Of a stretch of 64,000 bases of DNA, positions 1-64,000 are shown in pieces (within the stretch, counting starts at the first letter, position 1; each line of letters opens with the position of its first letter). The notes beneath the pieces were generated by a model, which saw only the letters and a list, made by a program, of their open reading frames with translations, made no database searches and had not been told where the DNA came from. Made by a program: the position numbers and the translations under genes. Source of the DNA: a virus; IMG/VR virus record IMGVR_UViG_3300045988_183127, one strand, 5' to 3'.

Positions 1-345
1 ATTTGTCTTATCCTGTGATACCGTTGCAGTAATATCGCTTTTACCTTCTGCATTTTTTATAGCAAAGCTTGTATCTGGTATTACTGTTACCTGCTCATTT
101 CCATATATATCTCCTGTTACTGAGACTGTATACTCTGCAGTTCCATTAGAACCTAATGTTATTGTTTTGGGAATAGATACACTAAATGTACTTGGTTTGT
201 CATAGTTTACTGTTGCTGTCTGCTCCCCAGTATTTGTTATTGACTGTGTAGTATCTTCGGCAAATGTGGTTACACTCATGCCTAATACAGCCGTCATACA
301 TGCTGTCCCAATTAATAATTTCTTAAGAATTGTTTTCTTAATCAT
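1..345 (-). CDS. secreted protein, N-terminal part (gene runs off the window start)
   Basis: ATG at 345-343 preceded by GGAGG SD; signal-peptide-like N-terminus MIKKTILKKLLIGTACMTAVLGMSVTTFAED; no stop before position 1. Confidence 0.55.
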   Translation of the reverse strand, partial: MIKKTILKKLLIGTACMTAVLGMSVTTFAEDTTQSITNTGEQTATVNYDKPSTFSVSIPKTITLGSNGTAEYTVSVTGDIYGNEQVTVIPDTSFAIKNAEGKSDITATVSQDKTN

Positions 346-375
346 ATTTGTTCCTCCTTCTAAATTACTTTAAAT

Positions 376-897
376 CTATTTTACAGTGCATATTATTGTC
401 TGCGTAGCACCATTGCAACTTTCATGTGTTTCTATGTCATAGGTATTAATTTTAATTGTTAAACTATGTTCTCCAGTACTTAAAATATCCTTCAAGTTAA
501 TATCTGTCATATTGCCAGGCTTAATCGCTTTAGTTGCTGCAATCTGTTCATTGTTCTCATATATTGTATATACAAGATATACAGTGTTTTCTTCTGGATT
601 AATAAGACTGAGATTCATATTTTTATCTGAAATTGTAATATCTGAATAGCCTGGGATTGAAATTGTGTCAGTATTTTTTCCTTTTTGATTATTAGAATCT
701 ATTTTCTTATCCTGTTCTATTTCAAGGTCGTTGTATTTTTTCTGCTGAGGAGATGTATTACAACTTTTAAATAGTAATAACAACATCATTAAAATTAAAA
801 TAATGATCAGCCCGATAATAATTCTATTCTTGTTACTTTCTTTTTCTTCGTATTTATTCTTTTTTGCTTTTTTATTTGTTCTATTTATTATTTGCAT
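376..897 (-). CDS. membrane-anchored hypothetical protein
   Basis: 173-aa ORF, basic N-terminus then hydrophobic segment IIGLIIILILMMLLLLF; SD-like AAAGGCGGA upstream. Confidence 0.5.
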   Translation of the reverse strand: MQIINRTNKKAKKNKYEEKESNKNRIIIGLIIILILMMLLLLFKSCNTSPQQKKYNDLEIEQDKKIDSNNQKGKNTDTISIPGYSDITISDKNMNLSLINPEENTVYLVYTIYENNEQIAATKAIKPGNMTDINLKDILSTGEHSLTIKINTYDIETHESCNGATQTIICTVK

Positions 898-937
898 TTT
901 TATAATCCGCCTTTCTAATTTTGTTAATTGTCATTAA

Positions 938-1207
938 TTAATTTTTTTCTTCTATAACCTGATATGAAATTAGTAATGTGTTATCATCTAATAAGGCTTC
1001 AGCTTTTTTATTATTTGTTACTGTTTTATTATATTTTTTATTATCAATCTGAGTTCGATTATTATCTAAAACAGTACTTTCCTCTGTAACTATATTAATT
1101 GGTTGTACACTATTATTAAATAATCCACATCCTGATAACAACAGGCAAATTGCCGGAAAACAATAAAACATTTTTTTGTTTCTTTTTAATAATTGTATTT
1201 TACTCAT
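938..1207 (-). CDS. putative small lipoprotein
   Basis: 89-aa ORF with lipobox-like LLLSGCG after hydrophobic N-terminus; TTCTGTCATA box 39 nt upstream. Confidence 0.5.
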   Translation of the reverse strand: MSKIQLLKRNKKMFYCFPAICLLLSGCGLFNNSVQPINIVTEESTVLDNNRTQIDNKKYNKTVTNNKKAEALLDDNTLLISYQVIEEKN

Positions 1208-1898
1208 TTTTATTTCCTTTCTTATTTATATTTTTCATTTATTAATATGACAGAATAAAAAAATATTTTAATTTTTTATTCAGAATTTTAAATCATTAAA
1301 ATTAATATGACAGAATTTCAAATTAAATTTTTGACATAAAAAGCATATATCATTAAATGTGCTGTTTATAATTTTAAGTAATATCAGTAATCCTGCCGAA
1401 GTTTTAAATTACTAATTTATGGTTTGATAGGAAATCTATATGTAAAAAAATAAGCATATGGTCTGATATCCAAACAGAAGTATCTGAATGTCAGAGAAAA
1501 ACATAAAATACCCTGTTAACATTAAGAGCTATACATGTGTTTAGCAGTTTAATGTAACAGGGTATGGATTCAATCATCTTCTATACAAAAATCAGATTAT
1601 ATTTAGTTTTAATGTGGTATGTCAGGATATAAATTCTAAAGTGCAAATTTAATACTATATTGGATAGCTGATAAAATTATGCTGAGTACAAGGTATAAGT
1701 GGATCTTCAAAGGTTTAGCTTCTTAATACATTCAATACAAATATCTAAAATTTCATTTTTAATAACTTTCCATTCTTCTTCAGTTTTAATGTCATATTCT
1801 TCAAAGCCATAAGTTTCAATATTTTCGATTGTTCTTTTCTTGCTTTCTTTGAGAAGAAATTCGTTCCTGCTCCTATGGTAGATTTTATTTTACTGTAA

Positions 1899-2243
1899 TT
1901 AATAATCCTCATCGTAATCAAAAATTTCTTCCTGCTCATAAATATTTGGATTAGGATTTAATAATTGATATACAAGTGTTTTCTCTTGTAGGTCACATAA
2001 TGCGTCAATAGGATCAACTCCTCTTAGAATATCTCGCTTAAATTCTAAATCAGCTATTGAATCTTCAAAACTATATCCATCAGAATCATCAGAATATCCT
2101 TTATGGAATTTTGCATTTGCCATTTCAACACTCATTTTTCCTATTTCTTTTTTATAATTATTCAAATCATGAAATTCTTTATCTGTCATAACGATCATCC
2201 TTTCTTTTAGAATTAAGAATAAAATCATTTGTTGCTTTTTCAA
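1899..2243 (-). CDS. hypothetical acidic protein
   Basis: 114-aa ORF, no recognisable motifs. Confidence 0.4.
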   Translation of the reverse strand: MKKQQMILFLILKERMIVMTDKEFHDLNNYKKEIGKMSVEMANAKFHKGYSDDSDGYSFEDSIADLEFKRDILRGVDPIDALCDLQEKTLVYQLLNPNPNIYEQEEIFDYDEDY

Positions 2244-2761
2244 TACATGTATTTTATAGGAACATACAAAATTATATTTAATGTATTTTTGTCATAAGTT
2301 AAATCAAAGTTATCTGATTCAGAATATGTTATTTCACTTAAAGGTAACTTATATTCAGAATATATGCTGCTATTTTTTTTAAAATAAAAAAGCTCTGTAA
2401 AATCTGATTGAAAATATACTTCTTTATTTATGTCTATTTCTTGAATAACCTTTTTTAAAGCTATTATTTTATCCCAATATTCTGAATTTTTAATACCTAT
2501 AACAGTGGAATCAATGTCTTTGCTGATACATATAAATAAACTTAAATATATAAAAACACTAAAACCTATTAATGCAATTATTGAAATAAATGTAAGTTTT
2601 ATAATCAAGCTTATAATTCTTAAAATAAAACATATAAGAATACCTGCTAAAACAATTTTAGTTATTCGTTTTTTTGATAAAGATTTATTAATATTTTCAT
2701 CAGTCGCATTATCAAAATTAATATTCAAATATTCGTTATGTGTTTTTAATTTTAAATTCAT
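2240..2761 (-). CDS. hypothetical membrane protein
   Basis: 173-aa ORF with two hydrophobic helices; start overlaps previous stop. Confidence 0.45.
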   Translation of the reverse strand: MNLKLKTHNEYLNINFDNATDENINKSLSKKRITKIVLAGILICFILRIISLIIKLTFISIIALIGFSVFIYLSLFICISKDIDSTVIGIKNSEYWDKIIALKKVIQEIDINKEVYFQSDFTELFYFKKNSSIYSEYKLPLSEITYSESDNFDLTYDKNTLNIILYVPIKYMY

Positions 2762-2854
2762 ACCTTATTCTCCTACTATTAATGATTCTTTATTAATTTT
2801 GTCTTTTTGATTTTTTATATCAGTATCATCAAATGTATCAAAATTTTTCCTTTT

Positions 2855-2968
2855 TCTTTATTTGATATTTTGAATTAAAGAACAACCATCAATATCAAAA
2901 ACAACTGTTTTATTTTTTTTCTCAACTGGCAAAATAAATCGTCTCTGTTATCCCCAAATTTATCCCTA
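2855..2968 (-). pseudogene. frameshifted remnant of a paralog of the C-terminus of the 3398..4072 gene
   Basis: reverse strand translates DKFGDNRDDLFCQLRKKIKQ / (frame change) KTVVFDIDGCSLIQNIK*, matching RFRDDRDDLFQLKKGKTVTFDIDKGSLIQDIK* of 3398..4072; ~110 nt nucleotide similarity to 3398-3510. Confidence 0.45.
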
Positions 2969-3382
2969 CTATAAATTAAGATTAATTTCCTTTTCTATTG
3001 TATTTTTAGGAACGTACAGCTTAATTTCTTTAATTCCTAATGAAGTCTTCTTTATCTCTGCATAAGCCTGTTCATCATTGTTTAATGTATCATAGATTGT
3101 TACTTTATCTCTGTTCATCTTGAAATACTTCTTACCATCGTCTTCTGTAATCCGATAAGCTGTTATGTATTCCTGTGAATCAATATTTCCCGAACCTAAT
3201 ACAAATGAGCCTTCATATTCTTTATCCGTGCTGATACTGTAAAGCTGGGCTTCTTCTGTGGTTTCTTTTGAAAATTTCTTAATTTCATATCTAAGCCCAA
3301 GCTGCAATGCTGTTATAATCGAAATAAGTGTAATACTAAATGTTAAACATATAACTAAATTAAAAATTTTATCTCTATTCAT
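2969..3382 (-). CDS. hypothetical protein with N-terminal signal anchor
   Basis: 137-aa ORF; hydrophobic N-terminus LVICLTFSITLISIITALQLGL. Confidence 0.5.
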   Translation of the reverse strand: MNRDKIFNLVICLTFSITLISIITALQLGLRYEIKKFSKETTEEAQLYSISTDKEYEGSFVLGSGNIDSQEYITAYRITEDDGKKYFKMNRDKVTIYDTLNNDEQAYAEIKKTSLGIKEIKLYVPKNTIEKEINLNL

Positions 3383-3397
3383 CTTATATGCTCCTTT

Positions 3398-4072
3398 TTA
3401 TTTGATATCCTGAATCAAAGAACCTTTATCTATATCAAAAGTTACTGTTTTGCCTTTCTTTAACTGAAATAAATCATCTCTGTCATCCCTAAATCTAAAT
3501 GGGAAATAATCATAACTTTCTATTTCATTCCTGATAAGATAATCTTTATTAAGCTTAAATGGCTTATCCCATATTTCCTTTACTGTTTTTATTATCATTT
3601 TCATATCATTTACTGAAAAGGTTATACTGCCATCAAAATACTTCATCTGTTTTGTAAGATAATCTGTATAGCTTTCAGGAGTATCTTTAAATAATCCTGC
3701 ATTTATAGCTTCTTTAACTTCATCTACTGTAAGAGGTAGATATGTATATCGTTTTACGGCTATTATATGTGTTATTCCGGTTACTATTGCTATTACAATT
3801 ACGCCTATAATAGCAAAAGCAATTAACAGCATGAAAATTACGCCAAATAGATACATGCCACCTATGGCTGTTTTTATCAAAAATATTGTAAACTTACTGC
3901 TTACATCTTCTATATACGGATTTATTTCTTCCCCATTATTTATGTATAGCAGTATCAGATTTCCTACAATTATAGATAAAGCAATGTATATCATAATTGC
4001 TCCGACTACTATTGCTCCTGTACATTCATCTAAAAAAACTTTCCAAAATGATTTCTTTTTCTTAAACTTCAT
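3398..4072 (-). CDS. hypothetical membrane protein
   Basis: 224-aa ORF, 3 predicted TM helices in N-terminal half. Confidence 0.5.
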   Translation of the reverse strand: MKFKKKKSFWKVFLDECTGAIVVGAIMIYIALSIIVGNLILLYINNGEEINPYIEDVSSKFTIFLIKTAIGGMYLFGVIFMLLIAFAIIGVIVIAIVTGITHIIAVKRYTYLPLTVDEVKEAINAGLFKDTPESYTDYLTKQMKYFDGSITFSVNDMKMIIKTVKEIWDKPFKLNKDYLIRNEIESYDYFPFRFRDDRDDLFQLKKGKTVTFDIDKGSLIQDIK

Positions 4073-4075
4073 AAC

Positions 4076-4381
4076 TTATCTCCTTTTTAGTATTGGTTTA
4101 TATACCTTAAAATCTGTCTCTTCTGTAATAAGAAATCCATCCTTATAAAATTCCTTATACTTAAGTGACTTTAAAAATGCCATCTGCTCTTCCCTTGATA
4201 ACTGCTTCTTAAAGGTAATAATCTCATCATGGCTGCAATCAGTACACTGCTCAATAAGACTATATAGAAATGACTTCTCTTTTACTCTGTCAATTAAATC
4301 AATAGTTGATTTAAACAGCATTATTACCATAAAAGTTACAACAAACGAAAGTATAATAATCTTCATAAATAGCCCCCTCAT
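4076..4381 (-). CDS. small membrane-anchored protein
   Basis: 101-aa ORF, N-terminal TM; 3-nt gap to upstream gene (operon). Confidence 0.4.
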   Translation of the reverse strand: MRGLFMKIIILSFVVTFMVIMLFKSTIDLIDRVKEKSFLYSLIEQCTDCSHDEIITFKKQLSREEQMAFLKSLKYKEFYKDGFLITEETDFKVYKPILKRR

Positions 4382-4517
4382 TTATTATCTTCTATCAAAA
4401 TAGTGTAAAATCCACACTATTTTATATTTAAGTAGTGTAAATGTATTAACTTAAATTAAAGAAAAATCATTATATATTATAATTTTTTTATCATATTTTT
4501 AATAACCGCCATGCTGT

Positions 4518-4763
4518 TCAATATATTTCATTAATTCGGGCGAAAATAAACACAGTCCTCTTATCCCGCTTCTTTTTTATCTTCTCATATTTTTGCATGT
4601 TAAGGATCTTACCGGCCTTATTTACATAGAATGAATTATCAGAAGTAAAATTATTACAGTCTGATGTAAACCATTCCCCGGATTTATCTTTAAAAATATA
4701 TCCCCAATATCCGGTTCGCTGTGCTATTTCTCTTGCCTCTTTCCTTGCTTCTTTAAATGTCAT
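4518..4763 (-). CDS. hypothetical protein
   Basis: 81-aa ORF; start overlaps stop of upstream small ORF (TAATG). Confidence 0.45.
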   Translation of the reverse strand: MTFKEARKEAREIAQRTGYWGYIFKDKSGEWFTSDCNNFTSDNSFYVNKAGKILNMQKYEKIKKKRDKRTVFIFARINEIY

Positions 4764-4936
4764 TATTTTTCTCCTAAAAAAGACATATCCAAATTCTTTA
4801 TATCAGCTTCATACCCATTAGGAATATTCCTTAAGGTTATATTCTTAGATATTTCTTTTAATTTTGTCTGCTGTTTTTCATCCGGATGTCGCATTGATTC
4901 AAGAAACCCAACAACATCATTTTCTGTAAGCTTCAT
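4763..4936 (-). CDS. small hypothetical protein (57 aa)
   Basis: ATG 4936 with SD-like GGAGAG; MKLTENDVVGFLESMRHPDEKQQTKLKEISKNITLRNIPNGYEADIKNLDMSFLGEK; translationally coupled to 4518..4763. Confidence 0.3.
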   Translation of the reverse strand: MKLTENDVVGFLESMRHPDEKQQTKLKEISKNITLRNIPNGYEADIKNLDMSFLGEK

Positions 4937-4987
4937 ATAAACTCTCCATAGTCAATTATCATATAAAATAGTCTTTATTGTCTTTTC

Positions 4988-5158
4988 TTAAAAAGCTGCC
5001 TTTTACCTTGTTAATATCAGCCATTTAGCCCATATTGGTATGTCAGAGCTACATATTATATAAACATAAAAAAATATAATAAGAGCTATAATAATGGTTA
5101 TTCCTAATGCTGGTAACATACTTTTAATTTTCTTTATTCTGTAATTTTTCTGTTTCAT
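4988..5158 (-). CDS. small membrane peptide (56 aa)
   Basis: ATG overlaps stop of 5155..5670 (ATGA); MKQKNYRIKKIKSMLPALGITIIIALIIFFYVYIICSSDIPIWAKWLILTR. Confidence 0.3.
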
Positions 5159-5670
5159 AGTTTTATCTCTTTTCTAAGGATTGGTTCATACTCTGCTAAT
5201 TCTTCATCATTCTCAATTAAAGGTACTTTCTGTATTACTGTCTTGGTTGTAATAACCTTATTACCGTTCTCATCAGTGGACTCTTCCTTTTCCGTTGATT
5301 CTACAGTTGTAATAACAGACTTTAGAAAAGCAATCTGTTCATTACGGCTCATATGTCTGAATTTCTTTAAATCATCCTGTGATATATCATCAAGCAAACA
5401 ATCATAAAGAATTTCTTTTTCATGTTCTTTCTCAAAAAATTTTGTAAAAGCTATCCATATAAGAGCCGTTACACTGACTAACAAGGTTATCACTGTAACT
5501 ATAGAATTTTTAAGACTTGCATTAACAACTACCGGTAATATTCCCATAAGCAAGGACATAAACGCCTTATCCATAAGAGTCATATCGTATATGTTTGCAG
5601 TCACAAAATAAAAACTAAGCATAATCAATGAAACAACAAAGACTACATTTATTAATATAGTTATAATCAT
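5155..5670 (-). CDS. hypothetical membrane protein
   Basis: 171-aa ORF; N-terminal ~80 aa hydrophobic. Confidence 0.5.
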   Translation of the reverse strand: MIITILINVVFVVSLIMLSFYFVTANIYDMTLMDKAFMSLLMGILPVVVNASLKNSIVTVITLLVSVTALIWIAFTKFFEKEHEKEILYDCLLDDISQDDLKKFRHMSRNEQIAFLKSVITTVESTEKEESTDENGNKVITTKTVIQKVPLIENDEELAEYEPILRKEIKL

Positions 5671-5708
5671 CTTTCTCTTTCCTTTCTGTTTTATATATAT
5701 TGTATTGT

Positions 5709-6644
5709 TTATTCTATTTTATTTAATTCACCTGATTCTTTGTTAAATATAAATATATCTGAACTCAGATAATCTTCTTCTTCCTGAATACCAAATATCT
5801 TTAATGCTATTTGAATTTCTTCAGGAGTAAATTCATCGTATTTACATATCAACAAAATATGTGCTGTAACAGGAACAATGTATAAATTTGTTTTCAGTTT
5901 CTCTGAAATATTCTTAAGCAAATTATTATTCAAAATTGCACTTGTATTATAAAAGTCAATTATATTTTGAATTGCATATATTCCTTTAATACATTTGCTC
6001 TCAAACCCGTCAGAATTACTTAGAAAATATAATTCTTTCTTTGTTTTTTCATAATTATCATCATCTGCCAGTTGTGTCAAAAAATAATCACCTAATACAC
6101 TGATAAAATATTTGTTGGAATATATTGAATGAATTGCAAGATTGTACAATTCGTTTTCATTAATTTTCAGTATGTTCCTCATATAGTTATTATCAATTAC
6201 AAACATTGTACCTTCTGAATTTTCTTTAGGTATGATCACATTATAAATTATTTCGAACTCATAAAATGGCCTATGAGGAATACCGCTTAAATTTTCCATA
6301 TTGTCCGGCTTTTGTATTAATTGAGGCATAATATAGTGTTTTATATCATTTAAATTAATTTCTGGAGTTAAATTATTAAGTTTATATTCACTACCATTAG
6401 AATTTTCGTTTCTATAAAATGCTTCAGATATTGACAATGCAATTTCTTCTATTGACGAATTATTTAAATATTGTTTATATAATTGATTTAATTTAAATTC
6501 TAAGGGACACATAAACTGATTTTTAGAATGAAAAATAAGCTTATCTGATGTGTAAACTATATCTGTTGGTGTAATATCTTCAATATTTTGAAGTAATTCG
6601 AATTTAAGATGTTTAAGAAAATCTTTATAATTCATTTTTTGCAT
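5709..6644 (-). CDS. hypothetical protein
   Basis: 311-aa ORF; TTCTGTCATA box 38 nt upstream. Confidence 0.5.
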   Translation of the reverse strand: MQKMNYKDFLKHLKFELLQNIEDITPTDIVYTSDKLIFHSKNQFMCPLEFKLNQLYKQYLNNSSIEEIALSISEAFYRNENSNGSEYKLNNLTPEINLNDIKHYIMPQLIQKPDNMENLSGIPHRPFYEFEIIYNVIIPKENSEGTMFVIDNNYMRNILKINENELYNLAIHSIYSNKYFISVLGDYFLTQLADDDNYEKTKKELYFLSNSDGFESKCIKGIYAIQNIIDFYNTSAILNNNLLKNISEKLKTNLYIVPVTAHILLICKYDEFTPEEIQIALKIFGIQEEEDYLSSDIFIFNKESGELNKIE

Positions 6645-6842
6645 ATAATTAGTTCTCCTTTTGTTTAGTTATATTTTTAATATGACAGAAAAAATGAATC
6701 ATTATTTTACATAAAATAATTGATGTGTGTTAAAATAAGACAGCAACTAAATGTAAATGCCTTTTATTTATTAAAATATCCCGTTTTTGTGTTCTTCTAA
6801 GCACTTTATTGGGTATACTATGCCTTCACTTGTAAAAAAATA

Positions 6843-7097
6843 ATAACAATATATTGTACGTTTATTGTTATATATTAGTTTAATATGTTAACTTTATTAA
6901 CAATATATAGTTATTTAAGATTTATTAAAATATAGCTAAGATACAAAAATAATAACAATATATAGATATAAAATATGGTTTAATATACATTAAAATTAAC
7001 ATCATTATGTTATAGAATAGAATAACTTGTGCAATAAAATTAACAATATATAGCTAAATATTTAATATATAAATGTAATAATAATAACAATATGTAG
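6843..7097. repeat. iteron-like direct repeat array, 5 copies of AATAACAATATATAG
   Basis: copies at 6843, 6896, 6951, 7039, 7083 inside a 1.3-kb non-coding AT-rich region. Confidence 0.6.
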
Positions 7098-7924
7098 TAA
7101 TGTATTATCCGTTGCATAGCCAATAAAATGCCTTATATGTGTCAGAATAATACCATGATGTAGTTATCATATGCTGATTTAAGAGATAAAAAATGTTAAT
7201 TTGATAACATATAATTGGTAATATTAGCAATTATATATGGATTAATTGGGTACAATAGACTGTATGATTAGTGAGGAAAATAAATATAACTGATTAATGG
7301 GATATAATTATTATTTACTAAAGTTAATTAATGGAATTACTGGAAACATATATAGGAATGATAGAGTAAAGGAAATAGATCTAAGAGCAAATAAGAAAGA
7401 ATTAGTGTATATGAATGCATCTATTGAGACAGAAATGGGATTATTGGGTTTACTAAGGCATTTGCAGGGCGAAGAATAGATTTACAGGAATCTAGTAATC
7501 ATAATTTTTGTAATTATCATATATTATATATGAGGGGATTATATTATTTATTAGTGTATTAAAGGCATTAATTGGGATAAATGAAGTGCTTGCTAGAGAC
7601 AGGTAAGGAATTGCCAGGGAAATAAACACAAGATGTATTAAGCTGATAAATGATATTGTATAAGGATATAACAATAATAGTTATACGCTTTTAATCCTTA
7701 ATAATATTCTGGCGGTTATCATATTAAGTCTTAAAACGCTATTAAGAAATAATCAAATGTATTATATAAGGCTCTAATTTTTATATTTTAATAATAAAAA
7801 GCGTATCAATGAAAAAGAAAATAATAGAAGGGCTTTGAAGAAGGTGTATGACATATTACACTTAAAGGAAGTGTAATCATAAAAAAATACAGCTACCTAT
7901 TGATAACTGCATTTTATTTATATA

Positions 7925-8953
7925 TTACATAAAAGATTGTATACTATATCCTTTCCGTCTGAAACGAACTCTAATCTTTTTTATTGCTTTTGATTCAATC
8001 TGTCTGATTCGTTCTCTGGAAACATTCCATTCAGTACCTATATCTTTTAAAGTTTTAACCTTTGAACCATATCCCATTCTACTCTTAATTACATATAATT
8101 CTCTAGGAGTGAGACAATCTTCAACTTCTTTCCAAAGCAGTTCATTCATTTCTTTTTGAATAATCGTATCTTCAACTTTAGGTTCAGGAGCTTCTATATA
8201 ATCAGCCAAACACGAATCGTCATGGCCTTCGTCACTTTGAATAGGTGCATCTAATGAAACCAATTCATTAAAGCTCTGAATATGTACAAGCATTTCTTTA
8301 GTTAAAAGAGGATATCTTTGTTTTACTACATCATATAATTCATCAATTGTAGGTTTTCTTTGAAGTTTATTAGTTAAATCCACAAATGTAGTCTTAACAA
8401 AAGAATCCTGCTCTCTTACATGTACAGGGAATCTAACTAATAAATCATAATTGGCTAATTCTCTATATATACTCTGTCTAATCCAATGAGTTGCATAAGT
8501 TGAAAATGCATATCCTAATTTATAATCAAACATTTGTATAGCTCTGTATAACCCGAAAATACCGGCCTGACATAAATCATCCATTTCAAAACTTTGCGTT
8601 TTAGCTGTAACAGCTTTAGCAATACTGATGACTAAACGCATATTAGATAAAATCAATTTTTCGGTTATTTCTTTTTTCTTTTTAGGATGTTTTTTTATCT
8701 CTTCAAATAATTTAAGAGTTTCATCTTTGGATAAAACCGGATAATCAGCGAATGATTTAATATAATAAGTTATATTATTTTCTAATAATAGTTTCTCTTT
8801 TTCATTTAAAATCTCTTTATCATTTAAAATATCGGTATAATTATCCTCTGATAAAATATTTATGTTTTCTATTGGTTTATTTGTATCAAATAATTCATCA
8901 ATATATTCATCTTTATTGTTTTTTTTATTTAATAATAAATTCTTATCTGCCAT
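7925..8953 (-). CDS. sigma-70 family RNA polymerase sigma factor
   Basis: region 2 LCQAGIFGLYRAIQMFDYKLGYAFSTYATHWIRQSI and region 4 HTH TLKDIGTEWNVSRERIRQIESKAIKKIR; acidic N-terminus; SD AAGAGGAG. Confidence 0.8.
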   Translation of the reverse strand: MADKNLLLNKKNNKDEYIDELFDTNKPIENINILSEDNYTDILNDKEILNEKEKLLLENNITYYIKSFADYPVLSKDETLKLFEEIKKHPKKKKEITEKLILSNMRLVISIAKAVTAKTQSFEMDDLCQAGIFGLYRAIQMFDYKLGYAFSTYATHWIRQSIYRELANYDLLVRFPVHVREQDSFVKTTFVDLTNKLQRKPTIDELYDVVKQRYPLLTKEMLVHIQSFNELVSLDAPIQSDEGHDDSCLADYIEAPEPKVEDTIIQKEMNELLWKEVEDCLTPRELYVIKSRMGYGSKVKTLKDIGTEWNVSRERIRQIESKAIKKIRVRFRRKGYSIQSFM

Positions 8954-8965
8954 AAAAATCTCCTC

Positions 8966-9361
8966 TTAACATTGATGTCCTAGCATTTTTAATTCATTAT
9001 TTGCTTCTATTTTCATTGTACATATTCTACTAATTGCATTATATGTAAATTTAGATTGCTCTTCAAAGGTTCCTAATATATCTCGTTTAATCATAAGCTC
9101 TTTACATTTATCTGAAGACTCTTTGTGTAATTTCATTTCTTTTACCATTGAATCTAAAATAGAATGCATTGAGGAAAAATAGGTAAAATAATTTCCTACT
9201 TCACTCAATAAATTTCCTATTTCCAATAAATCTATTTCATCTGATCTAGGAATTTCTTTCTTAAAATTAATTAAATACCATTCATATAAATCCGTTGAAG
9301 AAGCTTCAAGGATATCACTTATAGACTTATTTTTTAATTCATTATTCATATTTGTTTCCAT
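8966..9361 (-). CDS. hypothetical protein (operon mate of sigma factor)
   Basis: 131-aa ORF, 12-nt gap to sigma gene. Confidence 0.45.
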   Translation of the reverse strand: METNMNNELKNKSISDILEASSTDLYEWYLINFKKEIPRSDEIDLLEIGNLLSEVGNYFTYFSSMHSILDSMVKEMKLHKESSDKCKELMIKRDILGTFEEQSKFTYNAISRICTMKIEANNELKMLGHQC

Positions 9362-9364
9362 AAA

Positions 9365-10276
9365 TTATTGCTCCTTAATTTCTATATTGATATTTTCAAA
9401 ACACTTAATTACAAAATAAATTAAACTCATTATGCAGACTATTAAAATGCATACCTGTAAATATATATTTGTTATAAAAAACGTAAATGGTATTAATGCC
9501 ACACAGTTTATTAGAATATGATATAAGCTGCTAAGTTTAATACCATATTTATCTCTTACAGCACCTAACAAATATCCGCCAAAAGCATATATAGGGAATA
9601 AAATAAAATTAAAATGAATTATTCCAAATAAAACTGCTTGGATTATATTTGCACATAATTTATTGTTGCTTGCTTTATATGCATAGCCATAAATTATATA
9701 TCTAAAAGTCAATTCCTCAATAATAGGTGCCACAAAAGTTGCTATTATTGTAGATATAATTGTTTTTATTCCTAAACTTCCATAATCAATATCTGATACA
9801 TTTACAAAATGCATTTGAATTCCTGAAATAAGCTGCAATATTACAGAAGTTAATATGAAACAAAATACAAAATTCCAATTTACTACTAATTTATTTTTCA
9901 TAAACAAATCTTTTTTATAATTGTAAAATGAGCTTTTTATACAAATAATGCACATAACAAACATTAATGTATATGTTGATATTGTATAAATTAATCGAAA
10001 TCCTTCATAATCTATTTTAGTTGAAATTCCTCCTGCATCATTCATATACATATTTAATAGACTGTCTATAAATGTTGCAATAAACATTGAAAATAAAATT
10101 ATAAAAACAGAAATAATAAATGGAATAAAAATCTTTATATACTGTTTTGATTTTGAAAAGAAAGAATTACTTTTCATTTTGTTTTTTACCATAAAATCCA
10201 TATAAGAATTTAAATCATGCTTATTTTTTTTATTTCTTAATTCCTTAATATTACTGTTATTGTTACTAAGTATCAT
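9365..10276 (-). CDS. CPBP (CAAX/Abi) family intramembrane metalloprotease
   Basis: multi-TM; motifs EELTFRY, FGIIHF, HILIN. Confidence 0.7.
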   Translation of the reverse strand: MILSNNNSNIKELRNKKNKHDLNSYMDFMVKNKMKSNSFFSKSKQYIKIFIPFIISVFIILFSMFIATFIDSLLNMYMNDAGGISTKIDYEGFRLIYTISTYTLMFVMCIICIKSSFYNYKKDLFMKNKLVVNWNFVFCFILTSVILQLISGIQMHFVNVSDIDYGSLGIKTIISTIIATFVAPIIEELTFRYIIYGYAYKASNNKLCANIIQAVLFGIIHFNFILFPIYAFGGYLLGAVRDKYGIKLSSLYHILINCVALIPFTFFITNIYLQVCILIVCIMSLIYFVIKCFENINIEIKEQ

Positions 10277-10305
10277 ATATTTTCCTCCAACCTTTCTAAT
10301 ATATA

Positions 10306-10315
10306 TATGACAGAT
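10306..10315 (-). promoter_or_regulatory. TCTGTCATAT box (representative type B with second element TTTTTATGTAAA 16-17 nt upstream on the gene strand)
   Basis: 31 nt upstream of CPBP gene start; distal element at 10327-10340 preceded by hairpin TACCGCTG...CAGCGGTA. Confidence 0.6.
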
Positions 10316-10388
10316 ACAATTTTAAAAATCTTTACATAAAAAAATACCGCTGCAATAAACAGCGGTAAAACATAAAATAAATATTAAA

Positions 10389-12074
10389 TTAGCATTTGCG
10401 TACTATTGAAGGTGCTGACATATCAGGGTTAATGAATTTCTTGCATAAATGTTCAATTCCGGTTGTTGAATCAAGCCAATATAAATAATCCCCGTCATTA
10501 TCTACCAGATATTCATTAATAGAATCAAGAACATCGTTTACTTCGGAAACAGTACAAATAAATCTATATGAAGACTTATTTTTCTTTAAAGGTTTAACAG
10601 ATTTAGCAATAATCTGATATACAGTTTCGTCATCTGAAGATCTAAAATCATCTACTTGAATTTTTCCTGATAAACATAATTTAGCATCATTAACAAGTAA
10701 GTCTCTAATATTTGCATAATCTTTAGAAAAACATACACCATTAATAGAACCTGTTTTATCTTCTACCTCAAAAGTTACCCATTCGTATCCATTTCTATCC
10801 TTTCTTACAACAAGATTTTTAATTATACCAGATACATCGTTAACTTCTGTTGAAATATCAGAAATGGGATCTGTATAAATATTATACTCATCAATTGGAT
10901 GCCCTGTAATATAAACGCCTAACACTTCTTTTTCATCATTTAGAATCTGACCTAAATCATCTTCTACATAATCAATATCTATATTTTCAAGATCATCTTC
11001 TAAGCTTTCTATAACTGTCTTAGCTGAATTGATACGTTTAATTATGGAATCTTTAGTTGGCATCTTTTTTGAAGTAACTTGAAAGGAAATATTTTCTTCT
11101 GAAATTCTTTCCTTAAACTCATCAAGATCAATATAATCTTCCACAAATTCAATAACTTTACTTGCGTTTTCAATAAACTTACTCTTCTCTCTGATTTTCT
11201 TAATTGTATCCTGAATTTCTTTCATACAAATCATATCTAATGATATCATTGTTCTTGTATAACCAAGGCAATCGAAAGCACCTGCTTTAATTAAGGAACT
11301 TAATGCTTCTGCATTAATATTTGTTCGTTTGATAAAATCCTTAATATCAGAATATTCTCCATTAACATTTCTATCTTCAATAATTTTAGCTGCTTCTGCT
11401 CCAACATTCTTAATATTACTCAGACCATACAAAATGTTCCCATCTACAACATCACAATGTAAATTTGAAGCATTAATGTCCGGAGGCAATACCTTTACTC
11501 CAAAATCAAGGGCATCACTAATATCATCAGCGACTTCATCAATCTTATCAGTATGATTTATTACATTTGTAAGATAATAAGCCGGATAATAATACTTAAG
11601 AAAAGCTGTCCAATATGATGTAACAGCATAAGCAGTGGCATGTGACTTATTAAACGCATACTTAGCAAAGTCAACCATTGCATCCCAAATCTTATGAGCT
11701 ATAACTTCTGGAATTCCATTTGCAATACAACCTGGTACTAATGCTTCATTTTCTTTTTTAGTATCAGCATTACCATATACAAAAGTGTGTCTTTCAGCAT
11801 CAATCTCATCCTGATGTTTTTTTGACATAGCTCTACGGACTAAATCAGAACGCCCCCATGTATATCCTGCTAAATCACGAACAATCTGCATTACCTGTTC
11901 CTGATAAACTATCTGTCCATAAGTAGTTGACAAAATTGGCTCTAATTGAGGACATAAATATTTAATCTTAGATGCATCCTTTTTACCTTCTATGAAATCA
12001 GGTATAAACTTTTCAGGACCAGGACGATATAAAGCATTCATTGCTATTAAATCTTCAATACCTGTTTTATTCAT
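10389..12074 (-). CDS. DNA polymerase III alpha (DnaE-like) C-terminal half: fingers/OB, separately encoded
   Basis: begins IEDLIAMNALYRPGP, has YGQIVYQEQVMQI, FNKSHATAYAVTSYWTAFLKYYYPAYY and an OB-fold-like region. Confidence 0.85.
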   Translation of the reverse strand: MNKTGIEDLIAMNALYRPGPEKFIPDFIEGKKDASKIKYLCPQLEPILSTTYGQIVYQEQVMQIVRDLAGYTWGRSDLVRRAMSKKHQDEIDAERHTFVYGNADTKKENEALVPGCIANGIPEVIAHKIWDAMVDFAKYAFNKSHATAYAVTSYWTAFLKYYYPAYYLTNVINHTDKIDEVADDISDALDFGVKVLPPDINASNLHCDVVDGNILYGLSNIKNVGAEAAKIIEDRNVNGEYSDIKDFIKRTNINAEALSSLIKAGAFDCLGYTRTMISLDMICMKEIQDTIKKIREKSKFIENASKVIEFVEDYIDLDEFKERISEENISFQVTSKKMPTKDSIIKRINSAKTVIESLEDDLENIDIDYVEDDLGQILNDEKEVLGVYITGHPIDEYNIYTDPISDISTEVNDVSGIIKNLVVRKDRNGYEWVTFEVEDKTGSINGVCFSKDYANIRDLLVNDAKLCLSGKIQVDDFRSSDDETVYQIIAKSVKPLKKNKSSYRFICTVSEVNDVLDSINEYLVDNDGDYLYWLDSTTGIEHLCKKFINPDMSAPSIVRKC

Positions 12075-12110
12075 TTTAAATTTCTCCTTTCAATTCATAA
12101 CTATATAATT

Positions 12111-12120
12111 TATGACAGAA
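12111..12120 (-). promoter_or_regulatory. TTCTGTCATA box (representative type A: terminator hairpin + T-run + box)
   Basis: box 38 nt upstream of DnaE C-terminal gene ATG; hairpin AGCGTCCAA/TTGGACGCT at 12131-12150 abuts it. Confidence 0.6.
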
Positions 12121-12160
12121 AATTAAAAAAAGCGTCCAATTTTGGACGCTTGCATAAATA

Positions 12161-12466
12161 TTAAAAAGAATACTTGTTACATATATTTTCTTTTATATAA
12201 GTGATCAAATTTTTAGCATAATCTATTCTGTCTTTTAATTTATCAATATCATTAATATCATATGAAATATTACCAGTAATACTAATATAAAAATCATCTT
12301 TTATGGTTTTAATTTCAATATCATAATATGGAATCTTTGGAGTAAAAAAAAATCTTATGACTTTACCTGTTCTTGAATCTCTTCTTAATAGAATTTTATA
12401 TGTTTTATTATCGTATTCATCTATTATCCATGGACCGGATTCATATGTTCTAATAAAAGTTACCAT
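12161..12466 (-). CDS. hypothetical protein
   Basis: 101-aa ORF. Confidence 0.45.
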   Translation of the reverse strand: MVTFIRTYESGPWIIDEYDNKTYKILLRRDSRTGKVIRFFFTPKIPYYDIEIKTIKDDFYISITGNISYDINDIDKLKDRIDYAKNLITYIKENICNKYSF

Positions 12467-12849
12467 TATCTTATTTCTTCCTCTCTGTTATCTTTATTAA
12501 TTTTAGTATGAATTACATCTGGCATAATTTTATCTTCATCATCTTCTCCGCCTAAATCTAAATCAATATCTGATAGTTCATTTGTGTCAATATTGTTTGT
12601 TATATTACTAATATTAACACTTTTACAATTTTGAGTCATTGCCTTTATAACATCATCTATAGTTTTAGCATCTCTACCGATTCCGTCAAGATAAAAAGCA
12701 GCCGTTACCTGGGCGCAAAAATCTGCGATTATATGTCTATCAGTTGTTTCAGGGCAAAACTTAGGAACATTATAATATTCACAATCTCTATTGATTTGGG
12801 AACACGCAGCTATTGCAGCTTCATGTTTAATTCTCCGATTTTTATCCAT
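12466..12849 (-). CDS. hypothetical protein
   Basis: 127-aa ORF. Confidence 0.45.
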   Translation of the reverse strand: MDKNRRIKHEAAIAACSQINRDCEYYNVPKFCPETTDRHIIADFCAQVTAAFYLDGIGRDAKTIDDVIKAMTQNCKSVNISNITNNIDTNELSDIDLDLGGEDDEDKIMPDVIHTKINKDNREEEIR

Positions 12850-13046
12850 AGACTGAATAGCTTCTCGTAATTCTTCTCCCTCAAGTGTAGCATATTTAAT
12901 TGGAGTTGAATAGTTTTGATGATAAACAATCTGTACATATTCTCCAAATGCGCCATATTGTAATTTAACATATCTAAATCATTCTCTCTATATTCATTAT
13001 CTGGCGAATTTATTGCATTTACTAATTCCTTAAATTCTTTAATCAT
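12810..13046 (-). CDS. hypothetical protein
   Basis: 78-aa ORF overlapping next gene by 40 nt; box 41 nt upstream. Confidence 0.35.
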   Translation of the reverse strand: MIKEFKELVNAINSPDNEYRENDLDMLNYNMAHLENMYRLFIIKTIQLQLNMLHLREKNYEKLFSLWIKIGELNMKLQ

Positions 13047-13146
13047 ATTTTTTTACTCTCCTTCCATTTATTGTTATAATAAATAAATGACAGAAAAATA
13101 AAATAACAAGTACCCATTAATAGGTACTTGTTATTAAGCATTTGTT

Positions 13147-13593
13147 TTAATTTGAATTACTCTTATCATGTACAAAATATAATTTTTGTATTAATTCAGA
13201 TTTTCTTTTTTCATACTGAAATAAATCATTACATTCACATGATAAAAAACTTGCAGCAGAATCAATCTGTTTTACAATTTCCTTTACTATACAATCAATG
13301 ATTTCCTTTGGTGATTCCAATAGTTTAATTAGGCCTAAATGCTCCCCTTCATGAATTATGAAAGCTGTATCTGGTGTCAAAACTAGCGTTGCTGTAGAGC
13401 CTTCAGAATCAAAATAACAGGATGCCGTATTATTGTTATAATAATTAATGCACATATCTAATAAGTCATTTGGGACATCAGTTAAATATGAAGCGTTCAC
13501 TCTACAATTTGTCTTTTCGAATTTAATATTACACCAACCATTTGTTAAAATTTCAATTATCATGATTTTCTCCTTAAATATAATTATAGGCAA
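13147..13593 (-). CDS. hypothetical protein
   Basis: 148-aa ORF. Confidence 0.45.
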   Translation of the reverse strand: MPIIIFKEKIMIIEILTNGWCNIKFEKTNCRVNASYLTDVPNDLLDMCINYYNNNTASCYFDSEGSTATLVLTPDTAFIIHEGEHLGLIKLLESPKEIIDCIVKEIVKQIDSAASFLSCECNDLFQYEKRKSELIQKLYFVHDKSNSN

Positions 13594-14465
13594 ACAATGT
13601 TGCCATTTTTAAGTATACTTATAATACTGTTAAGTTCATACAAACCTAATATCTGCTCACTAATTTCATTTAACATATTATCTGATACATTAGCGTTATA
13701 AGCATCAAGTTCTACATCTGTTTTTATTGTTGCTAAAATTTTTGACAACAAAATATTATCTTCACTATTTATTAAACAAGTTGAAATACTTTTTCCTTTA
13801 GACATATTAGATTCAATATCTGAAATATTCATATATATGTTAAACAAATTTCCATACTTATGTATTAGTTTACTTGCAGTTTTAGGACCAATACCTGCAG
13901 CTCCAGGAATATTATCCGATTTATCTCCCATTAATGTTTTTACATCAATAAACTGTTTAGGAGTAACGGAATACTCATTCATAATTTCTACCGGAGTCCA
14001 AATATCTTCCGGATTGTTTGGAACAACTAATGATACTAAATCATTACATAATTGTAACAAATCATGATCTGCAGATATAATATTAACCTTATTTCCGGCT
14101 TTACTTTCAATGGTTGAAATTGTTCCTATAATATCATCTGCTTCATATCCTTCTTTTTCAATAACACATATATTCATTGTTTTAAGAATAGGAACAATAG
14201 CCTGTCTCTGAATCTTAAATTCTTCCGGTGCAGGATCTCTAGTTGCCTTATACCCGTTATACATTAAATGCCTGAAAGTTGGCTTTGCAGTATCAAACGC
14301 AACAATTAATTCATCAGGACTATACTTTTCTTTCATATATAGAATTGTATTTAAAGCTCCTTTAATTGCATTAGTCGGAAATCCCTTTGAGGTTTTTAAT
14401 TCTGGAACACCGTAAAAAGATCTTCTGAGAATATAATTCCCATCAAAAATCATAATATTTTTCAT
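13584..14465 (-). CDS. 5-3 exonuclease / flap endonuclease (PolA N-terminal-like)
   Basis: H3TH motif LMGDKSDNIPGAAGIGPKTASKL; start reassigned to MKNIMIFDG because SD AAAGGAGAAAA and the box lie just upstream (track start 14540 lacks both). Confidence 0.85.
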   Translation of the reverse strand: MKNIMIFDGNYILRRSFYGVPELKTSKGFPTNAIKGALNTILYMKEKYSPDELIVAFDTAKPTFRHLMYNGYKATRDPAPEEFKIQRQAIVPILKTMNICVIEKEGYEADDIIGTISTIESKAGNKVNIISADHDLLQLCNDLVSLVVPNNPEDIWTPVEIMNEYSVTPKQFIDVKTLMGDKSDNIPGAAGIGPKTASKLIHKYGNLFNIYMNISDIESNMSKGKSISTCLINSEDNILLSKILATIKTDVELDAYNANVSDNMLNEISEQILGLYELNSIISILKNGNIVCL

Positions 14466-14573
14466 TAATTTTTCTCCTTTATAATTTTTAATATATTTAT
14501 GACAGAAAAAAAGCAGGAAACATAAGTCTCCCGCTTTCAAAAAATCTTATTCAGTTATGAAAAATTAAGATAT

Positions 14574-14831
14574 TCAATTTCTTTCACTTAAGAATTTTTC
14601 CACAGCATCTTCAACAGCTTCATATTCAGTAAGACCGTTACCTTCTGCGTAAGTATCATAAGCTGCTTCACCAATATCAATATAATCATTCTCAGTAATA
14701 TCAGAATGATACTGAGGCTGAATAATCTCTTTAGCTGTATTAATCATCCATGTTGAAACAAATTCCTTATGAGCCTTATAAATCTCATCATCTGTTAATT
14801 TTATTTCCTTACCATTTCTTATTATTGCCAT
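14574..14831 (-). CDS. hypothetical protein
   Basis: 85-aa acidic ORF. Confidence 0.45.
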   Translation of the reverse strand: MAIIRNGKEIKLTDDEIYKAHKEFVSTWMINTAKEIIQPQYHSDITENDYIDIGEAAYDTYAEGNGLTEYEAVEDAVEKFLSERN

Positions 14832-14843
14832 TATTTATTCTCC

Positions 14844-15113
14844 TTAGTTGTTATTATTTTCATCAGAATTATCATATATGACGCTTTCAATTATATTAAC
14901 TGCTGTATCTACATAAATAACTTCCTCGCCATCATCGTTAGAATATCCATCGTCATCATATGTACTTTCAGTCAGCCAACTTGCCTCAGAAACTTCTTTA
15001 GAAGCTTCTGAAATCTCGCTTATTAAAGTATTTTTAATGATATTCAACATATTCTTTTCTGTTTCTGATTCTGAAGTTTTAATAAAGTCATTTATAATAT
15101 TTAAAGTTTTCAT
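14844..15113 (-). CDS. hypothetical acidic protein
   Basis: 89-aa ORF. Confidence 0.4.
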   Translation of the reverse strand: MKTLNIINDFIKTSESETEKNMLNIIKNTLISEISEASKEVSEASWLTESTYDDDGYSNDDGEEVIYVDTAVNIIESVIYDNSDENNNN

Positions 15114-15128
15114 AAAATTCCTTTCTTT

Positions 15129-15587
15129 TTACAATGTACTTTTTATAACCTTAACAGGTTCTAATCTGCCGTTTATAAATGAAGCAGTTCCTAATGTTTT
15201 ATCAGTATTTTTAGAAGATTCAAAGAAATCATTTGCCATATCCTCATTTGAAAAATATGAATATTCTCCTGAATTGTCTCCGCAATCTGACTCATATCCT
15301 ATCCAAACATAATAAAATGAAAATCTTTCAAGGCTATCACTGTTGTCAGGGATTTCTCCATCCCAATCATCATTTTCTTTTATATCTTCTTCTAATTCAT
15401 ATTTAAACTCGCTCATCATATTAGGATCGTCTAAATACACACATTTATGGTAATTATCAACTGCAATTGCGCATTTCTGTCCTAATGGATGCAGTAAATA
15501 ATTCTTAGGCACTTCCAATAATGCTCCTATCATATCATTTACTGTTTCTAAGTTATTTTCCTTAATTTCAAATGCATTAGTTTTCAT
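15129..15587 (-). CDS. hypothetical acidic protein
   Basis: 152-aa ORF. Confidence 0.45.
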   Translation of the reverse strand: MKTNAFEIKENNLETVNDMIGALLEVPKNYLLHPLGQKCAIAVDNYHKCVYLDDPNMMSEFKYELEEDIKENDDWDGEIPDNSDSLERFSFYYVWIGYESDCGDNSGEYSYFSNEDMANDFFESSKNTDKTLGTASFINGRLEPVKVIKSTL

Positions 15588-15671
15588 AATTTTATTCTCC
15601 TTTTTAAATTTTATAATAATACAATGACAGAAAAATAAAAAAACTGGCTACTAATAGTAACCAGTTTAATT

Positions 15672-16661
15672 TTATAACTTTACAATTTTCTCATTAACTT
15701 CCATTCTAAATGTATTGATTTTGTCTATATCCGGCTCATCTGGCAATACAGAGTTTTTACATGCATTTTCAAACTTATTCTTGTATTCATCTACTATTTC
15801 AAAGAAATGTTTATTAGGGATTCCATTTTCATCAAGATATACACCATTTCTAATATCCATCAACAAATCATGTTCTTTAATTCTTTTCGTTTGAATTTTC
15901 CCTTCAGAAACTAAATCAATTCCCATCATATACAATCTAAGTAAATGCATACTATGTTTTGCTATTTTACCATGATTTAATGCATGTTCATTCCTTTTAC
16001 TTGTTTTCCGATAATCTCTTAAAGTGTTATTAAATTCCGAAAGCATTCCTGACAAATCTTCTATTGAACACTGTGTTGCAATAATATTGCATTTGATTTT
16101 GCCATCAACCAAATAAAAAGACACATTATTTTCATCTAAATTGTACTTATCGTTCATTTTCTTGGACATATTATTAAGCACTCCAGAAATGTGTCTATTT
16201 AATTCTTCTTCCGTTAAAGCAGCGTTAGTCTTCTGCTGCATACGGTATAACTGTTGTAATGCATATTCACTAAATGTATTAATACATCTATTCGATAAAA
16301 AAATATCTTTATTTTTTAATAAAAGCTCCCCAATTTCATTTTTATAAATATAATCATCTGTATCTAATCCTAAAAGTTCAATAGTGTTTGGATTGCATTT
16401 TGTTAATAAATCAATAATTTTGTCAAAACTATAAATAGTTGTATCTGTATTAACGTCTACAAAATTTTCAAAATCATTACCTAACAAGATATCTTCTTTT
16501 CTTCTAACAGCAACTCCTCTTATATCAATATCGCTTTCTGGAAGATTTGTCCCATATGCTCTGCTACCACCTAATCCAAGTATACAAATATTCTTATCTA
16601 AATTTTGATTTTCCTTTAAAAATGAATACTCAGGCATATTTAATATATTTTTATTTATCAT
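15672..16661 (-). CDS. Pol-beta superfamily nucleotidyltransferase
   Basis: GLGGSRAYGTNLPESDIDIRGVAV (GS..SDxD) near N-terminus, second acidic cluster LDTDD ~55 aa later. Confidence 0.55.
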   Translation of the reverse strand: MINKNILNMPEYSFLKENQNLDKNICILGLGGSRAYGTNLPESDIDIRGVAVRRKEDILLGNDFENFVDVNTDTTIYSFDKIIDLLTKCNPNTIELLGLDTDDYIYKNEIGELLLKNKDIFLSNRCINTFSEYALQQLYRMQQKTNAALTEEELNRHISGVLNNMSKKMNDKYNLDENNVSFYLVDGKIKCNIIATQCSIEDLSGMLSEFNNTLRDYRKTSKRNEHALNHGKIAKHSMHLLRLYMMGIDLVSEGKIQTKRIKEHDLLMDIRNGVYLDENGIPNKHFFEIVDEYKNKFENACKNSVLPDEPDIDKINTFRMEVNEKIVKL

Positions 16662-16683
16662 ATTCTCTTTCCTATCCTTGTAA

Positions 16684-16740
16684 TTGAATTACCCACAACT
16701 GGCTATTGTCGGTTGTGGTTTTTTTGCTTAATTGCGATAA
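16684..16740 (-). repeat. divergent copy (c5) of 57-bp 5-prime UTR repeat family
   Basis: TTATCGCAATTAAGCAAAAAAACCACAACCGACAATAGCCAGTTGTGG on gene strand, directly upstream of the nucleotidyltransferase SD. Confidence 0.5.
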
Positions 16741-16750
16741 TATCATTCTT

Positions 16751-17383
16751 TTATTTTCTAACAATAGCAGAAAAATCTACTGACTGTAAAATCTTAATGA
16801 TATCTTCTACTTCAGGACTTCTCCATGCAGTCATAGCATAGGTATGAGCGTACTCATCGTAATGATAATGATTTGCCTTTAGATGTTCAGCGGCTGCCTT
16901 TTCTGTTAAAAACATTGTGTTTTCATAAATTTTATCTCTATATGCATAACAGGTGAAAGTATATCTGCCATAATTATGCTCATTCAACCAAGTCTTTAAA
17001 TCATCAAGATCAGCTAAACATTCCTCATAATCATTATCTTCTTTTGATGTAACATAATATCCATCATATTCTTTTGAAATAACCCAAGAATCACCGTTTT
17101 CTTCAAATTCCTTATTAAAAAATACAATTGCATCATCAATATTATCAGCAACTTCTTCTACAGCTTCATTATCGATTAGTGTTACACCGTCTTCATATCC
17201 TTCTGGAACAATACACTTTTCTTTTCCCATAATAACCCAAAATCGAGGATCAGCTTGTCCTACATGGTCCTGTGTATTTAATTCATGCTGCAAATCAGAC
17301 AAAAATTTAATTTCTTTATCTGTAATTTTATGTTTCTCTACTGTGTCTGGATGGTATTGTAAATGTTCATGAAATATTGCCAT
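16751..17383 (-). CDS. hypothetical acidic protein
   Basis: 210-aa ORF. Confidence 0.45.
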   Translation of the reverse strand: MAIFHEHLQYHPDTVEKHKITDKEIKFLSDLQHELNTQDHVGQADPRFWVIMGKEKCIVPEGYEDGVTLIDNEAVEEVADNIDDAIVFFNKEFEENGDSWVISKEYDGYYVTSKEDNDYEECLADLDDLKTWLNEHNYGRYTFTCYAYRDKIYENTMFLTEKAAAEHLKANHYHYDEYAHTYAMTAWRSPEVEDIIKILQSVDFSAIVRK

Positions 17384-17410
17384 ATTTTTCTCCTTAAACT
17401 TTATTTATTT

Positions 17411-17647
17411 TTATTCAGTATAGTATTGAAATGCACAATCATACATTTGTTTCCCAGTTATCTGATCTACAAATATAGGGCAATGCCAATCCTTATCAAA
17501 TTCTGTTTCCTTACACCATTCATTAATAACTCTAGTAGTAATTGGTGTGACAAATACATATAAATCTGATTCATGGTGAAATATATCTTTTGCAGAATAT
17601 CCAGCCTCAATAAACCGTTGCATAAGAGTTTTATTATTTTTCTCCAT
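17411..17647 (-). CDS. hypothetical protein
   Basis: 78-aa ORF. Confidence 0.4.
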   Translation of the reverse strand: MEKNNKTLMQRFIEAGYSAKDIFHHESDLYVFVTPITTRVINEWCKETEFDKDWHCPIFVDQITGKQMYDCAFQYYTE

Positions 17648-17696
17648 AATATTGTTCTCCTTTATTTATTATAATTTAAAAGAAATATGACAGAAA

Positions 17697-17725
17697 AAAC
17701 GCACATCATAATGACATGCGTTTTA
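17697..17725 (-). terminator. intrinsic terminator after the DnaE N-terminal gene
   Basis: stem AAAACGCA/TGCGTTTT followed by a T-run on the gene strand, fused to the TTCTGTCATAT box. Confidence 0.6.
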
Positions 17726-17751
17726 ATACAAAATATTCAATTAACTATTCA

Positions 17752-18507
17752 CTATGAGCATAACTTCTTAAGGTTATTCCTCATACCGGCTGACTCAAAC
17801 TGGAAAACATTCTTAGTTCTTCCTTTTGCATATACTTCTTTGTATACCTTATCAGCTTTAGGACCCTCTAATGGAATATTCATTACATCAATTACTTCTC
17901 CTGTATCTCTCTGAATCATTCTGAGTGTGTCAGTAATAATTGTAAGAGTTTTTAATCCAAGAAAATCCATTTTTAATAATCCATTAGCTTCGCACTGAAT
18001 CATGTCCATTTCTGTAGTTTTAATTCCCTTTTTTCCATCTCTAATAGGAATATAATCAGTAACATCATTACTATCATAAATAATAACACCTGCGGCATGT
18101 TGTCCGTATGTCGTAAGCATACCTTCACAATGAGCTGCAATATTAAGAATAGAAATAGCATCTGGATTACTATTATATTCATCCTTTAAGAAATCTAACA
18201 AAGAAATGCTGTCCTGAATATTAATGCCTAATTCATCAACCTTATTAGTATCTTTCATGCCAACAATATCTTCAAAATTAGTTGCTTTAGCAGGCACTTT
18301 CTTACGAATCTGATCTCCTAAAGATAAGAATTTCTTTTCATCATCATAAGCTTTCTTTCCATAATATCTTGCAGCATCTCTGATAGCACCTTTAGCCTGC
18401 TGTCTTGATTCTGTAATAATTCCAACAACAGCTTCACTACCATATTTAGCTCTTACATACTCAATTGTCTTTTCTCTTACTCCAAGAGCAAGATCGCTAT
18501 CGATATC
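17752..18507 (-). CDS. DnaE-like polymerase N-terminal gene, exon 2
   Basis: begins DIDSDLALGVREKTIEYVRAKYG...AKGAIRDAARYY, ends FQFESAGMRNNLKKLCS*; track start is a TTG inside the intron. Confidence 0.8.
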   Translation of the reverse strand, partial: DIDSDLALGVREKTIEYVRAKYGSEAVVGIITESRQQAKGAIRDAARYYGKKAYDDEKKFLSLGDQIRKKVPAKATNFEDIVGMKDTNKVDELGINIQDSISLLDFLKDEYNSNPDAISILNIAAHCEGMLTTYGQHAAGVIIYDSNDVTDYIPIRDGKKGIKTTEMDMIQCEANGLLKMDFLGLKTLTIITDTLRMIQRDTGEVIDVMNIPLEGPKADKVYKEVYAKGRTKNVFQFESAGMRNNLKKLCS

Positions 18508-18932
18508 CAAATATACCCCTACTTTCGTAGTACTTTAACACTTGTATAAGTGGGATTAGACTATATCTCAATATAATATTGTTAATATTATATTTCAACG
18601 CACTTCCAACTGTAACCATTCTCAGTTGTACTCCTTAAAAAGGATAGTCGTTACACTTTAAAATAAATAATATTATATACGAACAATTTTTTATTTATAT
18701 AATATTATTTATAATCTTAGCACGGTATCGCCTGCTATCCTTCAATATCTTTTATATAAAAATATTAGGACCGTAGGTTCTCTTACGAAGCTGCTTCGTC
18801 TATGGGTTAAGCTATATATCCTGTTGTGACACTTTATATAGCAGTCTTATTCAACTTCTACCGTTAGCACTTAATAATAAAATATTAAGCACACCTCTGA
18901 GTTAGAGTCCACGCTGAACGCCCAATATATTT
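18508..18932 (-). ncRNA. putative group I self-splicing intron (ORF-less, ~425 nt) in the DnaE gene
   Basis: interrupts the conserved ERVSMP|DIDxD motif; exon 1 ends with U, intron ends with G; GC-rich structured-looking sequence with stops in all frames. Confidence 0.6.
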
Positions 18933-20726
18933 AGGCATACTTACTCTTTCTGGATTTAAGAATCGTTCAAAAATCAGATTATACTTAAATGGATCAATTC
19001 CGGTAATACCAAGTAAATATGTAACCAATGAACCGGCACCTGAACCTCTTCCAATGCCTATTCCAATTCCGGTATTATAATTGTGAGCCTTAACATACTC
19101 TTTTGCACCTTCAATTGTTAAAGGTACTTCTGATAGTTTATCCATAGGTACTAATCCACAAATTCTTCCATATTCCAAGAAGTCCTTTACAATTAAATGA
19201 TAATCGGCAAAGCCCATCTGAATGATAATATTAAGTTCGTATTCCATTCGTTTCTGATGTTCTTCATCCCATCCTTTTCCGTTAGGATATCTCCAATTAA
19301 TTCCCTTAATTGCTTCAGATCTTAATAATTCGTTTGAGTCCTTATTCTTATCAAATACTGGATAATGATTAGATTTTTCTGGAATATAAGCACATCTTTT
19401 CCCAATTACATTTAAGTTATTAAGTGCTTCTGCAACCTGATCATCTGTTAATATAGCTGATAAAGCCTGAGCAAGTTCGTAAGGTGTCTTTACATATAAT
19501 TCTTTATCTGATTCCGACTCACTTATCTTAATAAATCTTAAAAATTTAGCTACATTACGCATATCAATACTTCTATCAGAATTATCTGCCATATGTGCAT
19601 CATTAGCAGCAACTAATGGGATATTATGCTTCCTTGCTAACTGAGCTAACACAGGATATGTCCTGCTTTCCATTTCAAGTCCATGATTCTGAACTTCAAT
19701 GTAATAATTACCTGCTCCAAAAATTTCCTGATAAAAAAGCATTGTCTTTTCTGCTTCAGACATTAATTCTATTGGACTTTTCTTTAATGATTCATAATGC
19801 TGTATCTTATTTTCATGATTAATGTATTCCTCTACCTTAAGACTTATATCCTTTAACTCGGCTTTCTTAGCATTAACTAATTTTCTGACATTAGGAATTT
19901 TATCTTTAGCTTCCAGAATTTTATTATTTATCTCCTCATATTCATTAATCAGTTTAATAAGCTCTGGATCATCATCATTTAAACACTTCCTTGCATCTCT
20001 TAATTTTCTTGAGATCTGTGTCCTTTCTGATTTAAGTTCCTTGGAATCACGAATATTAATCAATTCATCTAAATCTGCCGATACCCTTTCAAATTCATCT
20101 TTAGCTGAAAGATATTCTTTATCATCAGGACTTATACAATCACGTATCACTAGCTCGTCTTTTTCAGTAGTATGCTGCTGTGCTTTTCTTTCTCTGTTAA
20201 TCATTTTATCCAAAACATCATCTGATAATAATTGCAGAGCTGGTGCACCCGAAACGCAAGCAGAAGTTGCTATTATATCACCGTTAAAGTTATATTTCTT
20301 TAAATCTGATATTGTAATAACAGGCTTTCCCATTCTTTTTTCAGAAGCCTTAGAATTTAACTTATCAATAATATGCTTGCCTCTTTCTGAAGTGGCTAAC
20401 ATAATAATATGGCCAATCTGTTCATTTATCTTAAATGGTGGCACTTCAATATAAGCCTCTACGCCATAAATGATATTAAATGGATGTTCCTCAGTACTTA
20501 TTTTCTTAGCGTAATCAATACATGTTTGCATTGCTGAAAATGATGCATGGTCCGTAACAGCAAATTTAGTATATCCTGCATTAAATGCAGCATCTAAATA
20601 ACTTTTAGGTTCATCTACGGCATCAAACAAAGAGCCTCCTGGATGGTTATGTTCACACACTGTAACTCCTGATTCAATAACCTTTTTTGTTAATTCTCCA
20701 ATTTTTACATGTTCAAACATTGACAT
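18933..20726 (-). CDS. DnaE-like polymerase N-terminal gene, exon 1 (PHP domain, palm)
   Basis: ends [40 protein letters not shown]; track ORF then reads 14 intron codons ([15 protein letters not shown]) to a stop. Confidence 0.8.
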
Positions 20727-20837
20727 TAAATTTCCTCCTTTATAAATTTTATAATTAATACATGACAGAAAAAATACACCAGTTGACTAATCTCAACTGG
20801 TGTATAAATACACATTATTTAATTGTTAATTATTTTA

Positions 20838-21989
20838 TTATTCTACCTTAACAACGTCTCCTCTATCTGATGTTTCAGTAATAACAATATACTTGATTTC
20901 CATATTGTCGTTTGCAAGAGCAATTCTTGTTACATTATCTTCCTTACTTGTATCGACAATCCAATCATATCCTTCAACTGCAGACATTATCTTTGAATCA
21001 GTAATGATTTTATCAACATACTCTCCAATCATAATTCTGTCTTCAAGTCTGATAAAATCAGCACTATTCCAACCAATTGAAACAGATTTAATATGTGAAG
21101 GGATATTAATGCTATTGAGCCTCATTAATGTACCACCATTAAGAGCAATCATTTCTGCTTTAATATGATCCATTTCGATTAATTCCTTAGTATTAGTAAT
21201 TGTATCTAAATGATAATCACAATTATTGCATTCATCATAATCTCCACAATCATTTTCGCAGTCATAACCACAATCACAATCAGGATTATAATAATTATTA
21301 TCACATACCTGCTCTGTATATTCAATGACCCATGTAGGTACATTCATTGAATTTCTTACAGTAATGACATTATTTATTGGTGCGTCAAGCATTAAATAAC
21401 TTGAAATATAATTCTTTGCACCATCATAAACGATAATTTCAGCATTATCAAAATATTCAGCGAAAATATCTTTTCCATTAAAATCCTTCTTTGTTTCAAA
21501 GTGTGTATAGGAAGTCTTTAGTATCACATATTTGTCACATACACCTATAACTTCCGGCATTGGAATTGAAACTGGAATAAGTTTCTTAAACTTATCCTCA
21601 TCCGGCTTATAAGCAAATAAATCAATATAATCATCATGTTCTGTTGTGTTTTCTCTAGGCAATACAGATAATAAAAGCTTACCTGGAACAGATGTAACGA
21701 TACTCTTAATTACCAGTGAACCCTGCTGTGTAGCAGCAACACCATCCTTGAGTAAAATTCCGTCTTCAACTGAATATCCATCTGGAATATCTGGGACATT
21801 AGGATTGCTGATAAGTCTAAAAGCAATTGCGTTAGATGATGATATCATAACAGATATATCCTCGTTTACTTCACCATTTTCTAAAAGACAAGCCGTTCCT
21901 ACGCCATCGGTAACAGATGTAATTAAATACTGTCTGTTGTCAACCTTGTTTAATACTGTTACATTTTCTAAAATTTTGTTTTCTCTCAT
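20838..21989 (-). CDS. hypothetical protein, paralog A, with Cys/Asp-rich insert
   Basis: N-terminus ENVTVLNKVDNRQYL and C-terminus TRIALANDNMEIKYIVITETSDRGDVVKVE match 22122..23171; insert CDNNYYNPDCDCGYDCENDCGDYDECNNCDYH. Confidence 0.5.
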   Translation of the reverse strand: MRENKILENVTVLNKVDNRQYLITSVTDGVGTACLLENGEVNEDISVMISSSNAIAFRLISNPNVPDIPDGYSVEDGILLKDGVAATQQGSLVIKSIVTSVPGKLLLSVLPRENTTEHDDYIDLFAYKPDEDKFKKLIPVSIPMPEVIGVCDKYVILKTSYTHFETKKDFNGKDIFAEYFDNAEIIVYDGAKNYISSYLMLDAPINNVITVRNSMNVPTWVIEYTEQVCDNNYYNPDCDCGYDCENDCGDYDECNNCDYHLDTITNTKELIEMDHIKAEMIALNGGTLMRLNSINIPSHIKSVSIGWNSADFIRLEDRIMIGEYVDKIITDSKIMSAVEGYDWIVDTSKEDNVTRIALANDNMEIKYIVITETSDRGDVVKVE

Positions 21990-22121
21990 AATGAAAAATC
22001 TCCTTTTTTTATTTTATTCAAATAAAATATGACAGAAAAATTAAAACAAAATAGGATTAAAGCATATACATGCCTTAACCCTACTTTTTAAATTAATTAT
22101 AGAGAATTCTGTTAATATCAA

Positions 22122-23171
22122 TTACTCTATGGTTATGATGTCTCCTCTATCTCTTGTTTCAGAAATCACAAGAGTCTTTATCTCCATAGTATTTGTATTA
22201 GCAAGAGAAATTCTTGTAACATGATCCTTAGATGTAATATCAACAATCATATTGTAACCTGCAAGCTCAGCAACTATCTTATCTGGGATCTTATATGTGA
22301 TATCATTAATATACCACTTGCCTGAAGAAGCTTTAATCAGGCTTGCATTATATCCCTTTGAAATTGATTCTGGCACACTGTCAATTGCTGTTGTCTTATA
22401 AAGACTTAATGAATGGCCTTCAGAAGCAACAAATCTTAATGTAATATAATCATCTTCCTTAATAACTCCATCAGAATCGACTACTGTATCTGCTTCAATT
22501 GCGAAAATTGTTTCATTAGGTGCCTTAACAGAATCTACAGCCTTAATTGGCTCCGCAAAAGAAACATGATCAACAACTGCATCAGACATTACATCATATA
22601 ACATGATTGCTGCAGCATCAAAAATATTATCTGTTTCAATAGTTCCATCTTCAAGCTTCTTATCCTTAGTATAAGTTCTTGAATATGTTATATATAACTG
22701 CATCTTATTCTCAGAAGAAGCAATGATTGTAACTTCTGGAATAGATCTTCTGATAAGCTTATTAAACTTATCTGACTCAACTGTATATGACATAATATCG
22801 AAATAACCTTCTCTTGGTTCTCTTGGTTCAACAGATAAAATAAGTCTTCCTGCAACACCTACAATAATACTATTAATTACAAGTGAACCCTGTTCTGTAG
22901 CAGGGACTCCATTCTTAAGCAAAATTCCGTTTTCTACAGTATATCCAGTTGGAACATCTGGAATATTAGGATCATCAATCAGCTTGTAAGCTATTGCATT
23001 ATTAGCTGTAATTACTGCAGTAACCGAATCATCAAGTGAACCATCCTCCTTGATTAACTTGGCTGTTCCTTTAATGGAATCACCCGAACCATCAACATTA
23101 ATTACCTGGTAATTCTTACGGTCTACCTTGTTTAATACTGTTACATTAGTCTTAATCTTGTTTATTCTCAT
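22122..23171 (-). CDS. hypothetical protein, paralog B
   Basis: TNVTVLNKVDRKNYQ ... TRISLANTNTMEIKTLVISETRDRGDIITIE; own box at 22028. Confidence 0.5.
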   Translation of the reverse strand: MRINKIKTNVTVLNKVDRKNYQVINVDGSGDSIKGTAKLIKEDGSLDDSVTAVITANNAIAYKLIDDPNIPDVPTGYTVENGILLKNGVPATEQGSLVINSIIVGVAGRLILSVEPREPREGYFDIMSYTVESDKFNKLIRRSIPEVTIIASSENKMQLYITYSRTYTKDKKLEDGTIETDNIFDAAAIMLYDVMSDAVVDHVSFAEPIKAVDSVKAPNETIFAIEADTVVDSDGVIKEDDYITLRFVASEGHSLSLYKTTAIDSVPESISKGYNASLIKASSGKWYINDITYKIPDKIVAELAGYNMIVDITSKDHVTRISLANTNTMEIKTLVISETRDRGDIITIE

Positions 23172-23281
23172 GATTAAGTCCTCCTTTTATTTTTTATTTA
23201 ATACAAATTACATATGACAGAAAAATAAAAATAAACAAAAAATAGGACTTGTTTTTTTGTAAATCCTATTTTTATTAATTA

Positions 23282-23899
23282 TTAAAATTTATTTAAATTA
23301 ATTGATTGCTGATATTTACTTCTTTTATCATTTATTTTATATGATTTTTGCTTTTCTGTATCATACTTTTTTGCCAAAGAATCTACATATTCATCAAAAT
23401 CAGTTCTTAAATTCTGAGAATTATTATTAGCATAATCAGCTTTTTCTAATTCTTCATTTACAAGATCTGATAGTGATGTCTTAAGAACATGCTCCATTTT
23501 TTCCTTTTCAGTTTTTCTTTTTTCATTATTCTTACGAATTATATTACCGATAACTATTATCGCAATAACAATAACTATAAAAATACCTATACAAATTAAT
23601 ATACCCTTAATCGGAATATTAGTTAAAACATCTGATATGCTATTTCCAATATTTTCTGTAGCTTCTGTAGTACTTTCCGAATCTGTTTGTGAAGTATTAT
23701 ATTCGGTTCTTAAAATTGAAATTAAAATAGAAAATATATATCTTGAAAAAATCAAGATTGTCCCCACTATACAGTTACCAACTCCAATAGATACTCCTGA
23801 CTCATCATCATTTAAAACTGATCCAAGTATATTAGAAAAACCTGTAGCAACAATGATAACCCCTAAGCAGCCTAAACATGTGCTTATTACATTTAACAT
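23282..23899 (-). CDS. hypothetical membrane protein
   Basis: 205-aa, two TM segments, charged C-terminal half. Confidence 0.45.
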   Translation of the reverse strand: MLNVISTCLGCLGVIIVATGFSNILGSVLNDDESGVSIGVGNCIVGTILIFSRYIFSILISILRTEYNTSQTDSESTTEATENIGNSISDVLTNIPIKGILICIGIFIVIVIAIIVIGNIIRKNNEKRKTEKEKMEHVLKTSLSDLVNEELEKADYANNNSQNLRTDFDEYVDSLAKKYDTEKQKSYKINDKRSKYQQSINLNKF

Positions 23900-24162
23900 A
23901 AAAACTCCTTACATTTAAATATACTCTAAAACTATAATTTAAAAATTAACTTAGAGTTTTAAAATAGCATTTTTAATACTTCAATATCATCATATACAAA
24001 TAAACATCGACTGAAATCCCATCTTCAGATATTTCACTGGCAACGGCATGTATTCCATCGATGAGCGTCTTATTTACTTCATTTTATTGCTCAAAATACC
24101 AGCTATAGTCATATGCCTTTATTATCAATTAACACTATCCCAAACACATTACACATCAATTA

Positions 24163-24330
24163 TTATTCATTTGCATAGTTCTCTACTGCAGCTTCTGTCT
24201 GCTGTGTTTCAACATTCGTATTCTTAGCTGTATTTATAACACTATAGCCTACCACAAACATTATTGTACTAATCCAAATAACAGCTATAATAACAACATA
24301 AATACCATAATCATGCAAAAAATCTAACAT
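24163..24330 (-). CDS. small membrane peptide (55 aa)
   Basis: SD AAGGGGGA then ATG; MLDFLHDYGIYVVIIAVIWISTIMFVVGYSVINTAKNTNVETQQTEAAVENYANE. Confidence 0.3.
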   Translation of the reverse strand: MLDFLHDYGIYVVIIAVIWISTIMFVVGYSVINTAKNTNVETQQTEAAVENYANE

Positions 24331-24478
24331 AACCTGTCCCCCTTTATTTTATTTCTTTTTCTCTAATCTTTATTATTAAAATCCTGCCTTTTACAGGTAA
24401 GCAATATGCTTAGGTTGAGTTTCACTATTTACTTTTATTGAAAAACAATAAAGGAAAATGTTAAAGCTGAATAATAAA

Positions 24479-24592
24479 TTATTCTGCCTTATTATTTTTC
24501 TTCTTGTTTTCTTCCTTTTCCTTTAAAAGACTATTCTCCATCTTTACAAAAATTGATTTCTTCTTGCCAAAAGGCTTTGCTGTAATTCCCAT
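24479..24592 (-). CDS. small lysine-rich peptide (37 aa)
   Basis: SD AAAGGA then ATG; MGITAKPFGKKKSIFVKMENSLLKEKEENKKKNNKAE; box variant 49 nt upstream. Confidence 0.3.
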   Translation of the reverse strand: MGITAKPFGKKKSIFVKMENSLLKEKEENKKKNNKAE

Positions 24593-24714
24593 TTGTTAAA
24601 TCCTTTCTTAATTAAAATATTTTTTAAAGACATTTAATATATGACAGATTTAATTACTCATTTTTTTACATAAAAAAAAAGAGGTGTTTTTTGCCACCTC
24701 TTTTTTAAAATAAT

Positions 24715-25278
24715 TCAAAAATATCTCGAATAAAATAAATCAATCTGATGATACAAATATTGCAAATCCTTATCGTTAGTTATTAAAAAATCATATTCTT
24801 TTGAATTTTTATATGCATCAAATTCCTCTCTTTCACTCTCTAAGCGTATTCGCAAAGTATCAGGATTATCTCCTCTTAGAAGTCCTCTTTTAATTATTTT
24901 ATCCTCAGCCAAATCAACATATACGCAAATTAAATTAAACAAATTATGCTTATTATGCTCTTTTAACCATTTAACGCCATCTGGATTTATAATGTATACA
25001 CATGTATTTGATGGCAAAGCTTCTAATGCAGCACAATATTCTATTCCAGTTTTATTATTTTTTGTATAAGCTATGATTGTTTTTTCTTTTAAAACATTGC
25101 TCATTTCTTCCTTTGAAATAAATATATGTTCTACACCATTTGTCTCATATTCTCTTTTTGGTCTGGTTGTCATTGAAACAACTGAAGGAATTCCATATTT
25201 TTCATTTAATACTTTTGCGACTGTATCTTTGCCACTTGATGTCTTTCCTATAACTGCAATTATTGTCTTTTTATCCAT
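24715..25278 (-). CDS. P-loop kinase, probably phage-type dNMP kinase
   Basis: P-loop IIAVIGKTSSGKDTVAKVL (GKxxSGKDT as in T4 gp1-like dNMP kinases); 187 aa. Confidence 0.5.
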   Translation of the reverse strand: MDKKTIIAVIGKTSSGKDTVAKVLNEKYGIPSVVSMTTRPKREYETNGVEHIFISKEEMSNVLKEKTIIAYTKNNKTGIEYCAALEALPSNTCVYIINPDGVKWLKEHNKHNLFNLICVYVDLAEDKIIKRGLLRGDNPDTLRIRLESEREEFDAYKNSKEYDFLITNDKDLQYLYHQIDLFYSRYF

Positions 25279-25293
25279 ATTAAAAATCTCCTA

Positions 25294-25350
25294 ATGAACT
25301 ACTCACAACCGACATTAGTCGGATGGAGTTTTCTTGCAATTCTTCGATAA
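25294..25350 (-). repeat. copy c1 of 57-bp 5-prime UTR repeat family
   Basis: gene strand TTATCGAAGAATTGCAAGAAAACTCCATCCGACTAATGTCGGTTGTGAGTAGTTCAT, ends 8 nt before the SD of the kinase gene. Confidence 0.6.
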
Positions 25351-25500
25351 CTAATGCCATAAGCAATTATATAATTCATCAATGCGATTCTGGCATCTGT
25401 CAGCTTCTAATTCATTACCGGATTCTGAATACTGGTCCCTTTTAATTTCCCAATTTTGAATTTCTTTTTTTATTCTTGTATATTTACCATTTTCTTTCAT
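25351..25500 (-). CDS. small hypothetical protein (49 aa)
   Basis: SD GGAG then ATG 25500; MKENGKYTRIKKEIQNWEIKRDQYSESGNELEADRCQNRIDELYNCLWH; box 37 nt upstream. Confidence 0.3.
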   Translation of the reverse strand: MKENGKYTRIKKEIQNWEIKRDQYSESGNELEADRCQNRIDELYNCLWH

Positions 25501-25597
25501 ATATTAACTCCTTTTATCTTAAAATTTATTAAATATATGACAGAAAAAAAGTCCCATTTAATTAAATGGGACTAAAAATTATTTTTATGAATTAATG

Positions 25598-25891
25598 CTA
25601 TTTATCATCCATATTTTCATTAATATTATCAATATTAATGACATCATTTTTATCAGCTATTATTATATAAGATGATATTATTTTTGCAATAAATAAAGCG
25701 TTAACTACAATTAAAATAACTCCTGGGATTATGTTATTAAAGTGCTTAATAACATCAAAAGCAATATCAGGAATGAACATAAAAGCTTCAATTATACAAG
25801 AAAATATTACACTATCTATTCCTTTTCTTATGCCTACTATATATTTATCCATGATGTTCTCCTTTTCTTTCCATACTAAATTACTGCACAT
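25598..25891 (-). CDS. small membrane protein
   Basis: 97-aa ORF with two TM helices. Confidence 0.4.
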   Translation of the reverse strand: MCSNLVWKEKENIMDKYIVGIRKGIDSVIFSCIIEAFMFIPDIAFDVIKHFNNIIPGVILIVVNALFIAKIISSYIIIADKNDVINIDNINENMDDK

Positions 25892-26772
25892 TGCAAATTT
25901 AACCGGTTTATTATACTTACTACATGCTCCTTACATTTTTCAATTAAAATACATTTTCTTTTTTTATTAAGACATGCTTCTCCTGTAACACCACTACCCG
26001 CAAATTGATCTAAAACTAATTCACCAGGTAAAGTAAAATATTCTAACAACTGTTCAAATAAAGCAACTGGTTTTTCTGTCTGGACATTCTTTAATTTATT
26101 AGGAATGGCCTGCACATTAAATTCAGTAGGCAGCATTCCATTAGCTCCACTCATAAATCTGGTAGGTACTCCATTTATAACGCCTCTTTGCTTATCTGGT
26201 CTTAATGCTCTTGGCTTACCTTTACTAAAAATCATTATGTCTTCTGTATTTTTAGCTTTTCTGCCTGTATTACTTACAAATGTACCTTTTTTCCATGCAA
26301 CTTTTGCATAATACTTAAACCCTGCCTGTTCTGCCATCTTCTTAATCTCATACAAATAATCAAAATTATTTTCATTTTCTGCAGGTAAAATTTCTACTAA
26401 GAAACTGCCTTCCTTTAATACCCTAGCTTTTTCCATAAAATCTGATAAGGTATATTTAAAACAATCATACTGGGCTAAATGTCTTGTACCACCATTATTA
26501 GATTTCTTATCATCCCATGGATGATCAGTAATTATGCAATCCATAGATTCACTTTCAAAAACAGATAAATCTCTTCCATCGCCTTCAATAAGAACTACAT
26601 CATCTGTTACATATAGTCCTTTTGATAGTTTCTTAAATTCTTTACCTAAATTTTCATAAATTCTTGCTCTGACTGACTCTTTTTGATATGAAAGATTGAC
26701 AGCATATGCTTCTTTTAATGTAAACTGCTTTCCTGGTTTAAAAGCCGCTAACAGATTTGATAAAATACTCAT
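25876..26772 (-). CDS. DNA methyltransferase (amino-MTase, beta-class order)
   Basis: catalytic-type tetrad TDHPW (DPPY variant) precedes AdoMet motif LVLDQFAGSGVTGEA; 298 aa. Confidence 0.65.
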   Translation of the reverse strand: MSILSNLLAAFKPGKQFTLKEAYAVNLSYQKESVRARIYENLGKEFKKLSKGLYVTDDVVLIEGDGRDLSVFESESMDCIITDHPWDDKKSNNGGTRHLAQYDCFKYTLSDFMEKARVLKEGSFLVEILPAENENNFDYLYEIKKMAEQAGFKYYAKVAWKKGTFVSNTGRKAKNTEDIMIFSKGKPRALRPDKQRGVINGVPTRFMSGANGMLPTEFNVQAIPNKLKNVQTEKPVALFEQLLEYFTLPGELVLDQFAGSGVTGEACLNKKRKCILIEKCKEHVVSIINRLNLQCAVI

Positions 26773-26785
26773 AATATATTCTCCT

Positions 26786-27670
26786 TTATTTTGTTTGATA
26801 AAGAAGATATGACAGAAAATTATTTACATTAGAATTTAAATTGTTATTTCTTATTACTAAAATATTTCTGATAACAATTATGAAAAATATAATGCTCATT
26901 ATGATCAGACAAATATTTTGTAACATAACAGGCATAAAAGAGTACAATACACTACTTGCATTAACTCCAATATGAATTAAAATAGAGGGCAATAAATTAT
27001 CTGTTTTTATATATACATAGGCTAATATAATACCGAAAATAAATGCATAAGTGCTTTGAATAATATTAAAATGCACTAATCCAAAAACGAAAGCTGATAT
27101 ATAAATTGAGCTTACATCTGGTTTCTTAAAGAATTTGTTTTGCTTTATTATTTTTGTAATACCGTATCTAAATATTAATTCTTCAACAACTGGCGTAATA
27201 ACACCTGTTATTAAGAGTACTTGAAGCCAATTTCCGGTTACAGCAACATTCATTAAAGAATTATATGAGTTAGAAACTAAATTATTAGGTAAGGAATCTA
27301 TTACCACAGAAGCTAAAAAATTCATAATAATGCCTGTTAAAATAAATGTCTTGACATCTTTTAATGATAATTTTGAAATAAATATGATTGATTTATTAAC
27401 TTTATATTCTTTAAGCACAACAAACCCAAGTATTATAATGTCAGAAACAAATAATGCAGGCATAATTAATTTACTAAGCATACTAAGATAACTATATGAA
27501 AGTAAATTACCTGTTTCTATATATACATATAAATTATCATACCATTGTGAATCAGAAAACAATTTAAAAATAAATACACCCAATGTACATACAGTCTGAG
27601 TAATAAGAAAAGCAAATATTATTCCAATAATCTTTGTAATTTGTTTAATCATTATTTTGTTGACCTCCAT
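26786..27670 (-). CDS. CPBP (CAAX/Abi) family intramembrane metalloprotease, second copy
   Basis: multi-TM; EELIFRYG, FGLVHFNI, HIGVNAS. Confidence 0.7.
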   Translation of the reverse strand: MEVNKIMIKQITKIIGIIFAFLITQTVCTLGVFIFKLFSDSQWYDNLYVYIETGNLLSYSYLSMLSKLIMPALFVSDIIILGFVVLKEYKVNKSIIFISKLSLKDVKTFILTGIIMNFLASVVIDSLPNNLVSNSYNSLMNVAVTGNWLQVLLITGVITPVVEELIFRYGITKIIKQNKFFKKPDVSSIYISAFVFGLVHFNIIQSTYAFIFGIILAYVYIKTDNLLPSILIHIGVNASSVLYSFMPVMLQNICLIIMSIIFFIIVIRNILVIRNNNLNSNVNNFLSYLLYQTK

Positions 27671-27939
27671 TTTGCCTTATTTTTATTTTGATATGATTTT
27701 TCAATTTCCAAATGGTCTTTTATTTGCTGCATACAATCTTCTAATGAAGCTTTTGTTTTTGCTGTATTAATATCCTTTTGTGTTATTTGTTTTACATGCT
27801 CTTTAGCTAAATTTTCATCCGAATAATAAGTTTGTGTTGATTCACTATATTTTATTACCGCAATATTCTTTTCTTCATTTCTTGTATTAAAAGCTTTGTT
27901 TAATTGTATTGCAATATTAAATTTTTGATTCAAGTCCAT
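27652..27939 (-). CDS. hypothetical protein
   Basis: 95-aa ORF; box variant ATGACGGAG 40 nt upstream. Confidence 0.4.
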   Translation of the reverse strand: MDLNQKFNIAIQLNKAFNTRNEEKNIAVIKYSESTQTYYSDENLAKEHVKQITQKDINTAKTKASLEDCMQQIKDHLEIEKSYQNKNKAKWRSTK

Positions 27940-28055
27940 TATTATAATTCCTTCCTAAAAAAAGTTTATATATATTAATATGACGGAGTGAAACAAAAAA
28001 AATAGCAGGAATTAACCTGCTATTTTTTATTATATTCAATTGTATTAAATATTGA

Positions 28056-30977
28056 TTAAGATACTGACTTCTTATTTTTAGGCTTAGTACTATATGCAGC
28101 AGCAATTTTTTTTGTATCAATTTTTGCAAGTGCTGATGAATTCTTCTTAGCTTTGGCAGGAGAAGATGCATGAGAATTAGCTCTTACCTTTTTAATCTTA
28201 GCATCCTGTTCTCTTAACTTAGCTGCTTCCTTTAATGCCTTGTTTGGATCAATAGGAACATAATTAGTATTAGTTACATCAAATACTTCCTTAAGGAATG
28301 TGTTATATATTTCTCCATGTTCCTTATCTGAATAACAAACATATTGACCTGTTATAAATAATTCATCCTTTGCTCTGGTTAAGGAAACAAATAATAATCT
28401 TCTCATTTCCTCAATTTCTTTTTCATGATTAACTTTATTACGAATGCTATGCAAATGCTTGCTATCATACTTTGTGACACTGTTAAATATAACCGGCCAT
28501 TCAAGTCCTTTTGATGAGTGAGCTGTTGTAAGTACAACACCTTCGTAAGTCTGCTCCATTTTCTTACAGCAATTAGTTCCAAATACTTTAAAATCCTGAA
28601 TATATTCCAATTCAGACTGTAAATCCTCATTTGCATATACCAAATCTAAGAAATATTCATAGATTTCATCTCCTTCATCTCCCTTAAGTGCGTCAAGCAT
28701 ATTATGGAAAATTTGTCTCTGAGACGGAATCGCTATCATATCCATATTCATAAACTGCTGCTTTAGTTTAGAGATTTCATCATTAATATCATTAAATGAT
28801 AAAAGATTTAATATTTCTCCATTATATTTCGCAGCCAGATAATCTAAATAAAGCTTATCTGCTTCAGGCTGATAAAATGCATCAGCTAAAGATAATGCAG
28901 CTTTAACCTTTCCATTTTCAGCTAATGGCATTGGATTCATCATAACCCAAGGAATATTTGCTTTTGATAATGCGGCCCCAATAGAAACAAGTTCAGCCTT
29001 TGTATATGTAAGCACTGCAATGTCTTCTGGAATATGTTCGTTTAAATCCAACATCTCTTTAATTGTATCTACAATATACTCAATTTCTTCATCTTTGCTA
29101 TAAAAGCCCTTTACTGTTACAGGTGCACCATGATCCTTACATGGATTCATAGCTTTAATAAGTCTTTCCTTATTAAGTGCTTCTATATCAGTTGCAACCT
29201 TAAGTATTTCAGGAGTACTTCTTCTATTAACTGATAAATTAATATCTATACCTTTTATGCCTAACTTATCGAAGAAATGAATCATGTTTTCCGGAGATGT
29301 ATGTCTGAACCCATAAATACTCTGAGAATCATCACCTACAACCATTAAAGACTCAAAACATTTACAATTACATAGCTCCTTTATTGTATCCATCTGAATA
29401 TCATTAGAATCCTGAAACTCATCTACTATAATATGCTTAAAACCTAATCTTTCTAAATAACCCGGATGCGCATTGATAATGTTAAACATCATTGGTTCCT
29501 GATCAGCAAATGTAATAAGTGAATCTTCAAGTAGCTGTTTCTGGTATTCAGAATATAAATCTATTAACTGTGTAACAGCAATACCAGTGCCCATAAATCT
29601 TGAATAACCTTTATCTCTTAACAGTTCTGTAAGCTGATTATTTGCATCTGGAAGTGTAATATCAACATGTTCAGTTTTAATCAACTCAAAGCATTTTTCA
29701 GCACAAGCTAATGCACCTCTTAAGTTCGGTGTATCTGTCATAAAGTTCAAGTAATCGATTCCGTTAATATGATTATCAGTTAATAATTGAGTAATAATCT
29801 TACGATTTCTTACATCATCAATTACAACAGGAGGATTTGTAAATCCCAATTCCTTATACTCAAATTTAACAATATTATAAGCAAAACTATTAAAAGTCAT
29901 TGCCTGAATATCGTCAGGACTTACAGAAAGTCCATAAGTTAAACACTTACTTGCGATCCTTGTTTTCATTTCTGCTGCACCTGCGTCTGTAAATGTTATA
30001 AATAACATTTCTTCCGGCTTGACACCTTCAACAAACATTTGTGCTCCTCTTTCAGTAACACATTCTGTTTTACCTGCACCGGCTGTAGCAATTACCCTTG
30101 CAATTCCTTTTCTAAAATCAACTATCTGCTGCTGTTCGTCTGATAAAATAATTTTGTCTCTCTTCTTAAGCGTTTTCTTTTCGAAATGTGCAGGAGTTTT
30201 TGTATAATGGCAAAGCATATTATAAGAACATGTTTTACAATCATCTTCTGTACACTGAATATGCCCCTGCTCAGATAAATTGATCTGCTTAATATAATCT
30301 AATTCTTCTCCACAAAGACTATCTTTACCCCATTCAACTTCTTTTTCAAATGAAACAACATTACCGCCGTAGCCTGAAAAGAAATCAGCATCAGTCATAC
30401 TTTTAGAAGTATCTGTGCTTTTTCTTAAGTAATAATAAGATCCTTTAATAATCTTTTTTTCACCTGGTTTAAGTAATGATTTTGCATATAAATATAATGC
30501 ATATATTTCCGGACACTTTAAAACAGATAAATCCTGTTTCTTGCCTGAGACAGTTACCACGGGCTTTGAAGCAAAAAACTTGATTGCTTCAATTTCATTT
30601 TTATTAACAGAAACAGCATCAGGTCTAATATGAATTGCGTAATCCTGACTTACAGGAATATCCTTAGCATCAACTTCAACTTCAAGTTTTCTTTTTTCGC
30701 AAGACGCATATCTTGTAAGAATTTCTGTAAGACGCTTAATTCTTCCTTCATTAGTTTCCGCAGGTAAATTATTCTCTTCAACACCTTCAGACACTAAATC
30801 ATGAAATTCATTAATCTGAAACTCACCTTTTAAATAACCCATAATAATCTGCTTAATAATAATAGCATTATCATAATTGTCATTTTTCTTTGTAGTAACT
30901 TCAATTTCCTTTTTTAAGTTCTTCATAAGACGACAATGATATTTGCCTCTTAACTCTTCTGATTTTAATACTTTCAT
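28056..30977 (-). CDS. UvrD/PcrA-like SF1 helicase with ~280-aa N-terminal Cys-cluster domain and basic tail
   Basis: motifs IATAGAGKT, IIVDEFQDSN, VVGDDSQSIYGFRH, TAHSSKGLEWPVIF; N-terminal CTEDDCKTCSYNMLCH (Cx2Cx5C); Lys-rich C-terminus. Confidence 0.8.
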   Translation of the reverse strand: MKVLKSEELRGKYHCRLMKNLKKEIEVTTKKNDNYDNAIIIKQIIMGYLKGEFQINEFHDLVSEGVEENNLPAETNEGRIKRLTEILTRYASCEKRKLEVEVDAKDIPVSQDYAIHIRPDAVSVNKNEIEAIKFFASKPVVTVSGKKQDLSVLKCPEIYALYLYAKSLLKPGEKKIIKGSYYYLRKSTDTSKSMTDADFFSGYGGNVVSFEKEVEWGKDSLCGEELDYIKQINLSEQGHIQCTEDDCKTCSYNMLCHYTKTPAHFEKKTLKKRDKIILSDEQQQIVDFRKGIARVIATAGAGKTECVTERGAQMFVEGVKPEEMLFITFTDAGAAEMKTRIASKCLTYGLSVSPDDIQAMTFNSFAYNIVKFEYKELGFTNPPVVIDDVRNRKIITQLLTDNHINGIDYLNFMTDTPNLRGALACAEKCFELIKTEHVDITLPDANNQLTELLRDKGYSRFMGTGIAVTQLIDLYSEYQKQLLEDSLITFADQEPMMFNIINAHPGYLERLGFKHIIVDEFQDSNDIQMDTIKELCNCKCFESLMVVGDDSQSIYGFRHTSPENMIHFFDKLGIKGIDINLSVNRRSTPEILKVATDIEALNKERLIKAMNPCKDHGAPVTVKGFYSKDEEIEYIVDTIKEMLDLNEHIPEDIAVLTYTKAELVSIGAALSKANIPWVMMNPMPLAENGKVKAALSLADAFYQPEADKLYLDYLAAKYNGEILNLLSFNDINDEISKLKQQFMNMDMIAIPSQRQIFHNMLDALKGDEGDEIYEYFLDLVYANEDLQSELEYIQDFKVFGTNCCKKMEQTYEGVVLTTAHSSKGLEWPVIFNSVTKYDSKHLHSIRNKVNHEKEIEEMRRLLFVSLTRAKDELFITGQYVCYSDKEHGEIYNTFLKEVFDVTNTNYVPIDPNKALKEAAKLREQDAKIKKVRANSHASSPAKAKKNSSALAKIDTKKIAAAYSTKPKNKKSVS

Positions 30978-31202
30978 AAAATATCTCCTTTATTATTTTG
31001 ATAAAGAAAATATGACAGAAAAAATATTCAAGAGTAACAATAATTCCATCTTGGAATTTAATATCAATATTCACAGCGCTTCTTATTTAATTAACTTAGC
31101 TTTAAATTAGTTTCTTTATGCGATATTGCTTTATTTTCAAGGCCTTTATTATAAAAATGACAGGCTGATTATACTTCAACCTGTCCTTAAAATTATATAT
31201 TT

Positions 31203-32777
31203 TTACTTAGTAGAATTCTTTTCTGACTTAGACACTTTCTCAGGAACATTCTTTACAGTTACCTTAATCTCCGGGTCAACATCTTCTGGAATGCCTGTAA
31301 AGTTCACATTCTTTGTTGTCTTGGCATCATATGTATTAGCCTTCATTACTTCTGTAAGGTCAAAACCAGTTGTTTCCTTAACAGATTCAATTGTCTTTGC
31401 AAGTACTGATGGTACATTACTGCTAAATGAACCTACTCCGGTTTCACCATTACCACTGTCAATAATAGTTACCTTATCAATGGCTTCTAATGGCTTTGCA
31501 ATAGCTCCTGCCATCTCTGGAAGTACTTTGATAATCATTTCAGTCATGGCAGCCTTACCATACTTAGCCATTGCATCTGCTTTCTTCTCCATAGCTTCAG
31601 CTTCAGCTAATCCTTTTGCCTTAATACTTTCAGCATCAGCAACACCTTTTGCCTTAATACTCTCTGCTTCTGCAAAGCCCTGTGCCTTTACTGCTTCAGC
31701 TTCCTGTTCCTTAGCAAATCTGTCTGCTTCTGCCTGTGATTTCTTAGCTTCAGCCTGCTTCTGAATTTCAAACTGCTTTGCTTCTGCTTCCTTCTGTCTC
31801 TGATAAAGTTCTGCATCTGCCTTTTGCTGTGCTGCATACTTTTCAGCTTCGGCCTGCTTACGGATATCAGCATCAAGTGTTTTTTCCTTAACAGTGATTT
31901 CCTTTTCTCTTAATTCAATTTCCTTTTCCTGCTTTGCAATATTAGCATTGGCAGTAGTGATTTCAATTGTCTTTCTCTGTTCCTGCTGCTGGATTTCATA
32001 TGCCGCATCAGCTTCAGCCTTCTTAACATCTGCTGCTCTCTTTAATTCCTGCTTCTTAATCTCAAGTTCATTATTTCTTTCTGCAATAGCTGTCTCAGCT
32101 TCAATTCTTGCATCATTAGCCTGCTTTTCAGCATTAGCCTTTGCAACTGCAATATCTCTTTCTGATTCTGCTCTTGATATCTGTGCTGACTTACTGATAC
32201 TTACAACCCTGTCAATACCAAGGTTTTCAATAACATTACCTTCATCTGTAACATTCTGAACATTAAAGCTTACAATTTCAAGACCCATTCTTTCCATATC
32301 AGGAGCAGCATTCTCCTGTACCTTTTCAGCAAATAACTTTCTGTCCTGTACAATATCCTCAAGCTTCATCTGTCCTATAATTTCACGGACATTACCTTCA
32401 AGTACATCTACAACTGATTCTCTGATATAATCTGAATTTTTATTAAGGAAGTTACTTGCAGCCTTTCCAAGCATTTCAGGTGATGAACCAATCTTAATCT
32501 TTACAGCAGAATCAATATTAACATTAATATACTCATTTGTTGGTACTGATTCCTTTGTCTTTACATCAACAGAAATCATCTTTAAATCAAGCTTATCTAC
32601 TCTCTGTAAAAATGGTATCTTAAGTGATGACCTTCCGATAACATACTTAGGTGTCTTTCTAAGTCCTGATACAATAAGTGCCTTGTCTGTCGGAGCCTTA
32701 ATATAACTTGCAAATAATAATGCAATTAATACTACAACCACCGCTACTACAATTCCAATCGTTACTTCAATTCCCAT
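31203..32777 (-). CDS. SPFH/band-7 flotillin-like protein
   Basis: N-terminal TM, SPFH region, long Ala/Glu/Lys-rich coiled-coil tail; 524 aa. Confidence 0.75.
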   Translation of the reverse strand: MGIEVTIGIVVAVVVVLIALLFASYIKAPTDKALIVSGLRKTPKYVIGRSSLKIPFLQRVDKLDLKMISVDVKTKESVPTNEYINVNIDSAVKIKIGSSPEMLGKAASNFLNKNSDYIRESVVDVLEGNVREIIGQMKLEDIVQDRKLFAEKVQENAAPDMERMGLEIVSFNVQNVTDEGNVIENLGIDRVVSISKSAQISRAESERDIAVAKANAEKQANDARIEAETAIAERNNELEIKKQELKRAADVKKAEADAAYEIQQQEQRKTIEITTANANIAKQEKEIELREKEITVKEKTLDADIRKQAEAEKYAAQQKADAELYQRQKEAEAKQFEIQKQAEAKKSQAEADRFAKEQEAEAVKAQGFAEAESIKAKGVADAESIKAKGLAEAEAMEKKADAMAKYGKAAMTEMIIKVLPEMAGAIAKPLEAIDKVTIIDSGNGETGVGSFSSNVPSVLAKTIESVKETTGFDLTEVMKANTYDAKTTKNVNFTGIPEDVDPEIKVTVKNVPEKVSKSEKNSTK

Positions 32778-32811
32778 AAATTTTATTCCTTTCTTTTAGT
32801 AAAAATAAGCA

Positions 32812-32868
32812 TGAACTACTCACAAACGACATTAGTCGGATGGAGCTTTCTTGCTTGATTGCGATAAA
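32812..32868 (-). repeat. copy c2 of 57-bp 5-prime UTR repeat family
   Basis: between type-B box (32908) and the flotillin start. Confidence 0.6.
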
Positions 32869-32994
32869 CATCTTTTAAATTATTTTGTTTACGCCAGTCA
32901 TTAGTAATATGACAGATATTTAATTTATTTTTTTTACATAAAAAATGGCTATGTTTTCACATAGCCATTCAGGAGGGAGGTTTAAAATTTATTG

Positions 32995-33440
32995 TCAAGC
33001 ATACAGTGCAAACGTATGCTTATGAGTCAAACTTTTTGCTGCCGCAATATCTCTTTGAATAAATTCTTTGTTAATTCTTTTTTCGTAAGACTTAACAATA
33101 TTCTGGAAATTATGTAAACAGCTTTCAATTGATGACTGCAATTCTGAATATACGCAGTCATTTTTCATGTCAATATTATCAGAATTAATAAAAATACTAA
33201 CAACATTGCAATCTGGTTCAGGCATTCCGTCATCTGTATAATAGCAATCGCTACCCATAAAAAGCACATATTTACCTTCACCAAACACTAATTTTTTATC
33301 CATATAAATGTAAGATTCATCTTCATCTATATAGACCTCTGTTTCTCCAATTGATTCATCAAACATATTATTTTCAAATATATCAATGTCTTCTTCTTTT
33401 ATATCAAATAAATCTAACATACTGTATGTCCTCCTTTTAA
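32995..33440 (-). CDS. hypothetical acidic protein
   Basis: start reassigned to MLDLFDIKEED: SD AAAAGGAGG directly upstream and box variant TATGACTGAA 38 nt upstream. Confidence 0.45.
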
Positions 33441-33530
33441 ATTGATTTATCTTATATATGACTGAAAAATAAAATAAGATAAACAAAAAATGCATTTCTA
33501 TTTATTAATATAGAAATGCATTTAACACAA

Positions 33531-34469
33531 TTAAATATATTCAATTTTTAATTCTTCAGTTTTGAGCCATGCATTCATGATTTTGTTATATAATTCTTTA
33601 AGTCTCTTTATTTCTTTTTTCGTTAAATGAACAACATTAACTAACATTTTATTTGAAGAACCTGCTAATTTATTCAAGATAACCTGTTTATCTTTAATTA
33701 GATAAACAATTCGTGTACAAGCCAAATTTACTGCACAATCTGGATTTTCCTGAATCAAATCATTGAATGTAAATCTTGAGTTAATGCCATTTTTTTTAAT
33801 TAACCAAACGGCTTCAAGAGTTTCATCAAATTTTACATTTAAAGCTTTCTTATCTGTACTATAAACATAATCCTTTTCTGCAACACAATTATCCGGTATA
33901 TCAATTATAGACGGTTCATATTGCAAACAATCTATTATAGAACCATTTTTATCAAATATATTTAATGGATAATCCTGAATTCCTATTAATTTTAAGTCTT
34001 CAGATGTAAATATATTTTTGATAGGATTGTCAATGGCTTTAGATTTTTCTTCATTAGAATTATTATTTTTAACAGATAACTTTCCTGAAGAATCTATAGA
34101 AACAATACCCCAAGATGATTTATTATCTGCTTCTTCTAATGCGTAGTTTGACTTATCTCCAGGACATAACTCAGCAAGCCAATTTAATGTCTGTCCATAA
34201 TTTAGCCCTGTTTTTAATTGGACCAGTTTAATTACATTCCAACTTTCTCCACAAGCAAAGCAATGGATTCCCTTAAAATGCTTTTTTGAATCCACATATA
34301 TACTTGCTGAACCAAAATGTTTATCATTATGAAACGGACATAAAATTTCTCGTTTATTCCCAGTAACTATATCCGTTCCTGCAGTAGCATTTGAAATTTT
34401 AATATTAAGCTTGTTTATAACATCTAGCATATTAATGCTATCTACAATAGCTTGTCTATCATATCTCAT
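33531..34469 (-). CDS. CHC2 zinc-finger (DnaG primase-type) protein without evident TOPRIM
   Basis: CPFHNDKHFGSASIYVDSKKHFKGIHCFACGESWNVIKLVQLKTGLNYGQTLNWLAE matches the DnaG N-terminal zinc-ribbon pattern. Confidence 0.6.
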   Translation of the reverse strand: MRYDRQAIVDSINMLDVINKLNIKISNATAGTDIVTGNKREILCPFHNDKHFGSASIYVDSKKHFKGIHCFACGESWNVIKLVQLKTGLNYGQTLNWLAELCPGDKSNYALEEADNKSSWGIVSIDSSGKLSVKNNNSNEEKSKAIDNPIKNIFTSEDLKLIGIQDYPLNIFDKNGSIIDCLQYEPSIIDIPDNCVAEKDYVYSTDKKALNVKFDETLEAVWLIKKNGINSRFTFNDLIQENPDCAVNLACTRIVYLIKDKQVILNKLAGSSNKMLVNVVHLTKKEIKRLKELYNKIMNAWLKTEELKIEYI

Positions 34470-34738
34470 GCAACTGCCTCCACAACAACTTCATTACCTT
34501 CAATATGCGCATTGCTGCAATATCCGCCAATTGCTTTAAGGGATTCGACAACCAGATCCTTTGTAGCATATAAATGATCTCCAGGAGCTAAATAAAAAAC
34601 ATTTTCTTCACTGTTTATTAATTCAATGCCTTCTGATGAAGAAACATTTTTGCATACATATGGATAATTATCCTCCTTATTTTTGTTAACTTCTACTGCT
34701 AAAGCCTTTCTCCATGGCGTAAAATCGAATTTATTCAT
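34466..34738 (-). CDS. hypothetical protein
   Basis: 90-aa ORF; box 37 nt upstream. Confidence 0.4.
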   Translation of the reverse strand: MNKFDFTPWRKALAVEVNKNKEDNYPYVCKNVSSSEGIELINSEENVFYLAPGDHLYATKDLVVESLKAIGGYCSNAHIEGNEVVVEAVA

Positions 34739-34885
34739 AACAAATTCCTCCTTTAAATTTTTGATATAAAGGATATGACAGAAAAAAAATCATTAATGAA
34801 AGGAGATTCTAAATTCATGATGATATAACAAAAGCAGGAGATGCTTGCTTATCTCCTGCTAAAATATTAATTTCTAAATTATTTT

Positions 34886-34942
34886 ATGAACTATTCACAA
34901 CCGACTATTGTCGAATAGAGTTTTCCTGCTATTCTTCGATAA
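34886..34942 (-). repeat. copy c3 of 57-bp repeat, stand-alone between a box variant (34975) and a terminator hairpin (34835-34862)
   Basis: TTATCGAAGAATAGCAGGAAAACTCTATTCGACAATAGTCGGTTGTGAATAGTTCAT; no ORF downstream before the hairpin AGCAGGAGATAAGCAAGCATCTCCTGCT. Confidence 0.5.
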
Positions 34943-34988
34943 TTGATTTTTCTTTTTTAATTGAATGTTTTATATATGACATAAAATA

Positions 34989-35423
34989 TCATTTAATCAA
35001 AATTCTAATCAAATTAGAATCTGCATCTGCTACAAAGTTTTCTATTAAGACTATTTTTATAATGTTGCTTTTGTTATCCACGAATGTATATGTTAATACT
35101 GGATTTTCTAATACCGACTTATCTAAATCATAATATTTAATTAGTAAATTTCTTAACTTATCATAAATCATTATGAATTTATCTTTGTGATCATTTTGAA
35201 CGATATGAACCTTCTTATCTTTAGCGTTAAATTTTATTCTGTCTTCCGAAATTGTAAATGCAGAAATTCCATTGTATATATTAAAATTATAACTAAAAAT
35301 ATATTCATAATTAATTTCTGAAATGAAATTATTGATTATCTGGTTTAATTCATATCTAATTTTTTGTCTTGACACTTGTTTTTGTTTTGTTTTTCTCATA
35401 ATTTTAAACATAAAGTCCTCCAT
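34989..35423 (-). CDS. hypothetical protein
   Basis: 144-aa basic ORF. Confidence 0.4.
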   Translation of the reverse strand: MEDFMFKIMRKTKQKQVSRQKIRYELNQIINNFISEINYEYIFSYNFNIYNGISAFTISEDRIKFNAKDKKVHIVQNDHKDKFIMIYDKLRNLLIKYYDLDKSVLENPVLTYTFVDNKSNIIKIVLIENFVADADSNLIRILIK

Positions 35424-35513
35424 AATTAAAAAATATATTATATTTTTAATATGACAGAGGAAATAAAAAAACTGTCAGGAATCGTCCTGACAGTTTAATT
35501 ATAAAATAATAAA

Positions 35514-38047
35514 CTATAATTCTAATTCGTCATCAAATATTCTATTTTCCTTATGTTCTACTTTAGATAAATTCTTTAAATCTAATTCATCTGCTGCCTT
35601 TACTGTTACTTTTTCTAATTCCTTATTTGCAACAGGATTATCTAATTTTTCAGATTTACCGCAAAATTCATTAGAAATATAATCAAGGTCATACGATGAT
35701 ACTACCTTTGCATTCTCTTTTAGACCTTCTTTTTGAACATCTAGTGGATATAATGAGAACACTGTATCAGCCTCTTTTATATCAGTTGTAAGCTCTCCGC
35801 AGCCTTCGGCATATAAATCAAATAATTGTTTCATATCTGGAATAGCGTTATTTAATATATATCCTAATTCAACTGATGTCTGTTTATTTAAATCATTTGA
35901 AACAACATTCTGCCCTAAATTTAAACTGCCTACATGGTCAATCCAATATGTCACATCGTTTTCTACATCATAAACACATGGAGTTGCCATGGTTGATGCT
36001 GCATTTATTTTAATTGGATACTCAATCTGTGATATTTCGAACTGTTTTCCAAGGAAAATAACAGATCGTTCATCTTTAGTAAAATCAATAACCTCATCAT
36101 AATCATCATATTCAGCATCATGATCCCTATGACATGCTTTTCTTGTATCCATATACTCACCTAAAGAACCCTCTTTTTCCATTTCAATAAATTTAAGTCC
36201 TTCAGCTTTATTAAATGGCACTGAGAATCCATGAATTTCTACAACAGCATATTTAATACCGGCATCTTTCATAGCTTTTTTATCTAATAAAACCATTTCA
36301 GTAGCACCATTTGGGGCATCTGTATAATCGCCACTATGTACACCAAATTTTCCGGATTTTAAATTATAATAATACAGGGTATCAACTGCTATGTTTTTAT
36401 CATTATAAAACTTAACACTTAAATCAATGTCACCTCTTACTTCATGTCCATTATTATCCTTATAATTTTTCCAGTATATTCCATAAGCTAATAAGTTTTT
36501 ATTCTGATCACCTGATAATCTACTATATGGAGTAATAATATTACCTGCAGAACAATCTCTCATATCTCTTAAAGGAATTTTAATATCTTCTAATTTAGGG
36601 TCAATATATACTTTACCCAACTGTTTTGTATCTGAAATGTTATGAACAATAGTCTGTCTAATAATATTTCTTATATTATTCATTTGAGCATCTGAAAGAT
36701 GTAACGGTTTATTGTCTGAAACTAATAATTTTCCATTTTTATTCTTATAAATTCTATTCTCATGTTCTTTATTTCTTAATTCAAACGAATTATACATAGT
36801 AAGCATTGATTGCACAGGAACATTACAATACATAATTTTGTTTGCAATTGAAGTTAAAGCTAAAGCATTGCCTTTTTTTGCTGCTTCATCAACATACTGA
36901 ATATAATGCTGAACAAAATACCCAGGGAAATTATCCGCAAGCTTATTAAATTTTTGTACATTTTCAAATGATGAAACTTTAATAAGATTATCTATCGCTT
37001 TTTCAAACTGTCTTGGCACTGGAATAATATCCTTACCATTTTCATCTTTTTTTATTTTATTAGCAAGATTATCAAATGCTTTTACTACTCTTTCAGGGCC
37101 AGTATGTGAATCAATTCTATTCATTAATCTCTTATATAATCCTTCATCCTTCCAGATATCATAGTAAAGATTTGGACAGTTATTTAACATATCCTTTATT
37201 AACCTTTTGTCTGAATTGGTTAACTTATATTTAACTTTGCCGTTCTTATTTGAAACTGTTTTCTTAGTATTTAATGATATATCATTAACTTTGCTTCCAA
37301 AATTCTGATTTGAAAGTTCTGCTGCAAATCTTAATACATCTTTAGAATCCTTTATCATATTAACTGCTGAATTTCTTGCACCCAGTTTATATAATAGACT
37401 AGCTGTTTTAACTAAATTTTCTTTACTCTGATAAGGTATCTCGGTTGAAACAATTTGGTCAATTTTAAATGGATATTCACGAAAATATGTTTCAACATCT
37501 TTCAAGTTTTCTTCATTCATACCTTTTGGCGCATGAATTCTATTTACCATTAATTCATCTAATTCTTTTATATTTGTATTATTAATTACCTTTAATTTGT
37601 CAGGGAAGTTTTCCAATAATGGAAGTCTGTCAATTTTTTCTTCAGTTACAGAATCTCTTATCATCTGTGCTATTGTTTTGCATCTTTCATCATCTGTCTG
37701 GGAAAATGTATAATATAATAACGAATTAATATATAATGCTTCCTCAGATTTATCCATGACTTCTTCCGGGAAATTAGGATAGAATAACTCAACAGAATTA
37801 AATTCATCAATCCCTTTATATTCTTTAATAATATCTGTCAAATCATTATATACCCCACATATTTCCTGTGCAGGCAATTTAGCTAATGCGGATATAGCAT
37901 CCGTGCTTAATGTGTAACCATAACTTTCCAAATTTCTATTAACTGATAAAGCCATATTAATGTTTTCATATTCAATATCAATGGAATTTTGTGGGATTGA
38001 AAACTTAGATAGATTGTTAAATAAAATAGAATTAATAGATTTGTTCA
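35514..38047 (-). CDS. large hypothetical protein (844 aa)
   Basis: start reassigned to MNKSINS because GGAGG lies inside the track N-terminal extension; preceded by a 455-nt leader. Confidence 0.5.
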
Positions 38048-38091
38048 TAATATAACCTCCAAAAAATAAACACAATAGTTCTTACAAAAAA

Positions 38092-38131
38092 AGTCTTAAT
38101 ATCATAGTTTATTTACTATGACATTAAGACT
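38092..38131 (-). terminator. leader hairpin + T-run immediately upstream of the 844-aa gene (attenuator candidate)
   Basis: stem AGTCTTAAT/ATTAAGACT, then TTTTTTT on the gene strand, then SD. Confidence 0.45.
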
Positions 38132-38186
38132 CAAATAATATAATAATCAGCGTTAAACAAAAAAAATAATTTTTCATAATTTAGAA

Positions 38187-38451
38187 TAAAAGTAGGATGT
38201 TTAGCATAAATATTATTATATATTTTTTTATATTTTAATACATCAGCATATAGCAAAAGGATTTATGATTATAACAAGTTTATTCTTTATTTAATCCCGC
38301 AGGATATCTTAAAAGAAAACCTGATATAATCATACTTACTATTTGAGTATTAAAAAGTAGGATGCTATATATATTATGCCTTAAAATATAAATCTGAGTC
38401 AGCTTACAACAAATATAATAACCAAATTGTTTTTTATTTTAAAAAGTAGGA
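38187..38451 (-). repeat. three direct copies of AAAAGTAGGATG (CATCCTACTTTT on gene strand) in the leader
   Basis: copies at 38187, 38351, 38440 between the box at 38501 and the leader hairpin. Confidence 0.55.
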
Positions 38452-38532
38452 TGTTGTAAATAATACTCAAAATACTCCATTAATTTGAAAGCATATATAA
38501 TATGACAGAAATAAAAAATAATATGATGATTT

Positions 38533-39627
38533 TTACTCATCAATTACATTTTTTATATTTTTTTCGGTAAAGGATGTAATATTTTCTTCTCCCTTAAGTC
38601 TTTTTCTGATTAAAGTTTCTAATTTATCTTTATATTCCGAGTGCTCTTCTATATATAATTTAGCATTTGCTCTGCCCTGCCATCTTAAACTAGAATCTTC
38701 TGCATCTGTAAACCAAGCTCCAGTTTTATTGATAAATCCATGTTCAACAGCTAAATCAATTATTTCACCATTCTTGTCTATACCTTTACCAAATGAAATT
38801 TCAAATGTTGCCTCCTTAAATGGAGGAGCTATTTTATTTTTAACTACCTTTGCTTTTGTTCTGTTAGCAACAATAGCTCCGCCTTCCTTAATTGACTCAA
38901 TTCTTCGTACATCAATTCTTACAGAAGAGTAAAACTTTAATGCTCGTCCCCCAGTTGTTGTTTCTGGGTTGCCAAACATAATTCCAACCTTTTCTCTTAA
39001 CTGATTAATAAAAATAACTGAACAATTACTTTTACTTACAACGGGAGTCAGTTTCCTTAAAGCCTGCGACATAAGTCTTGCTTGTAATCCAACATGTGAA
39101 TCCCCCATTTCTCCATCAATTTCTGCCTTAGGTACAAGAGCTGCTACAGAATCTATTACAACCAAATCTAAAGCTCCGGATCTTACCATTGTTTCTGCTA
39201 TTTCTAAAGCCTGTTCTCCGCTGTCTGGCTGTGAAATATATAAATTATTTATATCCACACCTAAATTAGAAGCATAAACAGGGTCTAATGCATGTTCAGC
39301 ATCAATAAACCCGGCAATTCCACCATTTTTTTGTATTTCTGCAATCATATGCAAGGTTAAAGTTGTTTTACCACTTGATTCCGGGCCAAATACTTCTATA
39401 ATTCTTCCTTTTGGAATTCCTCCGCCTAAAGCCTGATCCAGTGCTAAGGAACCTGATGAAAATGTTTCAACATTTAATTTCTTTGTATCACCTAATTTAA
39501 AGACAGAACCTTTGCCATAGGTCTTTTCAATTTCTAACATTGCAGCATCAAGTGCTTTTAATTTGTCATTTGAAATTGATTCGTTACCCTGTGTTTCGGT
39601 ATTAATATTCTTTGGTGGTCTTCCCAT
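38533..39627 (-). CDS. recA: RecA recombinase
   Basis: [13 protein letters not shown] Walker [27 protein letters not shown]; 364 aa. Confidence 0.9.
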
Positions 39628-39717
39628 ATTTAATTCCTCCTAAAAAATAATTTATACATTGATATATATGACAGTTTTTGTTGAACAATTTTTTACATAA
39701 ATTAATTTAATTTATAT

Positions 39718-40209
39718 TTAAGAGACATTTTGTTTAAGCAACTCTTCTCTCTTTTTATCTAAATAGACTACACCAACAGCATATGAAGCCCAGATATCTT
39801 TTTTAAAGCCATAAAACCATCCCGGATTCTTTTTAGTTCCTACAATTCCAAATCTATCTATTAATGCTTGCCTTATATTCGCATCCTTTGCTCTTGAATC
39901 ATGGCAAATAAATTGTTTTTCTTCTATTCTGTATATTTGCGTCCATTTAATATTTCTGCTTTCAGTTACTTGAATGAATCTGCCAATCCATACACATGTA
40001 TCAAATACAGTTTTTCCTACTGCCATACCATATGAAGCTATCATTTCTATTGCTAAAATATCAAAATCAATTTTATTCATTAATTTTAATAATTCATTAT
40101 TATCTAATAATCCTTTGTCCAATATATGATAATTACTATCTAATAATGAATAAGCCGATTTAACATCTCCTGGATCTATTGCTAATATAATCTGTCTATT
40201 ATTTTCCAT
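39718..40209 (-). CDS. RuvC-like Holliday junction resolvase
   Basis: ILAIDPGDVKSAYSLL N-terminal catalytic Asp and AIEMIAS Glu, RNase H-like spacing; 163 aa. Confidence 0.55.
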   Translation of the reverse strand: MENNRQIILAIDPGDVKSAYSLLDSNYHILDKGLLDNNELLKLMNKIDFDILAIEMIASYGMAVGKTVFDTCVWIGRFIQVTESRNIKWTQIYRIEEKQFICHDSRAKDANIRQALIDRFGIVGTKKNPGWFYGFKKDIWASYAVGVVYLDKKREELLKQNVS

Positions 40210-40339
40210 ATTTTTCCTCCAATATATAAAACTTTATATTAAAAATATGACAGCTTAAAAAGAAAAATAAGACAATCTCAAATCAATGAAATTGCCTTAT
40301 TTATTAAAATATTTAGTTGTTGTGTTGTGTATTCAGATA

Positions 40340-42091
40340 TTAATAATCAATATCATCGAAAATAATCTGTGGAGTTGTTACGCCATTCCATGTATTTTCA
40401 CTTAATCTTCCATATAAAGTTAAAACAGTTGGTTCTCCAAGCTTTTCAAATTTTTCAACTAACCCGCCAAAATTAATTGCGTTAGCCTGATTATTAAAGA
40501 GTTTTAAAACCTTTTTTTCAGCACCCAAAAGCTGATAATATACACCTTTTCTTAGTTCTGTCATATAAGAAATTTTATATCTTGGCTCTTCAAATCCTTT
40601 GCCAAAGATATAATTATGAAAGGCTTCCTGCTCTTCCTTTACCTGCTCTACTGTAATATCGTAATCATAATACTTGTAATTGAACTCTTTTGGCTTTTCT
40701 CCTGCAGCTTCATGTATAGTTTCAATAAACTTATCCATATTTTCAGCTTTAACTTCTGAAATACCTGCTGCATACGGATGTCCTCCATAATTACCCATAT
40801 ACTGCTTAACCTGATCTAATAATAACTTCATATTAACATTTGCCCCTTCAATTTCTGGTGCTCTTGCAGAACCTTTATAGGCGGTACCATTATTTATTGG
40901 AGCAAATACAATAACAGAAGTATTGTATTCTTCCTGTAACTTACCGGCAATTAAGCCAATAACTCCCGGATGTATTTCTCCTTCCTTACCACATATAACA
41001 ATAGGATAGTCATTTTCCATATGAGCTTCCTCTATACGCTGTTTTAAAACAGGTAAAAGGTCATTAGTATATGCCTTTCTTCTTTCGTTTGCTTCTACTA
41101 GAACCTTTGCTTTTGCAATTGCTGTAACAAAGTCGTTGTCATTCTGAAGGAAAAGGTCTACTACCTGATTAGAACCAAAAGTTTCCAGTCTTGAAATAGC
41201 GTTAATGGTAGGACTTATTAAATAAGCTAAATCATCAGTTGTTACAACAGTTTCAAGATCAGGTTTAAGGCCTACAAGTAAGCAGAACATTCCGGTTGTA
41301 CGTCCAGAATTCTGTGTTAATGTAAATAACCCGTTCTTGAGTATTAAATAATTATCATATCCATATACTCCATTAATATTTTCAATTAAATTAACACTAT
41401 CACCAACAGTTGCGATAGCAGCAAGACCATTTATCTTATCTATTGTTTCATCTTTGATATACCATTCTGGCAAATTTAATTGCTTAATATGCTGAGCAAA
41501 TTTATATACAAGCCCTGCACCACAATAATCTGAGAATTTTGCACCACAATCAACTGCATGAGGATCAATAATTACATCTGCAGGTGGCAATATTTTTTTA
41601 TTGGTTTCGTCAGTAACTGGAAGGTGATGATCTAAAATAAGAACACTCCAACCTAATTCTTTTGCCTTTGTTATTGCGTCAAGAGCTGCGATACCATTAT
41701 CTACAGTTATTAACAATCCTGTATCATAATTTTTTATAACTGGTAAACCATGAATTGATATTTCATTACATAAATATTCTACAATATTTGCAGAAGCTCC
41801 ATATCCATCTAATTCTCTATCTGGTATATACCATTTTACATCTGAGAATTTAAGGTCTAACAACATAAGATTTAATTCAGATGTTGAACATATTCCATCG
41901 GTATCATAATCTCCTATTATTCTAACTGGCTTATATTTAAATAAACTAAGTAAATTAAACGCCTTGTCAAAATCGGAAATTTTGTAATATTCAGATGTTT
42001 CTCTACCATTATTAAAATCAGCAAAATATTTATTTGCTTTTTCAATAAAATTTACCTCATCAGTATTTTTCTTCTTCCATGTTATACACAT
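40340..42091 (-). CDS. RecJ-like DHH/DHHA1 phosphoesterase
   Basis: DYDTDGICST, ILDHHLP, GGHPYAAG; start reassigned to MCITWKKK (SD AAAAGGAGA; track start is TTG). Confidence 0.7.
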   Translation of the reverse strand: MCITWKKKNTDEVNFIEKANKYFADFNNGRETSEYYKISDFDKAFNLLSLFKYKPVRIIGDYDTDGICSTSELNLMLLDLKFSDVKWYIPDRELDGYGASANIVEYLCNEISIHGLPVIKNYDTGLLITVDNGIAALDAITKAKELGWSVLILDHHLPVTDETNKKILPPADVIIDPHAVDCGAKFSDYCGAGLVYKFAQHIKQLNLPEWYIKDETIDKINGLAAIATVGDSVNLIENINGVYGYDNYLILKNGLFTLTQNSGRTTGMFCLLVGLKPDLETVVTTDDLAYLISPTINAISRLETFGSNQVVDLFLQNDNDFVTAIAKAKVLVEANERRKAYTNDLLPVLKQRIEEAHMENDYPIVICGKEGEIHPGVIGLIAGKLQEEYNTSVIVFAPINNGTAYKGSARAPEIEGANVNMKLLLDQVKQYMGNYGGHPYAAGISEVKAENMDKFIETIHEAAGEKPKEFNYKYYDYDITVEQVKEEQEAFHNYIFGKGFEEPRYKISYMTELRKGVYYQLLGAEKKVLKLFNNQANAINFGGLVEKFEKLGEPTVLTLYGRLSENTWNGVTTPQIIFDDIDY

Positions 42092-42196
42092 ATAATTTGT
42101 TCTCCTTTTCAATATTATTTAACAAATTAATGACAGAAAAATAAAATAAAAAGCATACATTATATTGTTTTATGCAATACAATGTATGCTTCTGAA

Positions 42197-42583
42197 TCAT
42201 AAATAGAAAAACAACCCTGAATAATAATACTTAGGAAGTTTATCTATCTCTTTACAAATTTGAATAATTCTTTCATCCACTAAGAAAGAATATTGTTTTA
42301 CTCTTCTTACATCAGATTTAAAATAATGTACATCATTTATAAATCCTATAAGAATAGTAAAGAATATAACATAAGACAAAATACTTATTATACTTAATAT
42401 AATATGTATTAAACCTGTAGTTAATAAATTCAAATTTGTAAAAATAGAAATTAACAAAGTTACACATAACTTTGTCTGCTGCATAGCTGTATATTTTTCA
42501 ATATCACGCCAATAAGTTGTATAACCTGCAGCAACAGAGTTATATTTCTTTAAGAAAAAATGATTTAATATATTTTTATTCAT
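42197..42583 (-). CDS. hypothetical membrane protein
   Basis: 128-aa, two TM helices. Confidence 0.4.
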   Translation of the reverse strand: MNKNILNHFFLKKYNSVAAGYTTYWRDIEKYTAMQQTKLCVTLLISIFTNLNLLTTGLIHIILSIISILSYVIFFTILIGFINDVHYFKSDVRRVKQYSFLVDERIIQICKEIDKLPKYYYSGLFFYL

Positions 42584-42989
42584 TATTTCTTCTCCTTTAT
42601 TAATTATATTCTGATAGATATATGACAGAAAAATTAATAGGAGTATGTATATAATTTTTATTCCCTTATTACAATAAATGATAAAGTAATTTTTAGACTT
42701 AATTTAATTAATATGAAAATATCAAATTTATTAATAATAGAGTATGGAGTTTTACTATAATTTTTGTAAAATTACATTTTAGAAAACAAATAATTACTAA
42801 AATATAAATCAGCTTATTAATAGATTAATTTATATATCAAAAATATTCAAAAATATAATTCTGGGTGCTGTTGATATTTTTAAAATTTATAAAAATAATA
42901 TATGAAATGATTCATTTGATTTTAGGGTAACTTTAATAAGAATACCGTGTATACGCCATTCCAAATTCTAAAATATTGATATTATTTTT

Positions 42990-44756
42990 TTATAAATCAA
43001 ATACTAGCCTGTAATTTGGATTAAGAGCAATACTTACGTCATTATGACTTAAGCTATGTTTATCCATAAATCCGCAGGCATCAAGTTTAAAGATGATATC
43101 GTCAACATCATCTTTCCATAATCCCCATTTTTTGTCCTGATAATATATTTTTTCAAATGAATTAAAAAAGCTTGAATTTAAAATAAATTCCTTTATCTTC
43201 TTTCTAAGTATTCTATATTTGTTTGTATGTTTTTTTATTGTATCTAACTTTTCTTTATATTTTTTTACAAGCTTTTGTTTGTCTATTATGGGATTCCTCC
43301 GTGTAGCGCCAACAATTTTTCTTTTATTAATTTCTTTGATATTATTTTTTATCTGTTCAAGTCTGTCAGCATCTTCAGTAAGCTTTCGTGAAATTACATT
43401 TGAAGATACATGCAATTCTTTCATTATTTCCTTATATGTTTTACCCATTGCATATAATTCTACAATTTTATTATATTTAAATTCTCTTCGTTTTTTGTTT
43501 CTTTCTACCTGTTCTTTTTTCTTTAACTTTTCTTCCATTCTATAGCCTTCAAGATTTTTAAGACCATATTCTCTTCTTGCTGTAAGTGGATCCAACCCTA
43601 ACCCTTTTATGAAGGTCGTTGTTTTAAATTTACACCAATTCACATTATTAACATTATTAAAATCTTTGAATGTAAATAGTTCTAATTCATCAATTGATAA
43701 TGGCTCTGAAGTTTTCTTTGTCAGCTTCAGCATTTCCTTTTTTGCAGTTTCATCATCATATGCTGCTCTCAAAGTATTGTATGCGTAATATGCAAAATCT
43801 AATTTATCAACATACTTAGGAACAGCATCCTTAGCAAAATTATTAAGGAATTCTATTCTGTTTATTAAATTATCCTGTAAATATGAAGGAAGGTTTAATT
43901 TATTGCTGCTTTTGCTGTCTGAATCTTCATAGTTTACAATATCATGCAATCTGTCATTATTCTTTATAAAATATAAAGGGTGTAATGTGTTATATAAATC
44001 ATGTACAGTTGTTTTATTCTTATTAATAAATAATAATGTTGGAGTCTCAAAATTTATTGCATCATAAGTTCCAGGTACACGAATTAAAGAGTCACATTTT
44101 ACTGACTCTTTGTCTACTTCAGGGAAACCTAATGAAATTCCATTCATGTCTATTTGTTTATTTATAACCTGTAATAATACCTTTCCTACCAGATTATATT
44201 TCCACAAGAGATCCTTTGATAATTCTTCAATGCCATATATTAATTCAACTTCATTATATATAGCGTTAATAATATTAGGCTTTGGGGCATCTCCTAAAAT
44301 ATAATCATAGTTATTGAGGAAATATTGAATATTGTTTTTATAATCTTCTTCTGGCCATATTATTCTTACACATATAGCTTTTAGACAGAATATGTTCTTT
44401 TCACACCTAGCCATTCGCTTTTGTATTCTACTATGTGGTGTTTTACCAGTACTATACCCTGAAGTAGAAAAACCTATTTCAATTTTGTCATAGAATTCTT
44501 TATCTGAAACAACAGATGTCTTTAATGGGTTAATGCACATATATCTATTATATTCTTCGTTTAAATAATCTTTATTGAGATTAGAAAGCACATCTTTTGC
44601 ATTAGACCTAAAAACTGCTGTCTTAGATGAATCATTAACATTTAATGCAACAAATTGATAATGGCATTGATACTGCTCATTTTCTTGTTCTGTTATAAAT
44701 TTAATAGCCCTCTTCTCATTTTTATCTGCACAATTTAAAAATTTCTGTTTTGTCAT
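42990..44756 (-). CDS. hypothetical protein with C-terminal HTH
   Basis: 588 aa; HTH-like YAMGKTYKEIMKELHVSSNVISRKL, basic C-terminus. Confidence 0.45.
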   Translation of the reverse strand: MTKQKFLNCADKNEKRAIKFITEQENEQYQCHYQFVALNVNDSSKTAVFRSNAKDVLSNLNKDYLNEEYNRYMCINPLKTSVVSDKEFYDKIEIGFSTSGYSTGKTPHSRIQKRMARCEKNIFCLKAICVRIIWPEEDYKNNIQYFLNNYDYILGDAPKPNIINAIYNEVELIYGIEELSKDLLWKYNLVGKVLLQVINKQIDMNGISLGFPEVDKESVKCDSLIRVPGTYDAINFETPTLLFINKNKTTVHDLYNTLHPLYFIKNNDRLHDIVNYEDSDSKSSNKLNLPSYLQDNLINRIEFLNNFAKDAVPKYVDKLDFAYYAYNTLRAAYDDETAKKEMLKLTKKTSEPLSIDELELFTFKDFNNVNNVNWCKFKTTTFIKGLGLDPLTARREYGLKNLEGYRMEEKLKKKEQVERNKKRREFKYNKIVELYAMGKTYKEIMKELHVSSNVISRKLTEDADRLEQIKNNIKEINKRKIVGATRRNPIIDKQKLVKKYKEKLDTIKKHTNKYRILRKKIKEFILNSSFFNSFEKIYYQDKKWGLWKDDVDDIIFKLDACGFMDKHSLSHNDVSIALNPNYRLVFDL

Positions 44757-44926
44757 AAAATACCTCGTAGTGAAAATTCTTATATTATATTTATGACAGA
44801 CAAAAAAAAATTTTTTCTTGCATAAAAAAATAGTGCCATTTTTGGCACTATTAGACTGTAGACAAAATCCGAGGCAAAAACCTCAGATTTTTCTCATTTG
44901 TTCCTATTTTTATCATTAACGCATTA

Positions 44927-45736
44927 TCAATTATCGCCCATAACTATCAGCTCATAACAATCTTCCTCTGTTTTTGACTGATATATATTAAACATGTTGC
45001 AAATAGGATAATACTCTGAATTAAATTTATCAAAGTTGGTAATAAGTTCATTACATGTGATGAAATTATAGTTATTATTTATTCTGCTTGTCTTCGTTAG
45101 AGAATAAATACTATCTTTTATCTGCTTATCGTAGTCCAAAAGAGAACCTTTTCCAAAATCAACTATACACATGGTATTTATTATATGATTAGATTCATTA
45201 GCAGCATTTCCAAAAGCCAAAACATAGTCTTTTATCTCATCAATCTCTTTTGTTTCTTCTCTTTTCCATGAATCATGTCTCTCAGCGTTACAGAACACAA
45301 TCACATCTATGCCATGATTATGCGCTATACCCGCTAGATTTTTTAGCATTAATGTATTTTTATCCGCATTTTCACTGTCTAAAATTACATTTCTCAAAAT
45401 CATGTCATTCTTTTGTTTATTTTTTAACATAGCATTATTAAATATATCCATACTGAGATACTTAAGATAACAGGAATCATTTATGGCTTTAGCTACAGAA
45501 TCCATAGATATTGAACTCTTTTCTTCAAGTGAAAGAGTATCTTCCTCTAATTCTGAACTTGAAGAATTATCAGCACATTCATATCTTTTGCAGAAATCAT
45601 TATACTCATTTATCCATTCAATCGGAATTTCTTTTCCAGCGGCAATAAATCGTCTAATCGCCGATTTAAGTTCCTTTATTCTTTTTAATTCCCATATATA
45701 GCGTGGTATTATCCCTATTGGTGGTTTCTTTGTCAT
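44927..45736 (-). CDS. hypothetical protein
   Basis: 269-aa ORF. Confidence 0.45.
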   Translation of the reverse strand: MTKKPPIGIIPRYIWELKRIKELKSAIRRFIAAGKEIPIEWINEYNDFCKRYECADNSSSSELEEDTLSLEEKSSISMDSVAKAINDSCYLKYLSMDIFNNAMLKNKQKNDMILRNVILDSENADKNTLMLKNLAGIAHNHGIDVIVFCNAERHDSWKREETKEIDEIKDYVLAFGNAANESNHIINTMCIVDFGKGSLLDYDKQIKDSIYSLTKTSRINNNYNFITCNELITNFDKFNSEYYPICNMFNIYQSKTEEDCYELIVMGDN

Positions 45737-45857
45737 ATATTCCTCCTGATTAATATTTTATTAATATCATTGCCATCACTGAATTGTTCGACACAAATTT
45801 CTGTTTTTTTCTTCCCTCTCATAGTGCTATTTCTGGTACTATTAAGTTTTAAATATA

Positions 45858-47783
45858 TCAGCGATTATTTGAAAACGACATATGATTGTTCAAATGTTTT
45901 AAATATGGAGTAAGATATACTTTACGTTCATGATATATTTCTGGGACACATAAGTACATTTGTTTTTTTGCTCTTGTAATAGCAACATAGAATACTCTTA
46001 GATTTTCCTGTCTTTCTTCTTCAGCCATGCTCATAGCATTAAATCCTGGGTAAACTCCTGTAACACAATCAAGTACAAATACATATTCCCATTCCAAACC
46101 TTTTGCTGAATGTACTGTTGAAATAACCAAGCCCTTTTCTTCATCTTTGTTATCCATCCCTAAAGTTAAATTATCAAGAAAAGCGTTTAAAGATTTGTGA
46201 TGATTAAACACTGTACATAATTCATACAATTGTTTTAAAATATTTTTATCATCATCTAATTTATCCTGTTCATTTATTTTTTGCTCTTCATTTAATTTAG
46301 CATTTTCCAATAATTCTTTTCTTTGTTCAATATAATATTCATTTATTTTTAGCACAAGATCAGGGATACTTAACTTGTTCCTATAATACTTGATTCTAAA
46401 ATTCAAAATTGTATTATGCAATTTTTCCATGTCTTGATGAAATTTTTTTGTTGGATATTCATGCAGCAAGAAATCTTTTTCTGTTACATGTTCTACAATA
46501 TTTCTTGCATATGTATCACCAATTCCATATATTAATTGTAATATTCTAAACCACGCTAATGTGTCAATTGGATTAGCAATAACTCTTAAATAGGCTAAGA
46601 TATCCTGGACAGCTTCTCTTTCAAAAAATTTAGGTCCTCCAACTTTTTTGTACGGAATATTATTATTCATTAACAATGTTTCCAATATAGCTGAATCTCT
46701 GGAATACTTCTCTAGCACTGCTATATCCTTATATGGGACATTTTTATTATGCAGCTTAATTATTCTATTTAAAATGCAGGTTGCCTCTTCTGCCTGATTT
46801 TGAAGGCTTATGACTTCAGGCATAGTTCCTTGTTTATTATTACTTATCATATTCTTAGGATATCCAAAATTAGCATACCGGTTCATAACTGAATTTGCTA
46901 AATTAAGTATTTCTGTAGTGGAACGATAATTCTTTTCAAGTTTTATTACTTTGCAATTTTTATGCTTTTTAGGGAAATTAATAAAGTTAGACACATTGCT
47001 TCCTCTGAAAGCATAGATGCTTTGATAATCATCTCCTACAACTGCTAGATTCTCATATTTCTGAGCCATTTTAAATATAATTCTTTCCTGCAGATTATTG
47101 GTATCTTGATACTCATCTACCATAATATATTTATAACTGCTTGAAATTTGATTTCTGACAGCTTTATTATCTAATAATTCGTTAAAGTATATTAACAAAT
47201 CATCATAATCTACCAGATTATTTTCCTTTTTATAATTTTTGTATTTTTCAAACAGCTCCGTATATATATATGATAAAAATGCCAAGTTACTATCTTTAAG
47301 CCCAATAACTGTTTCTAATGGTAAATCTTGATTAATTGACATGCTAAATATTTTGGCAATTTCAGATACAGAGAAGCCGCTTTTTATTTTATATTTTTCT
47401 GGATTTTCAGCTATAAGAAGTTTAATTGTATTTACAACATCGCTCTCAGAAAGTATAGTAAAGTTTTTTCTTAGACCAACTAAAACCCCATATATCCTTA
47501 ACATTTTGGCACAAAAAGAATGATATGTACATGCAGTAATTTTATTGCATCTTTCATCTAATATTTGTGCAGCTCTTTCACTCATTTCATTAGCTGCCTT
47601 ATTAGTGAATGTTAAAAGCAGAATACTCTGAGGTGGAATTCCATTTTCTATCATATATGCAACTCTATGTATTAATGTTGCTGTTTTGCCTGTACCTGCT
47701 CCTGCAATAATAAGTAATGGTCCATCAATTGTTGTAGCAGCTTCATATTGCTGCTCATTTAAAACAGCTTTATAATCAATCAT
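45858..47783 (-). CDS. UvrD/Rep-family SF1 helicase
   Basis: GPLLIIAGAGTGKT, MVDEYQDTN, VGDDYQSIYAFRG, STVHSAKGLEWEYVF. Confidence 0.85.
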   Translation of the reverse strand: MIDYKAVLNEQQYEAATTIDGPLLIIAGAGTGKTATLIHRVAYMIENGIPPQSILLLTFTNKAANEMSERAAQILDERCNKITACTYHSFCAKMLRIYGVLVGLRKNFTILSESDVVNTIKLLIAENPEKYKIKSGFSVSEIAKIFSMSINQDLPLETVIGLKDSNLAFLSYIYTELFEKYKNYKKENNLVDYDDLLIYFNELLDNKAVRNQISSSYKYIMVDEYQDTNNLQERIIFKMAQKYENLAVVGDDYQSIYAFRGSNVSNFINFPKKHKNCKVIKLEKNYRSTTEILNLANSVMNRYANFGYPKNMISNNKQGTMPEVISLQNQAEEATCILNRIIKLHNKNVPYKDIAVLEKYSRDSAILETLLMNNNIPYKKVGGPKFFEREAVQDILAYLRVIANPIDTLAWFRILQLIYGIGDTYARNIVEHVTEKDFLLHEYPTKKFHQDMEKLHNTILNFRIKYYRNKLSIPDLVLKINEYYIEQRKELLENAKLNEEQKINEQDKLDDDKNILKQLYELCTVFNHHKSLNAFLDNLTLGMDNKDEEKGLVISTVHSAKGLEWEYVFVLDCVTGVYPGFNAMSMAEEERQENLRVFYVAITRAKKQMYLCVPEIYHERKVYLTPYLKHLNNHMSFSNNR

Positions 47784-47815
47784 AAATTATTACAATCCTT
47801 TCCATTATTAAATTT

Positions 47816-47872
47816 ATGAACTACTCACAACCGACTATTGTCGGATGGAGTTTTCTTACTATTTTTCAATAA
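47816..47872 (-). repeat. copy c4 of 57-bp 5-prime UTR repeat family
   Basis: between type-B box (47890) and the UvrD start. Confidence 0.6.
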
Positions 47873-47935
47873 AAATCTTTTATTTAAAATATGACAGATT
47901 TATAGTGGATTTTTCTTACATAAAAAAAGAGAAGC

Positions 47936-48679
47936 TTATTGCTCCTCTTTTTCAACTCTTATTTCAACAATCTCACCTTTGAAATAATCATTAACAGATT
48001 CAATATTACCTGAATGGATTACTCTATTATCCAATAATGGAGTATCTACAATAAATTCTATTACAGATCCATTTGGATTCTGCCTATGCGTCAGTTTATC
48101 TGTATGTTCATCAGATTTAGCTTCAGCAAAAATACAGGGGATAATAGTTCCGTTTTCTAAAACCACATCAATTTTTTTACCTATAGTCTTTGTATAAAAT
48201 GAACCTACTGCTATACAATATCTATCATTTACCATTCTAAGACCGGTATTAACATCTGTATAAGCTTCATTATCCTGCATATCAAATTGCTTAGATGTTT
48301 TATCTGTAATTGTTCTATAATCCATAAAGGATTTGAAATGGCAATTATCAGGAGTATCATATAATTCATATTCAGATAAATAAATATTAGGAATATCGTT
48401 TTTATCCGAATCGGATTCTAAATCTGAATTATCTTCATTAACTTCAACTTCTTCAATTGTTTGACAATTAATATCATCATCTAATGAATTATCTGATATT
48501 TTCTTTTGAATTGTTGTAAAAAAAGCTGATTGATTAGGCTTTATTGTATGGTTTGTAAAATTAGAACATTTTTTGTTTTCAGCCGCATACACATATGGCT
48601 TAAAATTACATAAGCAAATACACAGTGAAAATAAAAATAAACTTAAAGTAACATTGAATTGTTTTAAAAATTTTTTCAT
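47936..48679 (-). CDS. secreted hypothetical protein
   Basis: signal peptide MKKFLKQFNVTLSLFLFSLCICLCNFKPYVYAAE; acidic middle. Confidence 0.5.
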   Translation of the reverse strand: MKKFLKQFNVTLSLFLFSLCICLCNFKPYVYAAENKKCSNFTNHTIKPNQSAFFTTIQKKISDNSLDDDINCQTIEEVEVNEDNSDLESDSDKNDIPNIYLSEYELYDTPDNCHFKSFMDYRTITDKTSKQFDMQDNEAYTDVNTGLRMVNDRYCIAVGSFYTKTIGKKIDVVLENGTIIPCIFAEAKSDEHTDKLTHRQNPNGSVIEFIVDTPLLDNRVIHSGNIESVNDYFKGEIVEIRVEKEEQ

Positions 48680-48784
48680 AATGTTTCTCCATTAATATAT
48701 TGTTCATTATATATATGACAGAGAAAAAAAGTCTTTATGCGATTAAACATAAAGACTTTTACAATAGTTTGATAAAGTAAAGTA

Positions 48785-49405
48785 TTATCTGGATATATCT
48801 TCTTCCATATTTTTTATATTTAATTGTTTATTTTGTGTCTTTTGAATAGATTTAATAATTTTAATTCTATCATCTGGGGACAGGCTTTGTGATAATTCAG
48901 CAAGCTTTTTAAAAGAACAATACTCCTGACCGTTAATTATCATAATATCTCCTTTTTCAATATATCCTTCATCCTCTTTTAATAAATCGAATACATTACT
49001 GTTTATATTTTGTTTTATTTCAGATTTATTATTATTTAAATTATCATCTTTATTAACAACTTCAGAATCAATTTTATTATTCCATTGTGAAATTATATTG
49101 ATTTCATCATCATTAATTGTATAGATCACAGTACCTTCATTATCTTCAAATATTACTTTTTCCCAAAATAATCCACAATCAAAATCATTTACTATAATAT
49201 TCAGTTCTTCATCTAAAAATCTTGTGTCGCTATCATATTCATCTGCTGCATCTCCTAAAATTTCAGCTTCTGAACATTCAAAGTATTCTTCATCTTGAGT
49301 TTCAGAATCACTAATATTTATTAAAACAGATTGATTATTTTTAAGTTTTATTTCCATATATTCAGGAATATTCATATAGTTATTTGCATAACATTTTATT
49401 TTCAT
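48785..49405 (-). CDS. hypothetical acidic protein
   Basis: 206-aa ORF. Confidence 0.45.
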   Translation of the reverse strand: MKIKCYANNYMNIPEYMEIKLKNNQSVLINISDSETQDEEYFECSEAEILGDAADEYDSDTRFLDEELNIIVNDFDCGLFWEKVIFEDNEGTVIYTINDDEINIISQWNNKIDSEVVNKDDNLNNNKSEIKQNINSNVFDLLKEDEGYIEKGDIMIINGQEYCSFKKLAELSQSLSPDDRIKIIKSIQKTQNKQLNIKNMEEDISR

Positions 49406-49427
49406 ACGGCCTCCTAAAAAATTGGTT

Positions 49428-50747
49428 TTAATGAGTAATAATATTAGATAATGCAGTCATAATTTCTTCATTATTTTCTATTATTTGGTTTTTATCAAAG
49501 CCAATTATATACTGAACATAAAAATTATAAAGGACATCATAACTGATTTTGTAATCTAAAATTGACTTATCATTAATAACAGGGGCAAAATTATATTCTA
49601 TGCATAATTGCAATGACTTTAAATTTGCATATTTACCTTTAATAGCCTTTGAAATATCATTAATCCATAAAACATTATGTCCTGCTTCAAATTGATTCAT
49701 ACGCAAAGCTGTATATTCAATTTGGAATAATGACTTCTGTTCTTCAGCGGTAAATAATCTTTCAGGCTCAGCATACAATTTTTTAATATTTATAATATTA
49801 TTTGACATAAATTCAAGAATATTACAAATAATTCCACTACCAGTTATTGCTGTTACATTATCAATAGACGATGCTAAAATAGCGTGTTCCTTTAATTTTC
49901 CCTCTGGAATATCAATCAAAAGATTATTTGCTACAGAATTCATTTCTTTTGTTAATGTTTTTTTTATCTGTTTAATAATTTTTGCCTCAAAATATGTCGC
50001 TTTTATCATACTAAGTTCCTTAATATGATATTTTTCATATAATTCCACACCTAATATTTTTTGTAAATTATGTTTTGCTTCTATATCAGGGACAATAATG
50101 GTTTTGTTTTCATCAGTCTTTATATATAAAGAATATCTGAACACAGAAAAAGGGATACTTTTTATTGAACTGTAATTTTTATATATATTTATTCTTTCAT
50201 TTAAAAAATTTGTTATATTATTTAATTCATCTTCTGTAAGATTTGATTTTTTCTCATTAACACTATAATGAGCTAAGAAATCTCTTATTGTATTTCCTCC
50301 ATAAATTTCAGTGCCGTTATGATTTTTTATGACATTACCGGCATTAATAATTTTGTCAGGAGTCATAAAATAATTTAAATCTAATCCTTTTAATTTAAAT
50401 ACCAAACCCTTATAAATCATTCCATAAGCTAAATCGGCTAATTCGATAATAGAGCGTGTAGCTAAATTTTCAATATTTAATTTAACAACATCATCATATT
50501 TAAATAAATTAATAAGTGCATTCTTTTTTGCATTATATCCATTTTGTAAATTATAAATATGTAATGGTGATAATTCTAATATATGCCTGCCGCACATATA
50601 TCCATACATTGTTTTATAAAAAATATCACATTTGTTATAATCATATTTAAATGCTTTTAAAATTTCTTTAGGATATTTCCTATTTGCTCTTTTTTTTACA
50701 TTATTGTTTTTATTACTATTTTCTTTAAATTCAACTTTTGTTATCAT
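49428..50747 (-). CDS. hypothetical protein
   Basis: 439-aa ORF. Confidence 0.45.
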   Translation of the reverse strand: MITKVEFKENSNKNNNVKKRANRKYPKEILKAFKYDYNKCDIFYKTMYGYMCGRHILELSPLHIYNLQNGYNAKKNALINLFKYDDVVKLNIENLATRSIIELADLAYGMIYKGLVFKLKGLDLNYFMTPDKIINAGNVIKNHNGTEIYGGNTIRDFLAHYSVNEKKSNLTEDELNNITNFLNERINIYKNYSSIKSIPFSVFRYSLYIKTDENKTIIVPDIEAKHNLQKILGVELYEKYHIKELSMIKATYFEAKIIKQIKKTLTKEMNSVANNLLIDIPEGKLKEHAILASSIDNVTAITGSGIICNILEFMSNNIINIKKLYAEPERLFTAEEQKSLFQIEYTALRMNQFEAGHNVLWINDISKAIKGKYANLKSLQLCIEYNFAPVINDKSILDYKISYDVLYNFYVQYIIGFDKNQIIENNEEIMTALSNIITH

Positions 50748-50810
50748 ATAAATCCTCCAAAATATATTAATCTTATATTGTTTGATAGAAAATTAATTCT
50801 ATATAATATA

Positions 50811-50820
50811 TATGACAGAA
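50811..50820 (-). promoter_or_regulatory. TTCTGTCATA box next to the terminator hairpin disrupted by the IS
   Basis: 65 nt upstream of 49428..50747 start; reconstructed pre-insertion hairpin AAAACAGGG-caatatata-CCCTGTTTT. Confidence 0.55.
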
Positions 50821-50904
50821 CAAAATAAAAAACAGGGCAATATTGATATGATACCTCTTAAGTAGACATGGTAAATAACCAAAATCTATTTAAGGGGTAT
50901 TTTT

Positions 50905-51588
50905 ATGTCCAGAAAATCTAAGTATTCTATAGAACAGCGAGTACAAGCATGTGAAGACTATCACAATGGAACTCGTAGTTTAGAAGAAATATGTATAGCT
51001 CTCGGAACTACCAGAAAGAAAACTATCCGTGAGTGGTTAAAAAAATATGAGAAGTACGGAGTATCTGCTTTTCAGGAAAAGTCATATAACAAAAGTTATA
51101 CAAAAGAATTTAAAATTCAAGTAGTGGAAGAATATATAAGTGGTTATGGTTCACTAGAGGAACTGATTGTAAAATATGATATTTCTTCTACAACCCAACT
51201 ACGAAAATGGATTTCAGTGTATAATGCCAATAGAGAACTTAGGGACTATTGTCCAAAACCGGAGGTCTATATGGCAGAAGCAAGAAGAAAAACAAGCATT
51301 GAAGAACGCAAAGAAATCGTAAAGTATTGTATCGGACATAATCGTAATTATAAAGAAACTGCAAGTGCTTATGATGTCTCATACAATCAAGTCTATTCTT
51401 GGGTAAAAAAGTATGATGCACTAGGTGAAGAAGGATTAACAGATAAGCGTGGATGTCATAAAACGGATGAAGAGGTAGACGAATTGGAACGTCTTCGTCG
51501 GGAAAATGTACGTTTAAAGAAGCAACTCAAAGAAAAGGATATGTTAACGGAACTGTTAAAAAAAGTACAGGAATTCGAAAGGATGTGA
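50905..51588 (+). CDS. IS3-family transposase OrfA (HTH, leucine zipper)
   Basis: 227 aa; slippery A AAA AAG at 51558-51564 near its end. Confidence 0.8.
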   Translation: MSRKSKYSIEQRVQACEDYHNGTRSLEEICIALGTTRKKTIREWLKKYEKYGVSAFQEKSYNKSYTKEFKIQVVEEYISGYGSLEELIVKYDISSTTQLRKWISVYNANRELRDYCPKPEVYMAEARRKTSIEERKEIVKYCIGHNRNYKETASAYDVSYNQVYSWVKKYDALGEEGLTDKRGCHKTDEEVDELERLRRENVRLKKQLKEKDMLTELLKKVQEFERM

Positions 51589-52550
51589 GGCTCGGAAAAC
51601 TTCGCTATAATTCGGAATTTATAGCAATAAAGTTTTTCTATGAAACAAAGAACTGGAGTATTAATTGGATGTGTAAACAGCTCGAAATATCAAGAGCTGC
51701 CTATTATAAGTGGTTGAATCGTGAGATACCTGAACAGGAAGCAGAAAATATGAAGTTGGCAGAACTTATAAAGGAGTACGATGAGCGCTTTAATCACATC
51801 CTGGGTTATAGAAGAATGACCTCTTGGATTAATCACTTTAACCATACTGATTATAAACCGAAGAGAGTACATCGAATTATGAAGAAGTTGGGTATTCATT
51901 CAGTCATTAGACGAAAGCAGAAAAAATATACTTCTTCGACACCGGAAGCAGTAGCTGAAAATAGATTAGGCAGAGACTTTTATGCAACTGCACCAAATGA
52001 GAAGTGGACAACTGATGTAACAGAGTTTAAGATTCCAGGTGAGAAAAAGAAACTTTATTTAAGTGCCATTCTTGACTTATATGATAGATACCCTGTTGCG
52101 TATGTTATCAGCACGAGAAATAATAATGAGCTCGTATTTAAAACCTTTGATAAAGCTATTGCCGCAAATCCTGAAGCTAAACCATTATTTCATAGTGATA
52201 GAGGTTTTCAGTATACAAGTAAGGTATTTCAAATGAAACTTAAGGAACATAAGATAGAACAATCTATGTCCAGAGTTGGACATTGTATAGATAATGGACC
52301 TACTGAAGGATTCTGGGGTATCATAAAATCAGAAATGTATCAGATGTACGATATAACAGATGAATCTTCATTAAGATTTGCAATAAAAGATTATATTAGA
52401 TTCTACAGTGAAGAACGACCACAAGACAGGTATCATTGCAAAACGCCACTAGAGGTAAGAGCTGAAGCATTATCTACAGCAACACCACAACAGTATCTTA
52501 TTCCTAAAAATAAACGAATTGAAAAATATAAAGAGAAATGGTGTGCATAG
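51585..52550 (+). CDS. IS3-family transposase OrfB (DDE/rve integrase core)
   Basis: 321 aa with conserved DDE context (WTTDVTEF, HSDRGFQYTS, DNGPTEGFWGIIKSE). Confidence 0.85.
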   Translation: MRLGKLRYNSEFIAIKFFYETKNWSINWMCKQLEISRAAYYKWLNREIPEQEAENMKLAELIKEYDERFNHILGYRRMTSWINHFNHTDYKPKRVHRIMKKLGIHSVIRRKQKKYTSSTPEAVAENRLGRDFYATAPNEKWTTDVTEFKIPGEKKKLYLSAILDLYDRYPVAYVISTRNNNELVFKTFDKAIAANPEAKPLFHSDRGFQYTSKVFQMKLKEHKIEQSMSRVGHCIDNGPTEGFWGIIKSEMYQMYDITDESSLRFAIKDYIRFYSEERPQDRYHCKTPLEVRAEALSTATPQQYLIPKNKRIEKYKEKWCA

Positions 52551-52667
52551 AAAAACGACCGTACACTTTATACGGTCGTTTAGCAACACTTCATTTTAGA
52601 TATTTAACCTGTCTACTTGACAGGGGGCATATCATATATACCCTGTTTTAAATCATTAATTTGCATC

Positions 52668-53027
52668 CTAAATATTCATTTCTAAATATTTTTCTTGTTC
52701 ATCATTTAATGCATCATATATTTCCGTAGAAGGAATTACTTCACAATTCATTAAACTATTATGATATGATTTTTCAGAAACATCATGACGTAAATGATCA
52801 ATAGGAACTCTTAGATTCCACATTTTTATTGCTTCATCTTTAGTCTTACCCATTCCACCGCTGGCTCCACAGCCTCCTTTTGCGTAATCGCAAGTAATCT
52901 TAAAGCCATTAGTTTTAATAGGGATAATACTCATTGAGTCCCACTTTCTACAAAATGGACATCTTTTGAGTCCTACCTTATTTGTTTTATTTATTGCATT
53001 TGTTGACACTGTTGCTGTTGTTACCAT
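52668..53027 (-). CDS. Lar-family restriction-alleviation (anti-restriction) protein with extensions
   Basis: LKRCPFCRKWD...CDYAKGGCGASGGMGKTKDEAIKMWNLR matches the Lar pattern CPFCG...C..C...EAI..WNRR. Confidence 0.6.
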   Translation of the reverse strand: MVTTATVSTNAINKTNKVGLKRCPFCRKWDSMSIIPIKTNGFKITCDYAKGGCGASGGMGKTKDEAIKMWNLRVPIDHLRHDVSEKSYHNSLMNCEVIPSTEIYDALNDEQEKYLEMNI

Positions 53028-53057
53028 TATTGTATTCTCCTTTTTTCTAGTTGTTTT

Positions 53058-53570
53058 TTAAATTGATGAATTCGAAGAAGTAATTGTATGTTCAATATTT
53101 TCAATTCTTATATTATCATCAAATAATTTTTCTATTGGTGATTTGTCCTTATCGGAAATCAAATTATATTTATTAGCAATTCTTGGCATCATTCTATGTA
53201 AATCTTCAAGTTTAAAACTTCCGTAAAAACTCAGAAAATTCTCACGATTCATACTATAATTGCTATCAGAGTTTTTATAAAATTGATTTATTTCTCTTCT
53301 TAAAGCTTCTTGTATTATACTTGGAAGCTCTGATACACATGTATGACGGTCTACTATACCTGCATCATACCAGTTATACTTTTCTAAATCAGCCTTAGAA
53401 ATAATAGTTTTGGATAATAAAAATCCAAATGCAGTTATTCTTTCTGACTTTTCAGATTCATGCTTCTTTATAATGATATCTTTAGCTTCATTAAAATTTT
53501 GAAAAGCTATTGGCTCAATTGAATCCGGGATTTCCTCTATCGTATCTTTTAAAGCATAATATTTATACAT
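53058..53570 (-). CDS. hypothetical protein
   Basis: 170-aa ORF. Confidence 0.45.
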   Translation of the reverse strand: MYKYYALKDTIEEIPDSIEPIAFQNFNEAKDIIIKKHESEKSERITAFGFLLSKTIISKADLEKYNWYDAGIVDRHTCVSELPSIIQEALRREINQFYKNSDSNYSMNRENFLSFYGSFKLEDLHRMMPRIANKYNLISDKDKSPIEKLFDDNIRIENIEHTITSSNSSI

Positions 53571-53582
53571 AAAATTACCTCC

Positions 53583-53798
53583 TTAAGATGCCAATACAGT
53601 TGCATCAATAATATCGATTACTTTTCTCAATCCATCATTATATGTTTTGCTTCCGCAAATAATATTAATAATAGAATCCTGAGTTCTGTTATCATTTAAT
53701 ACACAAAAATCATCTGCTATTACCATTAATTGTTGTGCATCTGTAATTGGCATTAATATTTTTCTGTCACCTATCATTTTTTGATATCTCTTCTTCAT
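53583..53798 (-). CDS. small hypothetical protein
   Basis: 71-aa ORF, 12-nt gap to next gene; box 38 nt upstream. Confidence 0.35.
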   Translation of the reverse strand: MKKRYQKMIGDRKILMPITDAQQLMVIADDFCVLNDNRTQDSIINIICGSKTYNDGLRKVIDIIDATVLAS

Positions 53799-53913
53799 AA
53801 TTTTTCTCCTTTGGCTTTGTTATCATATATATTGAATGACAGAAATATAAAATAAGATAAAAAATATGATACTGTTTCTTAAATTAAAATCTTAAATGCT
53901 GTGATTGTTTAAA

Positions 53914-54528
53914 TTAGTGTTTAGAAAACCATTCTATCCATTTACTTGTGTCTTGTAATTCTATGAATTTACTAGAATATTTTACGCAATCATAGTGTCC
54001 TATTGTGATTAGCGCATAAATAATAAAATTATTTTCATCGTTATTAATTTTGCAATTATAAGATATATTTCTTTTATTCTTTTCTAAGCAAAAGAATTTA
54101 TTGTATATTTTTGTTTCATGATTAATTGACTGTAATACAACAACAATAATTTTATTATTTTTTTTAATACACATAAGATTTTTATTAAATAATTTTGATT
54201 CATATAATGAATAGACATTTTCTCCATCTCTAATTGTTCTATAGAAATATTTTTTTCGTTCATAATAACTTTCTTCCTGATCAATAATATAAAAATCACT
54301 TGATTGAAAATTAAAAACGAATAATCTGTTTTTATCTGAAAATAAATTATAATAATTATTGTTATATGCAAGTGTTCCACTTAAATCAATTTTGTTATTT
54401 TCAGAAAGTCTTGAATTTTGTATTATATGCTTTTTGTTTTCTTGTATGATATCTGGGAATTTTAATTCATATGAATACAGTCCATTTTCTTTTTTGGTAT
54501 TTTCAATACATGGTACATTAATAAACAT
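53914..54528 (-). CDS. hypothetical protein
   Basis: 204-aa ORF. Confidence 0.45.
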   Translation of the reverse strand: MFINVPCIENTKKENGLYSYELKFPDIIQENKKHIIQNSRLSENNKIDLSGTLAYNNNYYNLFSDKNRLFVFNFQSSDFYIIDQEESYYERKKYFYRTIRDGENVYSLYESKLFNKNLMCIKKNNKIIVVVLQSINHETKIYNKFFCLEKNKRNISYNCKINNDENNFIIYALITIGHYDCVKYSSKFIELQDTSKWIEWFSKH

Positions 54529-54641
54529 AATATCTATTTAACTCCTTAAATTAAAATCTTAATTAATAAATATATGACAGTTAAAAAATATTTTTTGAAA
54601 AACAATATAAAAAACAGCCATCAAATGATGACTGTTTTTGC

Positions 54642-55391
54642 TTAAGATTTTTTATTTTTAGCTTTTTTAATTATGCTCCAATCCTCTTCTGTGAAATATG
54701 GATACATATCATAGACTGCAAATTCTCCATCTTTTTTAGAAATTGTATATTCTAAAACAATATGAAGTCCATGACAGTCAAAAGGAATATCATAATTTGT
54801 ACCTTTTACAATTCCTTTTCCTATAACCGTATTAGATACTATATCTATAACTAAACGATTATGTCTTCTGTCGTTGTAATAAATATCTCTATCCTCACAC
54901 CAGTTCTGAATTTTAGAAATAATAGAGGTATTATTTGAAGCAATTAAAACTCTCTCTAATGCTTCAGATGCACTTTCTAATGAATCAAACCATGTAGGAT
55001 GGAAGGTACCATTCTTAGCGCCTTTAATTCCTTTCTTTTCTTTTGTAGCTTCAGAAATTTTATTTATAGCCCATGAAATTTCTGGAGCTATATGTTGTAG
55101 CACATGAGGAGTATGTTCCTCAACATAATCATTTGCTCCTGATCTGGTTTCAACCAAATCATTAGCTTCGAAATTGAAAAGATATTCTTCTGCATCATAA
55201 AATTTTTCGATATATGATGCTACATTAAAAAAATCCTTTTTATATGTGCCAGCCTTTTTGTCTGACATAATTTCATTTAATTCTGCCATAGTGCAGCGTT
55301 CCTTTCTTCGCAATGTGCGAACAAAAAAAGCTACCCTAAAAAGTCTATAAAGACATTTTAAGGTAGCTAAACAAATAGTTCTAATTTTCAA
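54642..55391 (-). CDS. hypothetical protein
   Basis: 249-aa ORF. Confidence 0.45.
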   Translation of the reverse strand: MKIRTICLATLKCLYRLFRVAFFVRTLRRKERCTMAELNEIMSDKKAGTYKKDFFNVASYIEKFYDAEEYLFNFEANDLVETRSGANDYVEEHTPHVLQHIAPEISWAINKISEATKEKKGIKGAKNGTFHPTWFDSLESASEALERVLIASNNTSIISKIQNWCEDRDIYYNDRRHNRLVIDIVSNTVIGKGIVKGTNYDIPFDCHGLHIVLEYTISKKDGEFAVYDMYPYFTEEDWSIIKKAKNKKS

Positions 55392-55397
55392 AATTAT

Positions 55398-55685
55398 TTA
55401 ATCTGGATTATATGGATATTCTATAAAGAATTCATATTCCGGATTGTCGCTCATTAAGCGGGCAATATTTTCTGCTTTGGATACATAATATGTATGTCTG
55501 TTATCCAACCCATCCTTTTCATTAAGCATTTCGCACTTAGCTCGTGTAACAATCTTATGAAACTGATTCCCGGATAAATCTACAATTATTTCGTTATCTC
55601 TATAGAAATAATCAATATTCTTTTTTTCAAGAATTTTGTTAATATAAGGAATTAATTCTTCTTTTGCCTTCTTAAAATGTCTCAT
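55398..55685 (-). CDS. hypothetical protein
   Basis: start reassigned to MRHFKKAKEEL (SD AAGGGAG); the track N-terminus would contain the promoter box at 55740. Confidence 0.4.
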   Translation of the reverse strand: MRHFKKAKEELIPYINKILEKKNIDYFYRDNEIIVDLSGNQFHKIVTRAKCEMLNEKDGLDNRHTYYVSKAENIARLMSDNPEYEFFIEYPYNPD

Positions 55686-55770
55686 ATATAAGACTCCCTT
55701 CTTGGAGTTATTCTCCATTAAATTTATTGATAAAAAATATATGACAGAAAAAACAGTATATGTTAAAGAT

Positions 55771-58104
55771 TTATCCAAACTGTTGTCTTTTTATTAAAAT
55801 ATTATTATATATTTCATCCCAGTATTTATTTATAGCATCAATTTCTTGTTGATCAGTTAATGCGTTCTTATCGATAATAACATCATCAAGACTTTTTATA
55901 ACAGTATTAGCAGTTTTATAATCTGAAATATTAGCATTCTCAGCTTCTTTTAAAGCATCATATGCTTTTTTGTAACAAAAACTGGCATTTTCATAATTAG
56001 GAAAATCGATTTGAAAAAAATCTTTTTTACCAGAATTATAATTACATTTTTTCCCTTCCCAGTCAATATAATGCTCATAAATAGTTTCAGGTTTCTCAAA
56101 TTCCTTATTATCTAAATTCTGGTGCAAATATTCATTAAACTGCTTCCATATTTCTCCACATATTGCTGAACCATTATCAAAATTTTTAGGAATATCATAT
56201 CCGGTCCATATACATGTTGTGTAATATGGTGTATATGCACATAGCCAAGAGTCCTTGTTATCATTCGTTGTTCCAGTTTTTCCTGCACAAATCTGATTAT
56301 CTATTTGATAATTTTTGACGTATCCTTCTGTAAAATTTGAAATTAAACAATCTGTCATCATATAAGCGGTGCCTTTTTTATATACTTGAATATCTTCTTT
56401 ATTTTGATATATTTCTTCATTTTGACGCAACATATGTTTGATACATGTATTATTATTGTATTTACCATTATTAGCTAATACATTGTATGCTTTAGTCATG
56501 TTTTCTACTGTCACCCCATTTGTAAAACCACCTATGGCAATTGCAGCATTATTATTATCTTCATATGAAATATTATAAAAGTGCATTTTATTTAAATACT
56601 CTAAACAATTATTTATTCCAACATTCATTAATGTTTTAACAGCCGTTGTATTGACTGATTGTAATAAAGCTGTTCTTACTGAAATATTGCCTCTGTAATA
56701 TCCATCATGATTTTTAGGCTGGTATTTACCCTCAAGTGGAGAATCCAAAATCATAGATGATGGATGATAGTCTAAAATATCAAAAGCCGGAGCATAATCT
56801 AATATTGGTTTAATGGAAGAGCCTGGTTGTCTAGGAGATTGATATGCTCTATTTATATATTCATTATCTTCTTGTCCACCTATAATTGCTCTAACATATC
56901 CAGTTTCATTATCAATACACATGGATGATGTTTGAAGAAGATGCCGCCCATCCTCGGATAAGCTGTTATCATATTGTGATAAAACATTTTTTGAAATTTG
57001 TAATAGCTCAAGCTGCTTATCTTTATCTATTGAAGTATATATCCTGTATCCTCCAGTTAATATTTCTTCTTTGTACTTAGAGTATATTCTATTATATTGA
57101 TTAATATAATCTTGCTCATCTTCTGAAGAATCAAAAAGGTATTTAAAATTAAATCCATTCATTTCCATAAGATATTCAATAGAACATTTAAGTGCATATG
57201 AAAATTCATAAGATGTTGGTAAATCAGATGTTTCTTTATATAAAATTAAATCAAGAGGATCTTCTAATGCTTCATTGTATTGTTTTTCTGTAATTATTTT
57301 CTGATTATACATTGTATTAAGGACTTGATTTCTTTTACATATTGCTAATTCATAATTTGTTTCAGGATTATATTTTGTAGGGGCATTTGAAATACCTATT
57401 AACATTGCGGCCTGAGATATTGTTACATCAGATGCATCACATCCAAAATAATATTTACAAGCTGCCTGAATTCCGTAACAATTGCTGCCATAGAAATTAG
57501 AGTTTAAATACATTTCAAGTATTTGTTCTTTAGAATATGATTTTTCCATTTCAAGTGATGCTATTATTTCAGTAAGTTTTCTATCTATTGTTTTGTCTGA
57601 ATTTTTTATAACAATATTTTTTACAACTTGTTGTGTGATTGTACTGCCGCCCTGAGTTATTTTCCCTTTATTCTTTATATAAGCCAAAGAAGCTCGTAAC
57701 AATGCTTTAGCATCAATACCTTTATGAGTATAGAAATTCTTATCTTCCACAGCAATATATCCTTGTATTATATAATCACTGACATCGCTGATATTAACAT
57801 ATTCATAAGAACCGTTAATATTAGCTGCCATTAATGTGCCATCATCATAATAAAAATATGTATTCAGTTCTTTATTAAATTCATCTTGGTTCATATTTTG
57901 TAATGACTCATATGCATTTTCCTGTGCCAATTTGAATTTACTGTAAAATTTAATATAAAATACTGATAATGATATTAAGGATAATAATATGACTATCATA
58001 ATAATCAATATAAAAATTTTAAATATGATTAAAAGATGATTTTTCCTTTTTTTTAGTGGAATATTTTTATCATCATTATAAAGTGGTTGTTTTTTAGAAC
58101 TCAT
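55771..58104 (-). CDS. class A penicillin-binding protein (GT51 transglycosylase + transpeptidase)
   Basis: N-terminal TM; GT51 motifs AVEDKNFYTHKGID, GGSTITQQVVKN; transpeptidase SSIKP (SxxK), SVN, KTGT. Confidence 0.8.
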   Translation of the reverse strand: MSSKKQPLYNDDKNIPLKKRKNHLLIIFKIFILIIMIVILLSLISLSVFYIKFYSKFKLAQENAYESLQNMNQDEFNKELNTYFYYDDGTLMAANINGSYEYVNISDVSDYIIQGYIAVEDKNFYTHKGIDAKALLRASLAYIKNKGKITQGGSTITQQVVKNIVIKNSDKTIDRKLTEIIASLEMEKSYSKEQILEMYLNSNFYGSNCYGIQAACKYYFGCDASDVTISQAAMLIGISNAPTKYNPETNYELAICKRNQVLNTMYNQKIITEKQYNEALEDPLDLILYKETSDLPTSYEFSYALKCSIEYLMEMNGFNFKYLFDSSEDEQDYINQYNRIYSKYKEEILTGGYRIYTSIDKDKQLELLQISKNVLSQYDNSLSEDGRHLLQTSSMCIDNETGYVRAIIGGQEDNEYINRAYQSPRQPGSSIKPILDYAPAFDILDYHPSSMILDSPLEGKYQPKNHDGYYRGNISVRTALLQSVNTTAVKTLMNVGINNCLEYLNKMHFYNISYEDNNNAAIAIGGFTNGVTVENMTKAYNVLANNGKYNNNTCIKHMLRQNEEIYQNKEDIQVYKKGTAYMMTDCLISNFTEGYVKNYQIDNQICAGKTGTTNDNKDSWLCAYTPYYTTCIWTGYDIPKNFDNGSAICGEIWKQFNEYLHQNLDNKEFEKPETIYEHYIDWEGKKCNYNSGKKDFFQIDFPNYENASFCYKKAYDALKEAENANISDYKTANTVIKSLDDVIIDKNALTDQQEIDAINKYWDEIYNNILIKRQQFG

Positions 58105-58382
58105 AATTATTCTCCTTTATATTTATTTACACAATAAATATGACAGAGAATAACAAAAAGCTCCCACCATTAAGGTGAGAGCTATAATCAAAGTTGCTAG
58201 TAGAATTGTAAAATTCTATTAAAGTGTATTTTTACGACAAAATTACCGGCTTTAACAAAAGTGCTAGTCTTTGAGGAGACATATATGTATGCCTAATATA
58301 TACCGACAATATTTTATCACATTGTAAATTATAATACAATATTGATTTAATCATTATATGACAGATTTTTGACTGCAAATTT

Positions 58383-59516
58383 TTACATAATTTTATTTTT
58401 GCCTGTTCTTTTAGCTTTATACAAATTTTTATCTGCTGCATCAAATAAATCGTGAACGGTATTATTTTTCTTATATTCTGTTATTCCTCCAGAGAAAGTA
58501 AATTGCTGCGGAATATTCTCATATTTAATATTGTTGAATTTAATTCTGATATCGTTAATTATATTATATGCCTCAGTATATTCATAATCTGCAAATAATA
58601 TTCCGAATTCTTCGCCTCCATATCTGGCGACAAAAATATTTGATTGGTTAATATTTTGAAGTTCCTTAGCTAAATTAATTAAAACAGTATTTCCAAATTC
58701 ATGTCCATATGTATCGTTAACTGATTTAAAATCATCTATATCTATTATACAAAAATAAAGTTTCTTCTTATATGATATCCATTTCTTTGTTGTATTAAAA
58801 AGAGACCTATAATTATCTAATCGAGTTAATCCATCTTGTGAAATTTCTTTTAATAATTGCGCATTTCTATTTTCAGATAAAACCAGTTTAAGTTCTTTTT
58901 CTTTCTCATATTTAATAACAAGTCTCGAATAAATATATGCAAATATTGTTATGATACATGATAAAAACATATATATTAAATAATTTGGTGGTAACTTATT
59001 TAATTCAGAGATTGATGATAATGAGATTGTAATTATTTCAAATTGACTTATCAAAAATAATTGCCAATTAACCTTGTTACTCCCATATACAATACACATA
59101 AAAATTGGGCAGGCTATTAATGTATATAATACCGGATAATTATAATGAATGATAATTGAAACCACTATAATTAAAGTTAAAATATACAAAGGCATGGCTT
59201 CATATATTTCTGGTATAATATTATCTTGATATTTTCTTATGATTTGTCTACCGGTAAACCATATTATTAAATTAGATGTAGTAGGTGTAAATACATTCAA
59301 TATAATATAAGATAATATATTTATTGTTTGTTTTTCTATTATTATATGTATTGGTATAAATAATAATTCAAAAACAAATATTGTGATTATTATAAGAAGG
59401 TTAATAGCCATTATTTTATTTTGAAATTTATTATACAAATATGCGTATAAACTGGTTTGTTTTTCTGTATGCTCTATTGTATTATCTTGTATTTTAATTT
59501 TTTCTATTGTTTTCAT
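58383..59516 (-). CDS. membrane-bound diguanylate cyclase (GGDEF domain)
   Basis: ~6 TM N-terminal domain; DDFKSVNDTYGHEFGN and RYGGEEFGILF (GGEEF active site). Confidence 0.85.
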   Translation of the reverse strand: MKTIEKIKIQDNTIEHTEKQTSLYAYLYNKFQNKIMAINLLIIITIFVFELLFIPIHIIIEKQTINILSYIILNVFTPTTSNLIIWFTGRQIIRKYQDNIIPEIYEAMPLYILTLIIVVSIIIHYNYPVLYTLIACPIFMCIVYGSNKVNWQLFLISQFEIITISLSSISELNKLPPNYLIYMFLSCIITIFAYIYSRLVIKYEKEKELKLVLSENRNAQLLKEISQDGLTRLDNYRSLFNTTKKWISYKKKLYFCIIDIDDFKSVNDTYGHEFGNTVLINLAKELQNINQSNIFVARYGGEEFGILFADYEYTEAYNIINDIRIKFNNIKYENIPQQFTFSGGITEYKKNNTVHDLFDAADKNLYKAKRTGKNKIM

Positions 59517-59655
59517 AATAATATTTATTAATCACTGAATCCCTTATCTTCAGATAAGGGAAGAAGTAATTCTCCTTCCTGCTATATTGCATCTTTTTGT
59601 TTCTAATATATGAGCATTTTACAAAGTTATTATCATTTTTTTATTAAATCTAACA

Positions 59656-60870
59656 TTACTCTGTTGCATCATAAAATTCTTTCTCCGGATACAATTCGTT
59701 CAAATTTTCTGCTAAATCAATTTCTTCAAGTAAAGCATTATAGTTCATTTTAATTTTCTCAGATTTAATTAAACTTAACATAGCATCTGCAATTACCGGA
59801 TCAAATTGAGTACTTTTACCTTTTTCAAGCTCATTGATTACAATTATTGAATCTAAATGTTTTCTATACACTCTGTCACTTGTCATTGCGTCAAAGGCAT
59901 CTGCCACAGAAATAATCCTTGCAATATAAGGTATTTGTTCTCCCTTTAAGCCATCTGGGTATCCTTTTCCATCATATCTTTCATGATGATATTTTGCTCC
60001 CAAATCAATGTCCTTAAGCATTGACATATCTTTTAAGATATTTCCGCCTATTACTGTGTGGTTCTTCATTACTTGGTACTCTTCATTTGTTAATTTCCCT
60101 GGTTTATTTAATATGCTATCCGGAATTCCTAGTTTTCCTATATCATGCAATAGTGCTATTGAATGAATATCTTCAATTTCATTTTTATTCATTCCTAATT
60201 TATATGCTAATAAGGCTGTATAATCTGCTACTCTGGTTGAATGGCCTTTGGTGTAATTATCTCTGGCATCGATAATATTTGCTATAGTTGTAACTGTTTG
60301 GAGAGACATTTTATTAATTTGTTCTATTTGATTTATTATTGTTTGTGTATTTTGCAAATTTAGGTCTGTATTTCTTTTATAAAACTTTGAAACAATATAT
60401 GCTGCTGCAAAGCATAAAATAATTATTGCAAGTTGTATCTCCATGTCTTTGCCACCTGATTTATCAATTTTATTATATGTCTTAATAAATATTGCCGTAA
60501 TATTCAACACTGTTGAAAATAAACCGGTTACTATAATTAAAGTTGGGTCATAATATAAAATTAAAAGCAGGATAATTGGGAATATATAAGTAAAACATAA
60601 AACAGTATTTCCTGTAAATAAGGTGAATGTATACATTATTAAAAACGAGAATGTTACAAAATATTTTAAAAATAGCCAGTTTTTATTATAAATAAAAACC
60701 AACCACCCTGTTAAATTCGGGATACTGATTAATATAGCAAATATTGCAAAATATGGTGGTGATATAGCATGTTTTAACATTTCACCAAAATAAATGCCTA
60801 ATAGTGTTATTGTTATTACTGACCAACCACATAAAAGTGATGTATTTAATCTTTCTTGTTCTCTATCCAT
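59656..60870 (-). CDS. membrane-bound HD-GYP c-di-GMP phosphodiesterase
   Basis: N-terminal TM domain; ALLHDIGKLGIP (HD) and HHERYDGKGYPDGLKG (HD-GYP). Confidence 0.85.
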   Translation of the reverse strand: MDREQERLNTSLLCGWSVITITLLGIYFGEMLKHAISPPYFAIFAILISIPNLTGWLVFIYNKNWLFLKYFVTFSFLIMYTFTLFTGNTVLCFTYIFPIILLLILYYDPTLIIVTGLFSTVLNITAIFIKTYNKIDKSGGKDMEIQLAIIILCFAAAYIVSKFYKRNTDLNLQNTQTIINQIEQINKMSLQTVTTIANIIDARDNYTKGHSTRVADYTALLAYKLGMNKNEIEDIHSIALLHDIGKLGIPDSILNKPGKLTNEEYQVMKNHTVIGGNILKDMSMLKDIDLGAKYHHERYDGKGYPDGLKGEQIPYIARIISVADAFDAMTSDRVYRKHLDSIIVINELEKGKSTQFDPVIADAMLSLIKSEKIKMNYNALLEEIDLAENLNELYPEKEFYDATE

Positions 60871-61093
60871 AGGTCCTCCTTATAGTCAAAAAAAGTTATA
60901 TTAATATATATATGACAGATAATATTAAAAAAAGAGTTCAACGTGACTAAGTAAGATCATGCTTACCGTTACCGCTGAACCCTTTTTATAAAAAATATAA
61001 TTAGCTCCTTTATTTTTAGCTAATAATAATATGACAGAATTAAAATAATTTTAACAAAAAAATCAGTGCCATAAAGACACTGATTTTAATTAT

Positions 61094-61672
61094 TTATGCT
61101 ATTTTTCTTTTATATATTGTAGAAAAATATCTTGGTATAATAGAATAATTTTCTATGATCTGATTATGAACATATTCTTCAGTTCTATTATCATTAAAAT
61201 TATTCTCCCAATTTTCCAAATACGACTCTCCTTTTGAAGTAAGCTTTTTTATCTCATACATATTAGTTCCATCGTGATGAGAACATGTAATATATAAATG
61301 GCCATTTGCATCATGTATACGAAAATAGTCACAATCCTTTGTTGCTTTACAGAATGCATCATCAAAATCTGAAAAAACATACGCTGTCTGATATTTTCCA
61401 TTCCATCTCTGAGTGAATCCAAAAATAATCCACTTTCCTTTATAATTAAAGAAATTCTTTAGATTTGAATGTTCATCTTCCCAATTAATGCGATCATTAA
61501 AGTATATTCTATCCCAAATTTCATCATCAGAAGGAATACAGCCATTTTCTTCAATTAAATCTTCTTTGGTAAAATCGTAGTTATCAGATAAATCATAATT
61601 GTCATAAATGATGTTCTTTTCCTTTTCTATAACAACAATATCTTTTTTCATAGTTTCCCTTTCTAAATCCAT
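61094..61672 (-). CDS. hypothetical protein
   Basis: 192-aa ORF overlapping upstream gene by 10 nt. Confidence 0.45.
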   Translation of the reverse strand: MDLERETMKKDIVVIEKEKNIIYDNYDLSDNYDFTKEDLIEENGCIPSDDEIWDRIYFNDRINWEDEHSNLKNFFNYKGKWIIFGFTQRWNGKYQTAYVFSDFDDAFCKATKDCDYFRIHDANGHLYITCSHHDGTNMYEIKKLTSKGESYLENWENNFNDNRTEEYVHNQIIENYSIIPRYFSTIYKRKIA

Positions 61673-62400
61673 GCAGGAGTTACCTTTGTTTCAGGCAAAT
61701 TATTAAGCCATTCAATTACATCCTGAGGCACTTCTTCTATTTTCCATGAAGATCCATATTTATAACCACATACAGGGCATGGTCTGCCAATGAATCCAAG
61801 CTTATGATCTTGATATGAAATCCAGTTTCTTGTCTTATATTCTGTGTTTGTATAGCCTAAACAATCTTTTTCCTTTAATTCATAAGCATTCTTATAAGGA
61901 ATTTCTTCATCATCATAAATCTCAATGGAATATTTCATATTTGTATATGCGGTTTCTTCCATTGTTGGTTCAAATGTTTCTCCATTTTTTAAACAATTCA
62001 AAGCTCTCTTTTCAGCATCTTCCTTTTTTTGATAAGCTTCCTTTGTTAATACCCATTTTTCAATTTTAACTTTATCCTGAATATGTTCTATCCATCCAAG
62101 TTCTTTCATATGTTCACAATAAGGACGCATATCATTTAAATGCCACTTATTCCAGATATCACAAAACTTTTTAAGCATTTTGGTGGTCCATTCATCAGTT
62201 GGAATGCCTTCTCTAATTTCATCAACACACTGGCCAGCAGAACCAAGGCAGTTACCATTTGCTAATGGAGCAATTACACCAGAAATACTTAAACATTTCC
62301 CATCATATTCAATTTTAGCAAAAGCATTTTTACTTACTTTATTTCCGGTAGTTGTATATACCTTACATTTACATGGATTAATAATTTTATTAATAGTCAT
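61663..62400 (-). CDS. hypothetical Cys-rich protein
   Basis: 245-aa ORF; CPVCGY and other Cys pairs; box 35 nt upstream. Confidence 0.45.
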   Translation of the reverse strand: MTINKIINPCKCKVYTTTGNKVSKNAFAKIEYDGKCLSISGVIAPLANGNCLGSAGQCVDEIREGIPTDEWTTKMLKKFCDIWNKWHLNDMRPYCEHMKELGWIEHIQDKVKIEKWVLTKEAYQKKEDAEKRALNCLKNGETFEPTMEETAYTNMKYSIEIYDDEEIPYKNAYELKEKDCLGYTNTEYKTRNWISYQDHKLGFIGRPCPVCGYKYGSSWKIEEVPQDVIEWLNNLPETKVTPAWI

Positions 62401-62448
62401 ATCTTTTTCTCCTTTAAATTTTTGTTATTTAAAATATGACAGAAAAAA

Positions 62449-62468
62449 AGCAGGAGATATCTCCTGCT
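62449..62468 (-). terminator. intrinsic terminator fused to promoter box
   Basis: AGCAGGAGATATCTCCTGCT then a T-run on the gene strand, abutting CTGTCATAT. Confidence 0.6.
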
Positions 62469-62818
62469 TTTTATGTATAAATTTAAAAATACTAAATATG
62501 ACCATTAAGTGCTGATAATAATTCAGCCTTATCATCTTCTGTAAGCATATTAACCATCTGTTTTAATACATGTTCTTTTTTTATTCCTTTAAGGTGCATA
62601 TTCCAAGCCTTGTCAAGTATGATTTTAAACAGCGGTGATGGATTAAGTCCAAGTTCAATTAAATCATCAGCCGTGATATGTGGTTCAGATGTTTGCTAAT
62701 AAGATATTTCTTTGTCTTTCCATAGTCGGTAAATAATTCCTGCTTTCTTCATTATTCTTATCTATATTATCACAAAGCTCATCATCCAAGCAATCATACA
62801 AATCCATATACTCTCTCC

Positions 62819-64000
62819 TTACAGGTCTAAATCAAAATCATCATCTTTAATATCATTATGTATTTCTACCTGTCTTACATAATCTTTATCATCCTTTGCT
62901 TTAAAATTATATACTGGCTTAATTATATTAACTATTTCTACTGTATCTTTAATATTTTCAATTATTTCATCCATAGGTTTATATACAAACGGAGATTCAT
63001 CTATAGTACTTAAAGCAACACTGGTGGTATATATTCCTTTCATACTATCTTCAAAATCTTTAAGATTTATTACATCTTTTGCTTTACTTCTACTAAGTAT
63101 TCTTCCTGCTCCATGTGGGGCGGAATAATTCCAGTCAGGATTACCTTTACCGATACATATTAAAGAGCCATCACGCATATTCATAGGGATAATAACTTCT
63201 TCCCCTTTAAGTGCTGATATAGCTCCTTTTCTTAATATCATTACTTTTAAGTCTATATAATTATGAGTTGTATTAAAACTGTGGTCTATTGTTAAATTCA
63301 TATGTTCTATAATTTCAGATGCTATTGCACATCTATTTCTTTTTGCATATTCCTGAGCAATCTTCATATCATGTAGGTAATCTTTCATATCCTGTCCTTC
63401 AAGATACGCTAATTCTTTGTTTACAGAAGGTATTGTATTATTGAATTTATCCTTAAGAGCCTGTAATGCTTTAGAAATCTCTTTTTCTTTACCGGCACTT
63501 TTATATTCTGTTATGAGTTTTTTGCTTAAATCTTTAAACTTACCACCAATATTTTTCTCTTTTAATCTTTCATAAGCTAGATTCTGATAATAGTTACAAA
63601 TTTCAATCCCTAAGTGTCTGCTTCCTGTGTGTATTACAAGCCATAAATTATCATCCTTATCTTTATCAACCTCTATAAAATGGTTTCCCCCGCCCAATGT
63701 GCCTATAGATTTATTAGCATTATCTATGTTTATAGGGGCAATTATATCTTCTAATTCCGAATAAATATTTTTAGCTTCTTTATGAATATTACAACCACTT
63801 GGTACATATTTGGTAATTACTTCATCTAATTTTTTATAATCTATTTTTTTTTCTTTTAACTTAATAGCAAGCATTCCACAGCCAATATCTACTCCTACCA
63901 GATTAGGTACTATCTTATTATTAATAGTCATAGTAGTACCTATAACACACCCTTTTCCTGCATGTGTATCCGGCATTATTCTAATTGTATTATCCTTAGC
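62819..64000 (-). CDS. rtcB: RtcB RNA ligase (N-terminus beyond window end)
   Basis: MPDTHAGKGCVIGTTM, GGGNHFIEVD, PHGAGR; reading frame open to position 64000. Confidence 0.85.
   Translation of the reverse strand, partial: AKDNTIRIMPDTHAGKGCVIGTTMTINNKIVPNLVGVDIGCGMLAIKLKEKKIDYKKLDEVITKYVPSGCNIHKEAKNIYSELEDIIAPINIDNANKSIGTLGGGNHFIEVDKDKDDNLWLVIHTGSRHLGIEICNYYQNLAYERLKEKNIGGKFKDLSKKLITEYKSAGKEKEISKALQALKDKFNNTIPSVNKELAYLEGQDMKDYLHDMKIAQEYAKRNRCAIASEIIEHMNLTIDHSFNTTHNYIDLKVMILRKGAISALKGEEVIIPMNMRDGSLICIGKGNPDWNYSAPHGAGRILSRSKAKDVINLKDFEDSMKGIYTTSVALSTIDESPFVYKPMDEIIENIKDTVEIVNIIKPVYNFKAKDDKDYVRQVEIHNDIKDDDFDLDL

Follow-up and report, generated by a model that had tools for sequence, protein, structure and literature searches.

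A putative operon for making and breaking c-di-GMP on a probable giant conjugative plasmid-like element of gut Bacillota

Described systems and the present locus

Enzymes of c-di-GMP turnover are known from conjugative elements, e.g., DgcK and DgcL of the SXT/R391 ICEs. Pairs of opposing enzymes are known as well: DosC and DosP (DgcO and PdeO) of E. coli form a co-transcribed DGC/PDE pair, and the HD-GYP protein RpfG has GGDEF partners. With opposing enzymes on one transcript or in one complex, such systems adjust a set-point and do not simply switch their output on or off. Plasmids commonly carry GGDEF and HD-GYP genes; homologues of the two proteins described here occur in 2636 (GGDEF) and 626 (HD-GYP) records of the plasmid collection PLSDB, including the 352-kb plasmid of Ruminococcus albus 7, which also bears the closest coupling protein. 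Very large conjugative elements of gut Bacillota have been described as "Hodor" megaplasmids, which exceed 300 kb, originate from the human gut, encode ParA/ParB, VirB4 and VirD4, and were found in huge-phage and viral collections while being nearly missing from plasmid databases (PMC12934698).

The locus studied here lies in a stretch of 64,000 nucleotides (referred to as the window) from the IMG/VR record IMGVR_UViG_3300045988_183127. The best explanation, judged fairly probable, is a two-gene operon for making and breaking c-di-GMP that resides on a giant conjugative plasmid-like element of gut Bacillota, with an estimated size of ~0.4-0.8 Mb and a GC content of 27-28 %. Like the plasmid- and ICE-borne enzymes, its products would be cargo signalling proteins resetting host c-di-GMP. 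The pair differs from these in that cyclase and HD-GYP protein are predicted to share one operon, each has its own 6-TM domain, the promoter box belongs to the element itself, and the carrier is far larger. It is also unlike the Dos pair, whose phosphodiesterase DosP is of the EAL type and whose members are both soluble haem sensors.

Domain architecture, conservation and predicted activities

Both proteins possess about six hydrophobic helices N-terminal to the catalytic domain. The HD-GYP phosphodiesterase (404 aa; 59656-60870; all features given here locate on the minus strand) was assigned from its ORF, Pfam, an AlphaFold model and structure search, and comprises six TM helices (residues ~11-164), a long linker helix and a catalytic domain (196-359). 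The latter is matched by PF13487 (HD_5, HD-GYP family; E=1.2e-38, residues 196-359), and PF01966 (HD) is matched with E=2.2e-20. The motifs GHSTRV, LLHDIGK, KNH, HHERYDGKGYP and VADAFD are all present, and with them the complete set of metal ligands (H210, H242-D243, H271, H295-H296-E297, D324) plus G303-Y304-P305. Among 30 homologues these residues are invariant except P305 (at least 90 % conserved), and the TM domain contains a further 15 invariant positions. A 262-aa "truncated" HD-GYP protein on a 463-kb scaffold is not a mutated form, the gene being interrupted by a run of N that represents a scaffolding gap.

The phosphodiesterase model (pLDDT 84.6) matches PA4781 with a TM-score of 0.81 on the target (rmsd 1.9 Å, 205 columns; Foldseek), and PmGH and DvhD with E ≤1e-10. 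The solved HD-GYP enzymes PmGH (4mcw), PA4781 (4r8z), DvhD (9rbz) and V-cGAP3 (5z7c) have the fold and the HD/HHE/GYP metal-site residues in common with the protein, but carry a soluble N-terminal domain in place of its 6-TM bundle. Since the third-metal Glu of PmGH (E185) aligns with Tyr206, a two-metal site resembling that of PA4781 is more likely. This Glu marks a subgroup of HD-GYP proteins, not the whole family.

The GGDEF cyclase (377 aa; 58383-59516), assigned by the same four approaches, consists of six TM helices (~35-201), a linker helix and the GGDEF domain (227-375), the last of which is a full-length match to PF00990 (E=6.8e-33). Its sequence reads DIDDFKSVNDTYGH and RYGGEEF (residues 298-304), the latter invariant in 22 family members. 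The initial annotation, made from the letters alone, had described a protein with ~6 TM helices and intact GGEEF and DxFKxxNDxxGH motifs next to one with an N-terminal TM domain and HD and HHE..DGxGYP signatures; both ORFs were recovered exactly, and Pfam matched both catalytic domains, the catalytic signatures of which are intact. The cyclase model (pLDDT 88.8) superposes on solved GGDEF domains with TM-scores on the target of up to 0.85. In the PDB fold search, matches were confined to the catalytic domains of the two proteins, with the exception of ImcA, a membrane cyclase that the cyclase model matches loosely over its full length (TM-score 0.49).

The cyclase residues D259 and K264 and the two acidic residues of the GGEEF loop (E302/E303) are invariant across the family; they correspond to the metal ligands D327/E370 and the transition-state lysine K332 of PleD. 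PleD E370 is the central residue of the GG(D/E)EF motif, and the motif registers of cyclase and PleD align without gaps. Counterparts also exist for guanine-binding N335 (N267) and phosphate-binding K442 (K369), whereas phosphate-binding R446 is replaced by K373 (GKN versus GRN), a conservative exchange that represents the family consensus. The allosteric I-site RxxD, common in GGDEF cyclases but not defining for them, is absent from the cyclase (QSNI in the same register), and product inhibition is therefore not expected.

Alignment to DgcR (6zxb) places Asn276 (GHEFGN) at the position of the guanine-reading Asp344 of PleD, an exchange that had been missed in the initial annotation. The residue is shared by the window cyclase, its counterpart in a second lineage (lineage B) and the ~20 nearest relatives, and is found in 3 of 89 GGDEF motifs from general-genome (GTDB) loci. 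Judged from these alignments, the cyclase is a member of a Clostridial subfamily that has Asn in the base-reading place. Asp344 has been described in reviews as essential and as the switch that sets specificity in Hypr GGDEFs (PMC7288161, PMC6456294). In combination with the Lys for Arg446, the Asn means that activity on GTP is not guaranteed, and by itself it makes c-di-GMP a predicted rather than a certain product.

These substitutions bear on two other readings of the pair. A distinctly unlikely one is that its nucleotide is another cyclic dinucleotide, e.g., 3'3'-cGAMP, acting as private messenger. The Hypr enzymes GacA and Bd0367 vary at the same base-reading position, and Hypr GGDEFs make cGAMP through a Ser there (PMC6456294); they combine Ser/Thr with a GGDEF motif, however, and never use the GGEEF motif which accompanies Asn in the present family (PMC6456294). 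Moreover, Asn is as long as Asp and still able to accept the guanine N1/N2 hydrogen bonds at the Watson-Crick face, and the same Asn family is encoded on chromosomes of flagellated Clostridia. On the side of the HD-GYP domain, the best sequence match in the PDB is the cGAMP-specific V-cGAP3 (1.4e-40), which is barely ahead of, and within error equal to, the c-di-GMP enzyme PmGH, whereas by structure the model is closest to the c-di-GMP enzymes PmGH, PA4781 and DvhD, with V-cGAP3 ranking tenth. In a more specific version, less probable still, the Asn-variant cyclase and its HD-GYP partner would handle 3'3'-cGAMP, a mixed product or another non-c-di-GMP dinucleotide. A so far undescribed family of giant conjugative elements of the gut would then possess a private second-messenger channel that is kept apart from c-di-GMP signalling of the host and linked with an envelope module, the penicillin-binding protein described below included.

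The second reading is that one of the two proteins has lost catalysis and serves as receptor or scaffold, e.g., that the Asn/Lys-bearing GGDEF domain merely binds the nucleotide or regulates the HD-GYP protein. Two substrate-contacting positions of the cyclase are indeed substituted, and physical interactions between HD-GYP and GGDEF proteins are known for Xanthomonas RpfG. Nevertheless, this reading is very improbable: no family member deviates in GGEEF, in either metal ligand or at Asn267 and Lys369, and the genes are under strong purifying selection, as would be the case for active enzymes. Near-identical copies (~98-99 %) differ by 19-21 synonymous versus 1-2 non-synonymous codon changes in the HD-GYP gene and by 9 versus 1-4 in the cyclase gene, codon counts that demonstrate purifying selection on both.

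The preferred assignment as c-di-GMP enzymes is further illuminated by the relatives of the pair. Full-length relatives of both proteins, TM domain included, are cellular membrane signalling proteins of gut Clostridia, and one chromosomal cyclase relative adjoins a flagellin gene. The phosphodiesterase is 45-50 % identical, over more than 90 % of its length, to gut Clostridial proteins of fused TM-HD-GYP-GGDEF architecture (P0139, P0141, P0147 and others), which resemble it in TM and HD-GYP domains. Their GGDEF domain, in contrast, belongs to another lineage (GGDEF motif, DxFKxxNDxxGHxxG pattern not matched), whereas in the window the cyclase stands alone and brings a TM domain of its own. Since many relatives of the phosphodiesterase are fused to GGDEF, the coupling of both activities appears to be a recurrent design. 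Neither TM domain belongs to a Pfam family, and a sensor domain common to both proteins was ruled out (hhalign probability 2.3 %). A scan of GTDB genomes with the single proteins gave no match, and a profile scan was flooded by generic GGDEF genes (best, Clostridium minihomine with 33 %).

Interference with cyclic-nucleotide-based defence had been offered as a further role. Accordingly worded, the HD-GYP enzyme would destroy the cyclic oligonucleotides by which CBASS and type III CRISPR raise the alarm in recipient cells. Of all the explanations considered, this one is given the least credence. Groups of jumbo phages with HD-GYP genes have been reported and this role proposed for them (PMC7824862), and other conflict-type genes (PARP, PARG, Lar, NERD) are aboard the element. 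The enzyme is, however, membrane-anchored with a conserved, sensor-like TM domain and the above identity to cellular proteins, and its presumably co-transcribed cyclase would be unneeded by a pure sponge or nuclease strategy. PADLOC returned no match for the cyclase, the HD-GYP protein, the neighbouring penicillin-binding protein or other neighbours.

Gene order, transcription signals and proposed output

The two genes are arranged head-to-tail and separated by a 139-nt spacer (59517-59655) containing neither a box nor a terminator; a CCCTTATC/GATAAGGG hairpin within it lacks a T run. Two copies of a promoter-like box, TCTGTCATAT, precede the HD-GYP gene, a distal one at 61029-61038 and a proximal one at 60910-60919, 40 nt upstream of the start. 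The proximal copy corresponds to the promoter that had been placed at 60911. The box as such is real, TCTGTCATAT occurring 27 times in the window versus 0.28 expected; in the related locus L003, the variant TATGTCATAT occupies the equivalent place. A ribosome-binding site, AAGGAGGA, is located immediately 5' of the HD-GYP ATG, whereas no Shine-Dalgarno sequence was detected near the cyclase start codon in the window. Further upstream, a terminator-like hairpin (61059-61087; 12-bp stem and T run) closes the preceding 192-aa gene and isolates the predicted operon from it. Related elements part from the window sequence at 61048, just downstream of this hairpin, an equivalent of which is found upstream of the HD-GYP gene in L003.

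On the other side, a terminator-like hairpin at 58159-58183 (10-bp stem with 6 GC pairs, T run) closes the HD-GYP/GGDEF unit, an arrangement repeated in L003 at 3852-3879. Between this hairpin and the cyclase, a further box copy (58356-58365) is situated 18 nt past the stop codon of the cyclase gene and is preceded by a TTATGTAAAA element; box and hairpin may delimit a short transcript of ~170 nt, for which Rfam gave a sub-threshold match only. The next box (58138-58147) lies 34 nt upstream of the start codon of a class A penicillin-binding protein (PBP; 777 aa; 55771-58104) with one TM anchor and glycosyltransferase and transpeptidase motifs that, as read from the sequence, are intact (EDKNFYTHKG, GGSTITQQ, SSIK, SVN, KTG). 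The PBP gene of L003 is likewise preceded by an exact TCTGTCATAT box.

This organization recurs outside the lineage of the window. Lineage B retains the pair (57 % and 61 % amino acid identity) together with the downstream PBP gene, so that synteny between PBP and pair extends to both lineages; in lineage B the HD-GYP and GGDEF genes overlap by 11 nt, and it has its own ribosome-binding site there. In both lineages terminators flank the pair and the box precedes the HD-GYP and PBP genes. The flanking terminators, the upstream box and the boxless spacer support the earlier proposal of one operon, and a single operon is the most likely arrangement as far as such signals can tell.

Transcription would most likely start at the element's own promoter-like box or boxes 5' of the HD-GYP gene, cross the 139-nt spacer into the GGDEF gene and end at the hairpin 58183-58159. 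Both products would span the membrane several times and expose their catalytic domains to the cytoplasm, the cyclase converting 2 GTP to c-di-GMP without a product-inhibition site and the HD-GYP enzyme hydrolysing c-di-GMP, each gated by its own conserved six-helix membrane domain. As these gating domains are unrelated, the imposed nucleotide level would be set by two separate membrane or envelope cues. The element would thereby be likely to shift c-di-GMP-controlled host behaviour, which in Clostridia concerns flagellar motility versus pili, adhesion and aggregation as well as sporulation, and such a shift would aid retention or transfer of the element. The conserved PBP neighbour suggests an envelope-directed module. 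Neither a c-di-GMP riboswitch (Rfam) nor a PilZ protein was detected in the window or across 130 kb of related loci, and no other effector gene adjoins the pair. The output must reside with the host or on parts of the element beyond the sequence seen. Apart from the one sub-threshold match, the Rfam scan of the same sequences yielded only HEARO RNAs located elsewhere.

The carrier element

The exact HD-GYP protein is present on human-gut scaffolds of 0.2-0.81 Mb and in 348 collection blocks. Large scaffolds of the element include ENA ERZ28615789 scaffold_2 (812 kb), ERZ28658920 scaffold_7 (479 kb) and ERZ28661269 scaffold_1 (463 kb). On ten large scaffolds, genes for a coupling protein of the VirD4/TraG type (982 aa) and a Mob_Pre relaxase lie 5-10 kb upstream of the pair. 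Homologues of the coupling protein were found on 1103 PLSDB plasmids, 814 of which are predicted to be conjugative, and all of the matches listed are annotated as "VirD4-like, CD1115 family". In a sister lineage (C), and only there, genes for PrgI and an 856-aa VirB4-like ATPase were seen directly upstream of the coupling protein gene. ParA and ParB_N genes locate ~10 kb past the left end of the window on a related contig (L007), with a match to the ParA-like family phrog_164 of 2e-54. The left-flank genes were not found in IMG/VR, and no Rep gene was seen in the inspected sequence (~150 kb, the replicon measuring 460 kb or more).

The initial annotation had placed the pair in a phage-like context. 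No capsid, portal, terminase, tail, packaging or lysis family was detected when the ORFs of the window and 45 flank ORFs (~90 kb), i.e., the same ~150 kb, were compared with PHROGs and Pfam, and a nucleotide search with 55000-64000 gave no match in 50,697 phage records or in PLSDB. By the criteria for huge phages (PMC7162821) the element falls on the plasmid-like side. The carrier is thus most likely, judging from its gene content, a giant conjugative plasmid-like element of human-gut Bacillota and not a demonstrable phage; it appears to be undescribed so far. The annotation had also named a host-chromosomal origin of the region, in place of a phage one, as grounds for abandoning its reading: the phage part of that reading was not supported, but the region is not ordinary host chromosome either.

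A huge phage or phage-plasmid is unlikely but deserves some weight. In that case the pair would be an auxiliary infection module reprogramming host biofilm, motility or cell-cycle signalling or, alternatively, blocking superinfection via c-di-GMP-controlled receptors. IMG/VR files the element as viral, including a 95-kb copy held as viral contig, but it is known that viral databases include gut megaplasmids (PMC12934698). The genes of the element are ordered in arrays on one strand, a box and a terminator accompanying each of them, and the replication genes carry the same box as the pair; the element encodes its own sigma factor and a split DnaE. Phage-type genes comprise phrog_3205, shared with the SPO1-like phages (Herelleviridae), YopX, a Dda-like helicase and RNA-repair genes, and further genes code for Lar, RtcB, CCA-adding enzyme and RlaP. 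One related cyclase is encoded on a separate 235-kb contig that is read as phage-like (one-strand genes, mostly unannotated). Set against these features are the coupling protein, relaxase and ParA/ParB of the element, PrgI and VirB4 of its sister lineage, and the lack of virion, packaging and lysis families and of phage nucleotide matches within the scope given above.

With the plasmid-like element as preferred carrier, the context of the pair changes: a phage with a c-di-GMP make-and-break pair would be unusual, a megaplasmid with one is ordinary. The claim that the pair is unusual had rested on the phage premise and is at odds with the frequency of both gene families in PLSDB. A very prevalent, very large, low-GC element of human-gut Bacillota filed as viral represents a further warning for gut virome catalogues. 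Like the Hodors, the present element is found in IMG/VR and has no nucleotide match in PLSDB. Unlike the Hodors, which are characterized by 44-47 % GC, Rep_3, a MOBH-like relaxase and sortase modules (PMC12934698), it has a GC content of 27-32 % and a relaxase of the Mob_Pre type, and it bears the TCTGTCATAT box as well as DnaE, RecA and a sigma factor of its own.

Domain architecture and active sites of the two enzymes

Two minus-strand ORFs were read in the sequence at exactly the positions given by the initial annotation: a 404-aa HD-GYP phosphodiesterase (59656–60870) and, after a spacing of 139 nt, a 377-aa GGDEF cyclase (58383–59516). The domain assignments were likewise borne out, with Pfam matching HD_5 (HD-GYP family, E = 1.2e-38) to residues 196–359 of the former and the full GGDEF profile (E = 6.8e-33) to residues 227–375 of the latter. 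The phosphodiesterase signatures GHSTRV, LLHDIGK, KNH, HHERYDGKGYP and VADAFD, as well as the cyclase signatures DIDDFKSVNDTYGH and RYGGEEF, can be read directly. Confident AlphaFold models built with family alignments as input (pLDDT 84.6 and 88.8, respectively) superpose on solved enzymes: the phosphodiesterase on PA4781 (rmsd 1.9 Å, 205 columns), PmGH and DvhD, and the cyclase on solved GGDEF domains (target TM-score up to 0.85). About six hydrophobic helices start each protein, in agreement with the membrane domains proposed earlier. No Pfam family was found for either transmembrane (TM) domain, and the two are unrelated (hhalign probability 2.3 %). The TM domain of the phosphodiesterase has 15 invariant positions, as a functional sensor should.

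Full-length relatives of the phosphodiesterase (45–50 % identity, TM domain included) are plentiful in gut Clostridia, many of them carrying a C-terminal GGDEF domain from a different lineage. Those of the cyclase (~35 % identity) reside on Clostridial chromosomes, one adjoining a flagellin gene.

All metal ligands of the HD-GYP domain are present and invariant in 30 homologues. A two-metal site appears more likely, since the third-metal Glu of PmGH is replaced by Tyr206. The cyclase retains GGEEF, both metal ligands, Asn267 and Lys369, has Lys373 at the position of PleD Arg446, and lacks the RxxD I-site. Its Asn276 occupies the position of PleD Asp344, which reads the Watson-Crick face of guanine and is termed essential in reviews (PMC7288161, PMC6456294). 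That the cyclase is catalytically dead is nevertheless very improbable, as its catalytic residues are invariant and its gene is under purifying selection. Asn276 is no accident: Asn is likewise found in lineage B and in the ~20 nearest full-length relatives, chromosomal ones included, whereas only 3 of 89 GGDEF motifs in loci drawn from general genomes have it there. A literature search on Asn variants at this position yielded no data.

The Asn variant could point to a messenger other than c-di-GMP, as could the HD-GYP domain, the sequence of which scores alike against cGAMP-specific V-cGAP3 (1.4e-40) and the c-di-GMP enzyme PmGH (1.7e-39). Moreover, Ser in place of Asp344 converts Hypr GGDEFs to cGAMP synthases; these, however, always have GGDEF and never GGEEF (PMC7288161, PMC6456294), whereas the present cyclase combines Asn with GGEEF. 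Structural ranking also places the HD-GYP model nearer to c-di-GMP enzymes. A different messenger is accordingly rated improbable, and c-di-GMP is most likely the product of the cyclase. The Asn-type subfamily merits follow-up, mostly outside the finding itself. A further member (35 % identity) is encoded at 8001–9104 of locus L014, a 235-kb contig (JGI 3300035516) with one-strand, mostly unannotated genes, including Thg1 and an NAD-dependent ligase, and without a neighbouring HD-GYP gene; this contig is read here as phage-like.

Probable operon structure and promoter-like boxes

The promoter-like decamer TCTGTCATAT proved real, with 27 occurrences in the window versus 0.28 expected, 25 of them on the coding strand (e.g., 6680–6689, 10305–10314, 22027–22036, 31010–31019, 48713–48722, 58138–58147, 60910–60919 and 62434–62443). 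Copies typically lie 25–35 nt 5' of an AAAGGAG ribosome-binding site, several directly after a terminator. The core, TGTCATAT, resembles an extended -10 element, and a subset has TTATGTAAAA ~18 nt upstream. Related loci and two diverged lineages have the box too. It probably serves as a promoter of the element itself, and the sigma factor encoded at 7925–8953 may recognise it; the pair appears to share this promoter class with the element's replication and repair genes.

Two minus-strand boxes (61038–61029 and 60919–60910) precede the HD-GYP gene, the second at the promoter site proposed earlier; a third comes after the stop codon of the cyclase gene, and a fourth lies 5' of the downstream penicillin-binding protein (PBP) gene. 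The probable transcription unit is flanked by minus-strand terminator hairpins with T runs, one of 12 bp closing the upstream gene (61087–61059) and a GC-rich one of 10 bp 3' of the cyclase gene (58183–58159); the spacer between the two genes contains neither terminator nor box. The layout is kept in the lineage B relative L003 (57 % and 61 % amino acid identity for cyclase and HD-GYP protein): terminator, TATGTCATAT box, HD-GYP, GGDEF, terminator, exact box and PBP gene, with the two ORFs overlapping by 11 nt and an AAGAGG site. Among copies ~98–99 % identical, synonymous codon changes exceed non-synonymous ones in both the HD-GYP gene (19–21 vs 1–2) and the cyclase gene (9 vs 1–4). On the basis of terminators, box placement, the L003 layout and the synonymous excess, the pair is under selection and most likely bicistronic, as the earlier single-operon reading held, with the caveat that in the window no Shine-Dalgarno sequence was found near the start of the cyclase gene.

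In the region 58159–58365, a box with upstream TTATGTAAAA lies 18 nt past the cyclase stop codon, followed ~170 nt on by a strong terminator. This region may specify a small RNA or a 16-codon ORF (MSPQRLALLLKPVILS); Rfam returned only a sub-threshold match (RF02278, E = 0.0011).

The sequence upstream of 61048 (192-aa ORF, 245-aa ORF, RtcB) is unlike all other copies, which have PARP, and the RtcB block is found elsewhere (L010) without the pair. The breakpoint, which comes after the terminator and before the first box 5' of the HD-GYP gene, marks a recombinant variant or else a join made in assembly, and leaves the pair itself unaffected.

Nature of the carrier element

The gene content of the window looks phage-like. 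It is of 28 % GC, has nearly all genes on one strand, no tRNA and many ORFs without homologue, and encodes RecA, RecJ, two UvrD helicases, a primase-type zinc ribbon, a 5'-3' exonuclease, a sigma-70 factor, a methylase, guanylate kinase and RtcB. DnaE (DNA polymerase III alpha) is split into three ORFs (18885–20726, 17752–18510 and 10389–12074), the last two 5.7 kb apart with the exonuclease, an RlaP-like nucleotidyltransferase and others between them. A 95-kb contig in IMG/VR, a copy of the element, is filed there as viral, and UViG_3300029581_000240 is the database's viral listing for one element of this family.

A look-up of the exact HD-GYP protein gave 348 assembly-collection blocks, 20 of them with contigs of 0.2–1 Mb (all of human-gut origin, with scaffolds of 812, 479, 463, 423 and 374 kb). 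Of the ten places shown, eight reach far enough upstream of the pair to include genes for a Mob_Pre relaxase and NERD protein, and five of these eight also one for a 982-aa VirD4/TraG-type coupling protein; PARP, HD-GYP, GGDEF and PBP genes follow in that order. In the sister lineage C (coupling protein 67 % identical), PrgI, an 856-aa VirB4-like ATPase and a 1091-aa protein are encoded directly upstream of the coupling protein. ParA/ParB lie ~10 kb left of the window (L007). Homologues of the coupling protein occur on 1103 PLSDB plasmids, of which 814 are predicted to be conjugative; the homologues are concentrated in Bacillota (Enterococcus, Staphylococcus, Clostridium), and the matches listed carry the annotation 'VirD4-like, CD1115 family'. 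No virion, packaging or lysis families were seen in the window and 45 flank ORFs.

Since partition and conjugation genes mark plasmids under the rule applied to huge phages (PMC7162821), the carrier would class as a plasmid-like element, and the phage context originally assumed gave way. Judged from the ~150 kb inspected, the replicon measuring 460 kb or more, a conjugative megaplasmid is the moderately favoured identity; a huge phage or phage-plasmid is unlikely, the remainder falling to something else. An auxiliary role of the pair in a phage, which the phage-like content and viral listings would suit, requires virion genes and is correspondingly doubtful. Nor is the pair unusual, as had been supposed: GGDEF and HD-GYP genes are routine plasmid cargo, being present in 2636 and 626 PLSDB records, respectively.

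A close precedent for a gut element filed as viral are the 'Hodor' megaplasmids of gut Bacillota, which were drawn from a huge-phage collection and are frequent in viral databases and nearly missing from plasmid databases (PMC12934698). Identity with Hodor was rejected, as the carrier differs in GC content (27–32 % vs 44–47 %) and relaxase type (Mob_Pre vs MOBH-like). The family (L096–L105, L106/L107 and L007; scaffolds of 0.2–0.8 Mb) comprises at least three lineages, with PARP genes of ~70 % nucleotide identity and the box core enriched in all of them. It appears to be undescribed and very prevalent in the human gut; giant element and promoter box merit follow-up, mostly beyond the present finding.

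Possible role of the pair and neighbouring cargo

In Clostridia, c-di-GMP switches between flagellar motility and pili, adhesion, aggregation and sporulation. Most likely, the element's own promoter drives a membrane-bound phosphodiesterase together with a cyclase that is likewise membrane-bound and lacks feedback inhibition, each gated by a different membrane domain, and the two enzymes would jointly set an element-defined c-di-GMP level in the host. Promoted cell contact would be a plausible benefit to a Gram-positive conjugative element. As searches of the window and of 130 kb of related loci turned up neither a c-di-GMP riboswitch nor a PilZ effector, the targets presumably reside in the host. 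Counter-defence, proposed for jumbo-phage HD-GYPs (PMC7824862) and raised as an alternative in the initial annotation, is highly improbable here: PADLOC gave no match, and an enzyme that acts as a membrane sensor and shares its probable transcript with a cyclase fits such a role poorly.

Retention of the PBP gene beside the pair suggests an envelope-related module. This gene (55771–58104, minus strand) encodes an intact class A protein with glycosyltransferase and transpeptidase domains, is kept beside the pair in two lineages, and is, as a bifunctional PBP, odd cargo on a mobile element. A 126-aa ORF without homologue (55398–55778) shares 8 nt with the end of the PBP gene. Further cargo with membrane or nucleotide links comprises two Rce1-like CAAX proteases (9365–10276, 26786–27670), a flotillin/SPFH protein (31203–32777), guanylate kinase (24715–25278) and a 249-aa protein (54642–55391) with a weak, below-cutoff match to CdiA-CT RNase A-like domains (E = 4.6e-5). 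An IS3-family insertion (50844–52633) with two plus-strand ORFs (50905–51588, 51585–52550) is missing from the otherwise 98–99 % identical IMG/VR copy L006. IS605/TnpB copies are also located on the element, and HEARO RNAs (RF02033, 110–118 bits) lie beside RRXRR/HNH genes in two related loci (L008, 3961–4174; L010, 15002–15258).
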